From Candidatus Saccharimonadota bacterium (GTDB lineage: Bacteria; Patescibacteriota; Saccharimonadia; Saccharimonadales; AQU-01): DNA of 58,318 bases. The first letter of the stretch is position 1, and the number at the start of each line of letters is the position of its first letter. The stretch lies in the NCBI GenBank assembly GCA_037137935.1, contig JBAXJI010000004.1, forward strand, positions 1 to 58,318, in the 5' to 3' direction. This document shows, one piece after another, positions 1-58,318 of this stretch. The notes under the pieces were generated by a model. It was not told the origin of the DNA. It did not search any database and saw only the letters and a list, made by a program, of their open reading frames with translations. The position numbers were made by a program, and so were the translations under genes.

Positions 1-3000
1 GCAAAAGAATACAGCAAGCTAAACGAAGCCCAAAAACTAGCAGTCGACCAAATTGAAGGTCCCGTGCTGGTTATAGCAGGTCCAGGTACGGGCAAAACTC
101 AGTTGCTAAGCATGCGGGTAGCCAATATTCTACAGAAGACCGACACTTTACCTCAGAATATTCTTTGTTTAACTTTTACCGATTCAGCTACGGCTACGCT
201 ACGCAAAAGATTGACCAATCTAATAGGCCAGACAGCCTACGATGTCAGCATAAATACTTATCACTCTTTTGGTAGTGATTTAATTAGACGAATGCCAGAA
301 TATTTTGTCGATGATTCAGATATGCGGCCAGCAGACGATTTGAGCATTGACCAAACCTATAGAGATATACTGGGGAAACTATCTTATTCCAATCCTCTAA
401 AATTTTCTACAAGAAATATAAGTAATATACGCTCCATGATAAGTGATTTTAAGCGAGCACTTATGTCGCCAGATGACGTTCGAGCTATTGCAGAAGCTAA
501 CCTAAAATTTATTAGTTCAATGAGCGAAACGACTGTGCGTATTTTGGGCACAATAAAACGAATGGACAAATCCGCTATACCCAAATTCGCAGAACTAGCC
601 GAAGAAACTACAGACAAATATACTAGTGGCACTGAATTACCGCGAAACACTAGACCAATGCACGAACAGTGGCAAGAAGAGCTTGAACTTGCACTAGAAT
701 TCTTTGACGAAACAGGTAAAACAAACGAGATAACTGGCTGGAAGAATAACTGGCTGGCCAAGAATAGTAATGCTGAATTTATTGTCAAAAATGAGATGAC
801 GTCAAAAAAATTGTTGGCGATGGCAGACGTATATCAGGACTATTTAAAGTCATTAGAAAATCAGCAACTATTTGATTACGACGACATGATCATGAAAGTT
901 ATTAAAGGGCTGCAAACGAACGACGATTTGCGCTACACAATACAAGAGCAATATCAGTATATTATGTTGGATGAGTTTCAAGATACAAATATCGCGCAAA
1001 TGGATTTGATTAATCTACTAGCCGATAATCCAGTCAATGAAGGCCGCCCAAACATCATGGCGGTAGGAGACGACGATCAGGCCATATACGCTTTTCAGGG
1101 TGCAAAATATTCTCATATGCTTGCATTTTATAATACCTACAGGGAAGTAAAGGTAGTTACTCTTGTAGAAAATTATCGCTCACATAAGGATATATTGTTC
1201 GTAGCTCATGGGGTTGCAGAACAAATCGAATCTAGACTTCATCATAACTTTACAGAAATCAGCAAAACACTAACTGCAAGCAACACCAGCCTGCCAAACA
1301 AGGCTGAGATTGAAAGGCGTGAATTCAAGACAGACCTAGCGGAATACGGATGGATCACCAGACAAGTTGGTGACTTGATAAGCGGCGGAGTAGACCCCAA
1401 TGAGATAGCAATACTGGCGCCACAACATCGTTATCTTGAACCTTTAGTGTCGTTTTTTGCTAAAGCAGGCATAGCTATACGTTACGACAAACAAGAAAAT
1501 GTTTTAGACAATCCAATAGTTCTAGAACTAACACAGATGTGCCACTTAATTACGGCAATCAACCGCGGCGACGACGAAACGGCAGGTAGTTTGTGGGCGG
1601 AAGTTTTAAGTTACGAATACTGGAATCTTCCAACTAGCACGATCTGGGAATTGTCTTGGCAGGCCAATGACGAGAAGAAGGATTGGACTAATATATTACT
1701 GGCTAATCCATCAACAAAAATGATTGCACTATTTTTTATTAGACTAGGATTTATCATTAAATCAGAAACACTAGAAACTATGTTAGATTATATAATTGGC
1801 GTAAAATCGCTCAATCTAAAAGAGAATGATGAAGACACCTTTAGTTCTCCATTTTACCAATACTATTTTAACGACAAAATGTTAGTCGATGAACCTACAA
1901 AGTTCTGGGACTTACTAAACAACTTGACTGTACTTAGACAGCATTTACGAGAATACAAACAGCAAGATATAAGTCCACTAAATTTGCATGATTTTATAGA
2001 TTTTATTGTGGCGCACCGATTAGCAAATATTAAAATACTAAACACTAGCCCCTACAACCAATCAGATAATGCTGTACAACTAATGACGACATTTAAAGCT
2101 AAAGGACAGGAGTTTGAAGCGGTATTTGTGATTGCAGCGAACGATGAAGTTTGGGGCAGCAAAACACGAACAAAATCATCTGCACTTTCTGTCCCAGCAA
2201 ATCTAAACTTCATAACATATGGCGGCAGCAACGATGACGAACGGCTCAGACTTTTCTTTGTAGCAGTAACGCGTGCTAAGTCAAAGTTATACATATCAAA
2301 CTTCCAGGCTAGTTACGCAGGCAAACAAATGACTAGACTACGATATCTTGAAGAAAATGAAGACGAAAACGGCAAGACTATCAGCTTGTTACTACCAGAA
2401 AACATGCAAGATATAATTATTGACGATAGTGAAGCTCCAGAAATAGAACACCTAATGAGTTATTGGGAGAATAGACACACACAGGATATCAAAAATACCG
2501 ATCTAAAAAAACTTCTAGTCCCTAGATTAGAAAAATTCCTACTTAGCCCTACGCATGTAAATAGTTTTATCGATACAACTTATGGCGGGCCAAAAAATTT
2601 CTTTGTAAATACAATACTGCGGTTTCCTAAAGCCCCAACCATATCCGGACAGTACGGTAACGCCTTCCACGAGACGCTAGAATGGGTTCATAACTATAAT
2701 CGGAAGAATAGTTCGCTACCAACAATCAAACAGCTTCAAGAGCATTTTGAAATTAGAATAAAATCTAAAAAGATGTCAGAACAAGATACGAAACTTTTAA
2801 CAGAAAAGGGCCAGCAGTCGCTTGCTATATATTACAAGCAAAAATCATCACAGTTTAATGCTGGAAATGAACATGAATTCAACTTTAAACATGAGGGCGT
2901 GTTTATCGATGACGCGCATTTATCTGGCAAGATTGACCAACTTATTATAAACAAAATAGACAAGACAATTGTCGTGGTTGATTTTAAGACTGGCTCAAGT

Positions 3001-3324
3001 TACAGCAGATGGACAAACGAGACAAAATTGCACAAGTACAAACAGCAACTATATTTCTATAAGCTACTTGTAGAGAACTCACATACTTATGCAGGATATA
3101 AAGTAGTCGATGCCTATCTACAGTTTGTCGAGCCAAATGACGACAATGAAATTATAGACTTGCATCTAAACTTTAATGAAGCAGAGCTAGCTCAGACCAG
3201 AAAACTAATCAGTAAAGTATGGCAACATATAATGGATCTAGATTTTCCTGCTACAACAAATTACGACGATAGCTATAAGGGAATGATACAGCTAGAAACT
3301 GATTTGATAGACGGAATCATTTAG
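1..3324 (+). CDS. UvrD/PcrA-type SF1 DNA helicase fused to a C-terminal PD-(D/E)XK (RecB/Cas4-like) nuclease domain; 5' end cut by window edge
   Basis: Frame 1 is open from nt 1 (AKEYSKLNEAQKLAVDQIEGPVLVIAGPGTGKTQ, Walker A). Other helicase motifs: DEFQDTN, VGDDDQAIYAFQGA, ENYRS, VAVTRAK. C-terminal GKIDQL..VVVDFKTG..YKQQLYFYKLL looks like D..D.K/QxxxY nuclease motifs. Confidence 0.85.
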   Translation, partial: AKEYSKLNEAQKLAVDQIEGPVLVIAGPGTGKTQLLSMRVANILQKTDTLPQNILCLTFTDSATATLRKRLTNLIGQTAYDVSINTYHSFGSDLIRRMPEYFVDDSDMRPADDLSIDQTYRDILGKLSYSNPLKFSTRNISNIRSMISDFKRALMSPDDVRAIAEANLKFISSMSETTVRILGTIKRMDKSAIPKFAELAEETTDKYTSGTELPRNTRPMHEQWQEELELALEFFDETGKTNEITGWKNNWLAKNSNAEFIVKNEMTSKKLLAMADVYQDYLKSLENQQLFDYDDMIMKVIKGLQTNDDLRYTIQEQYQYIMLDEFQDTNIAQMDLINLLADNPVNEGRPNIMAVGDDDQAIYAFQGAKYSHMLAFYNTYREVKVVTLVENYRSHKDILFVAHGVAEQIESRLHHNFTEISKTLTASNTSLPNKAEIERREFKTDLAEYGWITRQVGDLISGGVDPNEIAILAPQHRYLEPLVSFFAKAGIAIRYDKQENVLDNPIVLELTQMCHLITAINRGDDETAGSLWAEVLSYEYWNLPTSTIWELSWQANDEKKDWTNILLANPSTKMIALFFIRLGFIIKSETLETMLDYIIGVKSLNLKENDEDTFSSPFYQYYFNDKMLVDEPTKFWDLLNNLTVLRQHLREYKQQDISPLNLHDFIDFIVAHRLANIKILNTSPYNQSDNAVQLMTTFKAKGQEFEAVFVIAANDEVWGSKTRTKSSALSVPANLNFITYGGSNDDERLRLFFVAVTRAKSKLYISNFQASYAGKQMTRLRYLEENEDENGKTISLLLPENMQDIIIDDSEAPEIEHLMSYWENRHTQDIKNTDLKKLLVPRLEKFLLSPTHVNSFIDTTYGGPKNFFVNTILRFPKAPTISGQYGNAFHETLEWVHNYNRKNSSLPTIKQLQEHFEIRIKSKKMSEQDTKLLTEKGQQSLAIYYKQKSSQFNAGNEHEFNFKHEGVFIDDAHLSGKIDQLIINKIDKTIVVVDFKTGSSYSRWTNETKLHKYKQQLYFYKLLVENSHTYAGYKVVDAYLQFVEPNDDNEIIDLHLNFNEAELAQTRKLISKVWQHIMDLDFPATTNYDDSYKGMIQLETDLIDGII

Positions 3325-3333
3325 TTAATAAAA

Positions 3334-3355
3334 CACCCTGACTTTCATCAGGGTG
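3334..3355. terminator. Hairpin between convergent genes (bidirectional terminator candidate)
   Basis: CACCCTGA-ctttca-TCAGGGTG is a perfect 8-bp stem. It lies between the helicase stop (3324) and the aquaporin stop (3380) and has an A-run upstream. Confidence 0.6.
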
Positions 3356-3379
3356 CTTAGTACTAATAGCTAAAAGCTA

Positions 3380-4156
3380 TTATTTTTTACGAGAAGCTGG
3401 CTTCTTGCGAGCCGGTGCTTTTTTGGCTGTACTTTTTGTTGTTGTCTTAGCTCGTGCAGATGTCGACTTAGCTCGTGCTGAAGTTGACTTAGCGCGCGAA
3501 CTTGAAGACTTGGCTTTTACTAAACGTGTAGGGAATGTAGACTCATCTGCAAATACCATACCGTAAAGGTTAATACCTACAAGAGCGCCCAAGAATGGTG
3601 CTGATGCGTAAGCCCAGCTCCATGAATAAATACCTGCAGCTACTGCTGGGTTTAAGACTGCGTTTGATGCAAGTGATGCAACTAGAATACCGACGAACAA
3701 TGAACCACCAATAATTGCCGCGTTCTTGCTTACTTCATGTTTTTGGAAGATCGCAGATGCAAAACCGAATGCAAAGATCATTGTACCAATTGCTTCTGCT
3801 GCAAATACTTTTCGTGAAAATTCAGTTCCGGCGACGCTTTCTAGGCTGTGGCCCAAGAAATACTTAATCAACGCGTAGGCAGCAAGACCGCCTAGGAATT
3901 GAAACATAATGTTTGCTACAGCTTTGAATGTAGAAATTTTTCTTACTGACCACAATCCGAATGTGATTGCAGGGTTTAGGTGCGCGCCTGAAAACGCGCC
4001 AACTGTTACTGTAAATAATGCTACTGTTCCACCCGCTGCTAGTGCTGCGAATAATGGAAATGATGTTCGACCTACGATTGTATAAACGACTAATGCTAGT
4101 GTCGCTGTTCCGATGAATTCTGCTAACAACATAGCGAGTTGTTTTCTTCCAAACAT
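3380..4156 (-). CDS. MIP-family channel (aquaporin/glycerol facilitator) with Lys/Arg/Ser-rich C-terminal tail
   Basis: Two NPA boxes (HLNPAITFG, VLNPAVAAG) and about 6 TM segments. Start moved to the ATG at 4156 because GGAGGG lies 6 nt upstream; the ORF-track start at 4219 has no RBS. Confidence 0.85.
   Translation of the reverse strand: MFGRKQLAMLLAEFIGTATLALVVYTIVGRTSFPLFAALAAGGTVALFTVTVGAFSGAHLNPAITFGLWSVRKISTFKAVANIMFQFLGGLAAYALIKYFLGHSLESVAGTEFSRKVFAAEAIGTMIFAFGFASAIFQKHEVSKNAAIIGGSLFVGILVASLASNAVLNPAVAAGIYSWSWAYASAPFLGALVGINLYGMVFADESTFPTRLVKAKSSSSRAKSTSARAKSTSARAKTTTKSTAKKAPARKKPASRKK
3447..3509 (-). repeat. 3 x 21-bp imperfect tandem repeat encoding the basic tail (AKSTSAR-type heptads)
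   Basis: Three consecutive units: ttagctcgtgcagatgtcgac / ttagctcgtgctgaagttgac / ttagcgcgcgaacttgaagac. Confidence 0.8.
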
Positions 4157-4300
4157 GATTGACCCTCCGTTAATTAATCCTATGGAATTAATCATAAATG
4201 CTTTTTGTGTTATATGCAAATATCAGTCAATAAACACAACAACAATCTATTTTTTTCTGTTAACAATTTATCAAAAAATTTCGTAAACAAATTCTATAAA

Positions 4301-4729
4301 TTAACGGCGTAAATGACGACGCTTGAGACCTGCAACTTGTAGTCTTACTGACTGACGATCTATCATACCTTGCGCGTGTTCTAATGATACTTGATCTTTT
4401 GCTTCTAACTTAAGTTTGTGTGCGTAATCAAATGCTTTTTGAGCTTCTTGTTCGTTAATTTCATCTGCGTTATCGGCCTCGTCAACTAATACTCTTAACA
4501 CATTATCTGCAACTTCAATTACACCGCCATTTGTAGCATAGTATTCAATCATGTCATCTTTGTCGGTTGCTTTTCTGCGAACACCAATTACGCCATGAGT
4601 TGCGACACTAATAAGCGGCATGTGACCTGGCATAACACCAATCTGACCTTCCAAAGTAGGAAGCAGAACTTCATAGACTTCTTCGCCGAATTTTACTCCA
4701 CCGAGTGTAACTAACTCAAATCTGATCAT
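4301..4729 (-). CDS. atpC: F1 ATP synthase epsilon subunit
   Basis: MIRFELVTLGGVKF..LPTLEGQIGVMPGHMPLIS is the typical epsilon N-terminal beta-sandwich, followed by a helical C-terminus. It is the last gene of the atp operon. Confidence 0.9.
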   Translation of the reverse strand: MIRFELVTLGGVKFGEEVYEVLLPTLEGQIGVMPGHMPLISVATHGVIGVRRKATDKDDMIEYYATNGGVIEVADNVLRVLVDEADNADEINEQEAQKAFDYAHKLKLEAKDQVSLEHAQGMIDRQSVRLQVAGLKRRHLRR

Positions 4730-4946
4730 CTTCCTAGATTTCTTTCTCTATGCAATCTGTCTTCAATTGCTTCTTTAATAGATAGGTAAGAGCCGGGCAC
4801 ATCGCCAACTACGAATTCTACACTAGCTGATTCAACAACTTCGATATCTTCACCGCGAATATATGCCTTGAATGATTCATGCTGCTGGGCAGTAAGAGCG
4901 TCGTTGAGGTTTGGTTCTGTTGAGAAATATGGAATTTGTTCAGACA

Positions 4947-4947
<1 letters not shown>
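4726..4947 (-). CDS. Hypothetical 73-aa acidic protein embedded in the atp operon
   Basis: Its ATG overlaps the atpD stop (TAATG) and its TGA overlaps the atpC start (ATGA). I recognise no family. Confidence 0.55.
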
Positions 4948-6446
<1,499 letters not shown>

Positions 6447-6470
6447 TCAATAATCTGATAATTTACCATG

Positions 6471-7337
6471 TTATTTCATAGCCTCCGCTCCACCAGTAAT
6501 TTCGGCTAATTCCTGTGTAATGGCAGATTGACGAGCAGTGTTAAAGGCCAACGTTAGGTCGTCTATCAAATCAGAAGCGTTGTCTGTAGCACTTTTCATT
6601 GCCATCATTCTCATAGAATGCTCAGAAGCCAAACTTTCAAGCAAGGCCTGCCACAATTGAACTTCTAATAATCTTTCTGTGACACTATCTAATACTTCTG
6701 CAACAGATGGTTCGAATGTAACTTGGGCTAACGAGTCGACGTTTTCTGTCGCCTCAAATCGTGCTGGCAACAAAGATAAACTTTTTGCTATCTGGACAAT
6801 GTTAGTCTTAAATTCAGTATAAATAAGCTGCACATCGTCAACTTTTTTATCTGCATACATTCCCGACAACGAGCTAAGTAACGGTCGAACATCGTTTGAG
6901 GTAGGCTGGTCGCCGAAACCATCATAGGCTGCAACCAAATCAACACCCTCTAAACGTCTAGCAAATTGAGCGGCCTGTTTACCGATAGCAACTACTTGCG
7001 ACTTAACACCGGTCTTGCTATCTTCCACAATGGCCTTTGCAAGTAATCGAATAACATTAGAGTTGTATGATCCGGCTAGACCTCTGTTACTCGTAATGAC
7101 GACGTATAGTCTTGTTTTGATATCACGTTTTACAAATAACGGATGATCATTAACTTCAGTAATCGCACTTAAACGAGTTAATAGCGAATAAGCGGCCTCG
7201 CGATAGGCACGTCCATGTTGAGCGAACTCTTGTGCGCGGCGCATTTTACTAGCGGCTACTAATTCCATAGCCTTTGTGATCTGCTTAGTGTTCTTAACAC
7301 TGCCGATTCTGCGCTTTAGTACAATAGTATTAGCCAC
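6471..7337 (-). CDS. atpG: F1 ATP synthase gamma subunit
   Basis: N-terminal ..IGSVKNTKQITKAMELVAASKMRRAQ and C-terminal ARQSAITQELAEITGGAEA are gamma signatures. Confidence 0.93.
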   Translation of the reverse strand: MANTIVLKRRIGSVKNTKQITKAMELVAASKMRRAQEFAQHGRAYREAAYSLLTRLSAITEVNDHPLFVKRDIKTRLYVVITSNRGLAGSYNSNVIRLLAKAIVEDSKTGVKSQVVAIGKQAAQFARRLEGVDLVAAYDGFGDQPTSNDVRPLLSSLSGMYADKKVDDVQLIYTEFKTNIVQIAKSLSLLPARFEATENVDSLAQVTFEPSVAEVLDSVTERLLEVQLWQALLESLASEHSMRMMAMKSATDNASDLIDDLTLAFNTARQSAITQELAEITGGAEAMK

Positions 7338-7351
7338 TTATTTGCTCCCGT

Positions 7352-8902
7352 TTATTTCTTTTCTTCAAGTTTGTAGCTGTTAGCAATCTTATGTGCAAGC
7401 TTGATGATTTTTTCTTTAACTTTAGCGTCTGGTTCGGCGCCAGTGTTGATGACTTCAATCTCTTTAGCTAGTTCGTGCTTAATATCACGAAGTAGGTTAG
7501 CTTCTGCCAACTTAACTTTATCGAGAGGGATAGCGTCAAAGCAACCTTCACTTGCAGCTAATAGGGTAGAGTACATCTGCCAGATTCCATAAGGGCTAAA
7601 CTGAGGCTGCTTGAGTAGCTCTGTTAATCTTTGACCGCGTTCGATACGATGTCGAGTTTCGGCGTCTAGATCGGTAGAGAACTGTGAAAAAGCGGCAAGC
7701 TCACGGAACTGAGCCAATTCGATACGCAATGATTTTGCGACACTCTTTACTGCCTTAGTTTGGGCATTTCCACCCACGCGTGAGACAGAAAGACCGACTG
7801 AAATAGCCGGGCGAATACCCTGATAAAACAAGTTAGTTTCCATGAAAATCTGACCATCAGTAATAGAAATAACGTTGGTAGGGATGTAGGCGCTAATGTC
7901 ACCAGCCTGAGTTTCAATAATAGGCAAGGCAGTAAGACTACCAGCACCCAATTCGTCGCTCATTTTGGCGGCACGCTCTAGTAAACGTGAGTGCAAATAG
8001 AAAACGTCACCAGGGTAAGCTTCGCGGCCCGGTGGGCGCCTTAGTAGAAGTGACATCTGTCGGTAGGCCGCTGCATGCTTAGTCAAATCATCATAGATGA
8101 TCAAGGCGTGCTGCTTGTTGTCGCGGAAGTATTCACCCATAGTCGCACCTGCATAAGGAGCCAAGTACTGTAAGCTTGCTGGATCAGCGGCACTAGTAGC
8201 AACAATAATCGACTGGTCCATAACGCCTTCACGCTTTAGTCGCTCAATCAAACGTGCAACCTTGCTTAGCTTCTGACCAATAGCGACATAGATATTGATA
8301 ACACCCGTATTTTGACGGTGCTGGTTAATCATAGTATCGACAGCAATTGCAGTCTTACCGGTTTGGCGGTCACCAATAATTAGCTCACGCTGACCACGAC
8401 CAATAGGAACCATCGCGTCAATCGCTGTAATACCAGTCATCATTGGTTCGTGCACGCTCTTACGAGCTAGAACGCCTGGAGCAATCTGTTCAACTCTACC
8501 AGTAAGCTTAGTCTTGATAGGACCTTTGCCGTCAAGAGGCAAGCCAAGAGGGCTTACAACTCGTCCGACCAACTCTGGACCAACAGGTACTTCAAGAACT
8601 TTACCTGTTAATTTAGCAGTGGCACCAGCCTTAATAGCTGTATCGTCACCCAAAATAACAGCACCGATTTCGTCGTTTCCAAGATTAAAGGCAAAAGCTG
8701 TGATATCTTCGCCATTTACACTTGTTACAGAAATCATTTCGTTATATCCACATTGAGTTAGGCCATAAATCCATGCCACACCGTCACCAATACGAGTGAC
8801 AATGCCAGTGTTCTCAATTTCTGGTCGATTTTGGAGGTCTGCAATCGCCGCACGAATATCGCCGGCTATCTCCTTGATAGATACATCACTTGCTGAACTC
8901 AT
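7352..8902 (-). CDS. atpA: F1 ATP synthase alpha subunit
   Basis: [19 protein letters not shown]-loop, [33 protein letters not shown]. Confidence 0.97.
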
Positions 8903-8904
8903 AA

Positions 8905-9309
8905 TTATTCCTTTCCAGCCATTGTTAGACGCTTAAAGTTTGAAAGTTTTGATTGTACGGTCAAATCTAGCTGCTCATGAGGCAAAACTACACGAATGCC
9001 ACCAACCACATCAGGGTCGATACGCTGGCTAACGGTTATAGATTTCGCGTTCGGGTAATTCTGTTTCATGAGTACTTTAATGTCGTCTTTTACTTTATTA
9101 CTAAGTTCGTGAGCGCTGACTGCCTGCACCTCCACGACACCGTGTTCGGCACGGTATTCAATAACATCTCGCAGTATAGAATCAAGCTCATTCACTCGAT
9201 TCTCACTTAACAAGTAGGCCGCAATTTCTACGGCTAACTTCTTAGAGTCTTGAACACCTAGCGTCTTAGCGCCAATTGCCTGAACCAACAAATGTCGTGG
9301 ACGTTTCAT
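8905..9309 (-). CDS. atpH: F1 ATP synthase delta (OSCP) subunit, short form (134 aa)
   Basis: Sits between atpF and atpA. The C-terminal half ([11 protein letters not shown]...[21 protein letters not shown]) matches the OSCP pattern, but the N-terminal region is short. Confidence 0.75.
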
Positions 9310-9842
9310 TATTTAGCTCGTCTTTTTAGAATCTTATCGATAATTTCACCGTCTTTAGCCATGTCGACTTTTTCGCCAACAATAGCTTCTGTAGCTTCAG
9401 AAATCAATCCAATGATATCTTTTTCTAAAGCCATCTTTGCTCGCTCGGTTTCTGCTTCGATTCTTACTTCAGCGTCGGACAACATTGCCTCTGCCTTACG
9501 GCTAGCTGATTTCTCGGCTTCACGGACAACATCGCGTGCATCTTTGTGTGCGTTAGCAATAATTTTGTCGGCTTCTAAGCGAGCTTCACGCATCTTCTTG
9601 GCAACTTCTGTGTCAAGCTTTGCTTTTTCTTTTTCCATCGCGAGACCCATCTTGACACCGTCGTCAATAGTTTTGCGACGTTCTTCTAATAGCTTGCCAA
9701 TAGGCTTAAATGCGTAATGCCTAAGTAGGGCAAAGACAATCAGAAACGATATGAACTGGATAATAAATGCGCTAGCACTTATACCTAATGCTCCAATACC
9801 GGTCGTCTGGGCTTCGGCTACTGCAAATAATGTATATATCAT
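9309..9842 (-). CDS. atpF: Fo ATP synthase b subunit
   Basis: One N-terminal TM segment followed by a long charged coiled coil (EERRKTIDDG...AKLDTEVAKKMREARLEADK), in the expected operon position. Confidence 0.8.
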   Translation of the reverse strand: MIYTLFAVAEAQTTGIGALGISASAFIIQFISFLIVFALLRHYAFKPIGKLLEERRKTIDDGVKMGLAMEKEKAKLDTEVAKKMREARLEADKIIANAHKDARDVVREAEKSASRKAEAMLSDAEVRIEAETERAKMALEKDIIGLISEATEAIVGEKVDMAKDGEIIDKILKRRAK

Positions 9843-9860
9843 GTGTGAATCCTTGAACGG

Positions 9861-10097
9861 TTACTTAATGATGAATAGTGATGCGAATACTAGTAGCGCC
9901 ATCAACTCAACGATAGCTACGAACACAAGAATTTGACCCAAGAATTTTGATGATTCTGGATTTCGTCCAACAGCGTTCATGAACGAACTACCAATAAGAC
10001 CAACACCTAGTCCTGGCCCGATCATTCCTAGACCTAGCATCAAACCTTTACCTAGTACTTCTACGCTACCGGTCATTTCTGCGAAGTGATTTAACAT
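9861..10097 (-). CDS. atpE: Fo ATP synthase c subunit
   Basis: 78-aa helical hairpin with GxGxGxG (GPGLGVGLIG), RNPE loop, and a carboxylate in helix 2 (AIVELMAL). Confidence 0.9.
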   Translation of the reverse strand: MLNHFAEMTGSVEVLGKGLMLGLGMIGPGLGVGLIGSSFMNAVGRNPESSKFLGQILVFVAIVELMALLVFASLFIIK

Positions 10098-10150
10098 TTA
10101 TTGCTCCTTATTTTATTTACTAAATTAATTATATTATTTACGATCTTAGC

Positions 10151-10975
10151 CTAAATCTTCATTATTTCGGCAGTTTTTTCAAGTTCATGATCATCATCAT
10201 GTCCATGCTTAATTGCCAATGAAAGATAGGTCACCGAAAGCATCACGAATATATAGGCTTGCAAAAGAGCCACGCCGATTTCAAGAAAAACAAAGGGAAA
10301 AGAGGTTATCGGGGCAGCAAATTTGCCCAAGTAGCTAAATACAGAAATAATAACTTCACCAATAGCTACGTTTAGAAACAGACGAAGCGCAAGACTTCCG
10401 ACTCTGATCAATTCACCAAAAAGTTCATAAAAACCAATTAGATATGTGAACGGGTTCCAGAGCTTACCAACAAAATAATGTCTAAGATGCTTCACGAATC
10501 CAGACTCTCTAATGGCGAAAGTTTGGATCATAATCATAGAAATTACTGCTGCTGCCAAAGTTCCATTTAGATCGGCAGTAAAAGCACGGAACACTGGTGT
10601 TTCGTTTAATGTGAAAGCTTCACCAACTCCAGGCAATAGACCCATTATGTTGGTTATCGCTATGAAGAAAAAAATCGATACAAAGTAAGGCGAATACTTA
10701 AGGGCTTTATCACGATCGCCCAGGCTGTTTTCTAGAAGCCCTGTAATAAAGTCACTACCGATTTCGACTACTTGCGTAATGCCACCTTTAGGTCGAATAG
10801 TCATTCGTCTAGCAACACCAGCTAAAATGGCAATTATTACTAATCCACAAACCCAAGAGAAAACTATCGAGTTGGTAATTGCATATCCATGAATTTCAAA
10901 CAATTCGCCTGGCGCGATATGGACGGTAGGACCAGCCTCACTGGCGCTAAAGATATTGATTAAACTATTTAGCAT
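10151..10975 (-). CDS. atpB: Fo ATP synthase a subunit
   Basis: Polytopic membrane protein with LALRLFLNV (essential Arg motif) and LQAYIFVMLSVTYL. Confidence 0.9.
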   Translation of the reverse strand: MLNSLINIFSASEAGPTVHIAPGELFEIHGYAITNSIVFSWVCGLVIIAILAGVARRMTIRPKGGITQVVEIGSDFITGLLENSLGDRDKALKYSPYFVSIFFFIAITNIMGLLPGVGEAFTLNETPVFRAFTADLNGTLAAAVISMIMIQTFAIRESGFVKHLRHYFVGKLWNPFTYLIGFYELFGELIRVGSLALRLFLNVAIGEVIISVFSYLGKFAAPITSFPFVFLEIGVALLQAYIFVMLSVTYLSLAIKHGHDDDHELEKTAEIMKI

Positions 10976-11298
10976 TACTTGTTTTTCTCCTTCTTTGAAT
11001 TTCTTGTTAATTCGTCTTCGGCTTGATCTTGATTAACTTGTTTAACTGTTTTACTAACTACTGATGCTGCACCAATGCAGGCAATCACGAATGCTGCAAG
11101 AGTTAATGAGGGGGAGGTTTTGAACTTATCGTCGAGTTTAATACCGATAAATATCGGCAACAATACTGCTCCGCCAAGCTGCCAACCCATGTTCATTGCT
11201 GCGCTAAGAAATTGTTGTTTAGGTTCAAGAGCGGAAAGTCGCTGTTGAACAACATCCTCAGTTGTCGTCACACTCTTCTTGGTGGCGGCTTTTCTCAT
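10975..11298 (-). CDS. AtpI/AtpZ-like small membrane protein
   Basis: First gene of the atp cluster, with a 1-nt overlap to atpB. Two TM segments and a G.KLDDKF.TSP motif typical of ATP synthase protein I-like proteins. Confidence 0.55.
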   Translation of the reverse strand: MRKAATKKSVTTTEDVVQQRLSALEPKQQFLSAAMNMGWQLGGAVLLPIFIGIKLDDKFKTSPSLTLAAFVIACIGAASVVSKTVKQVNQDQAEDELTRNSKKEKNK

Positions 11299-11364
11299 CT
11301 TGCGGTCATTGTAACAGATGTAACCGACTTATGCAACGCTAAAAATAACGGGGTGAACGTGGAC

Positions 11365-11976
11365 CTACAAACCTACAGCTTTTTTGAGTTTTTCTTTAAA
11401 AGTTACCGGACGACTGCCACTACAAGTTGCTGGATCATCTTCTGTATTTGACTTATGAGCGTCTCGCGGAACCGCACTGTATCTTTTGTCGATGATCGAC
11501 TGGTCGTCTTTGCCGTAATTTATCAATAATACATCTTCACTGTTTACCATTCTGCCGCTAACATTGCTAACAGTTTTGCCGTTTAGCACGAAGCTTAGCT
11601 TATTGCCGTCTTGGCCGTTAACATAGACATTGCTAGTTGTTGTGACGGCTTGATCGCTCAACCCATAGCCTATGTTTGCAAACAAATCTGCCCACATAAC
11701 AGCGTGAGAGTGAACATGAACAAGCCCAGGATTCTGGTCGTGCAAGTGAATTCTAGTACGCGGATTATCCGAATTAGATGACGTACAAGCCGTTTCTTCC
11801 TCATAATACCCAGGACCGTCAAACTTATCCAGGACTCCATTTACATACAAAGAGAAGTTAGCGTGATAATGCACAGAGTCAGGTTTATAGAGAGCGAACC
11901 GTATCGCCGTCGTAACTAAAGCACCAATTATTAATCCGACCAAACCCGCCACTACAACTTTTTTAGATATCTGCAT
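11365..11976 (-). CDS. Hypothetical membrane-anchored protein with His clusters
   Basis: N-terminal TM segment, then HYHANFSLYVNG and HLHDQNPGLVHVHSH, which are possible metal ligands. No family assigned. Confidence 0.6.
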   Translation of the reverse strand: MQISKKVVVAGLVGLIIGALVTTAIRFALYKPDSVHYHANFSLYVNGVLDKFDGPGYYEEETACTSSNSDNPRTRIHLHDQNPGLVHVHSHAVMWADLFANIGYGLSDQAVTTTSNVYVNGQDGNKLSFVLNGKTVSNVSGRMVNSEDVLLINYGKDDQSIIDKRYSAVPRDAHKSNTEDDPATCSGSRPVTFKEKLKKAVGL

Positions 11977-12178
11977 TACTCAATTATATCGCAATAATTG
12001 GTTTTCGTGTCGTAGAAGCTAATCAAATTACTTTTTTGACTACACGACAGCTTTGTTCTGAGCATGTATATGGTGTTATGTTCTATTGCGTAAACACTAA
12101 ATGTAGTATAATTATGGCGTAGATTAAGAGTGGCCAACCAATCATTCTTGGCCAAACCTTAACTACGGGGAGTTGTCT

Positions 12179-12619
12179 ATGACGGATACCATCCAAGTTC
12201 ATAAATTTCCTACGCCAGAAATTGGCTATTTTTCCACCGGAACACCAGAAGACGACCGGCAAATTGAAGATTTAACATCGATATTCACCCAAGACCCTAA
12301 GTTCGCTATACGCGCCCTAAGCATCTGCATCAAGCCAACCAACACTACTGACGCCATATTGGATGTTTATCGCGATACTGGATCGTCGGGCATTGAATCA
12401 CTAAAAGTAGTGTCTGATGGTTGGAATAAGGGCCTAGACACCAAACTGTATTTTGACGAAGCTACAGAAGAAGCAATCGACTCCAGTAAAGTCGTGAAAG
12501 CTATTAAAGCCGGTCCAGACAATAATGCTAAGCCTTCAAAGACTGAAAGAATCCGACACGAAAGGCTAGCAATCGTGCTCTCACGAATTGCCATGCATAA
12601 CAAAACAATTGACGATTAA
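12179..12619 (+). CDS. Hypothetical protein
   Basis: ATG at 12179 is preceded by GGGGAG 6 nt upstream. No family recognised. Confidence 0.6.
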   Translation: MTDTIQVHKFPTPEIGYFSTGTPEDDRQIEDLTSIFTQDPKFAIRALSICIKPTNTTDAILDVYRDTGSSGIESLKVVSDGWNKGLDTKLYFDEATEEAIDSSKVVKAIKAGPDNNAKPSKTERIRHERLAIVLSRIAMHNKTIDD

Positions 12620-12659
12620 ATACTTGCCTAGAAATTGATTGCTAGTTAATCTAATAGTT

Positions 12660-13229
12660 ATGGCTTTTGAAGATTACAAACAAAAAGATTCCGTCGTACT
12701 CGTCTACACTGGCGAAGGCAAGGGTAAGACAAGTGCCAGCTTAGGTCTGATGACTCGGGCTCTAGGTTCACGCTGGAATGTGGCATTTATCCAATTTATT
12801 AAATATTGGGGAGTCGGTGAGCACGTTTTTATACGTGACATTCAGCCCTTGTTCAAAGATCAATTGAAGTTTTTTAAGGGCGGCAAGGGGTTTTATAAAG
12901 CTGGCGACCTTAGCCCTCAAGAGATAACCGAAGAACAGCACAAAAAGGCTGCACTAGACACATACAAACAGGCCTACCAAGATGCGACTAGCGGCAATTA
13001 TCAACTTGTTATCTGCGACGAAATAAACAATGCAGTACATGATGGCCTAGTGACTATTGACCAGCTAGAAAAGCTCATAAAGGACCGCGCTGATGGCACC
13101 AGTTTATGTTTAACCGGTAGAGACTTTCCTGAAGAGCTGCTAAGTTTAGCCGATATAGTTACTGATATGACAAAAGTTAAGCATCATTTTGATGACAAGT
13201 TTTTGGCAAATCGTGGGATCGACTTCTAG
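12660..13229 (+). CDS. Cob(I)yrinic acid a,c-diamide adenosyltransferase family (CobA/CobO/BtuR-like) P-loop protein
   Basis: VLVYTGEGKGKTSASLGLMTRALG..VAFIQFIK..LVICDEIN matches the CobA-type P-loop pattern. First ATG at 12660. Confidence 0.8.
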   Translation: MAFEDYKQKDSVVLVYTGEGKGKTSASLGLMTRALGSRWNVAFIQFIKYWGVGEHVFIRDIQPLFKDQLKFFKGGKGFYKAGDLSPQEITEEQHKKAALDTYKQAYQDATSGNYQLVICDEINNAVHDGLVTIDQLEKLIKDRADGTSLCLTGRDFPEELLSLADIVTDMTKVKHHFDDKFLANRGIDF

Positions 13230-13336
13230 TCTACACGGTCTGTAAATAGTCCTTCTTACTGCTTGATATAGCTTCTTTTTTTATACTGTAGTCACCTTGT
13301 TATGCCACTTTTGTTTCGGCAAAAGATGGCGCAAAA

Positions 13337-13515
13337 GCCGAGGGGCGGTGGCGCCAACTCGATATAGCTTCCTAACAAAAACACAACACGGCCTGCGGAA
13401 CTTGATGCTATCGCATCTTCAAACAGTCCTCGGCAGGTAGCTTGTTGTGTTTGTTGTAGGAATCTATTTCGGGTCGTCACCAGGCCCCATTAAGACCATG
13501 GAGGCCCTTACGGGC
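13337..13515. ncRNA. Candidate structured RNA: about 150-nt imperfect rod-like hairpin plus a small 3' GCCC-TTAC-GGGC hairpin (class and strand unresolved)
   Basis: The 5' arm (13337-13396) pairs with the 3' arm (13433-13488). This includes an uninterrupted 10-bp run (13379-13388 with 13443-13452) and a GGGG/CCCC base (13342-13345 with 13485-13488). Local G+C is clearly above that of neighbouring intergenic DNA. The overlapping 62-aa ORF is unconvincing. Confidence 0.35.
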
Positions 13516-13544
13516 AATATATTTATTTGGTATGCTGTTCTTAC

Positions 13545-13991
13545 GTGAAGTTAACTATTAAACGGTTTGATGATGCTTTTCCTTTGCCAACACCTACAGA
13601 TGGTGCGGCTTGTTTTGACTTCTTTACGCGCGATACAATTACGATTGAGCCTGGCAAAATTGGTGCCGTAAAACTCAATGCTGCCATAAAAATTCCTGCA
13701 GGATATGCCTTGCTGGTGTTTAGTCGAAGTAGCACACCGCTACGTAAGGGACTAATGTTAGCCAACGGCGTAGGTGTGGTTGATCCGTTTTATTCCGGCG
13801 ATAACGACGAGAACTTAGCGTTTTTGCATAACATTACCGACGAACCAGTGACAATTGAAGCTGGTGACCGCGTAGTGCAGGGCATGATAATTAAAACTGC
13901 GCCCGTCATCTGGAACGAAGTCGAGTCGATGAACGACGAGGGGCATGGCGGTTATCAGCATCTTGACGAGCTAGACAAACCAAAAAAGTGA
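13545..13991 (+). CDS. dut: dUTP diphosphatase (dUTPase/dCTP deaminase superfamily)
   Basis: ..PLPTPTDGAACFDF.., GVGVVDPFYSGDNDE and GDRVVQG motifs. Probable GTG start at 13545 (MKLTIKRF). Confidence 0.8.
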   Translation: MKLTIKRFDDAFPLPTPTDGAACFDFFTRDTITIEPGKIGAVKLNAAIKIPAGYALLVFSRSSTPLRKGLMLANGVGVVDPFYSGDNDENLAFLHNITDEPVTIEAGDRVVQGMIIKTAPVIWNEVESMNDEGHGGYQHLDELDKPKK

Positions 13992-14057
13992 ATAGCATAT
14001 GACAAAATCACGGTAAATGCATAAAATCCTAGCTAATAATTCATATAATTAGAGTTC

Positions 14058-14642
14058 ATGACAAAACACTTAAACAAGCGGCAGCTTAAGGCAATATCAG
14101 CGTTGATTTTGGGCTTGATCGGTCTTACGGCGCAACATTTTGGCTGGCTGCAGCCAATTAAACAAATAGCAGTCGTAAATCAGCCTGGGCTTTATAGGGT
14201 TAGCGAATATATCGACGGTGATACAATCGTCGTAGATATGAACGGCTCAGATGAGAAACTACGTTTTATCGGCGTAGACACACCCGAAACTCATGATCCT
14301 CGCAAAGCCGTGCAATGTTACGGCCAAGCGGCAGCTGGATTTACAAAAAATATAATTTCAAAGCAGGGAGGTAGAGTTCGGCTTGAAGCCGACCCACTAA
14401 ACACGAATCGTGACCGTTACGGTCGACTGCTGCGCTACATATACTTGCCGGACGGGGCTCTTGTAAATGCCGAAATAATCAAACAGGGCTACGGTTTTGC
14501 CTATACCGGCTTTCCGTTCACTAAAGCGGACGAGTTTATCAACTATCAGAAGCAAGCCAGGCAGGGTAACTTAGGCCTTTGGAACAAATGCACCCCAACT
14601 GCCAATCAATACGGCGGCTACACTTCTAACGACGCCCCTTAG
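14058..14642 (+). CDS. Membrane-anchored thermonuclease (staphylococcal nuclease family)
   Basis: N-terminal TM segment; DGDTIVV..LRFIGVDTPETH..RDRYGRLLRYIY..EIIKQGYGFAY are SNase motifs. Confidence 0.85.
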   Translation: MTKHLNKRQLKAISALILGLIGLTAQHFGWLQPIKQIAVVNQPGLYRVSEYIDGDTIVVDMNGSDEKLRFIGVDTPETHDPRKAVQCYGQAAAGFTKNIISKQGGRVRLEADPLNTNRDRYGRLLRYIYLPDGALVNAEIIKQGYGFAYTGFPFTKADEFINYQKQARQGNLGLWNKCTPTANQYGGYTSNDAP

Positions 14643-14650
14643 ATAATCAA

Positions 14651-15433
14651 CTACTCTTTACGCAGATATGTAGCAACCGTCTGTGCGTCTTGCATTCCAG
14701 CGTGTATTTCGTTCATTAATGCTTTTATACGACGTCCGCCAACGACATGGACGACTTCGCGCATTATGTCTTTGGGTGGTTGACCGGCTACTTGCTCGGC
14801 GAACTCAAATTCTTCTACTTGAATTGGTGGATTTATTGCTACGGCTATCGGCCCTCTGTCACCCTTGCGTGTACCGTCAATGCCAACAGGTATCACAGGG
14901 ACATGGTGGCGAAGCGCCAAAACTGCCACACCAGAGTTGAGTTTATCTCTGTCGATAATTCTGCCTGTATCTTGCCGTGTACCTTCAGGAAATATGCCAA
15001 GCACGCCATTTGCATTAAAAATATCGGCAATGTGTTTGGATTTTTCGGCAGTAATTGGTTTATTGCGTTCAATCGGGAAGGTGCCACCAGCCTCCAGTAC
15101 TCTTCCAAGAGCCTTACCAATAACAGGCACTTCCCAGATCTCTGGTTTGGCCATCATATTAATTCGCAACTTAGCCTCTTCCATGGCAATAGTCGATATA
15201 ACTAATGGATCCAACATTGACCTATGAGCCATCGACAATATCGCCGTGCTGCCAATATCGCGCAGGTTATTGGCGCCAACATGTCGCGGACCATCCATAA
15301 CATCCTCAGAGAAATGACCTTTTCGCGCATTATATATATTAGTAATCGGACGGAAAACATTATTAACGATCAAATCATGCGTGCGGTTGCTGGGTATTGC
15401 GCTACGCTCAATGTCGTTTGATTTATTTGACAT
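14651..15433 (-). CDS. plsC: 1-acyl-sn-glycerol-3-phosphate acyltransferase family
   Basis: HxxxxD box (AHRSMLDP) and FPEGTR box. Confidence 0.8.
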   Translation of the reverse strand: MSNKSNDIERSAIPSNRTHDLIVNNVFRPITNIYNARKGHFSEDVMDGPRHVGANNLRDIGSTAILSMAHRSMLDPLVISTIAMEEAKLRINMMAKPEIWEVPVIGKALGRVLEAGGTFPIERNKPITAEKSKHIADIFNANGVLGIFPEGTRQDTGRIIDRDKLNSGVAVLALRHHVPVIPVGIDGTRKGDRGPIAVAINPPIQVEEFEFAEQVAGQPPKDIMREVVHVVGGRRIKALMNEIHAGMQDAQTVATYLRKE

Positions 15434-15476
15434 AAAGTCAGAATAGCAAAGATTTCGGTACTACTCAATTTTAGGT

Positions 15477-16331
15477 CTATTTTTTACTATGACTCAGCTT
15501 TTTTGCTATCAAATTAAAAGGCAACAAAACAACGCTGCCAATAACAAATATAATCCCAGGAATAAACGCCAACACGCTGCCAATAACAATATGACGCTGA
15601 TCTATTATTTCTGCTTCAGGTTGCTGCAGAGTACCTAGGTTTTTATGTAATTTATTAGTTTTATAGGTCAGATTTAGATAATGCATCAGTTTTGGCAAAA
15701 ATGCGTAACTTTCACCGCGCGTTTTTATTAATAAAATATTTACTTGCACAATCTTCCCTCCGACACCAGCAATCAACAAGGACAGGTCTTGGTCCTCGTG
15801 AACTAGCTCGTCGTCAGTACATACATTGTCTTTGATTTTTAACCATACGGAACGACGGACGGCCGAATTAGCACCCCATAGGATTCTTGTACCAAAATAG
15901 GCGTTAGCCGCCCAGAAATAAACTCGCGACCAATAAGTCATATAAAGCCAAGGTACGGCTGGACCAATATTTGTCTTGCCGGGACCTGTAATGCCGGCAA
16001 CTTTATCGTCTACAAAGCAAGATTTAACAATTTCGACCCAATTAGCGGCAATCACACTGTCGGCGTCAATCCTACCGATAATGTCAGATTTGGCAGCATT
16101 AAAGCCGGCCGTTCGAGCATTTCCGCGACCTTGCTTCAATTCTTTTATAACAGTAACAAACTTGTACTTTTTTGCTATGGAAACTGTCTTGTCGGTGCAA
16201 TTATTATCGACAACTATAACCTCGTCAGGCTTAACCGTTTGAGAAACAATAGCATCAAGACATGCTTTTAGTTGGCGCTCCTCGTTGTAGACTGGTATAA
16301 CTATAGTTAGCGTAAGTGTTTTATTTTGCAT
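15477..16331 (-). CDS. Family 2 glycosyltransferase with C-terminal TM segment
   Basis: LTIVIPVYNEE..VIVVDNNCTDKT..RIDADS. Confidence 0.85.
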   Translation of the reverse strand: MQNKTLTLTIVIPVYNEERQLKACLDAIVSQTVKPDEVIVVDNNCTDKTVSIAKKYKFVTVIKELKQGRGNARTAGFNAAKSDIIGRIDADSVIAANWVEIVKSCFVDDKVAGITGPGKTNIGPAVPWLYMTYWSRVYFWAANAYFGTRILWGANSAVRRSVWLKIKDNVCTDDELVHEDQDLSLLIAGVGGKIVQVNILLIKTRGESYAFLPKLMHYLNLTYKTNKLHKNLGTLQQPEAEIIDQRHIVIGSVLAFIPGIIFVIGSVVLLPFNLIAKKLSHSKK

Positions 16332-16358
16332 AAATATATAACTTTAGGATAGCAGTTC

Positions 16359-17528
16359 ATGCCGCAAAGACAGAATAATACTAAACAAACAGCAGCGGCC
16401 AAAAAAGCCACTAAGACTAAAAAGGTAATAAGTCCAAAAGCCCCGATGTCACTAATGGGCTTTCGACTACCTATTAAGTTTCTACCAAATCATTCTAAGT
16501 TAAGAAAACTGACGATAGGTCTACTGGTGCTGGTGATTTTTGCTACTAGCGGAATGTATGGCATCTCCCAATGGTATATTGCCAAACATCGTAACGATCC
16601 ACTCAAGATAGGCGTAACTTTTATACCAAGCTACGCAACCTATTACGGACTAGACCCCAAAGATACTATGCAAGCCATGATTAATGATCTTGGCATTCGA
16701 CGGTTTCGCTTAACCAGCTACTGGAATTATGGTGAGCCACAGCAGGGTCAATACGACTTCACGGACCTCGACTGGCAGTTCGCTAAAGTCGCTCAAGCTG
16801 GCGGTAAAGTATCATTGTCTATCGGCCTTCGACAACCACGCTGGCCAGAGTGTCATATGCCAGACTGGGCAAAAAATCTACCTGAATCGACATGGTCCAT
16901 GGAGCTTAAGTCCTATATGGGCGCAGTCATAGCTAGGTACAAAAATAATCCAATCCTAGAGAGCTATCAATTAGAGAACGAGTACTTCTTGGCTGTATTT
17001 GGTCAATGCCCACCGTCCAGTCGTGAGAGATTAGTAGATGAGTTTAAATATGTTAAGTCCCAGGATTCGACTCATCCTGTAATTGTAACAAGGAGCAATA
17101 ATGCCGTCCCTAGCTGGCCAGTAGGGCAGCCTCGAGCAGACATTAACGGAGCTTCTATATACAAGCGAGTATGGGACAGAACAGTAACCAAAAGATACTT
17201 CGAATACCCACTTCCATCTTGGTACTATGCCTTCCTGGCGGGTGCAGCTGAGATTACCACTGGCAATAATACGATAATTCACGAGATGCAGACAGAAGCA
17301 TGGCCACCAAATGGTATCTTAGATTCCACTATTGCTGAGCAAGACAAATCGTTCAAAGCCTCACAGATGCATGACAGAATTAAATATGGCCTAGACACAG
17401 GCATGCGCACTGTTGATTTATGGGGGGCAGAGTGGTGGTACTGGCGAAAAGTTAAGCTTAACGACCCTTCTTTATGGGACGCCGCCCGCACTGAACTACA
17501 GCAGCTTGATTCCACCCACAACTACTAA
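16359..17528 (+). CDS. Membrane-anchored glycoside-hydrolase-like (clan GH-A TIM barrel) protein with Lys-rich N-terminal tail
   Basis: QLENEY motif (the acid/base Glu context seen in GH35/GH42/GH5-type enzymes), one TM segment, and a basic N-terminus (AAAKKATKTKK). Confidence 0.5.
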   Translation: MPQRQNNTKQTAAAKKATKTKKVISPKAPMSLMGFRLPIKFLPNHSKLRKLTIGLLVLVIFATSGMYGISQWYIAKHRNDPLKIGVTFIPSYATYYGLDPKDTMQAMINDLGIRRFRLTSYWNYGEPQQGQYDFTDLDWQFAKVAQAGGKVSLSIGLRQPRWPECHMPDWAKNLPESTWSMELKSYMGAVIARYKNNPILESYQLENEYFLAVFGQCPPSSRERLVDEFKYVKSQDSTHPVIVTRSNNAVPSWPVGQPRADINGASIYKRVWDRTVTKRYFEYPLPSWYYAFLAGAAEITTGNNTIIHEMQTEAWPPNGILDSTIAEQDKSFKASQMHDRIKYGLDTGMRTVDLWGAEWWYWRKVKLNDPSLWDAARTELQQLDSTHNY

Positions 17529-17572
17529 TGTAATGGCTTTTATCCCTGTTATTTGACATAATATAGGACGTT

Positions 17573-18037
17573 ATGAAGAAGAACTCACAGCATCAGACAA
17601 AACAAATTACTAATCGACGCGCTCGCCACGACTACGAGCTCGACGATTCTATTGTTGTGGGCATAAGTTTGACAGGCGCAGAGACTAAAGCGTTGCGTAT
17701 GGGCCACGGTCAACTCAGAGGTGCTTATGTTACTGTCAAAGATGAAGAAATCTTCTTAATTAACGCCACAATCAATGGTACTAGCGGTATACCAATAGAT
17801 GTCGACACGCAAACTCGCTCACGCAAACTATTAGCCAATCGCAAAGAAATCGACAAACTTATTGCCGCCAAACACCAGGGCCGCACCATTGTTCCTTTAG
17901 AAATTTTGACGCAAGGCCGCTACATAAAAGTACGCATATCAGCAGGCAAGGGCAAGAAGACATACGACAAAAGGCAGTCGCTAAAAAAGCGTGACGAAAC
18001 CCGTAGTATTCACGCCGTGCTTAAAGGTCAAAGATAA
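17573..18037 (+). CDS. smpB: SsrA-binding protein
   Basis: NRRARHDYEL.., GAETKALR, IPLEIL..GRYIKVRISAGKGKK.YDKR. Confidence 0.93.
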   Translation: MKKNSQHQTKQITNRRARHDYELDDSIVVGISLTGAETKALRMGHGQLRGAYVTVKDEEIFLINATINGTSGIPIDVDTQTRSRKLLANRKEIDKLIAAKHQGRTIVPLEILTQGRYIKVRISAGKGKKTYDKRQSLKKRDETRSIHAVLKGQR

Positions 18038-18053
18038 TTGATGTTTTCATAGA

Positions 18054-18082
18054 TTGACGGAGTGAGCCGAAAAATCTATAAT
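18054..18082 (+). promoter_or_regulatory. Sigma-70-type promoter candidate for tRNA-Asn
   Basis: TTGACG, 17-nt spacer, TATAAT, about 40 nt upstream of the tRNA. Confidence 0.55.
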
Positions 18083-18122
18083 CTACAGTGCTAGCTTTAA
18101 CAAAGCGAACATAGCTAAATAA

Positions 18123-18197
18123 TCGGGAGTAGCTCAATGGTGGAGCAAGAAGCTGTTAACTTCGAGGTTGCCAGTTCGAGTCTGGCCTCCCGAGCCA
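18123..18197 (+). tRNA. tRNA-Asn (anticodon GTT), CCA encoded
   Basis: Hand-folded cloverleaf. Acceptor TCGGGAG/CTCCCGA, D stem GCTC/GAGC, anticodon loop CTGTTAA, T arm GCCAG-TTCGAGT-CTGGC, discriminator G, then CCA. Confidence 0.95.
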
Positions 18198-18205
18198 TGT
18201 AGAAC

Positions 18206-18230
18206 GCACTTCATTCGTGAGGTGCTTTTT
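18206..18230 (+). terminator. Rho-independent terminator after tRNA-Asn
   Basis: GCACTTCA-ttcg-TGAGGTGC followed by TTTTT. Confidence 0.7.
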
Positions 18231-18408
18231 ACTGGGGTATTGTCCGACCACAGCTGTGGCTGTTGGAATGACATTTCTAAGATGCTGTGTCACTACCAAT
18301 ATCGCTAATAGCTTATGATGCTAGTACCCAAATCCCTTCTTCCAAGTAGAAATAAATGATATAATCTCAATGCTAGTGCATATAAAATTAGTAATTTAGT
18401 AATGGGGA

Positions 18409-19986
18409 ATGATGGAAACCGTCACAGGCCCACCGGTAACAAACGAACAACTAGTTGATGAAGCGCCTGTTCAGCAAGAAAAGCTGTCGTTATTTGATCA
18501 AGCGAAAGATTTAGTCAACAATTTCCGGGAGAGGATTAGGGGCACTTTTCCCGGCCAATCCGAAGAGCAGGTTACTAATTTAACAGGAGATGCTTTAGCC
18601 GATTTTGCCGTAGGAGAAGCTGATAAACCTCAGACTGATGACCAGGTTTTGGGGACAGAAGTAGCTTTTGTAGCCTCAGGGACTGAAGCGGTAGAGGATG
18701 GTCTGCTAGGGGGTTCGAACGACCCAATTAGAAAAGAGATTGCCGCAGGCGACCTAGCTCATGTAGTGGACGCAGTAAGAAACATTGCAGACAGTGGAGA
18801 CATTGCTACCGCTGAGACCATTGCCCATGATGTTGACAAGCTCGATCGCCAAGCTCAAATAGAAAAGCTTGAAAAAGGCATAGGTACAGTATATATATAT
18901 ATGGAAGACGGCGAGGATTTAAGCCCTGGAGAGTTGAAGAAACGAAAGAATAATGCTGAAGCGTGGAAAAGGGACCGGCAAGAGTGGCACGGAGAGGAGC
19001 TGGACTCAGCACATGACGCCGCACTAGAACTATCAAAGAAACTCGGTGATCCGCCTCGAATCATTGCTATGCGAGGAGGATGCGGATCGGGTAAGTCATT
19101 CGCAGTAAGAAGCATATATGGTGACCGGGGTATTTTTGATGAGGAGGGTGATGTTCCTGGAGCAGTAAAGCCTGATTACTTCAAAACACGCATCAAGCAA
19201 AAAGAACTAGAATCACCTCCCCCTCCAGGAGTAAAAGTGACATCCGAACAGGTGCATTTAGAATCAACTGGTATGAATGCTATGTTTACAGAACGCCTCG
19301 CCCAAGACCCTGAAGCGTCTTTATTGATCGATAAACAACTGGAAGCGGCAGATGACATTACTAGTCTTATTGAGATGGGCAAGAAATACGGGAAACCAGT
19401 GGAGCTCCTAGATATGGATGTACCAATCGAACTGTCGGCTTTTCGCGTACTTAAACGGCAAGTTGGTGGGGTTGACCCGAATATTAGATTTGATGGTGTT
19501 TCAGCAGGTTTTAGGGGCATTCGGGTTAATCGCGAAGCAGCGCTTAGCGCCGTTGAATCTGAAGAGATTGTAACTGAATATTCCTTGCGAGCTTTTGACC
19601 CAGAGAGTAGGCAACAAATAGAAATTGCGAAAAAAGAAGATGGCCGAGTGGTAGCAAGGGCTGGGTATGAAGACCTAGCTGAGCAAGTTATCAATCAGCC
19701 AGAAGCTAAGACTGATCAAGAAATTCAAGATGCGGCTAGTCAAATGATAACCGAGGAGTATATCGAAGATTTTGTAGCTAAATACTTTGATGACTCAGAG
19801 ACAGGCGAAAAGGGCCGAATGGAGGCACGCAAGATATTAGGTGCATATGTAGGTCTTGATATGACCGTCGAGGAAGCGTTGGCATCAAAAGCGGCAGGCA
19901 TTGAGGCAGATCCTGATTCACCAATGTTTTCTGGGGACTATAAAGATAAACTGGTAGCTTGGAAGGGTCAGCAGGATGAAAAATAA
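18409..19986 (+). CDS. Zeta-toxin-like P-loop kinase domain protein with about 200-aa acidic N-terminal extension and acidic C-terminal extension
   Basis: PRIIAMRGGCGSGKSF (Walker A), then AVKPDYFK (the Asp context of zeta/AvrRxo1-type kinases), VHLESTGM, LLIDKQ, and LSAFRVLKRQ (Arg pair). RBS GGGGA upstream. Confidence 0.6.
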   Translation: MMETVTGPPVTNEQLVDEAPVQQEKLSLFDQAKDLVNNFRERIRGTFPGQSEEQVTNLTGDALADFAVGEADKPQTDDQVLGTEVAFVASGTEAVEDGLLGGSNDPIRKEIAAGDLAHVVDAVRNIADSGDIATAETIAHDVDKLDRQAQIEKLEKGIGTVYIYMEDGEDLSPGELKKRKNNAEAWKRDRQEWHGEELDSAHDAALELSKKLGDPPRIIAMRGGCGSGKSFAVRSIYGDRGIFDEEGDVPGAVKPDYFKTRIKQKELESPPPPGVKVTSEQVHLESTGMNAMFTERLAQDPEASLLIDKQLEAADDITSLIEMGKKYGKPVELLDMDVPIELSAFRVLKRQVGGVDPNIRFDGVSAGFRGIRVNREAALSAVESEEIVTEYSLRAFDPESRQQIEIAKKEDGRVVARAGYEDLAEQVINQPEAKTDQEIQDAASQMITEEYIEDFVAKYFDDSETGEKGRMEARKILGAYVGLDMTVEEALASKAAGIEADPDSPMFSGDYKDKLVAWKGQQDEK

Positions 19987-20015
19987 TTCTAATAACAAAA
20001 GGAAGGAGAAGCAAT

Positions 20016-20333
20016 ATGTCTAATCCAAATAATGATAGTTTTGAAGTTTCCGCTACTTGGGCAGATCTGCATCGCGATGCGGCACAGAGGCAAGAGTCGG
20101 CTAATGAGGCGTTACTAGAAGAACGTATTGCCGCTGCCACTGCAGCCGGGAAAGAGCAATTCGATGCCGCTAAGCTATTGGGGCTATACTACCCAAATGA
20201 CTGGTCAGATGATGAAGCAGATATTCTTCGACGGGCTGAATCATTTAGAGAAGATTATTATCGTAGCGACACTACGACTTTAGAGAGTTGGGTAATAGAG
20301 CGAGAAGCCATAGAGGCACAGGGCGACTCTTAG
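20016..20333 (+). CDS. Small acidic helical protein (105 aa), possible cognate partner or antitoxin of the kinase
   Basis: Strong RBS (GGAAGGAG) 6 nt upstream, and the gene starts 30 nt after the kinase stop. No family recognised. Confidence 0.55.
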   Translation: MSNPNNDSFEVSATWADLHRDAAQRQESANEALLEERIAAATAAGKEQFDAAKLLGLYYPNDWSDDEADILRRAESFREDYYRSDTTTLESWVIEREAIEAQGDS

Positions 20334-20342
20334 ACTGATTTG

Positions 20343-21011
20343 CTAGGCGGCTGCCTCGATGCTGCCATTAACAATAATTGCAAACTCATTCAAAGTGCTA
20401 GACAGCAAGCTAATAAGGTCCTCGGGTAAGTCTTTCTGGGATAGAACTTCAAAAATCTGTTCGTAATTCCACAGTTGTTTTTCTTTTGGTGCGTTGAATT
20501 TTAACCATAGCTCGTCACCCAACCTCTGATAGTCACCTATCATTGATCTCAGGTTGTGGATCTTGTCGGCGGCCGAAATAATGAGAGCGTCTGGATTCTC
20601 TAAGGCTGCGAGATGATCAATGTAGCTCTGTTTACGCACTTCCCATGGAGCTTCGGTAGGATCATCTGCTCGTTTATTTTCAGAAACCATCTTAACGAGT
20701 TCAACAACATCACTACCAAATTCATCTAGCATCTGTTGTTCAGAATAGCGGTCTGATGGCACATCTTCTAGAATGTCATGGAACTCGGCTGCAATAACCG
20801 CATCTGTGTTGTCTGTATACTGAGAGGTTATCTCGGCGACAGCATGGGAGTGATTGCTATATGGCTCGCCAGAACCCTTGCGTGTCTGTAATGCATGTGC
20901 ATAATCAGCGACTTGTCTTGCATGCTCTAGTTTATCCCGGCTACTCTCAAAATTATTATTTTCCATATTATTATTTTCCATATTATTATTTTCCATATTA
21001 TTATTTTCCAT
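20343..21011 (-). CDS. HD-domain (p)ppGpp-hydrolase-type phosphohydrolase (RelA/SpoT HD_4-like, small alarmone hydrolase-like) with (MENNN)4 N-terminus
   Basis: AHALQTRKGSGEPYSNHSHAVA..AAEFHDILEDV..ISAADKIHNLRS matches the SpoT/Mesh1-type HD hydrolase pattern. Confidence 0.8.
   Translation of the reverse strand: MENNNMENNNMENNNMENNNFESSRDKLEHARQVADYAHALQTRKGSGEPYSNHSHAVAEITSQYTDNTDAVIAAEFHDILEDVPSDRYSEQQMLDEFGSDVVELVKMVSENKRADDPTEAPWEVRKQSYIDHLAALENPDALIISAADKIHNLRSMIGDYQRLGDELWLKFNAPKEKQLWNYEQIFEVLSQKDLPEDLISLLSSTLNEFAIIVNGSIEAAA
20952..21011 (-). repeat. 4 x 15-bp perfect tandem repeat (ATGGAAAATAATAAT on the coding strand)
   Basis: attattattttccat occurs four times head to tail. Each unit carries an in-frame ATG. 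Confidence 0.95.
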
Positions 21012-21105
21012 ATTAAAGTATAGTGTAAACCATTTTGCATAAAAATTCGCTTCAACTTTAGATTATATTTGCAGCCTAACAGGCGGACTGATCGTGGAAA
21101 AATGA

Positions 21106-21192
21106 CAAATCCTTCTTGATTGCAGTTATAACTTCATCTATCGTTGTGAGCCAAAGAAATAGGATCCCCACATTAATGTGGAGGTCCTTTTT
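21106..21192. repeat. Copy 1 of an approximately 80-87-nt dispersed repeat ending in a terminator-like hairpin
   Basis: About 80% identical over about 62 nt to 24078-24139. It is followed by a hairpin (GGATCCCCACA-ttaa-TGTGGAGGTCC, then TTTTT) whose sequence differs from copy 2 but whose structure is kept. Confidence 0.8.
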
Positions 21193-21222
21193 CTTTTGAC
21201 ATTGAAGATGTCAGGGCTCGAA

Positions 21223-21322
21223 CTGGACAGTTCGATAATTTCGTTATGACGAAATTATATACTGAGCCCGACTCGCCCTTTTTATTCGTGGCGAGCCGGA
21301 GCGAGGTAATATTCTGGCCTCC
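21223..21322 (+). repeat. Pseudo tRNA-Asn T-arm unit U1: degenerate 5' half (..CAGTTCG) + about 78-nt two-hairpin insert + TCTGGCCTCC
   Basis: 21313-21322 equals tRNA positions 18181-18190. The insert is homologous to the insert of U3 (23341-23424). Confidence 0.6.
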
Positions 21323-21338
21323 TCACTTTTGACCGGCA

Positions 21339-21379
21339 GAGGTTGCCAGTTCGGTTGCTAGCTCGCCCGGCCCGAGTCA
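21339..21379 (+). repeat. Pseudo tRNA-Asn 3' fragment U1b
   Basis: GAGGTTGCCAGTTCG is identical to tRNA 18164-18178. It is followed by gttGCTAGCTCGCCCGGCCCGAGtCA, compared with the tRNA ..CTGGCCTCCCGAGCCA. Confidence 0.55.
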
Positions 21380-21445
21380 TACTAATACCTAGCTAAAATA
21401 CGACTTTGATTAATGAGCACGGATTATAAATCAGATTATAGATGC

Positions 21446-22210
21446 TTATTCTGGACGGCTTAGCGCTTGACGAATCTTGCTTTTCTCATCAAATTCATAA
21501 GACAGACCCCTTACTACAACCACAGGACGATTCGTGCCTCGCTGACCCATTATTAGAGCGGCTGACGCTGCTACAAGATCGCATAGGGTTTCATCTGCTA
21601 TTTTAACTGAGCCCGAATCATCTGTAGTCGTGCTACGTCTTAGGCCAGGGAGGCCATAAAGACCGATAGCAACCTGAGTAGCCCCCGCTTTTTCTACACG
21701 TCCATCGCTATCAGTAACGACAACCGCAACTCGGACATTAAAGTTTTTCTGTATAGAATTTCCGATGCGCACAGCACTTTCATCTGAATCTTCGGGCAAG
21801 AGAACGACATGATCAGGCCCCATCTTATCTACACCAGCACTTGTCAACCTATTACCGTTAGGCAGCCAACCTGCAACGTAGTTATCGGCAATCTCCAAGC
21901 GACTTAAATCAGAAGTACCAGTTGCGTCAATGATCAGTTGTAGCGTACGAGGATCTTTGCGTGGAATACGTTCATGAAGTTCATGCGCTAACTTTCCAAC
22001 ATTCACAGTGTTGAGCGCAACAAGCCTATCTTCAGAAATTGAGATTGCCTTTGAGGCAACACAGAGTATATCTCCATCTTCAAAAACGAAGCCTGCTTTC
22101 TTTGAAGCATTGATGATTACGTCACTAACATTATCGCCTTTATTTATATGAGGTATGCCTGGGATAGCTTCGATTGTTATCTTCTTATTGGTGCGTAATT
22201 CCTTGTTCAT
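21446..22210 (-). CDS. CofE-like (F420-0:gamma-glutamyl ligase family) protein
   Basis: GDILCVASKAISISEDR, VAVVVTDSDGR, and AIGLYGLPGLRR resemble the CofE/FbiB N-terminal domain. Confidence 0.7.
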   Translation of the reverse strand: MNKELRTNKKITIEAIPGIPHINKGDNVSDVIINASKKAGFVFEDGDILCVASKAISISEDRLVALNTVNVGKLAHELHERIPRKDPRTLQLIIDATGTSDLSRLEIADNYVAGWLPNGNRLTSAGVDKMGPDHVVLLPEDSDESAVRIGNSIQKNFNVRVAVVVTDSDGRVEKAGATQVAIGLYGLPGLRRSTTTDDSGSVKIADETLCDLVAASAALIMGQRGTNRPVVVVRGLSYEFDEKSKIRQALSRPE

Positions 22211-22596
22211 CTAAAATCCTCTTTAATCCTATAATTGATTGTTCTGACATAGAAATCTTAACAGGTTTAATATCCTCTATGTTAAAAAGTCTAAACATAA
22301 TTTCTTCACCAACTACAGGCACACCAGATTTATGACCTAACTCCCTTAGATGATCTATCGTTACCATAATAGGAGCGTGTGTATTACTTGGATTAATCTC
22401 AAAACCGAGCTTTAATAAGCTTAGATAAAATCTGTTGTTACGAAGTAGTAGTATTGTTAGTGATCAGCACTAGGTCATGTTTTTGCGAAAGCATATTCAC
22501 GGTCTCTACAGCTCCTTCAACAGGTGTATCATTTACTAATATAGTGCCGTCTATATCACAAATAATCAGCTTCCGTTTCGGGATATTGACTCACAT
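22185..22596 (-). pseudogene. Decayed HAD-superfamily (NagD-like) phosphatase
   Basis: The minus strand reads ATG-TGA-VNIPKRKLIICDIDGTILVNDTPVEGAVETVNMLSQKHDLVLITNNTTTS-TAA. It then continues in another frame (..FYLSLLKLGFEINP..MVTIDHLRELGHKSG..). The DxDGT motif I is intact, but there are two in-frame stops or a frameshift, and the C-terminal half is missing. Confidence 0.65.
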
Positions 22597-22636
22597 ACTA
22601 TTTAATTATACTGTACCTCATGGAGATACAAGCATT

Positions 22637-23077
22637 ATGAAACTAAGAAAATCGGTTGTTGCGTTTTTTATCAAACAAGACGGAAATGATCGATATTTCT
22701 TGATTGTTCATAAAAGTTCACGACAAATATTAGACTGGGGACTACCTGCTGGCGGTCGTAAAAATAATGAGAGCACGCTTGCCACCTTCACCAGAGAAAT
22801 GTCAGAAGAACTGAATCTTAAAGAAGGTGACTATAAATTATTAAGCGTCGAACCAAAAATAATCCATAGCTACTTGTGGGGTAAAGACATGAAATCACTC
22901 ACTGGATTTGATGGCCAAATGCAAGAGCTCGTTTGTGCGAGACTCGAAATCGACAAAATGACACTTGGCGAAGAACTAGACGGGTACTGTTGGGTGAAGT
23001 TTAACGATGCAGAAAATGCCCCTATGCCAGCAGATCTTAAGCAGTTAATTATTGAAAAAATAATATATGTCGTCTGA
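22637..23077 (+). CDS. Nudix hydrolase
   Basis: Nudix box GGRKNNESTLATFTREMSEELNL. ATG at 22637 with GGAG upstream; the longer ORF-track start is not credible. Confidence 0.85.
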   Translation: MKLRKSVVAFFIKQDGNDRYFLIVHKSSRQILDWGLPAGGRKNNESTLATFTREMSEELNLKEGDYKLLSVEPKIIHSYLWGKDMKSLTGFDGQMQELVCARLEIDKMTLGEELDGYCWVKFNDAENAPMPADLKQLIIEKIIYVV

Positions 23078-23151
23078 GAATATTTTTAAACTAACAAGCC
23101 GGGAAAGGGACGTGGTTGATCGACAACCGCATAGGTTATGAGCATTAAATC

Positions 23152-23209
23152 GTCAGTTTGCTAATCCTAGCAACAAATGGGGCGATTACATCTTAATATT
23201 CTGGCCTCC
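23152..23209 (+). repeat. Pseudo T-arm unit U2a (degenerate 5' half GTCAGTTTGCTAAT + 37 nt + TCTGGCCTCC)
   Basis: 23200-23209 equals the tRNA 3' T-stem/acceptor segment. TAATATTCTGGCCTCCT is shared with U1. Confidence 0.4.
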
Positions 23210-23218
23210 TAATTGGCA

Positions 23219-23298
23219 GAGGTTGCCAGTTCGGTCCTTAGTCTGATGCCCGGAGATTTATCTCGGCGCACAGATTAAGGTGCGCTAGCTGGCCTCCC
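23219..23298 (+). repeat. Pseudo T-arm unit U2: GAGGTTGCCAGTTCG + 55-nt insert with two hairpins + CTGGCCTCCC
   Basis: The exact 15-mer of the tRNA 5' T-arm half is at 23219-23233. The insert contains CCGGAGAT/ATCTCGG and GCGCAC/GTGCGC stems. The 3' half is at 23289-23298. Confidence 0.6.
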
Positions 23299-23325
23299 AA
23301 AAAACCCGAAAGCCTTAGCTGACAG

Positions 23326-23441
23326 AAGGTTGCCAGTTCGCTAATTTTGGAAAAAGTAATTTTCTTTTTACAAAATTATATCCTGAGACCGAGTCGCATA
23401 ATGCGACGCGGCACGAGGGAGTATTCTGGCCTCCCGAGCCA
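23326..23441 (+). repeat. Pseudo T-arm unit U3, ending in an exact 17-nt copy of the tRNA-Asn 3' end (attR-like)
   Basis: AAGGTTGCCAGTTCG at 23326-23340, then an 84-nt insert, then TCTGGCCTCCCGAGCCA at 23425-23441, which is identical to 18181-18197. Confidence 0.75.
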
Positions 23442-23549
23442 AGCTGGAATAGACGAAGTCAGAACTGTGAAAATGGTTATGACTTTTCGTAACCCAGAGT
23501 AGAATTGAAATTGCACAAAAACTCTTATTATTTCGGATATAATAAGTGT

Positions 23550-24062
23550 ATGTATCTTTATCATCATGTACCGAATAACCAAAACGGAAGTATCATTTAT
23601 CCACTAAACCAGCTAAAGGATAGATTCCCAGATCTATACACCGAGCATTACGCAAAATACGATAATATAAAAGAGAAAGATGTAGAAATACCCGGATTTG
23701 GTTCTTGGAACGATTGTGTCAACCTAATGCCCGTAAACCCTGGGCTTGTTAAAGCAGAGCTGGAAAAGTACGACCACGACACAAATTGGCCTTGGAGATT
23801 TTACAGAATTGATGCAGAGAAGCTAGATACTAAAAAACTCATTATTATGATAATGAATGACCAGAGTAGTACTTCTAGGCGCGAATTTATACTTTTTAGC
23901 AAAGAAGCATTTAAGAAGTATTGCCATATAGGTGATGTTACTCGAGCGGTTTTTCAAAAAGCAAAAGACAACAACGAACAGCCAAACACATTTGCTCGAG
24001 TGCCGCATGTTCTATACAAAGACTCTATCAACACCCAAGGTCTTGAAATAGTAGAGTTTTAG
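23550..24062 (+). CDS. Hypothetical protein (MYLYHHVP.. family, function unknown)
   Basis: Long ORF whose first ATG is at 23550; the ORF-track start at 23505 is TTG. No RBS is evident, so the start is uncertain. Confidence 0.55.
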   Translation: MYLYHHVPNNQNGSIIYPLNQLKDRFPDLYTEHYAKYDNIKEKDVEIPGFGSWNDCVNLMPVNPGLVKAELEKYDHDTNWPWRFYRIDAEKLDTKKLIIMIMNDQSSTSRREFILFSKEAFKKYCHIGDVTRAVFQKAKDNNEQPNTFARVPHVLYKDSINTQGLEIVEF

Positions 24063-24077
24063 CTATTAAACATTAAT

Positions 24078-24156
24078 CAAATCCTGCTTAATCACAGTTA
24101 TAACTTCCTCTATTGTTGAGAGCCAAATAAAGAGACCCACGCAAGTGGGCCTTTTT
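24078..24156. repeat. Copy 2 of the dispersed repeat with terminator-like hairpin
   Basis: Matches 21106-21192. Hairpin GAGACCCAC-gcaa-GTGGGCC followed by TTTTT. It lies between convergent genes, so it is probably a bidirectional terminator. Confidence 0.8.
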
Positions 24157-24187
24157 ATATATACGTATATAGAATCGAAGATGCGTA

Positions 24188-24979
24188 TTATTTACGGCGT
24201 ACGCGGCCTTTGAGCGCGACAAATGCGAGCGTAAATGAAATTGACATGATAATTACTATAGCCATTAGAGCTTTTGTGATACTCGACCATTCCCAGCCTG
24301 TGGTAATGATTGCCCGCAACCCATCAAGTAAATATGTTACGGGATTATATTTTGCAGCTGTTGCTAACCATCCAGACAGTGCTTCTTTTGGCAAAAATGA
24401 GGTGGTTAAAAATGAGAACGGGAAGAATAGCAGAAAAGAAGAGTTAACTGCGGCTGGGTTGCCGGTCTTTAGGGCTATGGCGTAGGGGAATCCAGTAAAC
24501 GCAAGCCCCCACAAGCCTGACATCAGTAAAAATGCCAACATGCCCACAAAACCAGTCGTAAAATCAACACCAACGATTAAGCCAAGTATTAGAACTGGGA
24601 TTGAGAGGGCAATCACCAAAGCAAAGTCAGCAATCATTAATCCAAGTAGTAACGCGACTCTACTTATTGGTGTCATTAGGAGTCGGTCAAAATAACCAGA
24701 TTTTATGTCAGTAACTAGCGCTGAAGCGCGGGATATTCCCGTCACGGCAAAAACGATTGCTACAGGTATCTGAAAGGCTTTATAGTCAGTAATTCCTGTA
24801 AATGAAGACACTTTACTTAACGAGCCAGTGTTAACGGCAAAAAAGAATAAAGGAATTATTAGTGCCGGAATTATTGACTCAGGCTCCCTTGGGATAGCAC
24901 GCAGAGCGCGCCCCGCAACAGTAGTCAAATCTCTAAAAAATCCAGCGGGACGTGCTTGAATCGATACTTGCTCTGACAT
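24188..24979 (-). CDS. ABC-2-type transporter permease
   Basis: Six predicted TM segments, 2 nt downstream of the ATPase gene. Typical DrrB/ABC-2 architecture. Confidence 0.85.
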   Translation of the reverse strand: MSEQVSIQARPAGFFRDLTTVAGRALRAIPREPESIIPALIIPLFFFAVNTGSLSKVSSFTGITDYKAFQIPVAIVFAVTGISRASALVTDIKSGYFDRLLMTPISRVALLLGLMIADFALVIALSIPVLILGLIVGVDFTTGFVGMLAFLLMSGLWGLAFTGFPYAIALKTGNPAAVNSSFLLFFPFSFLTTSFLPKEALSGWLATAAKYNPVTYLLDGLRAIITTGWEWSSITKALMAIVIIMSISFTLAFVALKGRVRRK

Positions 24980-24980
24980 A

Positions 24981-25961
24981 CTAGTCGTCTCCCTTGAGGC
25001 GTAGCCCTGTTACTTGCAGAAACACATCGTCTAATGATGGTATGCGTATTGATAGCTCTAGAACCGTCGAACCATCAGATGTTATAGCTTCAACAAGTTC
25101 TCCAATGTTTTTAGAAGCCTCTTTCATGTAGACCTTTAAAGTAGATTTTTCTTGTTCTACCTTTTTCACACTTTTCATAGCTTTCAATCGTGCATTTATT
25201 GATTCTTTTAGGCTAGAAACGCTTACGGTTACAATATCATTGCCGATAAGTGCTTTTAACTCTTTTGGCGTACCTTCGGCTTTCAGTAAACCACCCGCAA
25301 TTATGCCGACTCTATCGCAAAGCTGATCGGCTTCTTCAAGGTATTGAGTTGTCAAAAAAATAGTCATCCCAAGGTCTTTATTCAAACGCTTAATTTCATC
25401 CCATACTCTTGACCGGCTGACCGGGTCAAGTCCAGTAGTCGGCTCATCTAAAAACAGCACCTTAGGGTTATGTACAAGTGCGGCAGCAAGGTCTAGCCGA
25501 CGCTTCATACCACCAGAATAGGTTTTGATTGGTTTATTGATGGCGTCGCCGATATCAACGAGCTTTGTCAAATCTTCCAAGCGCTGCGTGACGTCTTTTC
25601 CTCGTAACCCATACAAATTGGCTTGCAAGCGTAAGAGCTCTATACCTTTTTGGGATTCATCTAATGCAGCGTCTTGTAGTGCAACCCCAATTTTTAACCG
25701 TACATCGCCCTCCTGTTTCGTGACACTGCTGCCCAAAATCCACGCGTCACCTGACGACGGTTCCGACAAAGTAACGAGCATACGGATAATAGTGGATTTC
25801 CCAGCACCGTTAGGTCCCAAAAACCCATATATTTCGCCCTTTTTAATACTAAGCGACACACCATTAACGGCTTTTTTGCCGCCATAAATTTTAGTAAGAT
25901 TAACAGATTTTATTGCCAGCGTTTCTGAAGAATTTAAACTCATATACGATTTATTATACAA
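24981..25961 (-). CDS. ABC transporter ATP-binding protein (DrrA/ABC-2 type)
   Basis: GPNGAGKST, YSGGMKRRL signature, LFLDEPTTGLD. Confidence 0.92.
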   Translation of the reverse strand: MYNKSYMSLNSSETLAIKSVNLTKIYGGKKAVNGVSLSIKKGEIYGFLGPNGAGKSTIIRMLVTLSEPSSGDAWILGSSVTKQEGDVRLKIGVALQDAALDESQKGIELLRLQANLYGLRGKDVTQRLEDLTKLVDIGDAINKPIKTYSGGMKRRLDLAAALVHNPKVLFLDEPTTGLDPVSRSRVWDEIKRLNKDLGMTIFLTTQYLEEADQLCDRVGIIAGGLLKAEGTPKELKALIGNDIVTVSVSSLKESINARLKAMKSVKKVEQEKSTLKVYMKEASKNIGELVEAITSDGSTVLELSIRIPSLDDVFLQVTGLRLKGDD

Positions 25962-26055
25962 GATAAATATCTTACACTAAACTTTCTTGTTTGATTTTGG
26001 CTGGTGCTTTTAAAGAGAAATGCTTGTAATCATTATTTTTGCTATTATGAATGTA

Positions 26056-26967
26056 ATGAAAATTGTAACCGCAGGTTCCGCTTATTTGGATATTGATGCT
26101 TACGCAGGGTGTATCGCTGAAGCAGAATTACTGAGAATTAACGGCGAAGATGCTTATGCAGCTAGTAGCGCCCCACTCAACGAAAGTATTCCCAGAAGCC
26201 TAAGGGTGTTGGGTATAGGGTTGGAAGAATACCGAGTAGGCGAAAAAGATGAATTTATTATTGTAGACGTTTCCAAAGAGGATTTTTTTGATCCGATAGT
26301 CAAGAATGGAACTGTGGTCGAGGTTATAGATCATCACCCGGGGCAGGAAAAGTATTGGCAAGAAAAAATCGGAGATAAAGCGGATATTGAATTTATAGGG
26401 GCATCCTGCACACAAATCTTTGAACGCTGGCAAACAGATAAACGATTACAAGAAATGAGCCCTGAGATTGCGCGCCTATTGGCAGCTGGGATACTAGATA
26501 ATACGCTTAACTTTAATGCTGATGTAACTACTCAAAGAGACCGAAATGCGTATGAAGTCTTGAAACAAATTGGCGGCCTACCTGAAGATTTTGCCGCTCA
26601 ATACTTTACAGAATGCCAAGCATCAATTGAAGATAACTTCGAAGAAGCAGTTTCGAATGATATTAAAACTATGGAAGAAGCACCAAAATTGCCACATTCG
26701 TTTGGGCAGCTAACGGTATGGGACGCAAAAGCATTTGCACTCGACAAAAAGGACTTAATAACCCAGATATTAAATAATCGTGATTCCGATTGGGCACTAA
26801 ACCTTATAAGTATCGGTGAAGGTCGGAGTTATTTTCTAAGCACTAGCGAAAGTGGTCAATCTAAGCTAAAAGCTTTAATTGGTTCAGATTTTACTGAGGG
26901 TATTGCTGAAGCAGACAGATTGTGGCTCAGAAAAGAACTATTGAATCTTGCTTTACAAAACCTATAA
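26056..26967 (+). CDS. DHH-family phosphoesterase-like protein
   Basis: DIDAYAG, IIVDVS and VIDHHPG resemble DHH motifs I-III. The start is chosen among three close ATGs. Confidence 0.6.
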   Translation: MKIVTAGSAYLDIDAYAGCIAEAELLRINGEDAYAASSAPLNESIPRSLRVLGIGLEEYRVGEKDEFIIVDVSKEDFFDPIVKNGTVVEVIDHHPGQEKYWQEKIGDKADIEFIGASCTQIFERWQTDKRLQEMSPEIARLLAAGILDNTLNFNADVTTQRDRNAYEVLKQIGGLPEDFAAQYFTECQASIEDNFEEAVSNDIKTMEEAPKLPHSFGQLTVWDAKAFALDKKDLITQILNNRDSDWALNLISIGEGRSYFLSTSESGQSKLKALIGSDFTEGIAEADRLWLRKELLNLALQNL

Positions 26968-27077
26968 CTATCTCTATCGTTGTCACTCAACCTGCAAATC
27001 ATAAATCAATACACTTAATATAGTTATGCTTTTGCATAAATTATATATATAATTATATGAAAATAAGGGGAAGCATA

Positions 27078-28511
27078 ATGATGATAACTAGACTATACAA
27101 AACAACTATCAAGTTAGTTACTGCAGTAGCATTGAGCTTAAGCCTAATTACAATAACTTCAATCATTCCGGCTTACGCAGCTAGTGGTGTAGGGGCTTGG
27201 GATTCTACTACGGCTTTACCTACAGAAACTTTTACTGCTAGCGGCGCTACCTATAATGGCTATATCTACAACGTTGATGGAACAACTAATGCAGGCGACA
27301 CCAATAAAGTCTATTACGCAAAGATTTCGGCCAACGGAACAATAGCTTCATGGAGTACAAGCGCCAATGACTTGCCTGACACATTTCATAGAGGCACATC
27401 TGTTGCTCATAATGGCTACCTTTATGTGGTCGGCGGATATAATGCCACACACTTACAGTTCAATACCGTATATTATGCGCCTTTAGATCCGGCAGATGGC
27501 CATGTGGGCGTCTGGAATGCTACGACAGTACTACCTACTATTAATCAAAGTGAAGCCGTTGTTATAAACAATAATTATATGTACGTAATTGGTGGCGGAA
27601 TTAACGGAATCGGTAACGTCGATACTGTTTACTACGCACATATTAAATCTGACGGAACATTAGATAGCTGGACTACATCTACTAATACACTACCGCAACG
27701 CTTAAGAAGAATTGGTGGAGTAGTGAATAATAACTTCGTCTATATAACAGGTGGCATTACGACCACTGGAAGCCAGTCGAACACCGTATATTACGCTCCT
27801 CTTAATTCCGATGGATCAGTAGGGTCTTGGATTACGAGCACAAACACTCTACCTACAGCAGTTTGGGATGCTAGCGTAATTACTAATAATGGATTTATAT
27901 ATAACATTGGCGGGCAAAGTGCTGCAGGAAATATTAATTCCGTATATTACGCTCCTCTTAATTCCGATGGATCAGTAGGGTCTTGGATTACGAGCACAAA
28001 CACTCTACCGGATTCAATCAATGGGGCAGTAGGTGGCGTATACAATAATAGGGCCTACATCACGGGAGGCTCTGGCATTACCGGACTTTTGCTATCAAGC
28101 GTATACTATGCGCCTCTGTTAGATACTCTTACTCAGTCTGCTAGTGTAGTAGCTAGCAAATCTACGGCTATCCCAGCGCTAGCAAATGCTCTAGGCTCTC
28201 AAAATATTTCAACACTATCAATTGTTACTCAGCCAGCTCATGGCACTGCAACAACTGGCGTGAACGGTGTGACCTATACTCCGACTAGTGGCTACACAGG
28301 ATCAGATAGCCTAGTCTATAAAATATGTTCCTTATACGATGCCGGCTTATGTTCTACTGTAACTTTGTCATTAACTGTTGCTCTTGGAGCACCGAACACT
28401 GGGATTAAATCAGATCACAAAAATTCTACGCTTAATACAGTCGAGTACATTGTTGCCGGTGTGACATTATTCTCGGCCGCTCTATTGAGCCGACGACACG
28501 CAAAACGATAG
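27078..28511 (+). CDS. Secreted Kelch/beta-propeller repeat surface protein with sortase-type C-terminal sorting signal (APNTG)
   Basis: Signal/TM segment at the N-terminus. About 7 repeats of the type ..NG(Y/F)(I/L)Y..GG....N.VYYAP...DG..G.W... The C-terminus is LGAPNTG + hydrophobic stretch + RRHAKR. Confidence 0.75.
   Translation: MMITRLYKTTIKLVTAVALSLSLITITSIIPAYAASGVGAWDSTTALPTETFTASGATYNGYIYNVDGTTNAGDTNKVYYAKISANGTIASWSTSANDLPDTFHRGTSVAHNGYLYVVGGYNATHLQFNTVYYAPLDPADGHVGVWNATTVLPTINQSEAVVINNNYMYVIGGGINGIGNVDTVYYAHIKSDGTLDSWTTSTNTLPQRLRRIGGVVNNNFVYITGGITTTGSQSNTVYYAPLNSDGSVGSWITSTNTLPTAVWDASVITNNGFIYNIGGQSAAGNINSVYYAPLNSDGSVGSWITSTNTLPDSINGAVGGVYNNRAYITGGSGITGLLLSSVYYAPLLDTLTQSASVVASKSTAIPALANALGSQNISTLSIVTQPAHGTATTGVNGVTYTPTSGYTGSDSLVYKICSLYDAGLCSTVTLSLTVALGAPNTGIKSDHKNSTLNTVEYIVAGVTLFSAALLSRRHAKR
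27784..28009 (+). repeat. Perfect 70-nt direct repeat (27784-27853 and 27940-28009), period 156 nt = one blade
   Basis: ccgtatattacgctcctcttaattccgatggatcagtagggtcttggattacgagcacaaacactctacc occurs twice. Confidence 0.95.
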
Positions 28512-28574
28512 AACTCCGTAATCACGTCAACTATACCGCTGGATCTACATATAAAAACTTGTACTAACGATTAA

Positions 28575-29060
28575 TTAGAGGTCTATAACAGAGACTATGC
28601 GTGAACGACTGACGACTGGGTCTATGCGTTCAATGAGGTAGAGCTTTTTTATTTCATTAATACTCCCGATAAGCGGCTTAGGATCTAGGGTAATCTCGCC
28701 TTTAAGCCTCCAAGTAACGTGTGGTAGATAGTTTTCACCTTCGTAATGTTGATCGCGTGATTCTATGTGACCAATTAGCAATCCAACTATTGTCTTGTGC
28801 AATTCTATCCATATTTCTGAATTTGTCACTTCTATATATTTATTGTCGTCATTGTCGTAGTTTTTTATATCTCCTAGGCGTAATTCACGTACACCCCTGA
28901 TTTCAGGACTACTCTGCATCAAATCAATAAGTTGCCGCTCATTAATATCAAGTAGCTTAAACTTCTTTTTAATTGTAAGGTGTGGATGTTGTGGCGGTTC
29001 AAGTACTTCATTAACAGCAAAATTTTCAATGAATGATACGAACATATATGAGTGTTCCAT
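28575..29060 (-). CDS. Putative 2H phosphoesterase superfamily protein
   Basis: Two H-x-T-x motifs at appropriate spacing (PHLTIKKKF and LPHVTWRL). Confidence 0.5.
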   Translation of the reverse strand: MEHSYMFVSFIENFAVNEVLEPPQHPHLTIKKKFKLLDINERQLIDLMQSSPEIRGVRELRLGDIKNYDNDDNKYIEVTNSEIWIELHKTIVGLLIGHIESRDQHYEGENYLPHVTWRLKGEITLDPKPLIGSINEIKKLYLIERIDPVVSRSRIVSVIDL

Positions 29061-29162
29061 TCAATAATGTTAGCACTTTTTGCGGCGAATAGATTGCACT
29101 ACCAAAAACTATTGGAGTCATCTGGCGTGATTCGAGCATATTTATAGTGCTAGAATATAGAC

Positions 29163-29426
29163 ATGGTTAAACACAAAATCGCTACTGGAGTAGTCCACGA
29201 AGTTCCGGACGACCTCTATAAAGCCTTGGTTGATGATGAGTCAGCTCTTGAAAGATGGGAAGATCTAACACCACTAGCTCGTAACGAATGGATCTGCTGG
29301 ACAATTATGACCAAAAAACCAGAAACTCGCGCCAACCATATTGATCGTACCATTACTGAACTACTAGAAGGGGTCCGACGACCATGCTGCTGGGCCGGCT
29401 GCATCCACCGCACACGGAACGCATAA
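29163..29426 (+). CDS. YdeI/OmpD-associated family protein
   Basis: LTPLARNEWICW...ETR..RI......L..G.RRPCCWAGCIHR pattern. Confidence 0.7.
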   Translation: MVKHKIATGVVHEVPDDLYKALVDDESALERWEDLTPLARNEWICWTIMTKKPETRANHIDRTITELLEGVRRPCCWAGCIHRTRNA

Positions 29427-29509
29427 TCGTAAGATTTACGAGCCTCAAAAATTTAATTTCTAATTGCCCACATAATCGCGATGTTTTGCCAGCACTATAA
29501 TAGGGTGCT

Positions 29510-30088
29510 TTACTCTAGCCAACCGAGCTTTCGAGCGCAGCCTGGCCATGGTCGCCAACCACTAACATGATACAAGTCTTCTGCGATTTGCTTTTGCTCG
29601 ATTGGGCTAGCCTTGTCAGCTGTTGGGGCAAATTTCTTGCCACCATTAGCGCGCCAAGTAGATTTATCAAACTGCAAACCGCCGTAATATCCATTACCGG
29701 TATTAATATCCCATTTACCTCTCGATTCGCACTGCGCCAACTCGTTAAGCATGCTGTCAATCTTGGGATCAACTAGCGGACGGGGGATTTCGTCCTTAAT
29801 ATTATCTAGTGCTGAAACCGCCGACATAGACTGCATAACAACATCATGACGAAAAGTCGGAGCTGGGCTGAATTGTTCGTACAAAGCACCAATCGACAAA
29901 CTACCAATTGATTTAATAAATATATCTTGCGGCTTACCCGGCAGTTCACTTATGTTTTCTACCTGATAATAGACAGTAGCCTCAACCCTTTGCTGCGTAG
30001 GCTGGGGCTCTGACTCAAACATTGGTATTGTTGCAGCCAAAGCGACGCCAATAGACGCGGCTTTAACTAGTCTTAATTTTTCTGACAT
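29510..30088 (-). CDS. Rpf-like (resuscitation-promoting factor/transglycosylase-like) secreted muralytic protein
   Basis: LAQCESRGKWDINTGNGYYGGLQFDKSTW is the Rpf domain core. ATG at 30088 with GTGAGG upstream. Confidence 0.8.
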   Translation of the reverse strand: MSEKLRLVKAASIGVALAATIPMFESEPQPTQQRVEATVYYQVENISELPGKPQDIFIKSIGSLSIGALYEQFSPAPTFRHDVVMQSMSAVSALDNIKDEIPRPLVDPKIDSMLNELAQCESRGKWDINTGNGYYGGLQFDKSTWRANGGKKFAPTADKASPIEQKQIAEDLYHVSGWRPWPGCARKLGWLE

Positions 30089-30403
30089 AGCTGGCCTCAC
30101 TTTAGTACGCACGCAAACATAGACTCGACAAAATTCGAGCGCGGCGTAATAGCGTTTTTAATAATTTCTTTTTGTCAGTGGTTTGGCTATATTAGTTTTT
30201 GACTGAAACACGGTCTAGTTCCACGCTTAGCGTCTCTGTCAAAATAGTCAAATGTTTCACCAACAAAAGTAATCTTATTTTAACATAATATTCATATTAA
30301 GCCAAAATTCATCAGGCACTAGTATGCGCCTTCACCCCAATAATCGATACTATGTCGTCATGATAGTTGATATAATAGAACTATAAGTAGTAGCGAGGGG
30401 ACG

Positions 30404-31090
30404 ATGACGGTGTTAAAAAGGATACTCAAAAAAATTCGAGCCAATAATAGACTAGATTGGCTATCATATTTGGCTATGGCCTTGAGTATCCTGCTGATTA
30501 TTTTCGGATCAGTAGGGCAGGCGGACAAGTACAAGACTACACACACTACTACAAAATTACAGGCTGTAGTCGAACATCCGACAACTAAAACAAGTGAAGC
30601 GCCGGTAGATGTAAACGACAAGTCTTATATTGTCGCTCCAGACAAACCGAGAGCGCTGATCATGCCAAGTATTGGAGTTCATGGCTTTGTTCAACAAGTA
30701 GGCGAAACAGCTGACAACGCCGTAGATGTCCCGAATAACATAAACTTAGCAGGTTGGTACAAAAACAGTGCCAAACCAGGTGACGCGGGCCTCAGCATCA
30801 TTGACGGGCATGTATCCGGTAAGTATCAGCCAGCAATTTTTAAAAATCTACAAAAACTCAAAACTAACGATATTTTTACCATAGAGTTTGGTGACGGGCG
30901 ACGCAAAGAGTTCAAAGTTGCGAGTATCGGTAACTTCACATTAAACGACGCCAACCAAGAACTATTCAAGCAAAATCCCAAAATAACTAATCAACTAAAT
31001 CTAATAACTTGTAGCGGCAAATACGACAACTCTAATCAATCTTACGACAAGCGTCTAATAGTTGTCGCGCAGCTAGTCTCCTACCTGTAG
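30404..31090 (+). CDS. Sortase family transpeptidase (class F-like)
   Basis: TM anchor, LAGWY..PGD.G..IIDGHV.., and LNLITCSGKYD (catalytic Cys context). Confidence 0.8.
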   Translation: MTVLKRILKKIRANNRLDWLSYLAMALSILLIIFGSVGQADKYKTTHTTTKLQAVVEHPTTKTSEAPVDVNDKSYIVAPDKPRALIMPSIGVHGFVQQVGETADNAVDVPNNINLAGWYKNSAKPGDAGLSIIDGHVSGKYQPAIFKNLQKLKTNDIFTIEFGDGRRKEFKVASIGNFTLNDANQELFKQNPKITNQLNLITCSGKYDNSNQSYDKRLIVVAQLVSYL

Positions 31091-31209
31091 CAGGGGATGG
31101 TGACTATGTATCAGAATCATGCTTTGATTAATTACGACTAAATTATAGTAATGCTCCACTAGAACCTAAGCCTTTAAAACTAACATTACAAAAAAGTTAA
31201 ATAAACCTA

Positions 31210-31238
31210 TTGACATAGTATACCAATGGTAGTATACT
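31210..31238 (+). promoter_or_regulatory. Consensus sigma-70 promoter with embedded direct repeat TAGTATAC x2 (possible PadR operator)
   Basis: TTGACA, 17-nt spacer, TATACT. TAGTATAC occurs at 31216-31223 and 31230-31237. Confidence 0.6.
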
Positions 31239-31250
31239 AACGGCGTACAA

Positions 31251-32165
31251 ATGAAGAAAGGTAATATGGACACAGTTAATGATATAAAGATGGGGCGAAT
31301 CAAACGATCAAGGCTACTAGCCAAGGCATCTTGGCTGACATTTAAAACAGACAAGAAACTTGTAGCAATACCGTTAATTACACTGATTATAGGGGTGCCG
31401 GCAATAATACTTTTTGGAGTATCAGCGATAATTCAGATCTCAATTAATTTAGCTGGGACAAGTAATCCTATTATTGCAAAAGTTATTTATGCGCTTTTTG
31501 CACTTTTAATTTACTTTATATTATATTTTGCTAAAAACATTGTTGAGGCTACATTATTTATAGGAATAACTGCGCGTTTTAATGGCCAAAAGCCAAGTAT
31601 CAAAGGCGCCCTAAAAGCAGTCATAGCAAAAATTTGGCCGTTGATGCAATTTAGCTTTTTAATGTCTTCAATTGGTCTAGCAGTTAAGTATCTTGGAGAC
31701 AGGCTGCCGTTTATTGGCCGTATTGGCGTGAATATTTTAGGAGGGGCCTGGGAGACAGCTAACTTTTTTGCCATTCCGGCAATAGCCAGCAGTGCTGAAA
31801 ACCTTAACCCAAAGCAGGCCACACAACAATCCATTAGTATAATTAAGCGCGTATGGGGCGAAAGCGTCCTAATAAGTTTAGGAATCACCTTAATAGAATT
31901 GCTATCAGTATCATTATTTGCTGCAATCAGCTTGGCTTTTGCCTGGACACTAAATTCTCAAAATATCTCAACTTCACCTGCATTTTATTTCGCAATTATA
32001 GGACTGATCGTGATGTCGTCGGTATTTATAGTATTAGAAGCTATCGTAAAGGCGGCAGTTTACCATTACGCTACAACTGGAGAATCACCGGTTCAATTTA
32101 ATAAAAATTTACTGCAACAAACATTTACCCAAAAAAAGTCACAAAAAATTTTTGCTGGCAATTAA
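31251..32165 (+). CDS. Hypothetical polytopic membrane protein
   Basis: Several TM segments; overlaps and is co-oriented with the downstream PadR gene. Confidence 0.6.
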   Translation: MKKGNMDTVNDIKMGRIKRSRLLAKASWLTFKTDKKLVAIPLITLIIGVPAIILFGVSAIIQISINLAGTSNPIIAKVIYALFALLIYFILYFAKNIVEATLFIGITARFNGQKPSIKGALKAVIAKIWPLMQFSFLMSSIGLAVKYLGDRLPFIGRIGVNILGGAWETANFFAIPAIASSAENLNPKQATQQSISIIKRVWGESVLISLGITLIELLSVSLFAAISLAFAWTLNSQNISTSPAFYFAIIGLIVMSSVFIVLEAIVKAAVYHYATTGESPVQFNKNLLQQTFTQKKSQKIFAGN

Positions 32166-32166
32166 T

Positions 32167-32532
32167 ATGATACTGAGTCGTTATGAACAAGTACTTCTAG
32201 CCGGATGGGAAGATACAAGCAAGAAATCGCAACTAACGCTATGGATATTGCTTGCCCTTAAAGAATCGCCAAAACACATGGGCGATATCAGGAGTTTTTT
32301 ACACACAGCAACTGATGGCTTGGTTAGCGCTGACGACAAAAGCATTTACAGAGCACTGAGAAGGTTTAACGACGCTCAGCTAGTAGATTTTGTTACCGAA
32401 AAGAACGAAAGGGGCCCTGACAAGAAAGTCTATGCTCTGAGTGAAATCGGCGAAAAAGTTTTAAATAGCTATACTGACAGAAACATCAAAGGGTTGTTTT
32501 TTTCCGCCAAGAACAAACATCTGTTTACTTAA
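32167..32532 (+). CDS. PadR-family transcriptional regulator
   Basis: ILLALKESPKHMGDI....SIYRALRRF.DAQLV......ERGPDKKVYALSEIG is a winged-helix PadR pattern. Confidence 0.75.
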   Translation: MILSRYEQVLLAGWEDTSKKSQLTLWILLALKESPKHMGDIRSFLHTATDGLVSADDKSIYRALRRFNDAQLVDFVTEKNERGPDKKVYALSEIGEKVLNSYTDRNIKGLFFSAKNKHLFT

Positions 32533-32600
32533 GATTAAAACTGACCCCGTAAGAACCACTAATGAAGCTATATACAAACTCTAGCGTCTTATACATATTG

Positions 32601-33092
32601 CTAATTAGCAGCTGAAAGCAGTTTCTTGATATCACTTGCTATCTCTGAAGGCTCAACAGCAGGGGCGTATCGCTTAACAACGACACCATTTCGATCAACT
32701 AAAAATTTCGTAAAGTTCCACTTAATCCTGCCGCCAAACAAGCCAGATTGCTGCTTCTTTAAATATTTATAGAGCGGGGCAGCTTTGACGCCGTTTACAT
32801 TAATTTTGGCAAAAGTCTCAAAAGTAACACCAAAATTTACCTGACAAAAACTAACATTCGCCTCATCACTATCGGGCGCTTGATTAGCAAATTGATTACA
32901 GGGGAAATCCAATATCTCTAGTCCGTCACTATAATAATTTTTATAAAGCTCCTGTAATCCGGCATACTGCGGCGCAAAACCACACTTCGGTGCAGTATTA
33001 ACTATCAACATAACCTTGCCTTTATACTTTTCCAAAGTGACCGTATCGCCACCTACTTGCTTAATCTTGAAATCATAAATTGTCATATTCAC
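32601..33092 (-). CDS. Glutathione peroxidase family protein
   Basis: VNTAPKCGFAPQY, LEILDFPCNQF and KWNFTKFLVDR signatures. Confidence 0.9.
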   Translation of the reverse strand: MNMTIYDFKIKQVGGDTVTLEKYKGKVMLIVNTAPKCGFAPQYAGLQELYKNYYSDGLEILDFPCNQFANQAPDSDEANVSFCQVNFGVTFETFAKINVNGVKAAPLYKYLKKQQSGLFGGRIKWNFTKFLVDRNGVVVKRYAPAVEPSEIASDIKKLLSAAN

Positions 33093-33145
33093 CCCTATAA
33101 TTAGTACCTATACATACTACCTGAATATGGGACACGTGACTACGC

Positions 33146-33835
33146 TTAAGATTTAACTATTGATGCAAATATGACGGTATTCTTGGTGTAATGTCCTGTT
33201 GCGCGGTCAAAGGACCCACCACAAGTGATAAGACGTAGGCCGGGGTGGTCTATGGCCCCATAAACCTCTTGAGTGCCAAAATTATCTTGGCTGTATTCCT
33301 GTAGAGCCTCAACAGCGAAAGTAACGATACTGCCGTCAGCTCTAGTTATGATAATTTTATCTTCTGGAAGTAACTCTTTTAAACGCCAAAAGACTGACCT
33401 TGAAGTATAAGTCACAAGATGAGCGTCTATCACTGATGGACCGATCTCACCCGGCGAGGGACCTCCAACGTACCAACCAGCCACCTCGCTAAGAACAGGT
33501 GGAGTAGCCAGGGAACCGTCAGCTAATAAGCCTACAGGAATCACATCGGTGTCGACTCCTATTTTAGGAATAAATATGCGAATGGGCTGCGAACGCGACA
33601 TGCCAATAGCGGCACTAGGTTTGGCTGGCAAATGATAGGTGGTCGCAGGTTTAAGCCTGGGAGCAGATAGAGCAAAGTAACTAAGTAGTAGTACATTGGC
33701 GATGATCAATACCGCAAATATTACAAGAATAGACAAAGATGGCCGACTAACTGCCGACCATCTACTACCAACACTTTTATTTACGATTTTAGTCGCAAAT
33801 ATTCTTTTGGTTATTGGGCGAATTTTCTTAAACAT
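33146..33835 (-). CDS. Class F sortase
   Basis: IFIPKIGVDT.V..VG...DGSL..P......AGWY..GPSPGE.GPSVIDAH and LRLITCGGSFD. Confidence 0.85.
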   Translation of the reverse strand: MFKKIRPITKRIFATKIVNKSVGSRWSAVSRPSLSILVIFAVLIIANVLLLSYFALSAPRLKPATTYHLPAKPSAAIGMSRSQPIRIFIPKIGVDTDVIPVGLLADGSLATPPVLSEVAGWYVGGPSPGEIGPSVIDAHLVTYTSRSVFWRLKELLPEDKIIITRADGSIVTFAVEALQEYSQDNFGTQEVYGAIDHPGLRLITCGGSFDRATGHYTKNTVIFASIVKS

Positions 33836-34362
33836 AAACCTAAGGCAAGGATTACGGTTGAACCAATAATACCTAATGCTTGAACATCAGAGCTATGAGC
33901 TACGCCGGCCTTTACACCACCTTTTGGGATAGTAGTAGAAGCGCGTGGATTATTTGGCGCTGGAACTACAGGAGTAGATGGAGTAACTGGTTTTACTGGA
34001 GTTACTGGTTTGTCGCAGTGTTCGTGCTTGTCTTTATCATCGTGAGATGAATCGTGGTCATCATCTTTACGAGATTCATCTTTTGAGTCGTTGTCATGTT
34101 CTTTAGTTTCGTGATTATCACTAGAATGACTCTCTTCATTCTTTTTTGAATAATGTTCGTTCTCTGAACTATCAGAATTCTTTGTATGCTCGGTCTTTGA
34201 ATGATCTGAGTCACGTGAATCTTCAGTAGAGCGTGAATGAGTAGTCTCGCTATCTTCACTTCTAGAATGAGCCATAGCTGAACTCGGCATAGCAACAGTA
34301 GTAGTCAAAACTATCGAAGCTAAAACAACAATAAAGTTCTTGATTGATTTCATGGATAACAC
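33811..34362 (-). CDS. Secreted His/Asp/Ser/Glu-rich low-complexity protein with Pro/Thr/Val linker and C-terminal membrane anchor
   Basis: Signal peptide, about 100 aa rich in H/D/S/E/K, VTPVKPVTPSTPVVP, and a C-terminal hydrophobic segment + RK. It overlaps the downstream sortase gene by 25 nt. Confidence 0.7.
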   Translation of the reverse strand: MLSMKSIKNFIVVLASIVLTTTVAMPSSAMAHSRSEDSETTHSRSTEDSRDSDHSKTEHTKNSDSSENEHYSKKNEESHSSDNHETKEHDNDSKDESRKDDDHDSSHDDKDKHEHCDKPVTPVKPVTPSTPVVPAPNNPRASTTIPKGGVKAGVAHSSDVQALGIIGSTVILALGLCLRKFAQ

Positions 34363-34498
34363 CTTGCTTTCTTTAAATAAAACTATACTAAACCATATTA
34401 TCTGTCATTATAGTTAATTTGTCAATAATGTTTTGATAAATACACGCCGACCAAACATGATTCAACCCCAATAAACGCATACATGATAAGATACAATA

Positions 34499-34909
34499 AT
34501 GAGAAAAATTGCTAAAGCACTAATAATAGATGGCGAGGGCAAGGTCCTTGTACTATATCGTAGCGACAGCCATCCCCACTTCGCCAGACACTTAGACTTT
34601 CCTGGTGGAATTGTCGAGCTCAACGAATTAGCAGCAGACGCCGTAGCACGCGAAATATACGAAGAAGCGGGCATAACAATAAAGCAGACAGATTTAAAAT
34701 TAATACACGAAGAGACCATGCCAAGTGGCAAAATTTGTATGCTGTACTCATGCACCATTAAATCAGAAAGACCAATCGTAAAGATAAGCTGGGAGCACGG
34801 ACACTCAGAATGGCTAACTACGGGTCAAATAATCAACACTCCTATGCCAGAAAAAGTAGACGATTACTTTGAAATGGTCGTCCGGTACTTACGCTCAGCA
34901 ATAGCCTAG
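34499..34909 (+). CDS. Nudix hydrolase
   Basis: Nudix box GGIVELNELAADAVAREIYEEAGI. Confidence 0.85.
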   Translation: MRKIAKALIIDGEGKVLVLYRSDSHPHFARHLDFPGGIVELNELAADAVAREIYEEAGITIKQTDLKLIHEETMPSGKICMLYSCTIKSERPIVKISWEHGHSEWLTTGQIINTPMPEKVDDYFEMVVRYLRSAIA

Positions 34910-34947
34910 CATTGACTATTAGTAGTTCTTATGCTATTATATACCTA

Positions 34948-35454
34948 ATGCACGAAGTATTGTGTCAAGAATTGAATTACAAAGAAGGCGACGAGCTACA
35001 AGCCTATCTAAAAGATTCTCCTAAATCAGACTTTTCTGGGGGGTTAGTGAATAATCCTGACGGAACAAAGTCTTTTACTTTCTTATCGCTTCATGTAAAG
35101 CCCGAGATGCGTCGTCAAGGAATCGCAAGCAAATTAGTAAGTAATCTCGCTGGCGCAGCTTTACATTACGGAGTAACTACTTTTGAAGGCCCCGTGAGCT
35201 CAGAACATACTCTCAAGATATTTGATAAACTTTTTGGCGAGGACAACATCGAATACTACGACTATGATAATGAAAATAACAGAGTCTACCTTCCTATGAC
35301 CAACTCTCAAGCAATATCATCACTAGAAAGAGCTGCTGAATTTGAATCCAGTCTAGAGTGGCGCGATCACAACATAGAAGTAGTCGTTGATCTATCAGAT
35401 CCCGCGTTAAGTCTACCAACACCAGTATTCAAAGCTCGTGCAAACAGAAAATAG
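34948..35454 (+). CDS. Putative GNAT-family acetyltransferase
   Basis: MRRQGIASKLVSNL resembles GNAT motif A (R/Q-x-x-G-x-A/G). First ATG at 34948. Confidence 0.5.
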   Translation: MHEVLCQELNYKEGDELQAYLKDSPKSDFSGGLVNNPDGTKSFTFLSLHVKPEMRRQGIASKLVSNLAGAALHYGVTTFEGPVSSEHTLKIFDKLFGEDNIEYYDYDNENNRVYLPMTNSQAISSLERAAEFESSLEWRDHNIEVVVDLSDPALSLPTPVFKARANRK

Positions 35455-35475
35455 GCCGAACAACTGGAAATAAAA

Positions 35476-35527
35476 TAACGGTCTCAATAAAGTAACAGTA
35501 ATCTGTATTACTTTAATAAGACCGTTA
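35476..35527. terminator. Long compound hairpin between convergent genes
   Basis: TAACGGTCT..AAAGTAA..TTACTTT..AGACCGTTA (9-bp outer stem and 7-bp inner stem). Confidence 0.55.
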
Positions 35528-35612
35528 CTTCCTGCAGTGCTAAGCATTAGTAACTTTTTAGGGGTCTACTAATAGGCGCCACTACTTGTACATATTGACG
35601 ATCGAAATAGGG

Positions 35613-35816
35613 TTATCCTAATTGTGTCGAAGCAATAACTGCACTAATCAAAATAAATGCGCCACCAAAACCGTAAAGAGTGAAGGCTGCAGTTCCGCCA
35701 GCAATCCAGCCAATAGCAACTATAGCTAAACCAGCCAATATTAGAAATGTTGAGCTAACAATAATTCTACCGCCTAATTCGAAAGCTTTGTTTGTTGATT
35801 TTGTTTTCTTTGCCAT
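35613..35816 (-). CDS. Small two-TM membrane protein
   Basis: 67 aa with a basic N-terminus and two hydrophobic helices. Confidence 0.5.
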   Translation of the reverse strand: MAKKTKSTNKAFELGGRIIVSSTFLILAGLAIVAIGWIAGGTAAFTLYGFGGAFILISAVIASTQLG

Positions 35817-36027
35817 TTTTTTACCCCTAATAAAATTTAATATAACGTCAGTATACTAAGCATAAGCAATATATGCAATAGCTACTTACTGGAGTGGATG
35901 TGTAGCAATGATTACAACCCAACCCCAGCAGGACATCGCTACATTAATTTACGCTCTATAGACGAGATTAGGGGCAATATCGCTAGAGCTTGAGGTGTCT
36001 AAGACCAGGTTTGCTATAATTACTCTT

Positions 36028-36915
36028 ATGGAAAATAAACCTCGACCCCGTTTTAGCGTAGTTATACCGGCATATAATGAAGCACCGTACCTGCCACAAA
36101 CTCTAGCCTCACTCAAAAAACAAAACTTTGCAGGCGAAGTTGAAATAATAGTAGTGGACAATAACAGTACAGATCTAACCGCCGACATAGCTAGAAGCCT
36201 GGGAGCGAAAGTAGTTGAAGAGAAGCGTCCCGGCGTATGTTTTGCACGACAAAAAGGCACAGAAATTGCCAGAGGCGAAATCGTAGTATCAACAGATGCC
36301 GATACTCAATTTCACGTTGACTGGCTGTCTAAAATAGATGGTATGTTCCAAAAGGAAGAGGATGCGGTGGCCGTTGTCGGATCGTGTCATTATACAGATG
36401 GTCCTATTTGGGGAACATTATATCCCTATGCTTTATTCGGTGTGATAAGCACTATCTATCGGATAACTGGCAAAACCTATTATGCTACAGCAACTAACAT
36501 TGCCTTTAAAAAGGAACATTGGATTGGATATGACACCAAGCTTACTCAAGGTGGTGATGAGGTAGATCTTATCCGTAATTTACGCAGTAAAGGCAGGGTA
36601 GTATTCGTAAACGGAAACCCTACACTCACTTCTGCTAGAAGGCTAGCTAGAGGCTTTATTTACAATTTTTTTGTCACTTTTTTAATATATTACCTTCTTG
36701 AATACAACCTAAGTCGTAGGTTCAAAAGATCGATAATTGGTACTGCGCCTCATTTCCGCAACGACTATAGTCCAAAAATACTGTCAGTCATCAATGCCAT
36801 AATAGTCACAACTCTAGCTATAGCACTAATCACACAGCAAAATGCTCGACATTATGTCGTGAGAGAAACAACTCAAGTCATTAAAAAGACAACTCAAGTC
36901 ATTGATAGGCGCTAA
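36028..36915 (+). CDS. Family 2 glycosyltransferase
   Basis: FSVVIPAYNEAPYL..IIVVDNNSTDLT..STDADT. Confidence 0.85.
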   Translation: MENKPRPRFSVVIPAYNEAPYLPQTLASLKKQNFAGEVEIIVVDNNSTDLTADIARSLGAKVVEEKRPGVCFARQKGTEIARGEIVVSTDADTQFHVDWLSKIDGMFQKEEDAVAVVGSCHYTDGPIWGTLYPYALFGVISTIYRITGKTYYATATNIAFKKEHWIGYDTKLTQGGDEVDLIRNLRSKGRVVFVNGNPTLTSARRLARGFIYNFFVTFLIYYLLEYNLSRRFKRSIIGTAPHFRNDYSPKILSVINAIIVTTLAIALITQQNARHYVVRETTQVIKKTTQVIDRR

Positions 36916-36917
36916 AT

Positions 36918-37625
36918 ATGATAACTACTGGAGCGATTCTTTTAATAATAGCTGGCCTTTACTGGATATTTATGTCGTCCTACTCTCAAATTTTTGGTAA
37001 TTTTCCATTTCGTGGCAAGACTAATGCGAAGCAGATAGCCCTTACTTTTGATGATGGGCCAAACGAACCATTCACAACTGATATACTCGATTATCTCGAT
37101 AGTAAGAATATAAAGGCTACATTTTTTCAGGTTGGCAACTGTATTAATAAGTACCCCGAGGTCACACTTCGTGCATATAAAGAGGGTCACGTCATCGCCA
37201 ACCATTCTTTATCCCATAAATTCACAAAATACTTTAGCGAACCAAGTTTTGCTAATGAAATTAGTGCTAATCAAACTATTATTAAAAATTTAATCGGCCA
37301 AACACCTGCATTATTCCGACCTCCTTGGCTATTTAGAAACCCGTTACTGCTAAGAACCGTCAAGAGGCTTGGCATGACACCAATTTCTGGAGTATTTGGG
37401 CATAATCTAGAAATATTCCAGCCATCAGCCGAAAAAATAGCCAAACAAGTCGTCAAGATAGCCAAACCTGGGTCAGTGATAATTTTTCATGATGGCTACG
37501 ACGCAAAGGGCGGCAATCGAACCGAAACAGTAAACTCAATCAAGATCATTGTTGAGGAACTATCCACTAAAGGCTATGAATTTGTGACCGTCGACAAACT
37601 TTATGGCATAAAAGCGTATCAATAA
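36918..37625 (+). CDS. Polysaccharide deacetylase (NodB homology domain)
   Basis: LTFDDGPNEP, ANHSLSH, LFRPPW, and IIFHDG motifs. Confidence 0.88.
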   Translation: MITTGAILLIIAGLYWIFMSSYSQIFGNFPFRGKTNAKQIALTFDDGPNEPFTTDILDYLDSKNIKATFFQVGNCINKYPEVTLRAYKEGHVIANHSLSHKFTKYFSEPSFANEISANQTIIKNLIGQTPALFRPPWLFRNPLLLRTVKRLGMTPISGVFGHNLEIFQPSAEKIAKQVVKIAKPGSVIIFHDGYDAKGGNRTETVNSIKIIVEELSTKGYEFVTVDKLYGIKAYQ

Positions 37626-37684
37626 TAACGATCAAACTGCTAGGATATATAGGACATTGAATAGCTAGGAAAGTGAAAGAATAT

Positions 37685-38074
37685 ATGAAGAATATTACCA
37701 AAAAATACACTATAAAAGCGCCAATCTCGTCTGTCTGGCGAGCCCTTACTGATCCGTCGGTAATACAAGAATGGAGTGGTGTGCCAGCAATCATGACTAC
37801 CCAACTCGCCAAGTTCAGTCTATGGGGCGGGGATATCCATGGCATTAATACTGAAGTAACTGAGAATGAATTATTAAAACAGGACTGGTATAGCGAGGAT
37901 TGGGCTCAACCGTCAAAAGTCACCTTTACATTAGAAGTCAAAAAGAACAATACAATACTAACTTTACTGCATGAGAGTTTCCCGGAAGCTGAAGCAAAAG
38001 ATCTAGAGCACGGCTGGGAAGAATTCTATCTAAAGCCTATTAAGCAACTTCTAGAGGACCAATTCTCCAATTAA
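37685..38074 (+). CDS. SRPBCC/AHSA1-domain protein
   Basis: ITKKYTIKAPISSVWRALTDPSVIQEW is the typical Aha1-like START-fold N-terminus. Confidence 0.75.
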   Translation: MKNITKKYTIKAPISSVWRALTDPSVIQEWSGVPAIMTTQLAKFSLWGGDIHGINTEVTENELLKQDWYSEDWAQPSKVTFTLEVKKNNTILTLLHESFPEAEAKDLEHGWEEFYLKPIKQLLEDQFSN

Positions 38075-38155
38075 GCTCAAGACAGATTATTGCGACTAAG
38101 CTAACAGATAGGCTTCTTTTATTTACTTAACTAAGATTTATGATAAAATTTAAGC

Positions 38156-38920
38156 ATGAGCAAAACAATTACACTTATCGGTTTGAGAAAATTCAATTAT
38201 TTTATGGCGGCACTCCACGGCCTCCAAGCAGTCGCCTTACTGGCACTAAGTAAAAACTTTACTCTGCCTATAAGCGCAGGTTATTTGAGTTGGGACCAGG
38301 CCGCTATGAGAGTAGTGCCGCGGAGTACTGTGCTCTTTAACTTGTCACTGCCATTACTTATCGCCATGTTTTTGATTATATCGTCGGTTGCTCATATCAT
38401 AATAGCAACCGTATACAACAAAACTTATAACGAAAACCTACAGAAGGGCATCAACAAAGCCCGTTGGTTTGAGTACTCTATATCAGCAAGCATTATGATG
38501 GTTGCGATTGCATTACTAGTTGGTGTCTACGACCTAACAAGCCTAGTTATGATCTTCGGCCTTACTGCAATTATGAACTTGCTTGGACTTGTCATGGAAA
38601 TACACAACCAAACAACTACCAAGACTAACTGGGTTAGTTATTGGATAGGCTGCCTTGCAGGAATCATTCCTTGGCTAGTTATAGCATTTTACTTCTGGTT
38701 GTCAGCAAGCAAGGAAACAGCCGCGCCAGTATTCGTCTACGTCATTTTTATCTCCCTATTCATCTTCTTTAACTGCTTCGCAATCAACATGGTTTTGCAA
38801 TACAAAAAAGTCGGCAAGTGGAGTAATTACCTATACGGTGAACGTGCCTATATCATCCTTAGCCTAGTTGCTAAATCTCTACTAGCATGGCAGGTATTCG
38901 GCGGCACACTTCGTCCATAA
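38156..38920 (+). CDS. Heliorhodopsin
   Basis: Seven TM segments. Strong recalled similarity to heliorhodopsin 48C12: ..FNYFMAALHGLQAVALLAL, RWFEYSISAS (counter-ion Glu context), and KWSNYLYGERAYIILSLVAKSLLAWQVFGGTL (Schiff-base Lys in SLVAKS). Confidence 0.9.
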   Translation: MSKTITLIGLRKFNYFMAALHGLQAVALLALSKNFTLPISAGYLSWDQAAMRVVPRSTVLFNLSLPLLIAMFLIISSVAHIIIATVYNKTYNENLQKGINKARWFEYSISASIMMVAIALLVGVYDLTSLVMIFGLTAIMNLLGLVMEIHNQTTTKTNWVSYWIGCLAGIIPWLVIAFYFWLSASKETAAPVFVYVIFISLFIFFNCFAINMVLQYKKVGKWSNYLYGERAYIILSLVAKSLLAWQVFGGTLRP

Positions 38921-39132
38921 TAGTCTTTAAAAGCACTTGCACTATGGTGTATAATTAATTTAGCAATGGGAGCATGAACCGCAATCGTGGTCATAGTTCA
39001 CAGGCTTTATTTTTCAACTATAGGGCGGCATACTCCGGTCACTACCTCACCCTCACACAGCTAAACCTGTAGATATAGTAACCGAACGGTTTTACTTATA
39101 TCACTTTATCAGGAAGCTCACATTTAAAACCC

Positions 39133-39144
39133 GTTCAGCTGAAC
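39133..39144. promoter_or_regulatory. Perfect 12-nt palindrome GTTCAGCTGAAC in the leader of the three-ORF cassette (candidate operator)
   Basis: Self-complementary sequence 52 nt upstream of the ORF at 39196. A second arm-palindrome, AACCG-AA-CGGTT, lies at 39080-39091. Confidence 0.3.
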
Positions 39145-39195
39145 CAAATGGTCAGTTGTTCTCTTAAAGTCTACTAAATGTGAGGAGCTAGAGTT

Positions 39196-39456
39196 ATGAA
39201 TCAAACAATCAACAAGCAAATTTCGGTATTGTCTTATTATTTTTCCAGCGGCAACTGTGCGCGTTTCTTCCCTAAAAAAATTGAATTTGAAGGAAGCGAA
39301 CTAGACTTGATCGAATCTGGTCTTAGGTGCTTGGTCAAAAAAGGTCAAAGCTTTATTCAAATATTCAACATGAGTGACGGCAACAACGAATACCGCCTAA
39401 GTTTTGAACCAGACAACCGTGAATGGACTCTACTAAGCATGAAAGCTCAGGCCTAG
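39196..39456 (+). CDS. Small protein (86 aa), paralogous to the 39674 ORF; pattern reminiscent of DUF6504-type proteins that accompany ImuB-like polymerases
   Basis: RBS GAGGAG upstream. KIEFEGSELDLI...DGNNEYRLSFEPDNREWTLL. Confidence 0.55.
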   Translation: MNQTINKQISVLSYYFSSGNCARFFPKKIEFEGSELDLIESGLRCLVKKGQSFIQIFNMSDGNNEYRLSFEPDNREWTLLSMKAQA

Positions 39457-39459
39457 ACC

Positions 39460-39681
39460 ATGCAGCTCACACTTCAACTTGCGTCTAACAATAGCTGGGC
39501 ATTTGCTAAGTACCGTCGCTACAACTATCCAATCAATCCATCGTCTAATAGAAACATAGTCATCACTGCCTGTTCGCGTGAAGCAAAATTACTTGGAATT
39601 AAAGCAGGCATGCACTATGAAAAAGCCAAGACTTTAATACCAGAAATTAAAATATTCATAATCGGAGGGACCAATGTATGA
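39460..39681 (+). CDS. 73-aa protein resembling only the N-terminal segment of Y-family/ImuB-like DNA polymerases (catalytic Asp positions not conserved)
   Basis: NIVITACSREAKLLGIKAGMHYEKAKTLIPEIKIF resembles the ..VV.a.s.eA...Gv..GM....A..l.P.l.. segment of DinB/UmuC/ImuB. It starts 3 nt after the previous stop and overlaps the next ORF by 8 nt. Confidence 0.5.
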   Translation: MQLTLQLASNNSWAFAKYRRYNYPINPSSNRNIVITACSREAKLLGIKAGMHYEKAKTLIPEIKIFIIGGTNV

Positions 39682-39898
39682 CAAAACAAACACCGAATTG
39701 GCAGAAGTACTTAGACACTCCAGTCAAAACTTCCAGACTTTCAAAATCAAATGGCAAGGCGTCGACTACCACATCTCGAAAATCGTCTACAAACAGTCAA
39801 AGGGGACTCCAGCCAATAACTTTTGCGTTCTTGAGGCAACTGACGGATTGGCTATTTTTGAAATAGTCGCCCGTCAGCCTTGGCCAAAATACCACTAA
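39674..39898 (+). CDS. Small protein (74 aa), paralog of the 39196 ORF
   Basis: GGAGG 5 nt upstream. FKIKWQGVDYHISKIVY...FCVLEATDGLAIFEIVARQPW parallels ORF 39196. Confidence 0.5.
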   Translation: MYDKTNTELAEVLRHSSQNFQTFKIKWQGVDYHISKIVYKQSKGTPANNFCVLEATDGLAIFEIVARQPWPKYH

Positions 39899-39955
39899 TA
39901 TGAACAATCTACAAAACTCATTACAAATGACTAGTAATCTGTTATTCTATGTCAT

Positions 39956-40945
39956 ATGAATCTCTTTTCGAGTCTCAACCATGCCCCAGTGCACGACTAT
40001 CATGTACCGCTTTTTCTATATCTAGCCATGCTGGCCGTACTAGCATTTTACGCAGTTATCGAATTTCGACATTCAAAACACGATCACGTAATTAAGTTCA
40101 AAGAGGCTCTAAAGTGGTCACTTATATACATATTTATTTCGCTAGCTTTTTCGGTTCTAATATTTTTCTTGATTGGCAAACAAGCGGCTGGTGAATACCT
40201 AGCAGCTTGGGGAATCGAGAAGGCCTTAAGCCTCGACAACTTATTTATTATGGGACTGATTTTTACTGGGTTTAAGGTCAAGCCAGAATACCAACGACGA
40301 ATGCTCAATTACGGCATTGCTGGCGCAATAATCTTCAGACTTATATTTATCCTAGCCGGATTTGAGCTTTTGAGACGATTTGAGTGGGTGAGTATTATTT
40401 TTGGACTAATCCTATTAAGAGCATCCTGGAAGGCATACAAAGAGGCTCGTGGTGGTCATGATATTGAAGAAGAATTTGAAACCATTGAAGGACCGATGAT
40501 CCGACTCATGAACAAAGTTCTGCCTATATACCCAAAATTTGTCGGCCATAAATTAACAACCAAAATAGACGGAAAACGAATGCTAACCATGATGGCTGCT
40601 GTGATTATTATAATAGAGTTCACAGATATCATATTTGCTGTGGACAGCGTACCGGCGGTATTAGCAGTAAGCCCAGACCGTTTTATAGCCTACTCCAGCA
40701 ATGTTTTTGCATTACTAGGCCTAAGAGCTCTATTTTTTGTCTACGAAGCTGTCGCCGACAAGTTCTGGGCAATTAACTGGGCGCTGTCGGCTATCTTGGG
40801 CTGGATTAGCTTTAAGATGATAACCGGTCCATTCGGCCTACATATACCAATATTAATCAATCTTAGCGTTCTGTTTGTATTATTTTTCGGTAGCATGATT
40901 ATTTCTATCATATGGCAACCCAAGCACAAAAAAGCTAAAGCTTAA
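39956..40945 (+). CDS. TerC-family integral membrane protein
   Basis: KALSLDNLFIM, FAVDSVPAVLAV and an overall TerC/Alx-like topology. Confidence 0.88.
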   Translation: MNLFSSLNHAPVHDYHVPLFLYLAMLAVLAFYAVIEFRHSKHDHVIKFKEALKWSLIYIFISLAFSVLIFFLIGKQAAGEYLAAWGIEKALSLDNLFIMGLIFTGFKVKPEYQRRMLNYGIAGAIIFRLIFILAGFELLRRFEWVSIIFGLILLRASWKAYKEARGGHDIEEEFETIEGPMIRLMNKVLPIYPKFVGHKLTTKIDGKRMLTMMAAVIIIIEFTDIIFAVDSVPAVLAVSPDRFIAYSSNVFALLGLRALFFVYEAVADKFWAINWALSAILGWISFKMITGPFGLHIPILINLSVLFVLFFGSMIISIIWQPKHKKAKA

Positions 40946-41067
40946 CACGAACTATAGCTTAAACTACTTGACGCTAGAAAATTGCAACATACGCTTGCCG
41001 AAAAGTAGCGTCTTGGTGGATAATGATTAGTGTTCTATTGAAAGCGATAAATTAATTAGGGGGCTGT

Positions 41068-41319
41068 ATGTCGAAGATTACAATTTATAGCACTGCAACT
41101 TGTGTCTACTGCAAAATGCTCAAAGACTATCTTACAAAGCATAAAATCAAATACACCGAAAAGCACGTTGACCAAGATCAGAAGTTGGTGCAGGAGCTCA
41201 TGGATAAGAGCGGGCAACTTGGCGTACCATTCACAGTTATCGAAAACGATGACGAAACGTCTAGTACAATTCTAGGATTCGACAAGTCAAAGATCGATCA
41301 AATACTCGGTCTGGCATAA
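41068..41319 (+). CDS. Glutaredoxin/NrdH-like small redoxin
   Basis: ITIYSTATCVYCKMLKDYL (CxxC) and GQLGVPF. Confidence 0.8.
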   Translation: MSKITIYSTATCVYCKMLKDYLTKHKIKYTEKHVDQDQKLVQELMDKSGQLGVPFTVIENDDETSSTILGFDKSKIDQILGLA

Positions 41320-41342
41320 AAAATTAATTCAGGAGGTCAAAA

Positions 41343-41645
41343 ATGAAGGCTATTTGGAACGGAGTAGTTATCGCAGAAGCGCCCAGAGAAGAATTAATTT
41401 ATATTGAAGGCAATCTGTATTTTCCGCCTTCTGCCGTCAACAAGGACTATTTTACAGCAAATGACTTTCATACAACCTGCCCATGGAAGGGTGAGGCCAG
41501 CTATTATGACGTTGAGGCTAACGGCAGCAAAAACGCCAATGGAGCCTGGTATTATCCGCAACCAAAGTCAGGGGCTATAGAAAAAGTCAAAAAAGACTTT
41601 AAGAATTACATAGCTTTCTGGCAGGGCATAACAGTTGAAGAATAA
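41343..41645 (+). CDS. DUF427 domain protein
   Basis: KAIWNGVVIAEA...IEGN.YFP...V......S...T.CPWKG.ASYY pattern. Confidence 0.8.
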   Translation: MKAIWNGVVIAEAPREELIYIEGNLYFPPSAVNKDYFTANDFHTTCPWKGEASYYDVEANGSKNANGAWYYPQPKSGAIEKVKKDFKNYIAFWQGITVEE

Positions 41646-41686
41646 GCTTTGTCTATCTTTCTGTAAATAAACTATACTAGGTATAA

Positions 41687-42295
41687 ATGGCCGACCATAA
41701 ATTAAAAAACCAACAACCCTTTAGTCACAAACTTGATTTGTGGCTAAAAAGTGACAGCCCAAAAACCCTGTCTGCTATGAACGATGTTTTTGCGGAAAAA
41801 AGCTTTGCCATCTCTTTTCTGCTATTAATGTCTATACCGGCGCTACCGATACCTACGGGCGGTATAACGCATGTGTTTGAAGCGATTACCATGTTATTAG
41901 CGCTCGAACAAATTATTGGCATGCGGACCATATGGACGCCTAAGTCTTTAGGCAAAAGAGAAGTTCCAAAGGCTGTAATCAAAAAAGCTCTGCCTTTTTT
42001 AATCCGACGAATCAAGTGGTTCGAAAAGTACTCTCGCCCTAGATTCAGCAAATTCTTGGCCAATCCTTTAGTTAATTCAATGTTTGGTATTATTATTTTT
42101 GCACTAGCACTCACAGCAATAACGGCCATACCTTTTAGCGGACTAGATACGCTGCCTTCGCTAGGAATCGTCTTCATTTCACTAGGGCTCATACTTGAAG
42201 ATATTGTTGGCGCGCTCGTAGGCATCCTAATAGGATTAGCCGGCGTAGCGGTAATATTTGGCCTAAGTCAGATTATAATTAATCTAATACCCTAA
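41687..42295 (+). CDS. ExoD-like exopolysaccharide synthesis membrane protein
   Basis: Topology plus ..FAISFLLLMSIPALPIPTGGITHVFE.. resemble the ExoD family. Confidence 0.55.
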   Translation: MADHKLKNQQPFSHKLDLWLKSDSPKTLSAMNDVFAEKSFAISFLLLMSIPALPIPTGGITHVFEAITMLLALEQIIGMRTIWTPKSLGKREVPKAVIKKALPFLIRRIKWFEKYSRPRFSKFLANPLVNSMFGIIIFALALTAITAIPFSGLDTLPSLGIVFISLGLILEDIVGALVGILIGLAGVAVIFGLSQIIINLIP

Positions 42296-42828
42296 AACTC
42301 GTAAACAAACCAATGGTGTCTTTTAATTATTGGCTTTCGTATAGGCAATTTAAATATATAGCTAACAAATTTAGTGCCTGGCTTCAATTCGCTATCAAGC
42401 TTAGACTCCAACTTTTCCATAAAACGAGGTGTCAAAAAAGTCATAACTACATCAGCATCCGACAAGTCACAACTCCAGAAGTTGCCTAGGTAAACATGGG
42501 CAGATTTATATTTATAATTCCTAAGCCAAGCGATAAGCCACATCAATGGATTAATCTCGTAACCAATCGCAGTTGCACCCATTTTGGCGGCCTCTGCAAC
42601 GAATCGTCCATCACCGCAACCTAGCTCATAAAACACATCGCCCGACTTTAGACGACTATCTTTAATTACTTTTTTTAGATCTTTCTTGAATGCAGGAACC
42701 CAAGGTGCACCCAAAGGTCCTGCCACAGCAAATCCAGCTAATATGATAAAGAATACTCCAAAATAGATATAGATTTGCATGAATTTATGTACATTATATA
42801 GGCGTCGGTATATGATTGGAAGTATCAA
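42292..42828 (-). CDS. Membrane-anchored class I SAM-dependent methyltransferase
   Basis: VFYELGCGDGRF (motif I), plus an N-terminal TM segment. Confidence 0.75.
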   Translation of the reverse strand: MILPIIYRRLYNVHKFMQIYIYFGVFFIILAGFAVAGPLGAPWVPAFKKDLKKVIKDSRLKSGDVFYELGCGDGRFVAEAAKMGATAIGYEINPLMWLIAWLRNYKYKSAHVYLGNFWSCDLSDADVVMTFLTPRFMEKLESKLDSELKPGTKFVSYIFKLPIRKPIIKRHHWFVYEF

Positions 42829-42837
42829 ATCTAGCTT

Positions 42838-44214
42838 ATGTTAAACAAAGACGAATTAACCACTGAAGTAAACGAGATAAAAACCAGAGTTGGGGATTCT
42901 TTAGCATCACAAAAAGCTGTTGGTGTTATGGCTACAGGACAAGTTATCAAGACCGCTCAGGAAGTAAAAAGCTACTGGAACAAGCTAGGACCAGGACTAA
43001 CAACTGGCGCCTCAGATGACGACCCTTCAGGAATAGCTACTTACTCCCAAGCTGGAGCAAGATACGGATTTCAACTATTGTGGCTAGCAGCCTTTACTTT
43101 TCCGTTAATGTCAGTTGTGCAAGAAATGTGCGCCCGTATCGGACTAGTTACTGGCAGGGGATTAGCCGGCACAATAAGATTACACTTTTCAAAAAAACTA
43201 CTCTACACAGTTAGCCTATTATTATTTGTGGCAAATGCTTTTAACATTGGAGCCGACCTTGGTGCTATGGCTAAGGGTGCGCAACTAATCAATGAGGGGT
43301 GGAATTTCTACATGCTAGTTATCGGATTTTCCGCGATTAGTTTGGCTCTACAGGTTTTTACTCCTTACGACAAATACGCACGATACCTAAAATGGCTAGC
43401 TATGGTCTTGCTGGCTTACGTAGCGTCGGCAATACTAGCGCACTTAAATTGGTCAGACGTTATGCATAATGCATTTATACCTCATATAAAATTCAACAAA
43501 GACCAACTCCTAATTATTTGCGGGGTGCTTGGTACGACTATTTCACCTTATTTATTTTTTTGGCAGACCTCACAGGAAGTAGAAGGCGAAATATCATTAG
43601 GCAAAACATCTATAGTGTCACGCCGTGGTGCCACTAAATCTGAAATTAAAAACATGCGTATAGATGTCTGGTCTGGAATGTTTTTGTCTAATGTAGTCAT
43701 GTTCTTCATAATTGCTGCTTGTGGCGCCTTACTGTTTGGTAACGGTATAACCAACATCACTACAGCCTCGCAGGCTGCAGAAGCATTAAGGCCTTTCGCA
43801 GGCGATGCCACCTACTTCTTATTTGCAGTGGGCATCATAGGCACAGGACTACTTGCGATACCCGTATTAGCAGGTTCTAGCTCGTATGCCATCGCAGAAA
43901 GCTTTCAGTGGAAGGAAGGCCTCAGCCGTAAACTACGCCAAGCCCAGGCCTTCTACGCAACGATATTCTTGTCGATGTTGATAGGACTAGGCATCAACTT
44001 TATTGGCATCGATCCTATCAAAGCGCTTATCTATTCTGCAGTCTTTAATGGTATTATCGCACCACTAATACTTCTGCCAATTGTTTTAATCAGCAGCAAT
44101 CGCAAAATTATGGGCGAGTGGACTAACCATAAACTAACGACGTTAATTGGCTGGATGGTAGTTGGAATAATGACTATTGCAGGCGTGGCAGCAATAATTG
44201 CAATAGTGCTTTAG
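42838..44214 (+). CDS. mntH: NRAMP-family divalent metal cation transporter
   Basis: GPGLTTGASDDDPSGIATYSQAGA and about 11 TM segments. Confidence 0.9.
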   Translation: MLNKDELTTEVNEIKTRVGDSLASQKAVGVMATGQVIKTAQEVKSYWNKLGPGLTTGASDDDPSGIATYSQAGARYGFQLLWLAAFTFPLMSVVQEMCARIGLVTGRGLAGTIRLHFSKKLLYTVSLLLFVANAFNIGADLGAMAKGAQLINEGWNFYMLVIGFSAISLALQVFTPYDKYARYLKWLAMVLLAYVASAILAHLNWSDVMHNAFIPHIKFNKDQLLIICGVLGTTISPYLFFWQTSQEVEGEISLGKTSIVSRRGATKSEIKNMRIDVWSGMFLSNVVMFFIIAACGALLFGNGITNITTASQAAEALRPFAGDATYFLFAVGIIGTGLLAIPVLAGSSSYAIAESFQWKEGLSRKLRQAQAFYATIFLSMLIGLGINFIGIDPIKALIYSAVFNGIIAPLILLPIVLISSNRKIMGEWTNHKLTTLIGWMVVGIMTIAGVAAIIAIVL

Positions 44215-45447
44215 CTATTCATATCTTAGGGCTTCAATAGGGTCTTTGCGCGCCGCCCTAACAGCTGGAATAACTCCAAAAACTATACCTAAAGCTATAG
44301 AAACTCCAGCAGAGATCAAGACTACTTCTAAAGATATTACTGGATTCAAATGCGTTACTATTCGTAGCACCGCATTAACGACAAAAGCCAGGCCTATACC
44401 AATTGCACCACCAGTAGAACTAAGTATCGTGGCCTCGACAAAAAACTGCTCTGATATTTGACGATTCGTAGCGCCGATAGCTTTTCTAATTCCAATCTCG
44501 CGAGTTCTTTCGGTCACAGAAACAAGCATTATATTCATAATACCAATTCCACCTATTAGCAGAGACATGGCAGCAACTCCAGATATAAACGCCGTAAATA
44601 CTTTTAGAATATCGCTAACAACACTCAGATTTTCGTCCTGTTTTAATACTGTAAAGTCGTTTTGACCGCCATGAGCTAGCGTCATCTTCTTATTTATTGA
44701 TGCTATTGCGGCCGTAGTCTGGTCGACGCTTTCAGGACGTACAAGAACCTGCGCTAATTGATTGTGTCCAGTCAGCTCTTGACCTGCGGCATAAGGCATA
44801 GCAATTGCCTGATTCAAATCTGTGCCGTAAGCTAGTGGACTATAGTTAAATTCTTCAAAGACACCAATTACTACAAATTCAGTGCCCCTAATAGTGAGGG
44901 TTCGACCTATCGGCACATTCTCGGCGAATAAATTCTCGGCAACTCGTTTACCAATTACGACGACATGCTTATTAGAATCTGTATCGTCAAAAAATACTCC
45001 ATGAGTAATTGTTTGCTTTAGCATGGCGGGGAACTTATCGTTTGTGGCAATTACCAGGCTTTGATTGTACTGAACGTCGTCCAACTTAACTCCGCTATTA
45101 ACTAGGCCTATCGGAACGACAGTTTTTACACCGCTAGATGATTTAATCGTCTCAAGATCTGAATCACTCATACTCCCGCTACCAAATGCAAAATTACCGA
45201 TCTGATTAACTTTCACAATATTGCCGTTTTTATCACGAGTAACCAAATTACCGGGTCGTACCGAGATCAAATCACTGCCAAGTAAGTTAATCTGGCCAAC
45301 GACTTGTCGTTTTACGCCCTCACCAATACTGACTATTGTTATCACTGACAAAACACCAAGAATCACACCTGTCATAGTCATTAAGCTACGCCATTTAGAA
45401 TATTTAAGACTTTGTGCTGCAGATCTTATATTGCGGGTGATTGACAT
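44215..45447 (-). CDS. ABC transporter permease, MacB/FtsX type
   Basis: N-terminal TM segment, a large periplasmic-type domain, and a C-terminal FtsX domain (ERTREIGIRKAIGA). Confidence 0.88.
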   Translation of the reverse strand: MSITRNIRSAAQSLKYSKWRSLMTMTGVILGVLSVITIVSIGEGVKRQVVGQINLLGSDLISVRPGNLVTRDKNGNIVKVNQIGNFAFGSGSMSDSDLETIKSSSGVKTVVPIGLVNSGVKLDDVQYNQSLVIATNDKFPAMLKQTITHGVFFDDTDSNKHVVVIGKRVAENLFAENVPIGRTLTIRGTEFVVIGVFEEFNYSPLAYGTDLNQAIAMPYAAGQELTGHNQLAQVLVRPESVDQTTAAIASINKKMTLAHGGQNDFTVLKQDENLSVVSDILKVFTAFISGVAAMSLLIGGIGIMNIMLVSVTERTREIGIRKAIGATNRQISEQFFVEATILSSTGGAIGIGLAFVVNAVLRIVTHLNPVISLEVVLISAGVSIALGIVFGVIPAVRAARKDPIEALRYE

Positions 45448-45448
45448 G

Positions 45449-46327
45449 TTACTTCTTTATCCGTTTCATGCTTTTTGATCGACTAGTTGGCTTCTTGGCT
45501 TTTGCACGAGGCTTTTTGGTGGTGTGTTTGGTCGGGATAGCCTTCATCAGAGCTGACACTCCAGCCAAATCATCTTCTTCAGTCTTGCGCTGGAATAAGT
45601 TCAACGCTTTTCTTGCCAGTTTTGGCACTTCGCCAATTGGTGTGTTCTCGTCATGAACTATGACGCCGTCATGCATGTAGACAACTCTATTAACATATCT
45701 TGTCAGTTCAGGATTATGGGTAACTAGCAAAATAGTATTGCCCAGTTTATGAATGTCACTCAGTAACTCCATAACAACTCTACTAGATTCGCTGTCAAGG
45801 TTACCCGTCGGCTCGTCTGCAATAATAATATCCGGGCTATTAACTAGGGCCCTGGCGATGGCAGCTCTTTGCGTCTGGCCACCACTTAAATGCTTTGGTA
45901 GATAATACTCGCGGTCAGACAAGCCAACTCTTTCCAGCAGGGCAGAAGCAGTCTTTATTCTTTTATTAGCTCCAACACCCTTATATACCAAGGGAAGAGC
46001 AACGTTCTCTAAAACATTAAGCCTTGGTAGAAGGTTAAATGATTGAAAAACATAACCTACGCGGTCACGACGGATTTTTGCCAATTGATTTGTCCTAAGC
46101 CTTGAAACATCTTTACCACCTAATTTATAACTCCCGTAAGTAGGCCGATCCAATAGTCCAATTAGGTTCATTAGCGTCGACTTACCGGACCCGCTAGGAC
46201 CCATAATTGCTACGAATTCACCTTTTTCGATAACCAAATCAATTTCGTCTAAAGCCAAAGTAGTAGCATCACCAAATCCAAAAATTTTACTTATTTCTTT
46301 GAGTTCAATTATTGGCACGGAATGCAA
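45449..46327 (-). CDS. ABC transporter ATP-binding protein (MacB/LolD type) with about 60-aa Lys-rich C-terminal tail
   Basis: GPSGSGKSTL, LSGGQTQRAAIARAL, IIADEPTGNLD; the tail reads ..KHTTKKPRAKAKKPTSRSKSMKRIKK. Confidence 0.92.
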   Translation of the reverse strand: MHSVPIIELKEISKIFGFGDATTLALDEIDLVIEKGEFVAIMGPSGSGKSTLMNLIGLLDRPTYGSYKLGGKDVSRLRTNQLAKIRRDRVGYVFQSFNLLPRLNVLENVALPLVYKGVGANKRIKTASALLERVGLSDREYYLPKHLSGGQTQRAAIARALVNSPDIIIADEPTGNLDSESSRVVMELLSDIHKLGNTILLVTHNPELTRYVNRVVYMHDGVIVHDENTPIGEVPKLARKALNLFQRKTEEDDLAGVSALMKAIPTKHTTKKPRAKAKKPTSRSKSMKRIKK

Positions 46328-46483
46328 TCCTTTTATGTTTATCGTTTGGCTTATAAAAGGCGCACCCGTTTTTGCGAGTACACCTAAGTATTACAATTAT
46401 ATGTTACTCTGTTGGGTTGAATATTCAAGGGTAAAATGGAAATTAAAATATTAGATCTAATCTGTTACAATATTGACTACAAT

Positions 46484-46573
46484 GGAGAGGTCGCATAGTG
46501 GCCTAGTGCGCCGTCTTGGAAAGGCGGTATGGGGGTAACCTCATCGAGGGTTCAAATCCCTCCCTCTCCGCCA
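46484..46573 (+). tRNA. tRNA-Ser (anticodon GGA), long variable arm, CCA encoded
   Basis: Acceptor GGAGAGG/CCTCTCC, anticodon stem CCGTC/GGCGG with loop TTGGAAA, T arm GAGGG-TTCAAAT-CCCTC. Confidence 0.93.
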
Positions 46574-46671
46574 AAATATAATGCTTGCGCTTAAATTATT
46601 GTCGTTGTAAAATACGAGGGTATTAGCTAAAAAAATATATAGCAAACTAAGAAAGGGTGGGCATTAAAATA

Positions 46672-47130
46672 ATGAAGATTCAAAGAAAAGAACAGGGCTT
46701 TACGATCGTCGAGCTCTTAATCGTAATCGTCGTAATCGGCATCTTGGCACTACTAGTAATCACTACTTTTACAGGTATTCAACAAAAGGCACGAAACACT
46801 GAGCGCACAACAGACGTTACCGCTATTGCGTCGCACCTTGAAGCCTACAACGCAATAAACGGATACTACCCGACACTAGCAAACATGAATGACGCAACAT
46901 TCCGCACAGACAACCTTAAAGGTTTGGATGTAGCTGCTTTTGCCGATCCAAAAGCACCAACCGTGCAAACGCTTAGCGCTACAGCAGGGGCCAATGTATA
47001 CTCATATGTTCCACTAACTACTGCAGGCGCTGCTTGTACTAACGTCACTGGTTCTGAGTGTGCATCATTTACTCTAACAGCTACAAACGAAACCTCACCA
47101 GTAACTACGTTCACAAAGAAAAACCTTTAG
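46672..47130 (+). CDS. Type IV pilin (prepilin-type N-terminal cleavage/methylation domain)
   Basis: KEQGFTIVELLIVIVVIGILA class III signal. Confidence 0.85.
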   Translation: MKIQRKEQGFTIVELLIVIVVIGILALLVITTFTGIQQKARNTERTTDVTAIASHLEAYNAINGYYPTLANMNDATFRTDNLKGLDVAAFADPKAPTVQTLSATAGANVYSYVPLTTAGAACTNVTGSECASFTLTATNETSPVTTFTKKNL

Positions 47131-47155
47131 TAGGCAAACAATAATAATTAAAAAA

Positions 47156-47177
47156 GACCCGCCACCGGGTCTTTTTT
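47156..47177. terminator. Bidirectional rho-independent terminator
   Basis: AAAAAA-GACCCG-ccac-CGGGTC-TTTTTT between the pilin gene (+) and pyrH (-). Confidence 0.8.
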
Positions 47178-47234
47178 AATTATTATTGAAAGCAGATTTT
47201 AATAGTTCAAACTGAGACACAATTAAACGACAGC

Positions 47235-47945
47235 CTACTTAATTGTCGTGCCAATGTTCTCGCCACTAACAATTCTTAGAAAATTTCCTGGAGTCATTGC
47301 GTCAAAAACAATAATAGGCATATGCTGTTCCATGGCGAGACCTAGAGCAGCCTTGTCCATGACTTTGATTGCAGTATTCTCAACAGCTTGCTGGAAACTC
47401 ACTTCATCAAGTCTGACTGCATCTGGATTATGAGAAGGGTCCTTGTCGTACACGCCGTCAACTTTAGTGGCCTTTAAAACGCGCTCACAATCAAGTTCTA
47501 AAGCAATAGAAACTGCAGCAGTGTCGTGCGTGAAATATGGTCGTCCAAGACCAGCGGCAACTATCAAAACTCTCTTTCTCTCGAGATGCTTTTCTGCCAA
47601 TCGGTAAGAATACGACTCAGCAATTTGTTCTGCAAAAATATTGCTAACACATCTAGTCGGCAGGCCGATACTTTCAAAGATGTCGGTAAGTGCCATGGCG
47701 TTTATTAAACCACTTAACATGCCCATTTGGTCGGCTGTGACTCTTTTGATGCCCTGACCAGCCATTTCCGCACCTCGCACCATATTTCCGCCACCGACTA
47801 CTAATACGACTTCAACATTGCTATCTACGACTTGTTTTATTTCGTTTGCAAGATAAAGAGCTATCTTTGGATCAACGCCAAATTCGTGTTCACCGGACAA
47901 TTGTTCACCTGATAATTTGAGTAAAATTCTTTTGTACATTAGCAT
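47235..47945 (-). CDS. pyrH: UMP kinase
   Basis: YKRILLKLSGE, VVGGGN..RG, and overall amino-acid-kinase family similarity. Confidence 0.93.
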   Translation of the reverse strand: MLMYKRILLKLSGEQLSGEHEFGVDPKIALYLANEIKQVVDSNVEVVLVVGGGNMVRGAEMAGQGIKRVTADQMGMLSGLINAMALTDIFESIGLPTRCVSNIFAEQIAESYSYRLAEKHLERKRVLIVAAGLGRPYFTHDTAAVSIALELDCERVLKATKVDGVYDKDPSHNPDAVRLDEVSFQQAVENTAIKVMDKAALGLAMEQHMPIIVFDAMTPGNFLRIVSGENIGTTIK

Positions 47946-48026
47946 GTAGTTTAACAGATGACCCCAGTTGATGCTATACTTTTCATGAATAACTATTCAA
48001 CTATGTCTGCGATATAAGGAGCAGTG

Positions 48027-48827
48027 ATGATCAAAATCTACTCATGGAACGTAAACGGCATTCGGGCAGTCCACAACAAGGGCTTGTTTTTGCCATTCAT
48101 AGAAAAAGAACAGCCCGACATATTATGCCTACAAGAAACAAAGGCCGCACAACATCAGTCCGAAGTGGACTTACCTGATTATGAAGAATTCTGGAACTCG
48201 GCAGACAAAAAGGGCTATAGCGGCACAGCAATTTTTACAAAAATTAAACCCTTAAATATCATTAATGGTTTACCTGATAACATAATCAAAAAATTCGGAC
48301 TAATTGCAGACGGTTACGGCGACCCAAACAGCGAGGGCAGAGTAGTGGCAGCTGAGTTCGATAAATTTTACTTAGTTACCGTCTATACACCCAACGCCAA
48401 AGACGATTTGTCGCGCATACCACTACGCCACGAACAATGGGACCCGGCATTTTTAGCGTACTGCCAAGAACTCGAAAAGCAAAAACCAGTAATTTTTTGT
48501 GGCGACCTAAATGTTGCACACACAGAGGACGACCTCGCCAACCCAAAGCCAAATATCGGCAAAAGAGGCTTCACTAGCGAAGAACGCAAAGGATTCGAAA
48601 ATTTCACAAGGGCTGGATTTGTTGACACATTTAGAATGTTTACAAAAGGCAGCGGTCACTATAGCTGGTGGACTTATTGGGCTAAATCGCGGGAACGAAA
48701 CGTTGGATGGCGTATTGATTACTTTTTGGTGTCAAAAATATTAAGCTCAAAAGTTAAAAGCGCAGCAATACATGCTGATGTTATGGGCTCTGACCACTGC
48801 CCAGTAAGCATAACGCTGGATATATAG
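48027..48827 (+). CDS. xth: Exodeoxyribonuclease III
   Basis: KIYSWNVNGIRA, LCLQETK, GDLNVAH, SDHCPV. Confidence 0.93.
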   Translation: MIKIYSWNVNGIRAVHNKGLFLPFIEKEQPDILCLQETKAAQHQSEVDLPDYEEFWNSADKKGYSGTAIFTKIKPLNIINGLPDNIIKKFGLIADGYGDPNSEGRVVAAEFDKFYLVTVYTPNAKDDLSRIPLRHEQWDPAFLAYCQELEKQKPVIFCGDLNVAHTEDDLANPKPNIGKRGFTSEERKGFENFTRAGFVDTFRMFTKGSGHYSWWTYWAKSRERNVGWRIDYFLVSKILSSKVKSAAIHADVMGSDHCPVSITLDI

Positions 48828-48838
48828 AGATACTTATT

Positions 48839-49633
48839 ATGGATAACAGCTACTGGCTAAAACAAAGTGATGCAGAGCCGCTCTTTCCTGATTTGATATG
48901 GAGCCGACCTGAAAGCAAACAAGCTGCCGGCAAGTTACTTATCATTGGAGGTAACGCACACGGCTTCTCAGCTCCAGCCGAAGCCTACGTTATTGCCGGA
49001 AAATCTGGAATAGGGTCAACTAGAGTCGTGATGCCTAATGCACTAAAAAAACTAACAGGTGCATTGCTAGAAAACGTCGAATACACCGCCAGCACACTTA
49101 GCGGTAGTTTTAGCAAACTAGCGCTGGACGACTTACTTGCAAACGCCGCTTGGTCAGATGGTGTATTGTTTGCTGGTGATTTAGGCAAAAACAGCGAAAC
49201 AGCAATAACTATCGAAAAATTTATCAACAAATATAGCGGACAAGTTACTTTTACCAAGGATGCTACCGACTACTGCCTAACAGATGCAGCGGCTGTAATG
49301 TCCCGACCTGAAACTCTACTAATAATGACGATCGCGCAGCTCCAAAAACTATTTATCGCCACAAAACAAACAACCGCCATAAGTTACGATATGAATATAT
49401 TGAACTTAACAGCTGCTTTAAATGTTATAGGCGAAAAATATCCCGCAACAATAATTGTTAAACACCAAGGGCAGCTGCTGGTCAGTGGGCAAGGCTTTGT
49501 ATCGTCAACTCGTACAGATCTAGATAATGAAGATGCCTGGAGACTTCAAACAGGAACAAAAGCGGCTGTCTGGTGGCTACAGAATCCAACCAAATCATTC
49601 GAGGCAATCACCACGAGCCTACTTGACGCCTAG
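48839..49633 (+). CDS. Divergent YjeF-C/ribokinase-fold (NAD(P)HX-dehydratase-like) protein
   Basis: GKLLIIGGNAHGFSAPAEAYVIAGKSGIGSTRVVMP resembles the YjeF_C N-terminal pattern, but the C-terminal GxGD motif is not evident. Confidence 0.4.
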   Translation: MDNSYWLKQSDAEPLFPDLIWSRPESKQAAGKLLIIGGNAHGFSAPAEAYVIAGKSGIGSTRVVMPNALKKLTGALLENVEYTASTLSGSFSKLALDDLLANAAWSDGVLFAGDLGKNSETAITIEKFINKYSGQVTFTKDATDYCLTDAAAVMSRPETLLIMTIAQLQKLFIATKQTTAISYDMNILNLTAALNVIGEKYPATIIVKHQGQLLVSGQGFVSSTRTDLDNEDAWRLQTGTKAAVWWLQNPTKSFEAITTSLLDA

Positions 49634-49924
49634 GTCTTTTGGTCTGGGATTTAACTTAACGGGCGGTAGGGCGATGGTAAAGGCCTTGAGTAAATCGAAG
49701 GGGATAATCTCTTGCTCAGTAGGCTTCGACTCGTTATTAGGCAATTCAGCCTCTTTGAACTCATTTTTGTGTTGAGCGTCAATATTGTCAATTTCAGGTA
49801 TAACTAAAGGCTTAAATAATAAACTGCGTGGAGGGATAGAATACTTAACTGGCTTATCGTCAGGTAATAAATCTCGCCTATTATTGGCTTCCTCGTTATA
49901 TGTGTTGAATTCTGACATAGTCAT
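49619..49924 (-). CDS. Hypothetical protein
   Basis: 101-aa ORF in an otherwise empty gap. Its 3' end overlaps the convergent gene by 15 nt. Confidence 0.4.
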   Translation of the reverse strand: MTMSEFNTYNEEANNRRDLLPDDKPVKYSIPPRSLLFKPLVIPEIDNIDAQHKNEFKEAELPNNESKPTEQEIIPFDLLKAFTIALPPVKLNPRPKDLGVK

Positions 49925-50008
49925 ATATTACCAATTACTAGTCTAGATATAGCAGACTTTTGTTAAAAAATAATTCGGCTTTAAAAAATAAAAAGATTTA
50001 TAGGCAAT

Positions 50009-50095
50009 TGGTGCCGCGGGACGGACTTGAACCGTCACGAACAAAAGTTCACAGGATTTTGAGTCCGGCGTGTCTACCAATTCCACCACCGCGGC
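50009..50095 (-). tRNA. tRNA-Leu (anticodon CAA), CCA encoded
   Basis: The reverse complement folds with acceptor GCCGCGG/CCGCGGC, anticodon loop CTCAAAA, variable-arm hairpin GAAC-tttt-GTTC, and T arm GACGG-TTCAAGT-CCGTC. Confidence 0.93.
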
Positions 50096-50239
50096 TCCAG
50101 CTGACTATATTATTACTAATCTGTTTGACTATTAAAGAACAGGGTATATTGTACCATAAAAATTCACTAAATATAGTACTGTTGGCCAAGCTAATCTTCG
50201 TAATATAGAGTATAATTTAGCTAAATACGGAACAAACAT

Positions 50240-51466
50240 ATGGAACCAGACGAAATACAACAAAACGAGAAAACTGCCGAACAAATCAGAAAACAACTGG
50301 GCAAGCTATACGGTGAAGAGCCCGCTATAGCGGAAGAGATAGAAGACGTGTCAGACGAAACCGACGACCTCTCTAAGCACCAAAGGTTTGTCTATAAACT
50401 TAGTCATTCTGGTAAAAGCCCCGACGACATAGAAACAGCCTGGCACCAATATTACGCAGGATTGTCGGACAATGATAAACATGAAGTTTGGCGAGAGTTT
50501 CAGGAAACTTCAAATACTCAAGAATCAGTCATCAGTGAATCTACCGAAATAAACTCTGTCAAACCAAGCCAGAACCACACGAGAGTAATTGACGAACCTG
50601 TCGTTATTCCAAGAAACCAATTTATCCGCCCGACTTATTACGACGAAGAACCACAACCAAAACATTCCCGAAACCGAAGCACAAAAACAGTATCAGAAAT
50701 CAAAAGACAACTAATAGGGAATATTGAGTCCAGGCAAAAACTAAAACCTAAACAACATTTAAAATCATTAATTTTTGGTCTTTCTGTAGGATCAATATTT
50801 GTACTTTTTCTACTTTTTGGATTCTTCAACGAACGATTTATCGCACCCTTTATCACGCCTAGCCGCAGTGTCAGTTCGACTCCTATTATTGTCGACGATT
50901 CGGGTATAGCAATAAGCAAAGAGCCGAAAATAATTATCCCGAAAATCAATGTAGAGGCACCAGTTGTTTATGACGAGCCATCTATAGAAGAGAAGGTGCT
51001 CCAGACGGCTCTACAACGAGGCACAGTGCATTATGCCACCACACCTCTACCAGGAGAAAAGGGAAATGTCGTTATTTTTGGACACTCTAGCAGCAACCTA
51101 CTAAACCAAGGAAAATATAAATATGCCTTCGTTTTATTAAGCAGAATGTCTATAGGCGATATATTTTACTTAACTAAGGACGGGCAACGTTTTAGCTATA
51201 AAATATACGAGAAAAAGATAGTCAGTCCAACAGCTGTTGAAGTAATCGGGACAGCCAGCAAACCAGAAACAGCAACCCTTATAACTTGCGACCCTCCAGG
51301 CTCTTCGCTTAACCGGCTAGTCATAATCGGCGAGCAAATTAACCCAGATCCAAACCTAAATATCGCTGCCACCACTCAGACAATTACTCCCGCCAAAACA
51401 ACTCTGCCAACAATTCTTCCAAGTAACTCACCAACTCTCTGGAGTCGTATAAAGAACTGGTTCTAA
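50240..51466 (+). CDS. Sortase-domain protein with about 180-aa cytoplasmic N-terminal extension
   Basis: TM segment at about residue 185, GNVVIFGHSS, and ATLITCDPPGS (catalytic Cys). Confidence 0.8.
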   Translation: MEPDEIQQNEKTAEQIRKQLGKLYGEEPAIAEEIEDVSDETDDLSKHQRFVYKLSHSGKSPDDIETAWHQYYAGLSDNDKHEVWREFQETSNTQESVISESTEINSVKPSQNHTRVIDEPVVIPRNQFIRPTYYDEEPQPKHSRNRSTKTVSEIKRQLIGNIESRQKLKPKQHLKSLIFGLSVGSIFVLFLLFGFFNERFIAPFITPSRSVSSTPIIVDDSGIAISKEPKIIIPKINVEAPVVYDEPSIEEKVLQTALQRGTVHYATTPLPGEKGNVVIFGHSSSNLLNQGKYKYAFVLLSRMSIGDIFYLTKDGQRFSYKIYEKKIVSPTAVEVIGTASKPETATLITCDPPGSSLNRLVIIGEQINPDPNLNIAATTQTITPAKTTLPTILPSNSPTLWSRIKNWF

Positions 51467-51470
51467 AAAG

Positions 51471-52946
51471 CTAGGGTAGGCGTAATTCTGTTCGTGTAAG
51501 CGCGGAACTTGCCGGACTACTTGTCGACGGCGCGATATTAAATAAGGCTGAATAATCTTTATTAAAGAACGGTCGTTGGTTGGAATTACTTGCTGACAAT
51601 ACTTGTTGATTAGAGCCGTCAAAATCAAATGCCATAGTTTTGCCTTCAGTCACAATCGTGAGCCTGTCGCCATCCATCCAATAAGCAGTCTGATTAACAA
51701 TAACAGGCTGCTTTAAGTCAAAGTAGAAGTGCCTTTCCGTCTCTATGTCATAGCTAGAAAATTTTACGCCATTTTGAGAAATTATATAGCGAGCAGTGTC
51801 TGAAAACGAAATTGAGTCGATTTGTTCAGCTCTTAATACGGTCAGTGGAGCTAACGATTTAAGGTTAGCTTGCTTCAAAGAGTCTTGAGGATTTTTATAT
51901 ACATAAACACGACCTGCAGCATTTTTTGGCCCGACAACCATATACCAATTACCACTGTATTGAGCGAGATCTAGCTTAACTTCTGTTTTTGGATCGAAAT
52001 TCTGCATCAAGTAACTATTAGTTCCGTCCCAGAGCTTTACGCTTAATGGTCCATCGACAAGCCCATTGTCTGTGGAGTACATAACTAGTTTTTCACCGTG
52101 CGTCTTATAGCTCAAAACATTCTGGAGGATTCTGTTGACCTGCTTGGTCTTAGCGTCATAAATAGCAAGGCTATGATCAGATGATTTATAAACTGTCATC
52201 TTGTCGAACCGCTTATCTACCAAATCAATTGTAGCGCCGTCTATCTGCAACTGCTTAGAAACATTATAAGAGCTGGCCACTGTATCGCGGTCAATCATTA
52301 TATATTCATAACTAGTCCCAAATTCGTGCTTAACTAAAAGATGCTTATTGTCGTTCGACCATTCTACTAATTTAATAGTTTGGATGGCGGTGCTAGAGGT
52401 CAGTAATCCGGCGGGTAGAACTAGTGGAGTGGGGGTCGGTTTGTCATTATTCATATCGAACATATCAAAGTTAGTCAATGCCGCTGACGACTGGACCAAC
52501 ATCCATCTTTTGTCCGGGCTATAAGTCGCAAAGCTTGGCGTGGTCGCATACTGCTTTAATTCACTTGTTACGAGTTTAGTGGGGAATAAAAGGGGGTAAA
52601 TGACTCTCTCGACACTTCCACCATCCAAATTAATAATCCGCTTCCAGCTACGATAACCGACACTCCTGAGTTCGAGCAAGTACTCTCCACCAGGTATTGT
52701 CAGCTTGGTATCAGTTTTTGACTTAATTGAAGTTCCATTGAGATAAATATCTGCTGCAACCGGCTTAGAAGAAATAAATAATAGTCCGTTTTGTATAACT
52801 TGCCCAGTCTTCCTATTTAAATCATAGCCATACGATTGGTATAGCAGAATTGTTGCGGCGGCGATAACAGCTGTTGCCACCAAAAAATAACCAACAAAAA
52901 GTCGTGTTAGATGTGCTTTTTTTTGGCTAGGGTCTTGGTAGTCCAT
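51471..52946 (-). CDS. Membrane-anchored PEGA-domain protein with predicted beta-propeller-like C-terminal region
   Basis: SKPVAADIYLNGT....T.TKLTIPGGEYLLELRSVGYRSWKR matches the PEGA pattern. Confidence 0.7.
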   Translation of the reverse strand: MDYQDPSQKKAHLTRLFVGYFLVATAVIAAATILLYQSYGYDLNRKTGQVIQNGLLFISSKPVAADIYLNGTSIKSKTDTKLTIPGGEYLLELRSVGYRSWKRIINLDGGSVERVIYPLLFPTKLVTSELKQYATTPSFATYSPDKRWMLVQSSAALTNFDMFDMNNDKPTPTPLVLPAGLLTSSTAIQTIKLVEWSNDNKHLLVKHEFGTSYEYIMIDRDTVASSYNVSKQLQIDGATIDLVDKRFDKMTVYKSSDHSLAIYDAKTKQVNRILQNVLSYKTHGEKLVMYSTDNGLVDGPLSVKLWDGTNSYLMQNFDPKTEVKLDLAQYSGNWYMVVGPKNAAGRVYVYKNPQDSLKQANLKSLAPLTVLRAEQIDSISFSDTARYIISQNGVKFSSYDIETERHFYFDLKQPVIVNQTAYWMDGDRLTIVTEGKTMAFDFDGSNQQVLSASNSNQRPFFNKDYSALFNIAPSTSSPASSALTRTELRLP

Positions 52947-53084
52947 ATTTACTTTTGTTTTTCTGATTTTATACGCTAGTCATAGTATACAACTATTTAT
53001 TTTAATATAAAGAGCGCAACTTATTCTAGTTGTAAAGATATGCGCTTAAGGTTATGATATTAAATAGATAGTAATAGATACAAA

Positions 53085-54083
53085 ATGACTGACAAAAACA
53101 CAATTGAGCTAAACGGTAAAATATATGACAGTACTAGCGGTAAGGTTATGGCGACACAACCTGCCAAAAGCAAGAAGCCTAGTCATAAAGCCAGTGCTAA
53201 CGCCGGGACGGTCCATCACAAAACACAGCGCCCAAAAACATTAATGAGATCTGTTGTAAAACGACCTAGATTCACTCAAAAAAGACTTCTACCTGCAAAA
53301 ACACTAAATAAATCTGGAGTTAAGCCTGTTTTACCTACAAAGATAGACGAAGAAAGAGTCAGCAGAGCCAAAGATGTACCTATGAGTAAACTTGTAAGTC
53401 GTTTTAACGGCTTGGCCGACAGAGCAACTCTTGTCAAGAAAACAGCTGTAATTTCCGTCAAAACAGCTCCAGCCGATAACATTAGCTTCCATAACTCTGC
53501 TCCCGTAAGCATAGAGTCAATCCCTAAAGATATATTCATGGCGGCCCTCAGCCGAGCCGAAAGCCATAAAGAAAAGCCTCTACCAAAAACCAAATTGCAC
53601 CATAAAGCTGCCAAAAAATTAGGAGTAAGTAATAAAATTTTTGCAGTCAGTAGCGCTACATTCTCAGCAGTATTGCTATTTGCATTTTTTGCCTATCAAA
53701 ACATACCTAATACTGCATTCCGACTAGCAGCCTCACGTGCAGGTGTACAGGCATCTCTACCTAGCTATAAACCAGCTGGCTTTGCTAAGAGCGGTCAAAC
53801 CGAATCAGCACCTGGACAAATATCTGTAAAGTTCGCATCTAACAGCGATAACAGGAGCTTTACAGTGACTCAGCGCGCCTCTAAATGGAACAGCTCCTCA
53901 TTACTAGAAGACTACGTTGCCATCAATCGACGCAACTACCAATCATTGCAAGTAGGTAGCAAAACTATTTACTTATATGGCGATTCCAATGCCACATGGG
54001 TTGACGGCAATACTTGGTACAAGATAGAAGGCAACTCAAACTTAAGTAGTCAGCAGCTACTCAGCATCGCCAAATCAATGTAA
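53085..54083 (+). CDS. Hypothetical single-pass membrane protein with basic N-terminal region
   Basis: Long ORF with a TM segment at about residue 195. No family recognised. Confidence 0.55.
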   Translation: MTDKNTIELNGKIYDSTSGKVMATQPAKSKKPSHKASANAGTVHHKTQRPKTLMRSVVKRPRFTQKRLLPAKTLNKSGVKPVLPTKIDEERVSRAKDVPMSKLVSRFNGLADRATLVKKTAVISVKTAPADNISFHNSAPVSIESIPKDIFMAALSRAESHKEKPLPKTKLHHKAAKKLGVSNKIFAVSSATFSAVLLFAFFAYQNIPNTAFRLAASRAGVQASLPSYKPAGFAKSGQTESAPGQISVKFASNSDNRSFTVTQRASKWNSSSLLEDYVAINRRNYQSLQVGSKTIYLYGDSNATWVDGNTWYKIEGNSNLSSQQLLSIAKSM

Positions 54084-54162
54084 TTTACTGAGTAATATTA
54101 CCGCAGGATAAGCACCAATAATCTTAAAATATCATGTTACAGTTATGATAAAATAAGGCGAA

Positions 54163-55320
54163 ATGCATAAAATTAAAAATTGGAGAATATTTTGCTGGCT
54201 TCTGGTCCTATCTGGTATCGGAATAATAATATTCGGCAACTACTATCCTAGTCTTTACTCTGCGCCATCAACTTATAAAAGCACGACTGGTCTCGTTATT
54301 GGAGTCAAAAAAATATACCCTATTGATGATTATACGTGTCGCTTTGACTGCAATATTGTGATAATGGACTCTGTTGAAATAACCTTTACCGTCAATCAAA
54401 ATAGATATAAATTCAATGAATCTGTCGGTGTAAATAAATTCCCACTGAATAAGTTAGTAAAAGTATCTTATAACCCCGAAAATCCAGGCTCTAAACCTGT
54501 CACAACAAATAATTCCGTAGTTATAAGAGATGGGAAGGCTATCGTTATATTAGGAAAGATATTATGCATACCCTTAATACCCTTACTATTATTTAACAAA
54601 AGAAATAAGCAATCCCAAGAGTCGCAATCTACATCTGGCTACGATACTGCCTTGCTGCCAAATAAGCTGTCAACAACAAATAACACTATCATTAATGAAG
54701 TTACCGTTGAGCCAGACGAAGCACCAGCGCCTCATAGTGCTATTATTTCTGCTGATAAATTAGATTCTGAAGAAAAAAAAGCACTCATAGATATGCTAAA
54801 TATAGCCTTTACTAATTGGGCGAACAAAACAAAAGCAGCTGCGATGTATTGGGGAATTATTGCACTATCAGCAACCCAGGCTCTGACGTTCATAGACTCG
54901 TTAAAACTTAAAAATTTAAAAATACATCTTATCTATAGTATCTGTACTGTCCTAATGATTGTTTTTGTATATTTTATATATGCTAAAAAGATAATAAAAA
55001 GAAGAACCGAAACTTTAAAAAATCTAGACAATATCTTACCCGTCTTTATGATTAGCGGTACTCTAACTGTCGACACGTTATACCAAACACTAAAGATTGA
55101 TGATTACGAAGTAACGGGACGCGACCCTGAACTAAATATAACTAACGCAAAAATAAAAATAAATAAATACATTTCTTATGGTGCTGAATTTTACGATATC
55201 GTCGATGACCTACAGAAGAGTCGTGCAACTATCGAGTTTATCCCATCATTGTCAATAGTTAGGTCGATTAAAGACGAAGAAGGTCATGGCTACAATTGCA
55301 TAACTGGAGCTGTTTTTTAA
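54163..55320 (+). CDS. Hypothetical membrane protein (N-terminal DUF3592-like TM-beta-TM module)
   Basis: Long ORF that is markedly A+T-rich by eye, with four predicted TM segments. Confidence 0.55.
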   Translation: MHKIKNWRIFCWLLVLSGIGIIIFGNYYPSLYSAPSTYKSTTGLVIGVKKIYPIDDYTCRFDCNIVIMDSVEITFTVNQNRYKFNESVGVNKFPLNKLVKVSYNPENPGSKPVTTNNSVVIRDGKAIVILGKILCIPLIPLLLFNKRNKQSQESQSTSGYDTALLPNKLSTTNNTIINEVTVEPDEAPAPHSAIISADKLDSEEKKALIDMLNIAFTNWANKTKAAAMYWGIIALSATQALTFIDSLKLKNLKIHLIYSICTVLMIVFVYFIYAKKIIKRRTETLKNLDNILPVFMISGTLTVDTLYQTLKIDDYEVTGRDPELNITNAKIKINKYISYGAEFYDIVDDLQKSRATIEFIPSLSIVRSIKDEEGHGYNCITGAVF

Positions 55321-55372
55321 GATATTTTCCCTGAAATCGGATGGCGATGTTATTTCTGTTATAATTAGCGCA

Positions 55373-56800
55373 ATGAAAGAAGTTAGAACTCGATTTGCGC
55401 CTAGTCCTACCGGCTTTATGCACGTTGGCGGTGTTCGCACGGCCTTGTTCGCGTGGCTAGTAGCTAAACAGGCTAACGGCAAGTTTCTGCTTAGACTTGA
55501 AGATACCGACAAGAACCGCGAAGTAGCTGGATCGGCCGAACACATCATGGAATCGCTACGATGGCTAGGGCTAGAGTGGGACGAAGGCCCCGACATAGGC
55601 GGCTCGCACGCACCTTATCTCCAGAGTGAACGACTCGATATATATAAGCAGTGGGCTGAGAAACTAATTGCTAGCGGTCGAGCATACGCTGACCCTTACA
55701 CAAAAGAAGAGCTTGAGACTTTTCGTGTTGACGCTCAAAAAAACAAACAACCCTTTTTGTACCGTAATCATCGGCCAGAAAATCCACCAGTATGGGATGG
55801 CAGCCAGGCGTTAAGATTTAAGTCAGATCCAAAAGTTTATCATTGGAAAGACGCTGTGCTGGGAGACTTATCAGCCGGAGCTGAAGCCGTTGACGACTTC
55901 ATACTAATAAAATCAGACGGCTACCCAACCTATAATTTCTGTCATATTGTTGACGACGAGCTCATGGAAATAACGCATGTTATTCGGTCACAGGAATTTA
56001 TTGCATCGGTCCCACGATTTTTAAATCTTTATGATGCCCTTGGTATTGACTGGCCGATATTTGCTACATTGCCTTATGTAATGGGTGCGGACGGCAAGAA
56101 AAAACTAGGTAAACGCGACGGCGCAAAAGATATTCTCGACTATAGAAAAGATGGCTACCTTCCGGAAACTATGATTAATTTTCTTGCCACCTTGGGCTGG
56201 AACGATGGAAGTGAACAGGAAATATTTAGCGTCAAAGAATTGATAGAGAAATTCTCGCTAGCAAGAGTACAACGTAGTGGTGCGGCATTCGACGAACAAA
56301 GACTATTATGGATGAATGGCAGTCATATTAGAGGTATTAGTCTTGATGACTTATTTGATAGAACTAAAAGTTACTGGCCAGAGCAATCCAATCAAAAAAG
56401 CGATGATTACAAAAAATCTGTTCTTGGTTTAATTCAAGAAAGACTAAAATATTTTGCAGAAATACCCGAGTTAACTACTTTCTTTTTTGAAGATCTACCA
56501 ATTAATCTTGAACTAATCACATCAAATAAACAGCTCAAAAAACTAGAAAATCAACAACTCAAAACTTATCTTCAAGAGGCCTTAGAAGTTCTTACCGACT
56601 CTGATTTTAGCGTCAATAATTTATCTGATACTCTTAATAAACTACTTGAAACAACAGGTGAAAAACCTGGGATATTATTTAGCTTAATAAGAATTGCCAC
56701 AACTTGGGCGCCAGCATCTCCTGGATTAGCCGACACATTATGTGTACTCGGAAAAGAAACTACACTTCGTCGCATCAGAGCCAGCATATCTAGCATTTAA
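55373..56800 (+). CDS. gltX: Glutamate--tRNA ligase
   Basis: RFAPSPTGFMHVGGVRTALF (HIGH region) and KLGKRDG (KMSKS region). Confidence 0.95.
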   Translation: MKEVRTRFAPSPTGFMHVGGVRTALFAWLVAKQANGKFLLRLEDTDKNREVAGSAEHIMESLRWLGLEWDEGPDIGGSHAPYLQSERLDIYKQWAEKLIASGRAYADPYTKEELETFRVDAQKNKQPFLYRNHRPENPPVWDGSQALRFKSDPKVYHWKDAVLGDLSAGAEAVDDFILIKSDGYPTYNFCHIVDDELMEITHVIRSQEFIASVPRFLNLYDALGIDWPIFATLPYVMGADGKKKLGKRDGAKDILDYRKDGYLPETMINFLATLGWNDGSEQEIFSVKELIEKFSLARVQRSGAAFDEQRLLWMNGSHIRGISLDDLFDRTKSYWPEQSNQKSDDYKKSVLGLIQERLKYFAEIPELTTFFFEDLPINLELITSNKQLKKLENQQLKTYLQEALEVLTDSDFSVNNLSDTLNKLLETTGEKPGILFSLIRIATTWAPASPGLADTLCVLGKETTLRRIRASISSI

Positions 56801-56897
56801 ATAAATCGCACAGTCTAGCCACTAGTAATAAGTAGTGTCTTAGTATTTAGCTTGTGCCTATAGGCAAATAAGCATTAGCACTGTTACAATATAGTCT

Positions 56898-58250
56898 ATG
56901 GATGATATTTCTTGGCCTAAAAACAAACCAAAATCAAAAACTAGATCAAAGAAAATTCTTACTGTTAGGGGGGCGCCTACTGAGCTCGATCCTTTAGATT
57001 TAGATATCAAATCAGAAGAAGCAGTAACCGAGCTACAAACAGAAACGCAACCTCTAGAGAGTAATGCAGACCCCTTAGTCATTGCTGACGCATCGCCAGC
57101 CATTGCTGAGCCAAAAACAAGAAGAATATTCTTTAAGCACACCAACATGACCAAGAAAAAGTGGGCAATGCTAATTGTCGTGCTTATAGCGCTTATAGCG
57201 GCAGGTGTGTATGGAGGCATTAAATTATACAAACACTATAGTTCATCATCTAAAGTAAAAACGTCGACCACAAAAACAACCAAACCAGTTCCACCGCCAA
57301 TTACAACTGGGCCATCACCATTGACAGGCGCAGAAGTTGATTTGAGCCTAGTAGGCAGGCCTGTTACGGGCATTATGATAGAGAACAGCTTTGACGCACG
57401 TCCACAATCTGGGCTTAAAGACGCCGGTATAGTTTACGAAGCTATCGCCGAAGGAGGAATAACAAGATTCTTAGCCCTATACCAAGAGGCACGACCTGAC
57501 TACATAGGACCAGTCCGCAGCGTACGACCTTACTATCTAGACTTTTTGATGCCCTTTAATGCCTCCATCGCTCATGTTGGCGGCGCCCCACAAGCTTTGG
57601 CAGAGATCAAAACATTCGGCATACATGATCTTGACCAATTCGCTAACGGCAACTCCTACACTAGAATTACTCAAAGATTTGCGCCCCACAATGTCTATAC
57701 TAGCTTCGACAAAATGGACGCGCTTAATGCTGAAAAAGGTTTCAAATATGTTGAGTTCGCGGCCTTCCCAAGAAAAAAGGACTCCCCAGCTACTCCAAAA
57801 CCTACTACTACAACTGCGGCCACTAAGCCTACCGCCACAACAACTACTACACCAATCCCAGCCGTAAACGCAATAGACCTAGCAATTTCTGGACCAGATT
57901 TTAACGCTCACTACGACTATGACTTGTCTACTAACACTTACAAGAGGAGTGAAGGTGGTGCCATACATATAGACGAAAAATCAGCCGTCCAACTTGCACC
58001 AAAAGTTGTAATCGCATTAGTTATGGAGCGCGGGATTGCTAGCGACGGTCAACATACTGACTACTCAACAACAGGCAACGGACATATGTTTGTATTTCAA
58101 GACGGCACCATAACTGAAGGCACGTGGACAAAATCCGATAGAACTTCACAGTTTGTATTTACTAATGCTGCTGGTCAACCGCTCAAACTTAATGCCGGCC
58201 AAACATGGATCACCTTAGTAGATAAAGCTACGAATGTAACCTATAAATAA
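56898..58250 (+). CDS. DUF3048 domain-containing secreted/membrane-anchored protein
   Basis: SPLTGAEV....RPVTGIMIENS.DARPQSGL..AGIVYEAIAEGGITRFLALY is characteristic of DUF3048. Confidence 0.8.
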   Translation: MDDISWPKNKPKSKTRSKKILTVRGAPTELDPLDLDIKSEEAVTELQTETQPLESNADPLVIADASPAIAEPKTRRIFFKHTNMTKKKWAMLIVVLIALIAAGVYGGIKLYKHYSSSSKVKTSTTKTTKPVPPPITTGPSPLTGAEVDLSLVGRPVTGIMIENSFDARPQSGLKDAGIVYEAIAEGGITRFLALYQEARPDYIGPVRSVRPYYLDFLMPFNASIAHVGGAPQALAEIKTFGIHDLDQFANGNSYTRITQRFAPHNVYTSFDKMDALNAEKGFKYVEFAAFPRKKDSPATPKPTTTTAATKPTATTTTTPIPAVNAIDLAISGPDFNAHYDYDLSTNTYKRSEGGAIHIDEKSAVQLAPKVVIALVMERGIASDGQHTDYSTTGNGHMFVFQDGTITEGTWTKSDRTSQFVFTNAAGQPLKLNAGQTWITLVDKATNVTYK

Positions 58251-58259
58251 GCAACAAAA

Positions 58260-58318
58260 TGAAGTACTTTAAAAGTTTTAAGCGTGGGGTTCAGCTACAC
58301 TTAGGACTGATTTTACTG
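58260..58318 (+). CDS. Possible 5' end of a further gene (MKYFKSFKRGVQLHLGLILL...), truncated by window edge
   Basis: An ATG 10 nt after the previous stop, with the frame open to the end of the window. Confidence 0.25.

Follow-up and report, generated by a model that had tools for sequence, protein, structure and literature searches.

The 3′ end of the tRNA-Asn gene in a Candidatus Saccharimonas chromosome is followed by an array of gene cassettes that appears to have been built by a large serine recombinase (LSR) in Saccharibacteria. The split copies of the tRNA-Asn T-arm that recur in this array are best explained as tRNA-mimic ends, i.e., pseudo-attB halves, of segments of an LSR cassette array anchored at tRNA-Asn, an explanation to which we assign a probability of about one half.

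Results

The window, the whole stretch of 58,318 nt that was analysed, belongs to the Candidatus Saccharimonas chromosome and shows the gene order smpB, then tRNA-Asn. A hypervariable array fills the 5.2 kb downstream of tRNA-Asn (Table 1), and its segments are all joined directly after GAGCCA, the tRNA 3′ end. A tmRNA or a permuted tRNA located beside smpB was considered and rejected, as ARAGORN and Rfam returned only three ordinary tRNAs in the window.

A previous reading of the sequence alone had described recurring halves of the tRNA-Asn T-arm, in the orientation of the tRNA, each pair flanking an insert at the T-loop. These copies are real. The 13-mer GGTTGCCAGTTCG is present without mismatches at position 18166, within the genuine tRNA-Asn, and at 21341, 23221 and 23328; when up to two mismatches were allowed there were 5 matches versus 0.92 expected. 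The 3′ half, TCTGGCCTCC, is found exactly at 18181 (in the tRNA), 21313, 23200 and 23425, and with one mismatch at 23288. Allowing up to one mismatch, the count was 7 versus 1.56 expected, a number that none of 100 shuffles reached. The terminal 17-mer TCTGGCCTCCCGAGCCA (23425-23441) is identical to the 3′ end of the tRNA, and the inverted repeat TCGAACTG-GA-CAGTTCGA at 21218-21235 could also be confirmed. Units were not found after the tRNA-Ser or tRNA-Leu genes of the window.

None of 200 shuffles folded as well as U1 (z = -4.2), U2 (z = -4.4) or U3 (z = -3.1), while folding was not significant for U1b (z = +0.6) and U2a (z = -0.8). Of the pairing between the two halves that had been proposed to close the insert in every unit, the folds show a closing T-stem in U2 and U3. 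The inserts of U1 and U3 are homologous as had been proposed (41 nt at 80% identity plus 32 nt at 81%), with the quoted compensatory differences between their hairpins. The listed units exist, but some need other descriptions. Comparison with the related array L001 showed that U1b is a B/D-type unit from which the insert was deleted (L001 15276-15362) and that U2a is a degenerate C-type unit (L001 10809-10881); what had been taken for a degenerate 5′ half in U1 is an inverted T-arm copy fused to a direct 5′ half. A full module starts with a T2 terminator. Next come the T-arm 5′ strand and T-loop as an inverted copy, a small hairpin, and the T-arm 5′ strand again in direct orientation, followed by a hairpin insert of 50-85 nt at the T-loop and by the T-arm 3′ strand plus the acceptor 3′ strand ending in GAGCCA. 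In this final stretch, 16-17 nt repeat the half of attB that lies on the tRNA side (B), the attB in question being the one used by an LSR family specific for tRNA-Asn; past ~17 nt the unit arm diverges from the tRNA arm.

Table 1. Features of the tRNA-Asn array (positions in the window)
Feature	Position	Strand	Description
tRNA-Asn promoter-like site	18054-18082		
tRNA-Asn(GTT)	18123-18197	+	CCA encoded; final GAGCCA (18192-18197, 6 nt) serves as common recombination core and as left (B) arm of attB
Cassette E1	18198-21153	+	no LSR gene; P′-like left end (TGTAGAAC...) with terminator; absent from L091; cargo from Pfam and NCBIfam
E1 AvrRxo1/zeta-like toxin	18409-19986		
E1 105-aa ORF	20016-20333		
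E1 HD-domain gene	20343-21011	-	
X site 1	21076-21153	-	P arm of LSR attP, at E1 right end; core GAGCCA 21148-21153; encodes W-L-T-T-I-D-E-V-I-T-A-I-K-K-D-L..stop, alternative C-terminal tail of the recombinase
T2	21154-21200		bidirectional terminator hairpin
U1 (A′-type)	21216-21322	+	inverted T-arm copy fused to 5′ half (21216-21235); two-hairpin insert (21236-21312); 3′ half TCTGGCCTCC (21313-21322)
U1b	21337-21379	+	intact 5′ half, then 3′ remnant of a D/B-type unit; covariance model R1 match 21337-21379, E = 0.02
Cargo of unit-bounded segment	21380-23151		contains the next three features
F420-ligase-like gene	21446-22210	-	
HAD-like pseudogene	about 22185-22600	-	
NUDIX gene	22637-23077	+	
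U2a	23152-23209	+	degenerate C-type unit; 5′ half decayed, 3′ half intact (23200-23209)
U2 (B-type)	23217-23297	+	5′ half, 55-nt long hairpin, 3′ half GCTGGCCTCC; covariance model score 101 bits
U3 (A-type)	23324-23441	+	5′ half, 84-nt two-hairpin insert, 3′ half plus CGAGCCA; copies tRNA-side half of attB
Cassette E2	23442-24125	+	no LSR gene
E2 T1 terminator / P′-like end	23442-23489		
E2 185-aa ORF	23505-24062		
E2 X site 2	24066-24125	-	coding on minus strand; core GAGCCA 24120-24125
Second T2-type terminator	24126-24160		right edge of the examined array, just before ABC-transporter genes

The suggestion that the units form a tRNA-derived structured family was borne out when a covariance model was built and related genomes were scanned. 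B-type units are located downstream of tRNA-Asn in the relatives L003, L005, L009, L010, L023 and L116, whose SmpB proteins are 64-75% identical to that of the window, and the unit halves of these relatives agree with each host's own tRNA T-stem. For L003 and L005, whose divergent B units scored too low against model R1, the comparison was limited to visual inspection and folding of single sequences. Over 1.16 Mb of Saccharibacteria loci, the 58-kb window included, the model matched only downstream of tRNA-Asn. The stems covary: shuffling lowered the share of paired cells from 89% to 78%, both sides had changed in 11 of 26 pairs, and the observed values were reached by 0-1 of 500 shuffles. Some loop motifs, including GTTCGGT, do not vary among the units. 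Ordinary contiguous tRNA repeats, unlike the split units, are present in the relatives L005 and L020. Dispersed palindromic repeats (REP/BIME, MITE, or the PATE of IS200/IS605) were discarded as an identity for the units on the basis of the location of the model matches in these 1.16 Mb of loci, and no Y1/HUH transposase was seen.

The arrays differ among four strains or close relatives, with flanks that are 91-96% identical. Unit number varies between these strains, as had been anticipated; split or partial T-arm copies number 5 in the window, at least 11 in L001, 3 in L002 and 2 in L091. L091 contains an exact empty site in which the tRNA, ending in GAGCCA, is joined straight to T2-U1 (window 21154 onward). 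L091 2603-2809 and window 21148-21353 are 99.5% identical, the 6-nt core overlapping both alignments, and window 18198-21147 constitutes a 2.95-kb insertion relative to L091, located between tRNA-GAGCCA and the terminator that precedes U1. U3 and L002 10711-10821 are 100% identical over 111 nt, with flanks at 91-93%. The cargo block at 21380-23151 is 96% identical to L001 15339-17275, which occupies a different array position. One strain-to-strain breakpoint falls directly after the TTCG of a 5′ half; others fall within inserts, as expected of ordinary homologous exchange. L001 and L091 include chimeric units, and L002 has a unit based on another tRNA-Asn allele.

Recombination joints are situated directly after GAGCCA at the 3′ end, not in the T-loop. 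A table of junctions revealed left arms of two kinds only, a tRNA or unit end or X, and every joint is at GAGCCA. This core is common to the joints tRNA–T2, tRNA–P′, X–T2 and X–P′, with precise empty (L091) and filled (window) sites. The P′-cargo-X cassettes have the tRNA or a unit end on their left and a T2 terminator on their right. The window has one unit end that is followed by P′...X–T2, L001 has three, and an unoccupied unit–T2 joint is found in L002. A T2-type terminator lies directly after tRNA-Asn, on the B′ side of attB, in L001, L002 and L091, the L091 copy being near-identical to the window T2. X–T1 joints, present in L002 at 12153 and in L172, can be read as attR or as tandem-element joints. 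Across loci, T1 and T2 cannot be labelled B′ or P′ in a fully consistent way. Cassette E2 is also found in L001, after a C-type unit, and in L091, after a different end. The genes between units are small accessory ones, such as NUDIX, GNAT, HD, Ham1 and a toxin.

Motif X, which did not figure in the sequence-only reading, forms the attP arm for LSRs of ~545 aa, a family with Resolvase, Recombinase and Zn_ribbon_recom domains that is tied to this site in relatives. The possibility that X is a minus-strand promoter was rejected; its variation follows codons and matches LSR protein tails. The LSR gene spans its own attP and, therefore, the C-terminal tail of the protein changes upon integration. 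The gene is located at tRNA-Asn in six of the six loci inspected (L023, L088, L089, L090, L171 and L172; that of L023 runs into the tRNA) and also on the circular L086. LSR homologues exceed 350; among the 120 listed, most have a C-terminus made of SWL plus the reverse-complement translation of a tRNA 3′ end, and an X-like tail is seen in a minority. Repeating with a period of exactly 8819 nt, the L086 contig is a concatemer and corresponds to a circle of ~8.8 kb. Its LSR, P0102, has the X-type tail, and its attP reads ..TTATAACTTCCTCTATTACGGGGAGCCA up to the joint. LSR-bearing elements thus exist integrated at tRNA-Asn and as a circle, the circular form carrying attP being that of the relative L086 and not of the window's own cassettes.

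The attP of full-length LSR elements contains no T-arm pieces and, consequently, the inserts are not LSR-element remnants. All LSR-bearing elements seen adjoin the genuine tRNA and none adjoins a unit; an LSR tail reading into a split unit was found in 0 of the 120 listed homologues. LSR elements are also integrated in genomes without any module, indicating that the module is not required for integration. Neither an LSR nor another recombinase was detected in the window ORFs between 8.9 and 51.5 kb, using Pfam and tblastn with the L023 LSR, and L001 and L091 likewise had none in their arrays. Activity in trans thus has to be assumed. In NCBIfam the LSR is weakly similar to CcrA/B/C and XisF, and its scores of 43-60 bits, far under the Ccr family cut-offs of 700-900, indicate that it is not a Ccr. 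Its sequence matches in the PDB, 9dxh and 4kis, are distant only (E about 1e-10). The 17-mer had 5 matches in viral contigs, all in unrelated coding sequence and thus attributable to chance, and patterns for X and for the B unit had 0 matches there.

Discussion

The array can be read as B-type segments (T2...unit) alternating with P-type cassettes (P′...X). In this reading, an LSR supplied in trans would recombine the GAGCCA cores, and each unit end would restore the tRNA-side half-site so that several joints would be on offer in the array. Cassettes could then enter, leave or be shuffled at several joints with the genuine tRNA kept intact. The hairpin inserts are probably selected for pairing, and this selection would probably act at the DNA level. 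The units may serve poorly as targets of integration, and their joints with cassettes could reflect homologous recombination or serial insertions at the tRNA. The pseudo-attB model leaves the hairpin inserts unexplained, as well as the inverted copy and the upstream hairpin. A bolder proposal, which we consider speculative and somewhat unlikely, depicts the locus as an integron-like gene-capture platform with an LSR instead of a tyrosine recombinase. Anchored at tRNA-Asn, P-type cassettes and B-type modules, the latter acting as portable hairpin-structured mimics of the tRNA 3′ end, would concatenate alternately, and the split-T-arm fold would let the recombinase or a host factor distinguish a module end from the tRNA.

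Other explanations must be weighed against the pseudo-attB reading. The modules (T2...unit) might themselves be small mobile attB-like segments that leave as "B-circles" by recombination between attR (left) and attL (right) and re-insert at X–P′ joints, in which case the unit would be a portable tRNA mimic rather than a fixed landing pad. Each module is formally bounded by B′ (left) and B (right), the module-free X–T1 joints of L002 (12153) and L172 have module-containing counterparts, X–T2...unit–T1, in the window and L001, and units are closer between strains than their flanks (100% versus 91-93% and 99.5% versus 95.7%). The chimeric units (L001, L091) and the other-allele unit (L002), suggestive of lineage-to-lineage transfer, fit as well. 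Nonetheless, we regard this explanation as unlikely: no circular module was observed, a bare module would not circularise easily at ~200 bp, the viral contigs yielded no module-like sequence, and the presence of B-type modules at the same place in distant genomes fits vertical descent too. If the units instead encoded a structured small RNA derived from a tRNA, with plus-strand transcription stopping at the terminator after each GAGCCA, this would agree with the strong folding, the significant covariation, the invariant GTTCGGT and further loop motifs, the intrinsic-terminator-like hairpin after each complete unit, and the G-T wobbles that favour the plus strand by 6-10 kcal/mol in the window lineage. 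However, a sigma-70-like promoter, of which the tRNA has a canonical example, precedes none of the units, which sit just after a strong bidirectional terminator. In addition, the minus strand folds better in L009, L010 and L116, leaving no consistent strand; the units had no ARAGORN match and matched no Rfam family, RF00005 and tmRNA included, even at E <= 10, they lack the 5′ acceptor strand, and many copies are truncated or chimeric. Without promoter, Rfam match or consistent strand bias, the RNA version of the sequence-only reading is weak, and we hold it to be improbable.

The size of the units (60-120 nt, within the range of attC), a structure more conserved than sequence, the small accessory genes between them and the one breakpoint directly after TTCG would suit attC-like sites acting as folded single strands for another recombinase, a true integron analogue with its crossover at the T-loop or stem. 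This is very improbable, since the arrays examined have no tyrosine recombinase in or near them, the clean joints occur after GAGCCA instead of the T-loop, the other breakpoints lie inside inserts as those produced by ordinary homologous exchange do, and strand bias is absent. A graveyard of used att sites had also been proposed, in which case the inserts would be what random internal deletions have left of integrated elements. Integration at the locus is indeed proven, X sites and truncated units remain there as several att scars, and U1b carries an internal deletion. On the other hand, the same insert types are found at the same position in several strains and distant species, and full-length elements lack T-arm pieces in attP. 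Comparison of the sequences indicates that the inserts are conserved with compensatory changes across distant Saccharimonadales and that they are not random deletion remnants. The graveyard explanation, largely refuted by the covariance-model scan and the covariation test, is hardly tenable. In summary, of the earlier interpretation, the structured tRNA-derived family at a recombination site stands, as does the view that a plain attL/attR model fails to explain split T-arms, while the random-deletion version does not, and the structured-RNA version is weak.

The closest analogue of the array in the pseudo-attB reading would be a composite island of the SCC type. In staphylococci, the Ccr large serine recombinases of SCC islands act at the 3′ end of rlmH/orfX. 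In this comparison SCC biology is established knowledge, and the distant sequence similarity alone was computed here. Both systems involve large serine recombinases, which for the array are found at the same tRNA in relatives, and they share the 3′ end of a conserved gene as the integration site, tandem elements with short repeated core sequences between them, accessory and defence cargo, and recombinase-less cassettes that carry sites and could move in trans. In contrast to SCC, integration here is directed at a tRNA gene's CCA end, the recombinase gene extends across attP and has its C-terminal tail altered on integration, the segment boundaries bear tRNA-mimic hairpin modules that are missing from SCC islands, and the host belongs to Saccharibacteria (CPR), with a genome of about 1 Mb.

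Integrons rely on the tyrosine recombinase IntI and on attI and attC sites. The array resembles them in its small, mostly single-gene cassettes gathered at one anchor, its strain-variable content, and its structured sites of 60-120 nt between cassettes whose fold is more conserved than their sequence. However, the array is devoid of IntI, a GTTRRRY core or attI, its joints are after GAGCCA, the linked enzyme is a serine recombinase that acts on double-stranded sites, and the cassettes are oriented both ways and have their own terminators. ORFs from the window (8.9 to 51.5 kb) and from the arrays in L001 and L091 included no IntI/Phage_integrase-type protein, and the GTTRRRY core was not found at unit ends.

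Islands inserted at tRNA genes by tyrosine integrases create direct repeats of the tRNA 3′ part, and tandem cases include the tycheposon arrays of Prochlorococcus. The array likewise adjoins a tRNA gene, repeats the tRNA 3′ end downstream (the 17-mer at 23425-23441) and contains degenerate sites, but conserved hairpins interrupt its repeats at the T-loop, an inverted copy accompanies them, and no tyrosine integrase was found among the scanned ORFs. The LSR shares its domains with large serine integrases such as SPbeta SprA/YokA, A118 and TP901-1, as well as a short non-palindromic core in attP, attB, attL and attR. It differs from them in its tRNA-Asn target and in the location of attP within the 3′ end of the int gene, and the similarity is distant. 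A search for literature on integrons, serine recombinases or tRNA islands in Saccharibacteria/Patescibacteria found nothing relevant. The split-T-arm modules are a conserved structured DNA/RNA element for which a counterpart was not found in Rfam or the searchable literature.

Conclusions

Saccharibacteria are epibionts with tiny genomes, and the routes by which they gain genes are poorly known. The locus described here shows a specific and seemingly widespread route of gene gain, with more than 350 LSR homologues and six of six inspected at tRNA-Asn. This route brings toxin, restriction-modification and nucleotide house-cleaning genes beside smpB/tRNA-Asn, and it uses recombinase-less cassettes that could move in trans. 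The change of the LSR tail on integration would represent a built-in state switch. A serine integrase specific for a tRNA end, with natural pseudo-sites, could aid Saccharibacteria genetics.

Results

The contig belongs to Candidatus Saccharimonas, as identified by an SmpB search. A search of the window for the two halves of the tRNA-Asn T-arm found, besides the tRNA itself, exact copies at 21341, 23221 and 23328 of the 13-mer GGTTGCCAGTTCG, which runs from the variable loop through the 5′ strand of the T-stem into the T-loop. For TCTGGCCTCC, the tRNA copy is repeated exactly at 21313, 23200 and 23425 and with one mismatch at 23288; about one match per half-pattern is expected by chance. The T-loop position of every downstream half pair is occupied by an insert. 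Folding of U1, U2 and U3 is far stronger than that of shuffles (z = -3.1 to -4.4); U1b and U2a are degenerate, and their folding is not significant. The inserts of U1 and U3 are homologous and separated by compensatory changes. A sequence-only reading had described both the recurrence of the T-arm halves around T-loop inserts and the U1/U3 homology, and the searches bear out the former as alignment and folding do the latter. The split T-arm copies are real, not chance matches.

Features of the tRNA-Asn locus and of a related element (window coordinates unless stated)
Feature	Position	Remarks
SmpB gene	17573-18037	upstream of tRNA-Asn
tRNA-Asn(GTT)	18123-18197	after SmpB gene; CCA encoded
Cassette E1	18198-21153	both site arms, no LSR gene
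525-aa protein	18409-19986	in E1; C-terminal part matches XopAJ/AvrRxo1 zeta-toxin family
105-aa acidic ORF	20016-20333	in E1, after 525-aa protein; no family match
X site 1	21076-21153	minus-strand coding, ends in GAGCCA
X site 2	24066-24125	minus-strand coding, ends in GAGCCA
Cassette E2	23442-24125	both site arms, no LSR gene
X, decayed third copy	about 26963-26995	after DHH gene
Kelch/Big_9 surface-type protein	27057-28511	in 26980-29782 stretch
attP of L086	7570-7650	L086 coordinates; on P0102 contig

Three related contigs, L001, L002 and L091, encode SmpB proteins 100% identical to that of the window, and their flanks share 91-96% identity with it. The DNA 3′ of tRNA-Asn varies among the four in length and gene content. 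The number of units, which had been proposed for comparison between strains, ranges across these close relatives from two in L091 through three in L002 and five in the window to at least 11 in L001. The inserts are of types A (U3), A′ (U1), B and D (U2 and U1b) and C (U2a); types A and C have the first hairpin and the end motifs in common, with an extra hairpin in A. Units are more conserved between strains than their flanks: U3 and its L002 copy are 100% identical over 111 nt, and the flanks there 91-93%. Corresponding gene blocks occupy differing array positions. The F420-ligase/NUDIX block of the window is 96% identical to L001 15339-17275, and a cassette with a 185-aa ORF is preceded by unit A in the window and by unit C in L001, whereas in L091 another end precedes it. 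The place of the F420-ligase/NUDIX block is taken in L091 (3332-6250) by two N6/N4 DNA methylase genes and a 418-aa ORF without family match, possibly a restriction-modification cassette. A HAD-like hydrolase gene is fragmented in the window (22185-22600, minus strand; a 60-aa ORF is left), and the orthologous block of L001 carries an intact 136-aa Hydrolase_6 gene (16167-16577).

L091 is an exact empty site, its tRNA GAGCCA running straight into AAGAAATAGGATCC, terminator T2 with U1 behind it; the stretch shares 99.5% identity with window 21148-21353. Since the tRNA GAGCCA and the T2-U1 sequences lie 2.95 kb apart in the window, 18198-21147 is an insertion between them, with the 6-nt core GAGCCA at both ends. 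All GAGCCA joints in the four arrays were tabulated. Their left arms are of two kinds, the tRNA or unit end (CTGGCCTCCC before GAGCCA) and motif X (GTTATAACTTCCTCTATCGTTGT before GAGCCA), and their right arms of three, T2-type terminators, T1-type terminators and the left end of the insert (TGTAGAAC). Motif X is conserved over about 50 nt with GAGCCA at its end; its minus-strand translation reads W-L-T-T-I-E-E-V-I-T-A-I-K-Q-D to a stop, with WLTTIEEVITAIKQDL-like peptides, and the variation among copies is codon-like.

In L023, a large serine recombinase (LSR) gene with Resolvase, Recombinase and zinc-ribbon domains directly adjoins tRNA-Asn, and its frame enters the tRNA, ending in SWLGRPDSNRQPRS and a stop, which is the tRNA 3′ end translated in reverse complement. 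There are more than 350 homologues, mostly of 545 aa. Most of the 120 listed carry SWL and then a tRNA-derived tail at the C-terminus, and a minority an X-like tail, for example SLSWLPVIEEVITIIKNDLVLI in P0102. Among the LSR proteins P0001-P0120, integrated copies acquire a 10-15-aa tail, such as WLRGLDSNQRPSG, from the tRNA antisense strand, its sequence being set by the host's tRNA-Asn allele. In tRNA orientation, the P0102 attP reads ATAGTTATAACTTCCTCTATTACGGGGAGCCA joined to AGATAGAGAGCC. The two kinds of tail, together with this attP, place attP within the recombinase gene, so that integration swaps the C-terminal tail and X remains at attR; X is both an attP arm and the alternative C-terminal tail of the LSR family. 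All six LSR copies inspected in context (L023, L088, L089, L090, L171, L172) were at tRNA-Asn, and X was located at the far end, 8-10 kb away, in five. The P0102 contig, L086, has an exact 8819-nt repeat period, indicating a circular element or tandem copy, and with its cargo of GmrSD/HNH, an EcoRI-like methylase, an HTH protein and DUF4268 it looks like a defence-gene shuttle.

The window has two good X sites, and no recombinase gene was detected in it by Pfam on the ORFs of 8.9-51.5 kb or by tblastn with the L023 LSR; cassettes E1 and E2 therefore carry both site arms and lack the LSR gene. The 525-aa protein of E1 scored 157 bits in NCBIfam, below the cut-off of 300, and also matched Pfam Zeta_toxin; the 105-aa ORF may be its antitoxin or partner. 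A minus-strand HD-domain gene opens with four 15-nt repeats in tandem (20942-21016) that encode the N-terminus MENNN-MENNN-MENNN-MENNN, a tract that could be prone to slippage. A second variable stretch (26980-29782) adjoins the decayed X site and also holds a 2′-5′ RNA-ligase-like gene and an OmdA-like gene; its L002 counterpart has different genes, after an X-T1 joint (L002 12153). Elsewhere, this Saccharimonas genome carries a heliorhodopsin gene (38156-38920; Pfam E = 6.6e-99).

Each complete unit belongs to a larger module, ordered as T2, inverted T-arm copy (5′ strand and T-loop), small hairpin, direct 5′ half, hairpin insert and 3′ half with GAGCCA. Because the module holds both the inverted copy and the 3′ half, the 5′ half has two possible pairing partners, one upstream (giving a hairpin of roughly 25 bp) and the other the 3′ half. 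B-type modules stand directly 3′ of tRNA-Asn or after an X-T2 joint in L003, L005, L009, L010, L023 and L116, loci whose SmpB proteins are 64-75% identical to that of the window. Their halves track their own host's T-stem (GCCGG/CCGGC, CTGG/CCAG), and the L009 inverted copy matches the reverse complement of its tRNA at 16 of 17 nt. Across 1.16 Mb of Saccharibacteria sequence, a covariance model built from the B-type unit recovered all known copies and L116 and matched nothing beyond the tRNA-Asn locus. In the B-type alignment, whose fit to the model biases the figures towards structure, 89% of cells were paired versus 78% in shuffles and 24-40% with slid partners, and both sides changed in 11 of 26 pairs; 0-1 of 500 shuffles reached the observed values.

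Discussion

The covariance scan of relatives that had been suggested thus yielded further copies and covariation, and a family of structured tRNA-derived elements is a supported description, since the modules recur in distant relatives, fold and covary. Its RNA version was not supported. The tRNA has a promoter (TTGACG-17-TATAAT), and no sigma-70-like promoter precedes any unit; the units lie directly behind a bidirectional terminator, match no Rfam family even at E <= 10, and fold better on the plus strand in the window lineage and on the minus strand in L009, L010 and L116. These observations weaken the reading as a fixed-strand RNA gene and are compatible with a DNA-level constraint, but prove neither. 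The other earlier proposal, a graveyard of deleted att sites, found no support.

With B and B′ as the left and right arms of attB, and P and P′ as those of attP, the array would alternate as tRNA(B), P′...X(P), T2(B′)...unit(B), T1(P′)...X(P), T2(B′), each joint having the form of an LSR product, attL (B-P′) or attR (P-B′). Unoccupied joints also exist: tRNA-T2 in L001, L002 and L091, unit-T2 in L002, and X-T1 in L002 and L172. Because of these joint forms, the units are taken as tRNA-mimic B ends, which reproduce the final 16-17 nt of attB's tRNA-side half and mark sites of cassette joining; an autonomous element would provide the recombinase in trans. However, in the loci inspected LSR-bearing elements always adjoin a genuine tRNA, none of the 120 listed homologues has a tail reading into a split unit, and integration does not require modules. 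Nor does the B-end model account for the conservation of the hairpins, of the inverted copy and of the hairpin upstream. The unit-end joints could also have arisen by serial insertion at the tRNA, older segments being pushed to the right, or by homologous exchange, in favor of which some strain-to-strain breakpoints fall inside units.

SCC-type composite islands come closest to the array: they too have a large serine recombinase, insert at a conserved gene's 3′ end, consist of tandem elements with short repeated cores between them, and include cassettes without a recombinase. Ccr, XisF, SprA and A118 are only distant relatives of the LSR at tRNA-Asn. Integrons are alike in outcome only, and an integron was rejected since there is no IntI or attC core and the joints follow GAGCCA. 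A tyrosine-integrase tRNA island was also rejected; ordinary contiguous tRNA repeats, present in relatives L005 and L020, look unlike the units. The searchable literature held no description of a tRNA-Asn serine-recombinase array with tRNA-mimic modules. Overall, the locus is most likely an array of cassettes joined at tRNA-Asn by a serine recombinase, in which recombinase-less cassettes stand together with tRNA-mimic modules that are conserved. Some units carry another tRNA-Asn allele (GGTCGC..GTTCGA ... AATCCAGTTCCCGGAGCCA) or are chimeras of two alleles (L002 11010-11128, L001 12760-12840, L091 2796-2880), which suggests that modules have been exchanged between Saccharimonadales lineages.

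Follow-up and report, generated by a model that had tools for sequence, protein, structure and literature searches.

Organization of the locus

Three short genes, ORF1, ORF2, and ORF3, lie in close succession behind a non-coding stretch of 275 nt (38921–39195) that follows directly on the stop of the upstream gene at 38920. ORF1 and ORF2 are separated by 3 nt, ORF2 and ORF3 overlap by 8 nt, and a further frame, ORFx, overlaps ORF3 (Table 1). These positions and spacings, the leader length, and the coordinates of two palindromes in the leader agree with those given in a first-pass annotation of the same DNA. The window, i.e., the whole 58-kb stretch that was analysed, comes from a lake Candidatus Saccharibacteria, and neighbouring genes in it encode, among others, a heliorhodopsin, TerC, and a glutaredoxin.

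Profile searches across the whole 58-kb window yielded no UmuC, IMS, or S24 match in any other frame, in line with the earlier observation that no remainder of a polymerase is recognisable beyond ORF2, and neither imuA nor dnaE2 is present at the locus. PADLOC reported no defence-system match, and the consistent DNA-repair context of the genes led us to discard a toxin-antitoxin or defence role. We conclude that the three genes represent, without its polymerase, a DNA-damage-tolerance operon that is found across Saccharibacteria.

Table 1. Genes and predicted leader elements of the locus, in window coordinates.
Feature	Position	Strand	Details
Predicted sigma-70-type promoter	38926–38955	+	TTTAAA, 18-nt spacer, TATAAT; -10 box 38950–38955
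Predicted structured 5' leader RNA	38962–39195	+	about 235 nt; 5' end inferred from the -10 box
P1 (predicted)	38963–39005	+	stem 38963–38973 with 38996–39005, enclosing P1a (38974–38980 with 38989–38994)
P2 hairpin (predicted)	39023–39052	+	UCCG/UUCG-type tetraloop, loop 39034–39037
Predicted anti-Shine-Dalgarno segment	39051–39057	+	CCUCACA; pairs with UGUGAGG 39179–39185
P3/P4 (predicted)	39059–39118	+	P3 39059–39069 with 39110–39118, enclosing P4 hairpin 39072–39081 with 39092–39102
Predicted pseudoknot partner	39131–39136	+	CCGUUC; pairs with loop GAACGG 39084–39089
Predicted terminator-like hairpin	39136–39165	+	CAGCUGA 39136–39142 with UCAGUUG 39152–39158; U-rich tail 39159–39165
Shine-Dalgarno and ORF1 start codon	39182–39198	+	GAGGAG 39182–39187; start codon 39196–39198; read from sequence
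ORF1	39196–39456	+	86 aa
ORF2 (mini-IMS)	39460–39681	+	73 aa
ORF3	39674–39898	+	74 aa
ORFx	39678–39866	+	62 aa; alternative frame overlapping ORF3

The leader is predicted to fold into a conserved regulatory RNA

The promoter scored 10/12 in a promoter scan, and its -10 box (TATAAT or TATACT) is kept in all 22 aligned Saccharibacteria loci, with A36 and T37 invariant. Downstream of it, blocks of leader sequence are conserved in 22 species-level loci; the most conserved of these, CAUACUCCGGUCACU, sits within P2, and in 21 of 23 loci the ATG follows it at a distance of 162–175 nt. RNAalifold recovered leader helices with compensatory changes, among them P1 (6–16 with 53–62; seven of nine pairs changed on both sides) and P2 (103–113 with 118–130), and the minimum-free-energy folds of individual leaders repeatedly gave the same architecture. 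Alignment-free comparisons of cognate and non-cognate duplexes, made on 22 and 66 leaders, support P1 (p = 8e-4), P3 (p = 6e-19), P4 (p = 3e-24), and the terminator-like hairpin (p = 7e-18).

Pair counts on alignment A8, which was fitted to the model and thereby favours the structure, gave 83.6% paired versus 69.9% in shuffles and 34–47% in slid controls; 28 of 31 pairs were changed on both sides, and none of 500 shuffles reached the observed values. All eight pairs of the helix between the anti-Shine-Dalgarno (anti-SD) segment and the Shine-Dalgarno (SD) region (helix 1 in these counts) were changed on both sides, each helix of P3/P4 (helices 2–5) contains such pairs, the terminator-like hairpin (helices 7–8) covaries, and 98.1% of the cells of the pseudoknot are paired. 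A covariance model with 63 single-copy matches finds the window at 39048–39196 (74.9 bits, E = 4e-11). The register of the anti-SD helix varies between lineages, and the covariance-model alignment therefore misplaces it for the window.

Two long-range pairings stand out. The GAACGG in the P4 loop is predicted to pair with the downstream CCGUUC, a combination found in 45 of the 66 leaders; others carry the compensatory variants GAGCGG/CCGCUC (three leaders), AAACGG/CCGUUU (three), and GGACGG/CCGUCC (one), and G-U intermediates account for 11. The anti-SD segment just 3' of P2 would pair with the ribosome-binding site of the first gene (-12.5 kcal/mol by RNAduplex in the window), and this complementarity is kept elsewhere with other sequences, such as CAUAUACAACUC with GGAGUUGUAUAUG and AUCCAAGC with GCUUGGAU. 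Across 66 non-redundant leaders, the cognate combinations beat the non-cognate ones (p = 2e-8), and GGAG is conserved at the SD position of the leader alignments. A simple terminator scan of 38800–40000 called none; it misses the terminator-like hairpin of the window because the loop of this hairpin is 9 nt, and the U tract is longer in the consensus.

The RNA pattern precedes cassette genes in all 51 informative metagenomic copies and all 22 genome loci, and in four loci (L038, L044, L064, and L066) it stands directly before a gene related to ORF2, with no ORF1 in between. Three of 59 metagenome pattern matches (L060, L078, and L079) were set aside as high-GC chance matches that the covariance model does not recover.

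The leader thus combines a covariation-backed structure with a 5' UTR position and a putative expression platform, and we interpret it as a conserved folded regulatory RNA that is predicted to hide the ribosome-binding site of the first gene. Its multi-helix 5' UTR includes a pseudoknot and unpaired nucleotides that are highly conserved; with its terminator-like hairpin, its anti-SD:SD helix, and its constant link to one set of genes, it resembles riboswitches and other cis-regulatory leaders that use SD-sequestering or terminator platforms. Unlike these, it belongs to none of the 4227 families of Rfam 15, and it is riboswitch-like, with ligand binding putative. At the Rfam gathering thresholds, only three tRNAs were found in the window, and in E-value mode nothing better than E = 0.83 was returned for the window leader and that of L033. 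Among titles and abstracts on Saccharibacteria and riboswitches, none was relevant; one of these papers concerns synthetic riboswitches as tools. To our knowledge, no RNA element governing genes for translesion polymerases has been described, and the leader RNA appears to be new.

ORF1 resembles ImuB-C accessory proteins

Homologues of ORF1 form 26 clusters, and 147 representative clusters were reached with a profile search; the large proteins P0119, P0166, and P0204 among the profile matches are repeat-driven false positives. All of the homologues come from Saccharibacteria, where they occur in the genomes of 17 GTDB species and on many metagenome contigs. All 21 polymorphisms of ORF1 within the species are synonymous (p = 8e-16), which shows that ORF1 is under strong purifying selection. 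The AlphaFold2 model (pLDDT 88) is all-beta with seven strands. In the family, P26 is invariant and followed by basic residues, and W77 and L79 are nearly invariant.

Pfam and NCBIfam gave no match for ORF1 or ORF3. The first-pass annotation had likened both to DUF6504 (PF20114), a membership that gains slight support, and this from distant relatives: at the gathering score of 24.2 bits, neither ORF1, ORF3, nor 26 close ORF1 homologues match, and nine of 120 distant superfamily members do so below the threshold (best E = 0.0032). Two distant relatives align at about 13 bits, collinear with profile positions 5–44 of 103. A literature search on DUF6504 returned no paper.

ImuB-C also exists as a standalone all-beta protein, in which a C-terminal Trp is conserved and which is found together with DinB, UmuC, DnaE2, or Ku plus ligase (PMC3765255, PMC6511836). 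The beta-barrel of ImuB-C is a novel fold without a close relative in the PDB (PMC12926913). ORF1 resembles these accessory proteins of Y-family polymerases. Like the standalone ImuB-C in lexA-imuB-C-polY of Geobacter sulfurreducens (PMC3765255, PMC6511836), the ORF1 family is small (80–100 aa in this comparison) and has no catalytic motif. It is likewise found directly upstream of an active Y-family polymerase, beside a UmuC-like gene, or beside Ku. ORF1 also shares the all-beta make-up, the C-terminal Trp, and conserved basic residues. A Foldseek search of the PDB with the ORF1 model gave no significant match (best E = 0.23), which agrees with the absence of a close PDB relative of ImuB-C (PMC12926913); the superfamily profile found nothing among PDB sequences. 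Unlike standalone ImuB-C, ORF1 and ORF3 stay below the DUF6504 threshold, and their likeness to it is one of features and context, not of a direct ImuB-C match. The window operon also differs from that of Geobacter in having no lexA, a predicted structured RNA leader in front, and no polymerase behind. YolD/YqjX, which accompanies YqjW/UvrX in Firmicutes, is a comparable small beta-rich accessory gene upstream of a Y-family polymerase; unlike it, ORF1 has no Pfam YolD match, and the SH3-like fold of YolD is reported to be distinct from ImuB-C (PMC12926913). ORF1 would thus extend the poorly understood ImuB-C accessory family to Patescibacteria.

ORF2 is a selected fragment with similarity to Y-family polymerases

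ORF2 matches the Pfam IMS profile (PF00817) with 25.3 bits against a cut-off of 23.2 (E = 1.6e-5), over residues 31–65 and profile positions 30–64 of 148. A profile of its family, which we refer to as mini-IMS, hits the fingers of REV1 (E = 1.2e-6) and of pol iota, eta, and IV in the PDB. A word-indexed homologue search with ORF2 retrieved only its own 90% cluster, and the family comprises 19 distinct homologues of 57–108 aa. When these are aligned with polymerase N-termini, all 19 carry K, R, N, Q, or T in place of the catalytic Asp of the D-L-N-S-A-F motif. ORF2 ends before the palm resumes, and the palm with its catalytic Asp-Glu, the thumb, and the little finger (IMS_C) are absent. AlphaFold2 on the single ORF2 sequence was uninformative (pLDDT 49.5). 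Pfam, the PDB profile matches, and the alignment agree with the earlier identification of ORF2 as an N-terminal Y-family fragment that lacks the catalytic Asp, and we conclude that it is a predicted catalytically dead fragment made up of strand beta1, helix alphaA, and the fingers.

ORF2 is not debris. Sixteen of its 20 polymorphisms within the species are synonymous (p = 5e-8), dN/dS between mini-IMS genes of different species is 0.12–0.24, and strong purifying selection thus acts on the gene. The family coexists with a full-length UmuC-like gene in L013, L020, L028, L029, and L094. A Y-family N-terminus of about 75 residues can therefore be kept by selection as a separate gene. Such genes would have been missed by a recent polymerase survey, which left out fragments shorter than 200 residues (PMC12926913).

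ImuB is likewise a Y-family homologue that has lost catalysis, acts as a non-catalytic component, and is tied to an ImuB-C-type module. Even the most reduced forms of ImuB keep the thumb, little finger, RecA-NT motif, and fused ImuB-C (PMC12926913), whereas ORF2 is confined to about 75 N-terminal residues. No full-length inactive core with fused ImuB-C is encoded at the locus, which also differs from the ImuB-ImuA-DnaE2 mutasome by lacking the genes for the two partners.

ORF3 is probably a decaying paralogue and overlaps ORFx

ORF1 and ORF3 had been proposed to be paralogues. They show no pairwise similarity (no BLASTP alignment at E ≤ 100), and a shallow ORF3 alignment gave a weak hhalign result with the ORF1 family (2.6% probability). 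With the ORF3 family enriched from other loci, hhalign matched it to the ORF1 family at 95.4% probability and to the wider superfamily at 98.8%. ORF3 is therefore best described as a putative distant, divergent paralogue of ORF1, visible by profile-profile comparison alone. The C-terminal F-D...W-x-L strand of its homologues is missing in this species, and the 10 synonymous and 23 non-synonymous polymorphisms of ORF3 do not differ from the neutral expectation (p = 0.11). ORF3 evolves near-neutrally under relaxed constraint, and its frame is already broken in L011 and L014.

The start codon of ORFx overlaps the stop codon of ORF2 (ATGA). Its N-terminal motif, W-x-x-Y-L-D-T-P-V (39699–39725), is found 3' of the mini-IMS gene in 12 of 19 loci and also in an alternative frame of ORF3-like genes (L017, L045, L038, and L066). 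Over codons 1–22 of ORFx, six of nine polymorphisms are synonymous (p = 0.004), compared with one of nine in the ORF3 frame. The overlap of ORFx and ORF3 is thus a candidate for dual coding.

Related loci place the family beside translesion polymerases

In related Saccharibacteria, ORF1 homologues are followed by an S24 peptidase and a UmuC-like gene, by mini-IMS, S24, and UmuC-like genes, by an active IMS-type polymerase, by mini-IMS with or without an ORF3-like gene, or by Ku (in L089, PF02735, E = 2.6e-36). The genes of two distant members of the superfamily overlap the beginning of Y-family polymerase genes whose products have an intact catalytic D and E. The view that ORF1 and ORF3 belong to a family of polymerase-accessory proteins is borne out by these homologues directly upstream of Y-family polymerases. 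Similarly, the first-pass suggestion of a minimal module fits ORF1 and ORF2, both of which are under purifying selection; homologues of ORF2 share an operon with a full-length UmuC-like gene.

The closest known parallel in gene content is UmuD'2C (Pol V). In L013, L020, L023–L025, L028, L029, and many metagenome loci, the genes that follow this leader and ORF1 encode an S24 peptidase and a UmuC-like protein with a DUF4113 tail, both of which the window lacks. The S24 proteins of these relatives (about 116 aa) have no DNA-binding domain. Control appears to rest on RNA instead of LexA. Our literature search found no work linking Saccharibacteria to translesion synthesis.

A model for the locus and alternative readings

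Positions 38926–39898 are probably one species' reduced copy of a locus that is found throughout Saccharibacteria, and a promoter, an RNA leader, and a cassette of translesion accessory genes together form the best overall explanation of the sequence. The sigma-70-type promoter would give rise to the leader RNA followed by the small translesion-linked genes. By in silico folding, this RNA would form P1, P2, P3/P4 with its loop-to-downstream pseudoknot, the terminator-like hairpin, and the long-range helix with the SD region. The folded leader may silence the operon by making the ribosome-binding site inaccessible, and possibly also through transcription termination, until a signal opens it; a small molecule, a protein, or a cue related to damage could provide this signal. 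ORF1 would be an ImuB-C-like all-beta accessory protein that in relatives precedes UmuD/UmuC-like or DinB-like polymerases, ORF2 a selected, non-catalytic Y-family polymerase fragment made up of N-terminus and fingers, ORFx a gene for a short peptide whose translation is coupled to that of ORF2, and ORF3 a decaying ORF1 paralogue. ORF1, ORF2, and ORFx may act as non-catalytic subunits or regulators of translesion synthesis, and in this species their partner would be a polymerase encoded at another site, or they would act without one.

Error-prone polymerases are normally silenced by the LexA protein, and a conserved structured RNA before such operons across a bacterial class points to RNA-based control of mutagenesis. 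It is possible, as a tentative extension of the model, that in Saccharibacteria a dedicated RNA sensor takes the place of LexA in the control of translesion and mutagenesis genes and, in this case, governs a non-catalytic trio. If so, the leader would represent a new class of riboswitch or ribo-regulator, whose damage-related signal might be, for example, a metabolite of the nucleotide pool, a damaged base, an alarmone, or a protein titrated by damage. The module would include an unrecognised trio of an ImuB-C-like protein, a stand-alone Y-family fingers fragment, and an overlapping-frame micropeptide, which persists even where no polymerase is encoded nearby. Saccharibacteria have minimal genomes and are now becoming genetically tractable, and the leader RNA is a well-defined new candidate for a ligand or partner search.

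The leader could instead be an autoregulatory protein-binding site rather than a metabolite riboswitch, with ORF1 or another cassette protein binding its own mRNA until it is titrated away by damaged or single-stranded DNA. Gene 32 of phage T4 is autoregulated in the same way. In favour of this, ORF1 is extremely conserved and in most loci comes first behind the RNA, and nucleic-acid binding has been proposed for ImuB-C (PMC3765255). We nevertheless consider autoregulation unlikely: in four loci, the RNA directly precedes mini-IMS in the absence of ORF1, in L065 it precedes a truncated ORF1, and the binding itself is putative.

That the cassette is pseudogene debris, left by the collapse of a mutasome or polymerase operon by deletion and open in frame by chance, is quite improbable. 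Such a collapse had been suggested in the first-pass annotation, and it may hold for ORF3, which is truncated, near-neutral, and broken in two loci. The truncated ORF1 of L065 and the lack of a polymerase, S24 peptidase, or UmuC-like gene elsewhere in the window would also fit. It does not hold for ORF1 and ORF2, given the purifying selection on both within the species and on ORF2 between species as well; mini-IMS is intact in 19 lineages, five of them with a full-length UmuC-like neighbour, and the leader RNA is fully conserved in the window.

Equally improbable is a reading of the conserved RNA as a free-standing small RNA that has a promoter and a terminator of its own and is not a cis-acting leader of ORF1. 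The conserved promoter and the terminator-like hairpin with its U tract do bracket about 200 nt, as a small RNA would require, but only a short gap ever separates the hairpin from the first start codon, the anti-SD segment shows covariation with the SD and AUG of the gene that follows, and the RNA lies on the same strand directly upstream of cassette genes in every informative metagenomic copy.

The palindromes GTTCAGCTGAAC (39133–39144) and AACCGAACGGTT (39080–39091), which lie downstream of the promoter, had suggested operators in a DNA control region for a LexA-like or other repressor, the classical mode of control of translesion operons (PMC6511836); this is very improbable, as the palindromic form of neither is kept across species, the window contains a single copy of each, GAACGG and CCGUUC covary with each other over 40–47 nt, the stems around the loop change sequence with pairing kept, the anti-SD and SD segments covary over about 130 nt, which a DNA operator does not predict, and no lexA gene adjoins any of the loci. 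As bare 12-mers, they are not beyond chance, because 10–18% of shuffles match with up to one mismatch. Both are instead parts of RNA helices in the conserved leader: GTTCAGCTGAAC straddles the pseudoknot strand and the 5' arm of the terminator-like hairpin, and AACCGAACGGTT lies inside the P3/P4 region.

Cassette layout

The three small ORFs re-read as the first-pass annotation had described them, with a 3-nt gap between ORF1 and ORF2 and an 8-nt overlap between ORF2 and ORF3. The preceding gene ends at 38920, and 275 nt of non-coding DNA therefore lie before ORF1. The protein cluster of ORF2 has one member attributed to a Candidatus Saccharibacteria MAG.

Table. Coordinates of the cassette, its leader and related features in the window and in related loci
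Locus	Feature	Position	Strand	Details
Window	Near-match to core P2 motif	19119-19134	-	2 mismatches
Window	Heliorhodopsin gene	38156-38920	+	254 aa, PF18761
Window	-10 box	38950-38955		TATAAT
Window	Leader, covariance-model match	39048-39196		74.9 bits
Window	P4 loop	39084-39089		GAACGG
Window	P4 loop partner	39131-39136		CCGUUC
Window	ORF1	39196-39456	+	86 aa
Window	ORF2 (mini-IMS)	39460-39681	+	73 aa
Window	ORF3	39674-39898	+	74 aa
Window	ORFx	39678-39866		motif at 39699-39725
Window	Both frames open and conserved	39674-39866
L017	Both frames open and conserved	5268-5513
L045	Both frames open and conserved	3828-4130
L038	Both frames open and conserved	815-1066
L066	Both frames open and conserved	983-1261	-
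L071	Two cassettes	1649-5400
L013	UmuC-like protein	6977-8512		511 aa
L013	Gene with SMODS and AGS_C matches	11501-12249

ORF2 is a conserved, non-catalytic polymerase fragment

ORF2 matches the Pfam IMS family above its gathering score (25.3 bits, E 1.6e-5), within residues 31-65 only (profile positions 30-64 of 148). A profile built from five homologs retrieved human REV1 (3gqc, E 1.2e-6), pol iota, pol eta, and Pol IV/Dpo4 from the PDB, in each case through the helix-hairpin of the fingers domain. We aligned 19 mini-IMS proteins with polymerase N-termini, using a landmark sequence that we take to be that of Dpo4 and that is consistent with the coordinates of the PDB match. The proteins are collinear with the first ~75 polymerase residues (beta1, alphaA, and fingers), carry K, R, N, Q, or T inside a conserved W-A-F-A motif in place of the catalytic Asp of D-L-N-S-A-F, and end where the palm would resume. 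These matches bear out the proposed Y-family N-terminal fragment without catalytic Asp. Since that residue is replaced and the protein stops before the palm, ORF2, judged by its sequence, cannot be a polymerase.

Two explanations had been offered, a mutasome cassette collapsed by deletion or a minimal module, and the former fits worse. There are 19 distinct mini-IMS versions (57-108 aa), and in the related loci L013, L020, L028, L029, and L094 the gene lies between ORF1 and an S24 (UmuD-like) gene, followed in the first four by a full-length UmuC-like gene (the L094 sequence stops inside the S24 gene). Within the window's species, 16 of 20 polymorphic sites in ORF2 are synonymous (p = 5e-8) and the four replacements all fall in a variable linker; between species, mini-IMS dN/dS is 0.12-0.24 where dS is unsaturated. 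Together, the many versions, the coexistence with UmuC-like genes, the synonymous excess, and the low dN/dS argue that ORF2 is not debris, and the minimal module is the better fit.

ORF1 and ORF3 probably belong to an accessory family

Homologs of ORF1 form 26 clusters, down to 44% identity and all of 80-90 aa, and a profile search of 1.84 billion representatives yielded 147 clusters, nearly all of 75-110 aa. All 21 within-species polymorphisms in ORF1 are synonymous (p = 8e-16). The AlphaFold2 model is confident (pLDDT 88) and all-beta with seven strands; Foldseek found no significant neighbour for it in the PDB. What follows an ORF1 homolog is an S24 gene and a UmuC-like gene, mini-IMS and then both of these, paralogs and an active IMS-type polymerase, mini-IMS alone or together with an ORF3-like gene, or Ku (PF02735); others converge on a UmuD/UmuC-like pair. 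The distant superfamily members P0150 and P0205 overlap the start of Y-family polymerases whose catalytic residues are intact. This adjacency to Y-family polymerase, UmuD/UmuC-like, and Ku genes supports the earlier reading of ORF1 and ORF3 as accessory proteins.

ORF1 and the gene context of its homologs match the published picture of standalone ImuB-C proteins, small all-beta proteins in which a C-terminal Trp is conserved and which occur in association with DinB, UmuC, DnaE2, or Ku plus ligase (PMC3765255, PMC6511836). The ImuB-C beta-barrel fold is novel and lacks a close PDB relative (PMC12926913). The suggested DUF6504 identity survives as a remote link: neither ORF1 nor ORF3 matches any Pfam family, but DUF6504 is the family matched most often among 120 distant relatives (nine members, best E 0.0032), two of these relatives aligning collinearly with DUF6504 positions 5-44 at ~13 bits, below the cut-off of 24.2. 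It is likely that ORF1 and ORF3 belong to DUF6504 and ImuB-C, and they would then be additions to a family of accessory proteins that is known but poorly understood.

BLASTP found nothing between ORF1 and ORF3. A model built from window-clade ORF3 sequences recovered ORF3-like proteins in eight other loci, and the alignment thus enriched matches the ORF1 family with 95.4% probability (E 1.8e-8) and the wider superfamily with 98.8% (E 1e-16) over the full length, so the claim of paralogy was correct. In the window, ORF3 is missing the final F-D...W-x-L strand seen in homologs, its polymorphisms (10 synonymous, 23 non-synonymous) are indistinguishable from neutral (p = 0.11), and it is probably decaying.

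A fourth frame after the mini-IMS gene

Directly after the mini-IMS gene, in a different frame from ORF3, lies ORFx, with the motif W-x-x-Y-[IL]-[DE]-[TS]-P-[VIL], which occurs in 12 of 19 mini-IMS loci when F/L variants at the aromatic positions are included. Its ATG shares bases with the ORF2 stop codon (ATGA), as also in the related locus L011; this is the usual layout for translational coupling. Six of nine within-species polymorphisms in codons 1-22 are synonymous in this frame (p = 0.004), against one of nine in the ORF3 frame. Changes between the window lineage and L038 are silent or conservative in ORFx (L-E-T-P to L-D-T-P) and replacements in ORF3 (G-D-T to R-H-S). The conserved motif, the ATGA overlap, and the synonymous bias make ORFx probably a real short gene. 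In silico, ORF1, ORF2, and the first part of ORFx all show selection. The ORF3 frame of the same DNA reads I-F-G-D-T-Y in the ORF3-like genes of L017, L045, L038, and L066, where the alternative frame is open for 55-60 codons; over the 5' part of ORF3-like genes that frame reads Y-L-E-T-P-I. The overlap reflects either dual coding or a frameshift relationship between ORFx and ORF3.

A structured leader RNA precedes the cassette

When the 400 nt preceding ORF1 were footprinted against 22 other loci, strongly conserved blocks emerged. The full alignment has a conserved -10 box, accompanied in the window by a TTTAAA -35 box, and then a conserved stretch of ~235 nt that runs up to the start codon in every aligned locus. 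RNAalifold predicted three helices, in which 13 of 22 pairs stay paired through two-sided changes. The same architecture recurs in individual MFE folds. In it, P1 contains an inner hairpin, P2 is capped by a UUCG-type loop, and P3 encloses the P4 hairpin; a terminator-like hairpin carries a U-rich tail, and a long-range helix joins the segment just 3' of P2 to the Shine-Dalgarno (SD)/AUG region. The P4 loop is complementary to a downstream partner and covaries with it; among 66 non-redundant leaders, GAACGG/CCGUUC is commonest (45), with compensatory GAGCGG/CCGCUC (3), AAACGG/CCGUUU (3), and GGACGG/CCGUCC (1), intermediate G-U variants (11), and three others that are not explained.

The two palindromes sit where the first-pass annotation placed them, each single-copy in the window, and taken as isolated 12-mers neither exceeds what chance would give. 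AACCGAACGGTT corresponds to the P4 loop together with the top of P4, and GTTCAGCTGAAC to the pseudoknot strand, directly adjoining the 5' arm of the terminator-like hairpin. The proposal that they are operators is wrong because both are parts of a structured RNA whose half-sites covary. The original observation holds and its interpretation does so in part, for the accessory proteins and the polymerase fragment.

An alignment-free test on the 66 leaders, which compares a leader's own 3' arm with those of other species as pairing partner, supports P4 (p = 3e-24), P3 (6e-19), the terminator-like hairpin (7e-18), the anti-SD:SD helix (2e-8), and the pseudoknot (2e-3). In the covariance-model alignment, 83.6% of cells are paired (shuffles 69.9 +/- 0.6%, slid partners 34-47%), 28 of 31 pairs changed on both sides (shuffles 20.5 +/- 1.5), and the covariation score is 0.376 (shuffles 0.167); being fitted to the model, this alignment favours structure, a weakness of which the alignment-free test is free. 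The covariance model, which spans the 3' two-thirds of the leader, recovers a single copy from each of 63 loci and one from the window. Rfam 15 has no match for the leader. The only other near-match to the core P2 motif in the window, AATACCCCGGTCACCA, has no covariance-model match and is probably due to chance.

The leader accompanies the whole translesion module

Scanning a metagenome collection with a pattern of P2, the loop, and the loop partner returned 59 loci. Three are chance matches of high GC content that the covariance model rejects too, and five without downstream sequence were left out; cassette genes lie immediately downstream of the RNA in 51 of 51 informative loci. Usually ORF1 comes first, starting 50-100 nt past CCGYYY, and after it come an S24 gene and a UmuC-like gene, an IMS-type polymerase, mini-IMS, or no further gene. 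Elsewhere the first genes are mini-IMS with ORF1 absent (L038, L044, L064, and L066), an ORF3-like gene and polymerase (L045), or a truncated ORF1 with a UmuD/UmuC-like pair (L065), so the RNA goes with the entire translesion module and not with ORF1 alone.

In silico, the locus has a promoter, a leader with a conserved fold, a covarying helix that sequesters the SD and in most species also the AUG, and, before the SD, a hairpin followed by a U tract. The folded leader would repress translation, and perhaps also terminate transcription, until some signal lifts the repression. ORF1, ORF2, and ORFx may act as non-catalytic partners or regulators of translesion synthesis.

We know of no described RNA element controlling translesion polymerase genes, and the leader is a new candidate for a cis-regulatory RNA. 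In the literature searched, nothing connects Saccharibacteria with translesion synthesis; papers naming both Saccharibacteria and riboswitch showed nothing relevant by title or abstract, and one of them mentions riboswitches only as engineering tools. As far as we know, and in the literature searched, neither the mini-IMS family nor ORFx has been described; fragments below 200 residues were dropped from the most recent polymerase survey (PMC12926913).

Genomic surroundings

A heliorhodopsin gene lies directly upstream of the cassette promoter. The order heliorhodopsin, cassette, TerC, glutaredoxin is confined to the species cluster of the window (L001-L010). Upstream genes differ in more distant relatives, so heliorhodopsin has no conserved link to the cassette. 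In several distant loci (L013, L015, and L017), a DUF3048 gene and a histidine kinase/response regulator pair lie immediately upstream of the leader and may have a regulatory tie to the cassette. On the reverse strand of L089, the leader and an ORF1 homolog precede Ku (PF02735, E 2.6e-36) and an ORF that by eye resembles LigD, a candidate only; this order agrees with the published association of ImuB-C with Ku plus ligase. L071 has two cassettes, leader-ORF1-mini-IMS on one strand and, convergent on the other, an ORF1-like gene with a full-length IMS-type polymerase, for which the covariance model finds no leader. The UmuC-like protein of L013 is longer than its relatives (~440 aa), and its split profile match points to a ~70-residue insertion after the fingers region. 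About 3 kb downstream of its gene, weak SMODS and AGS_C matches suggest a CBASS-type nucleotidyltransferase.
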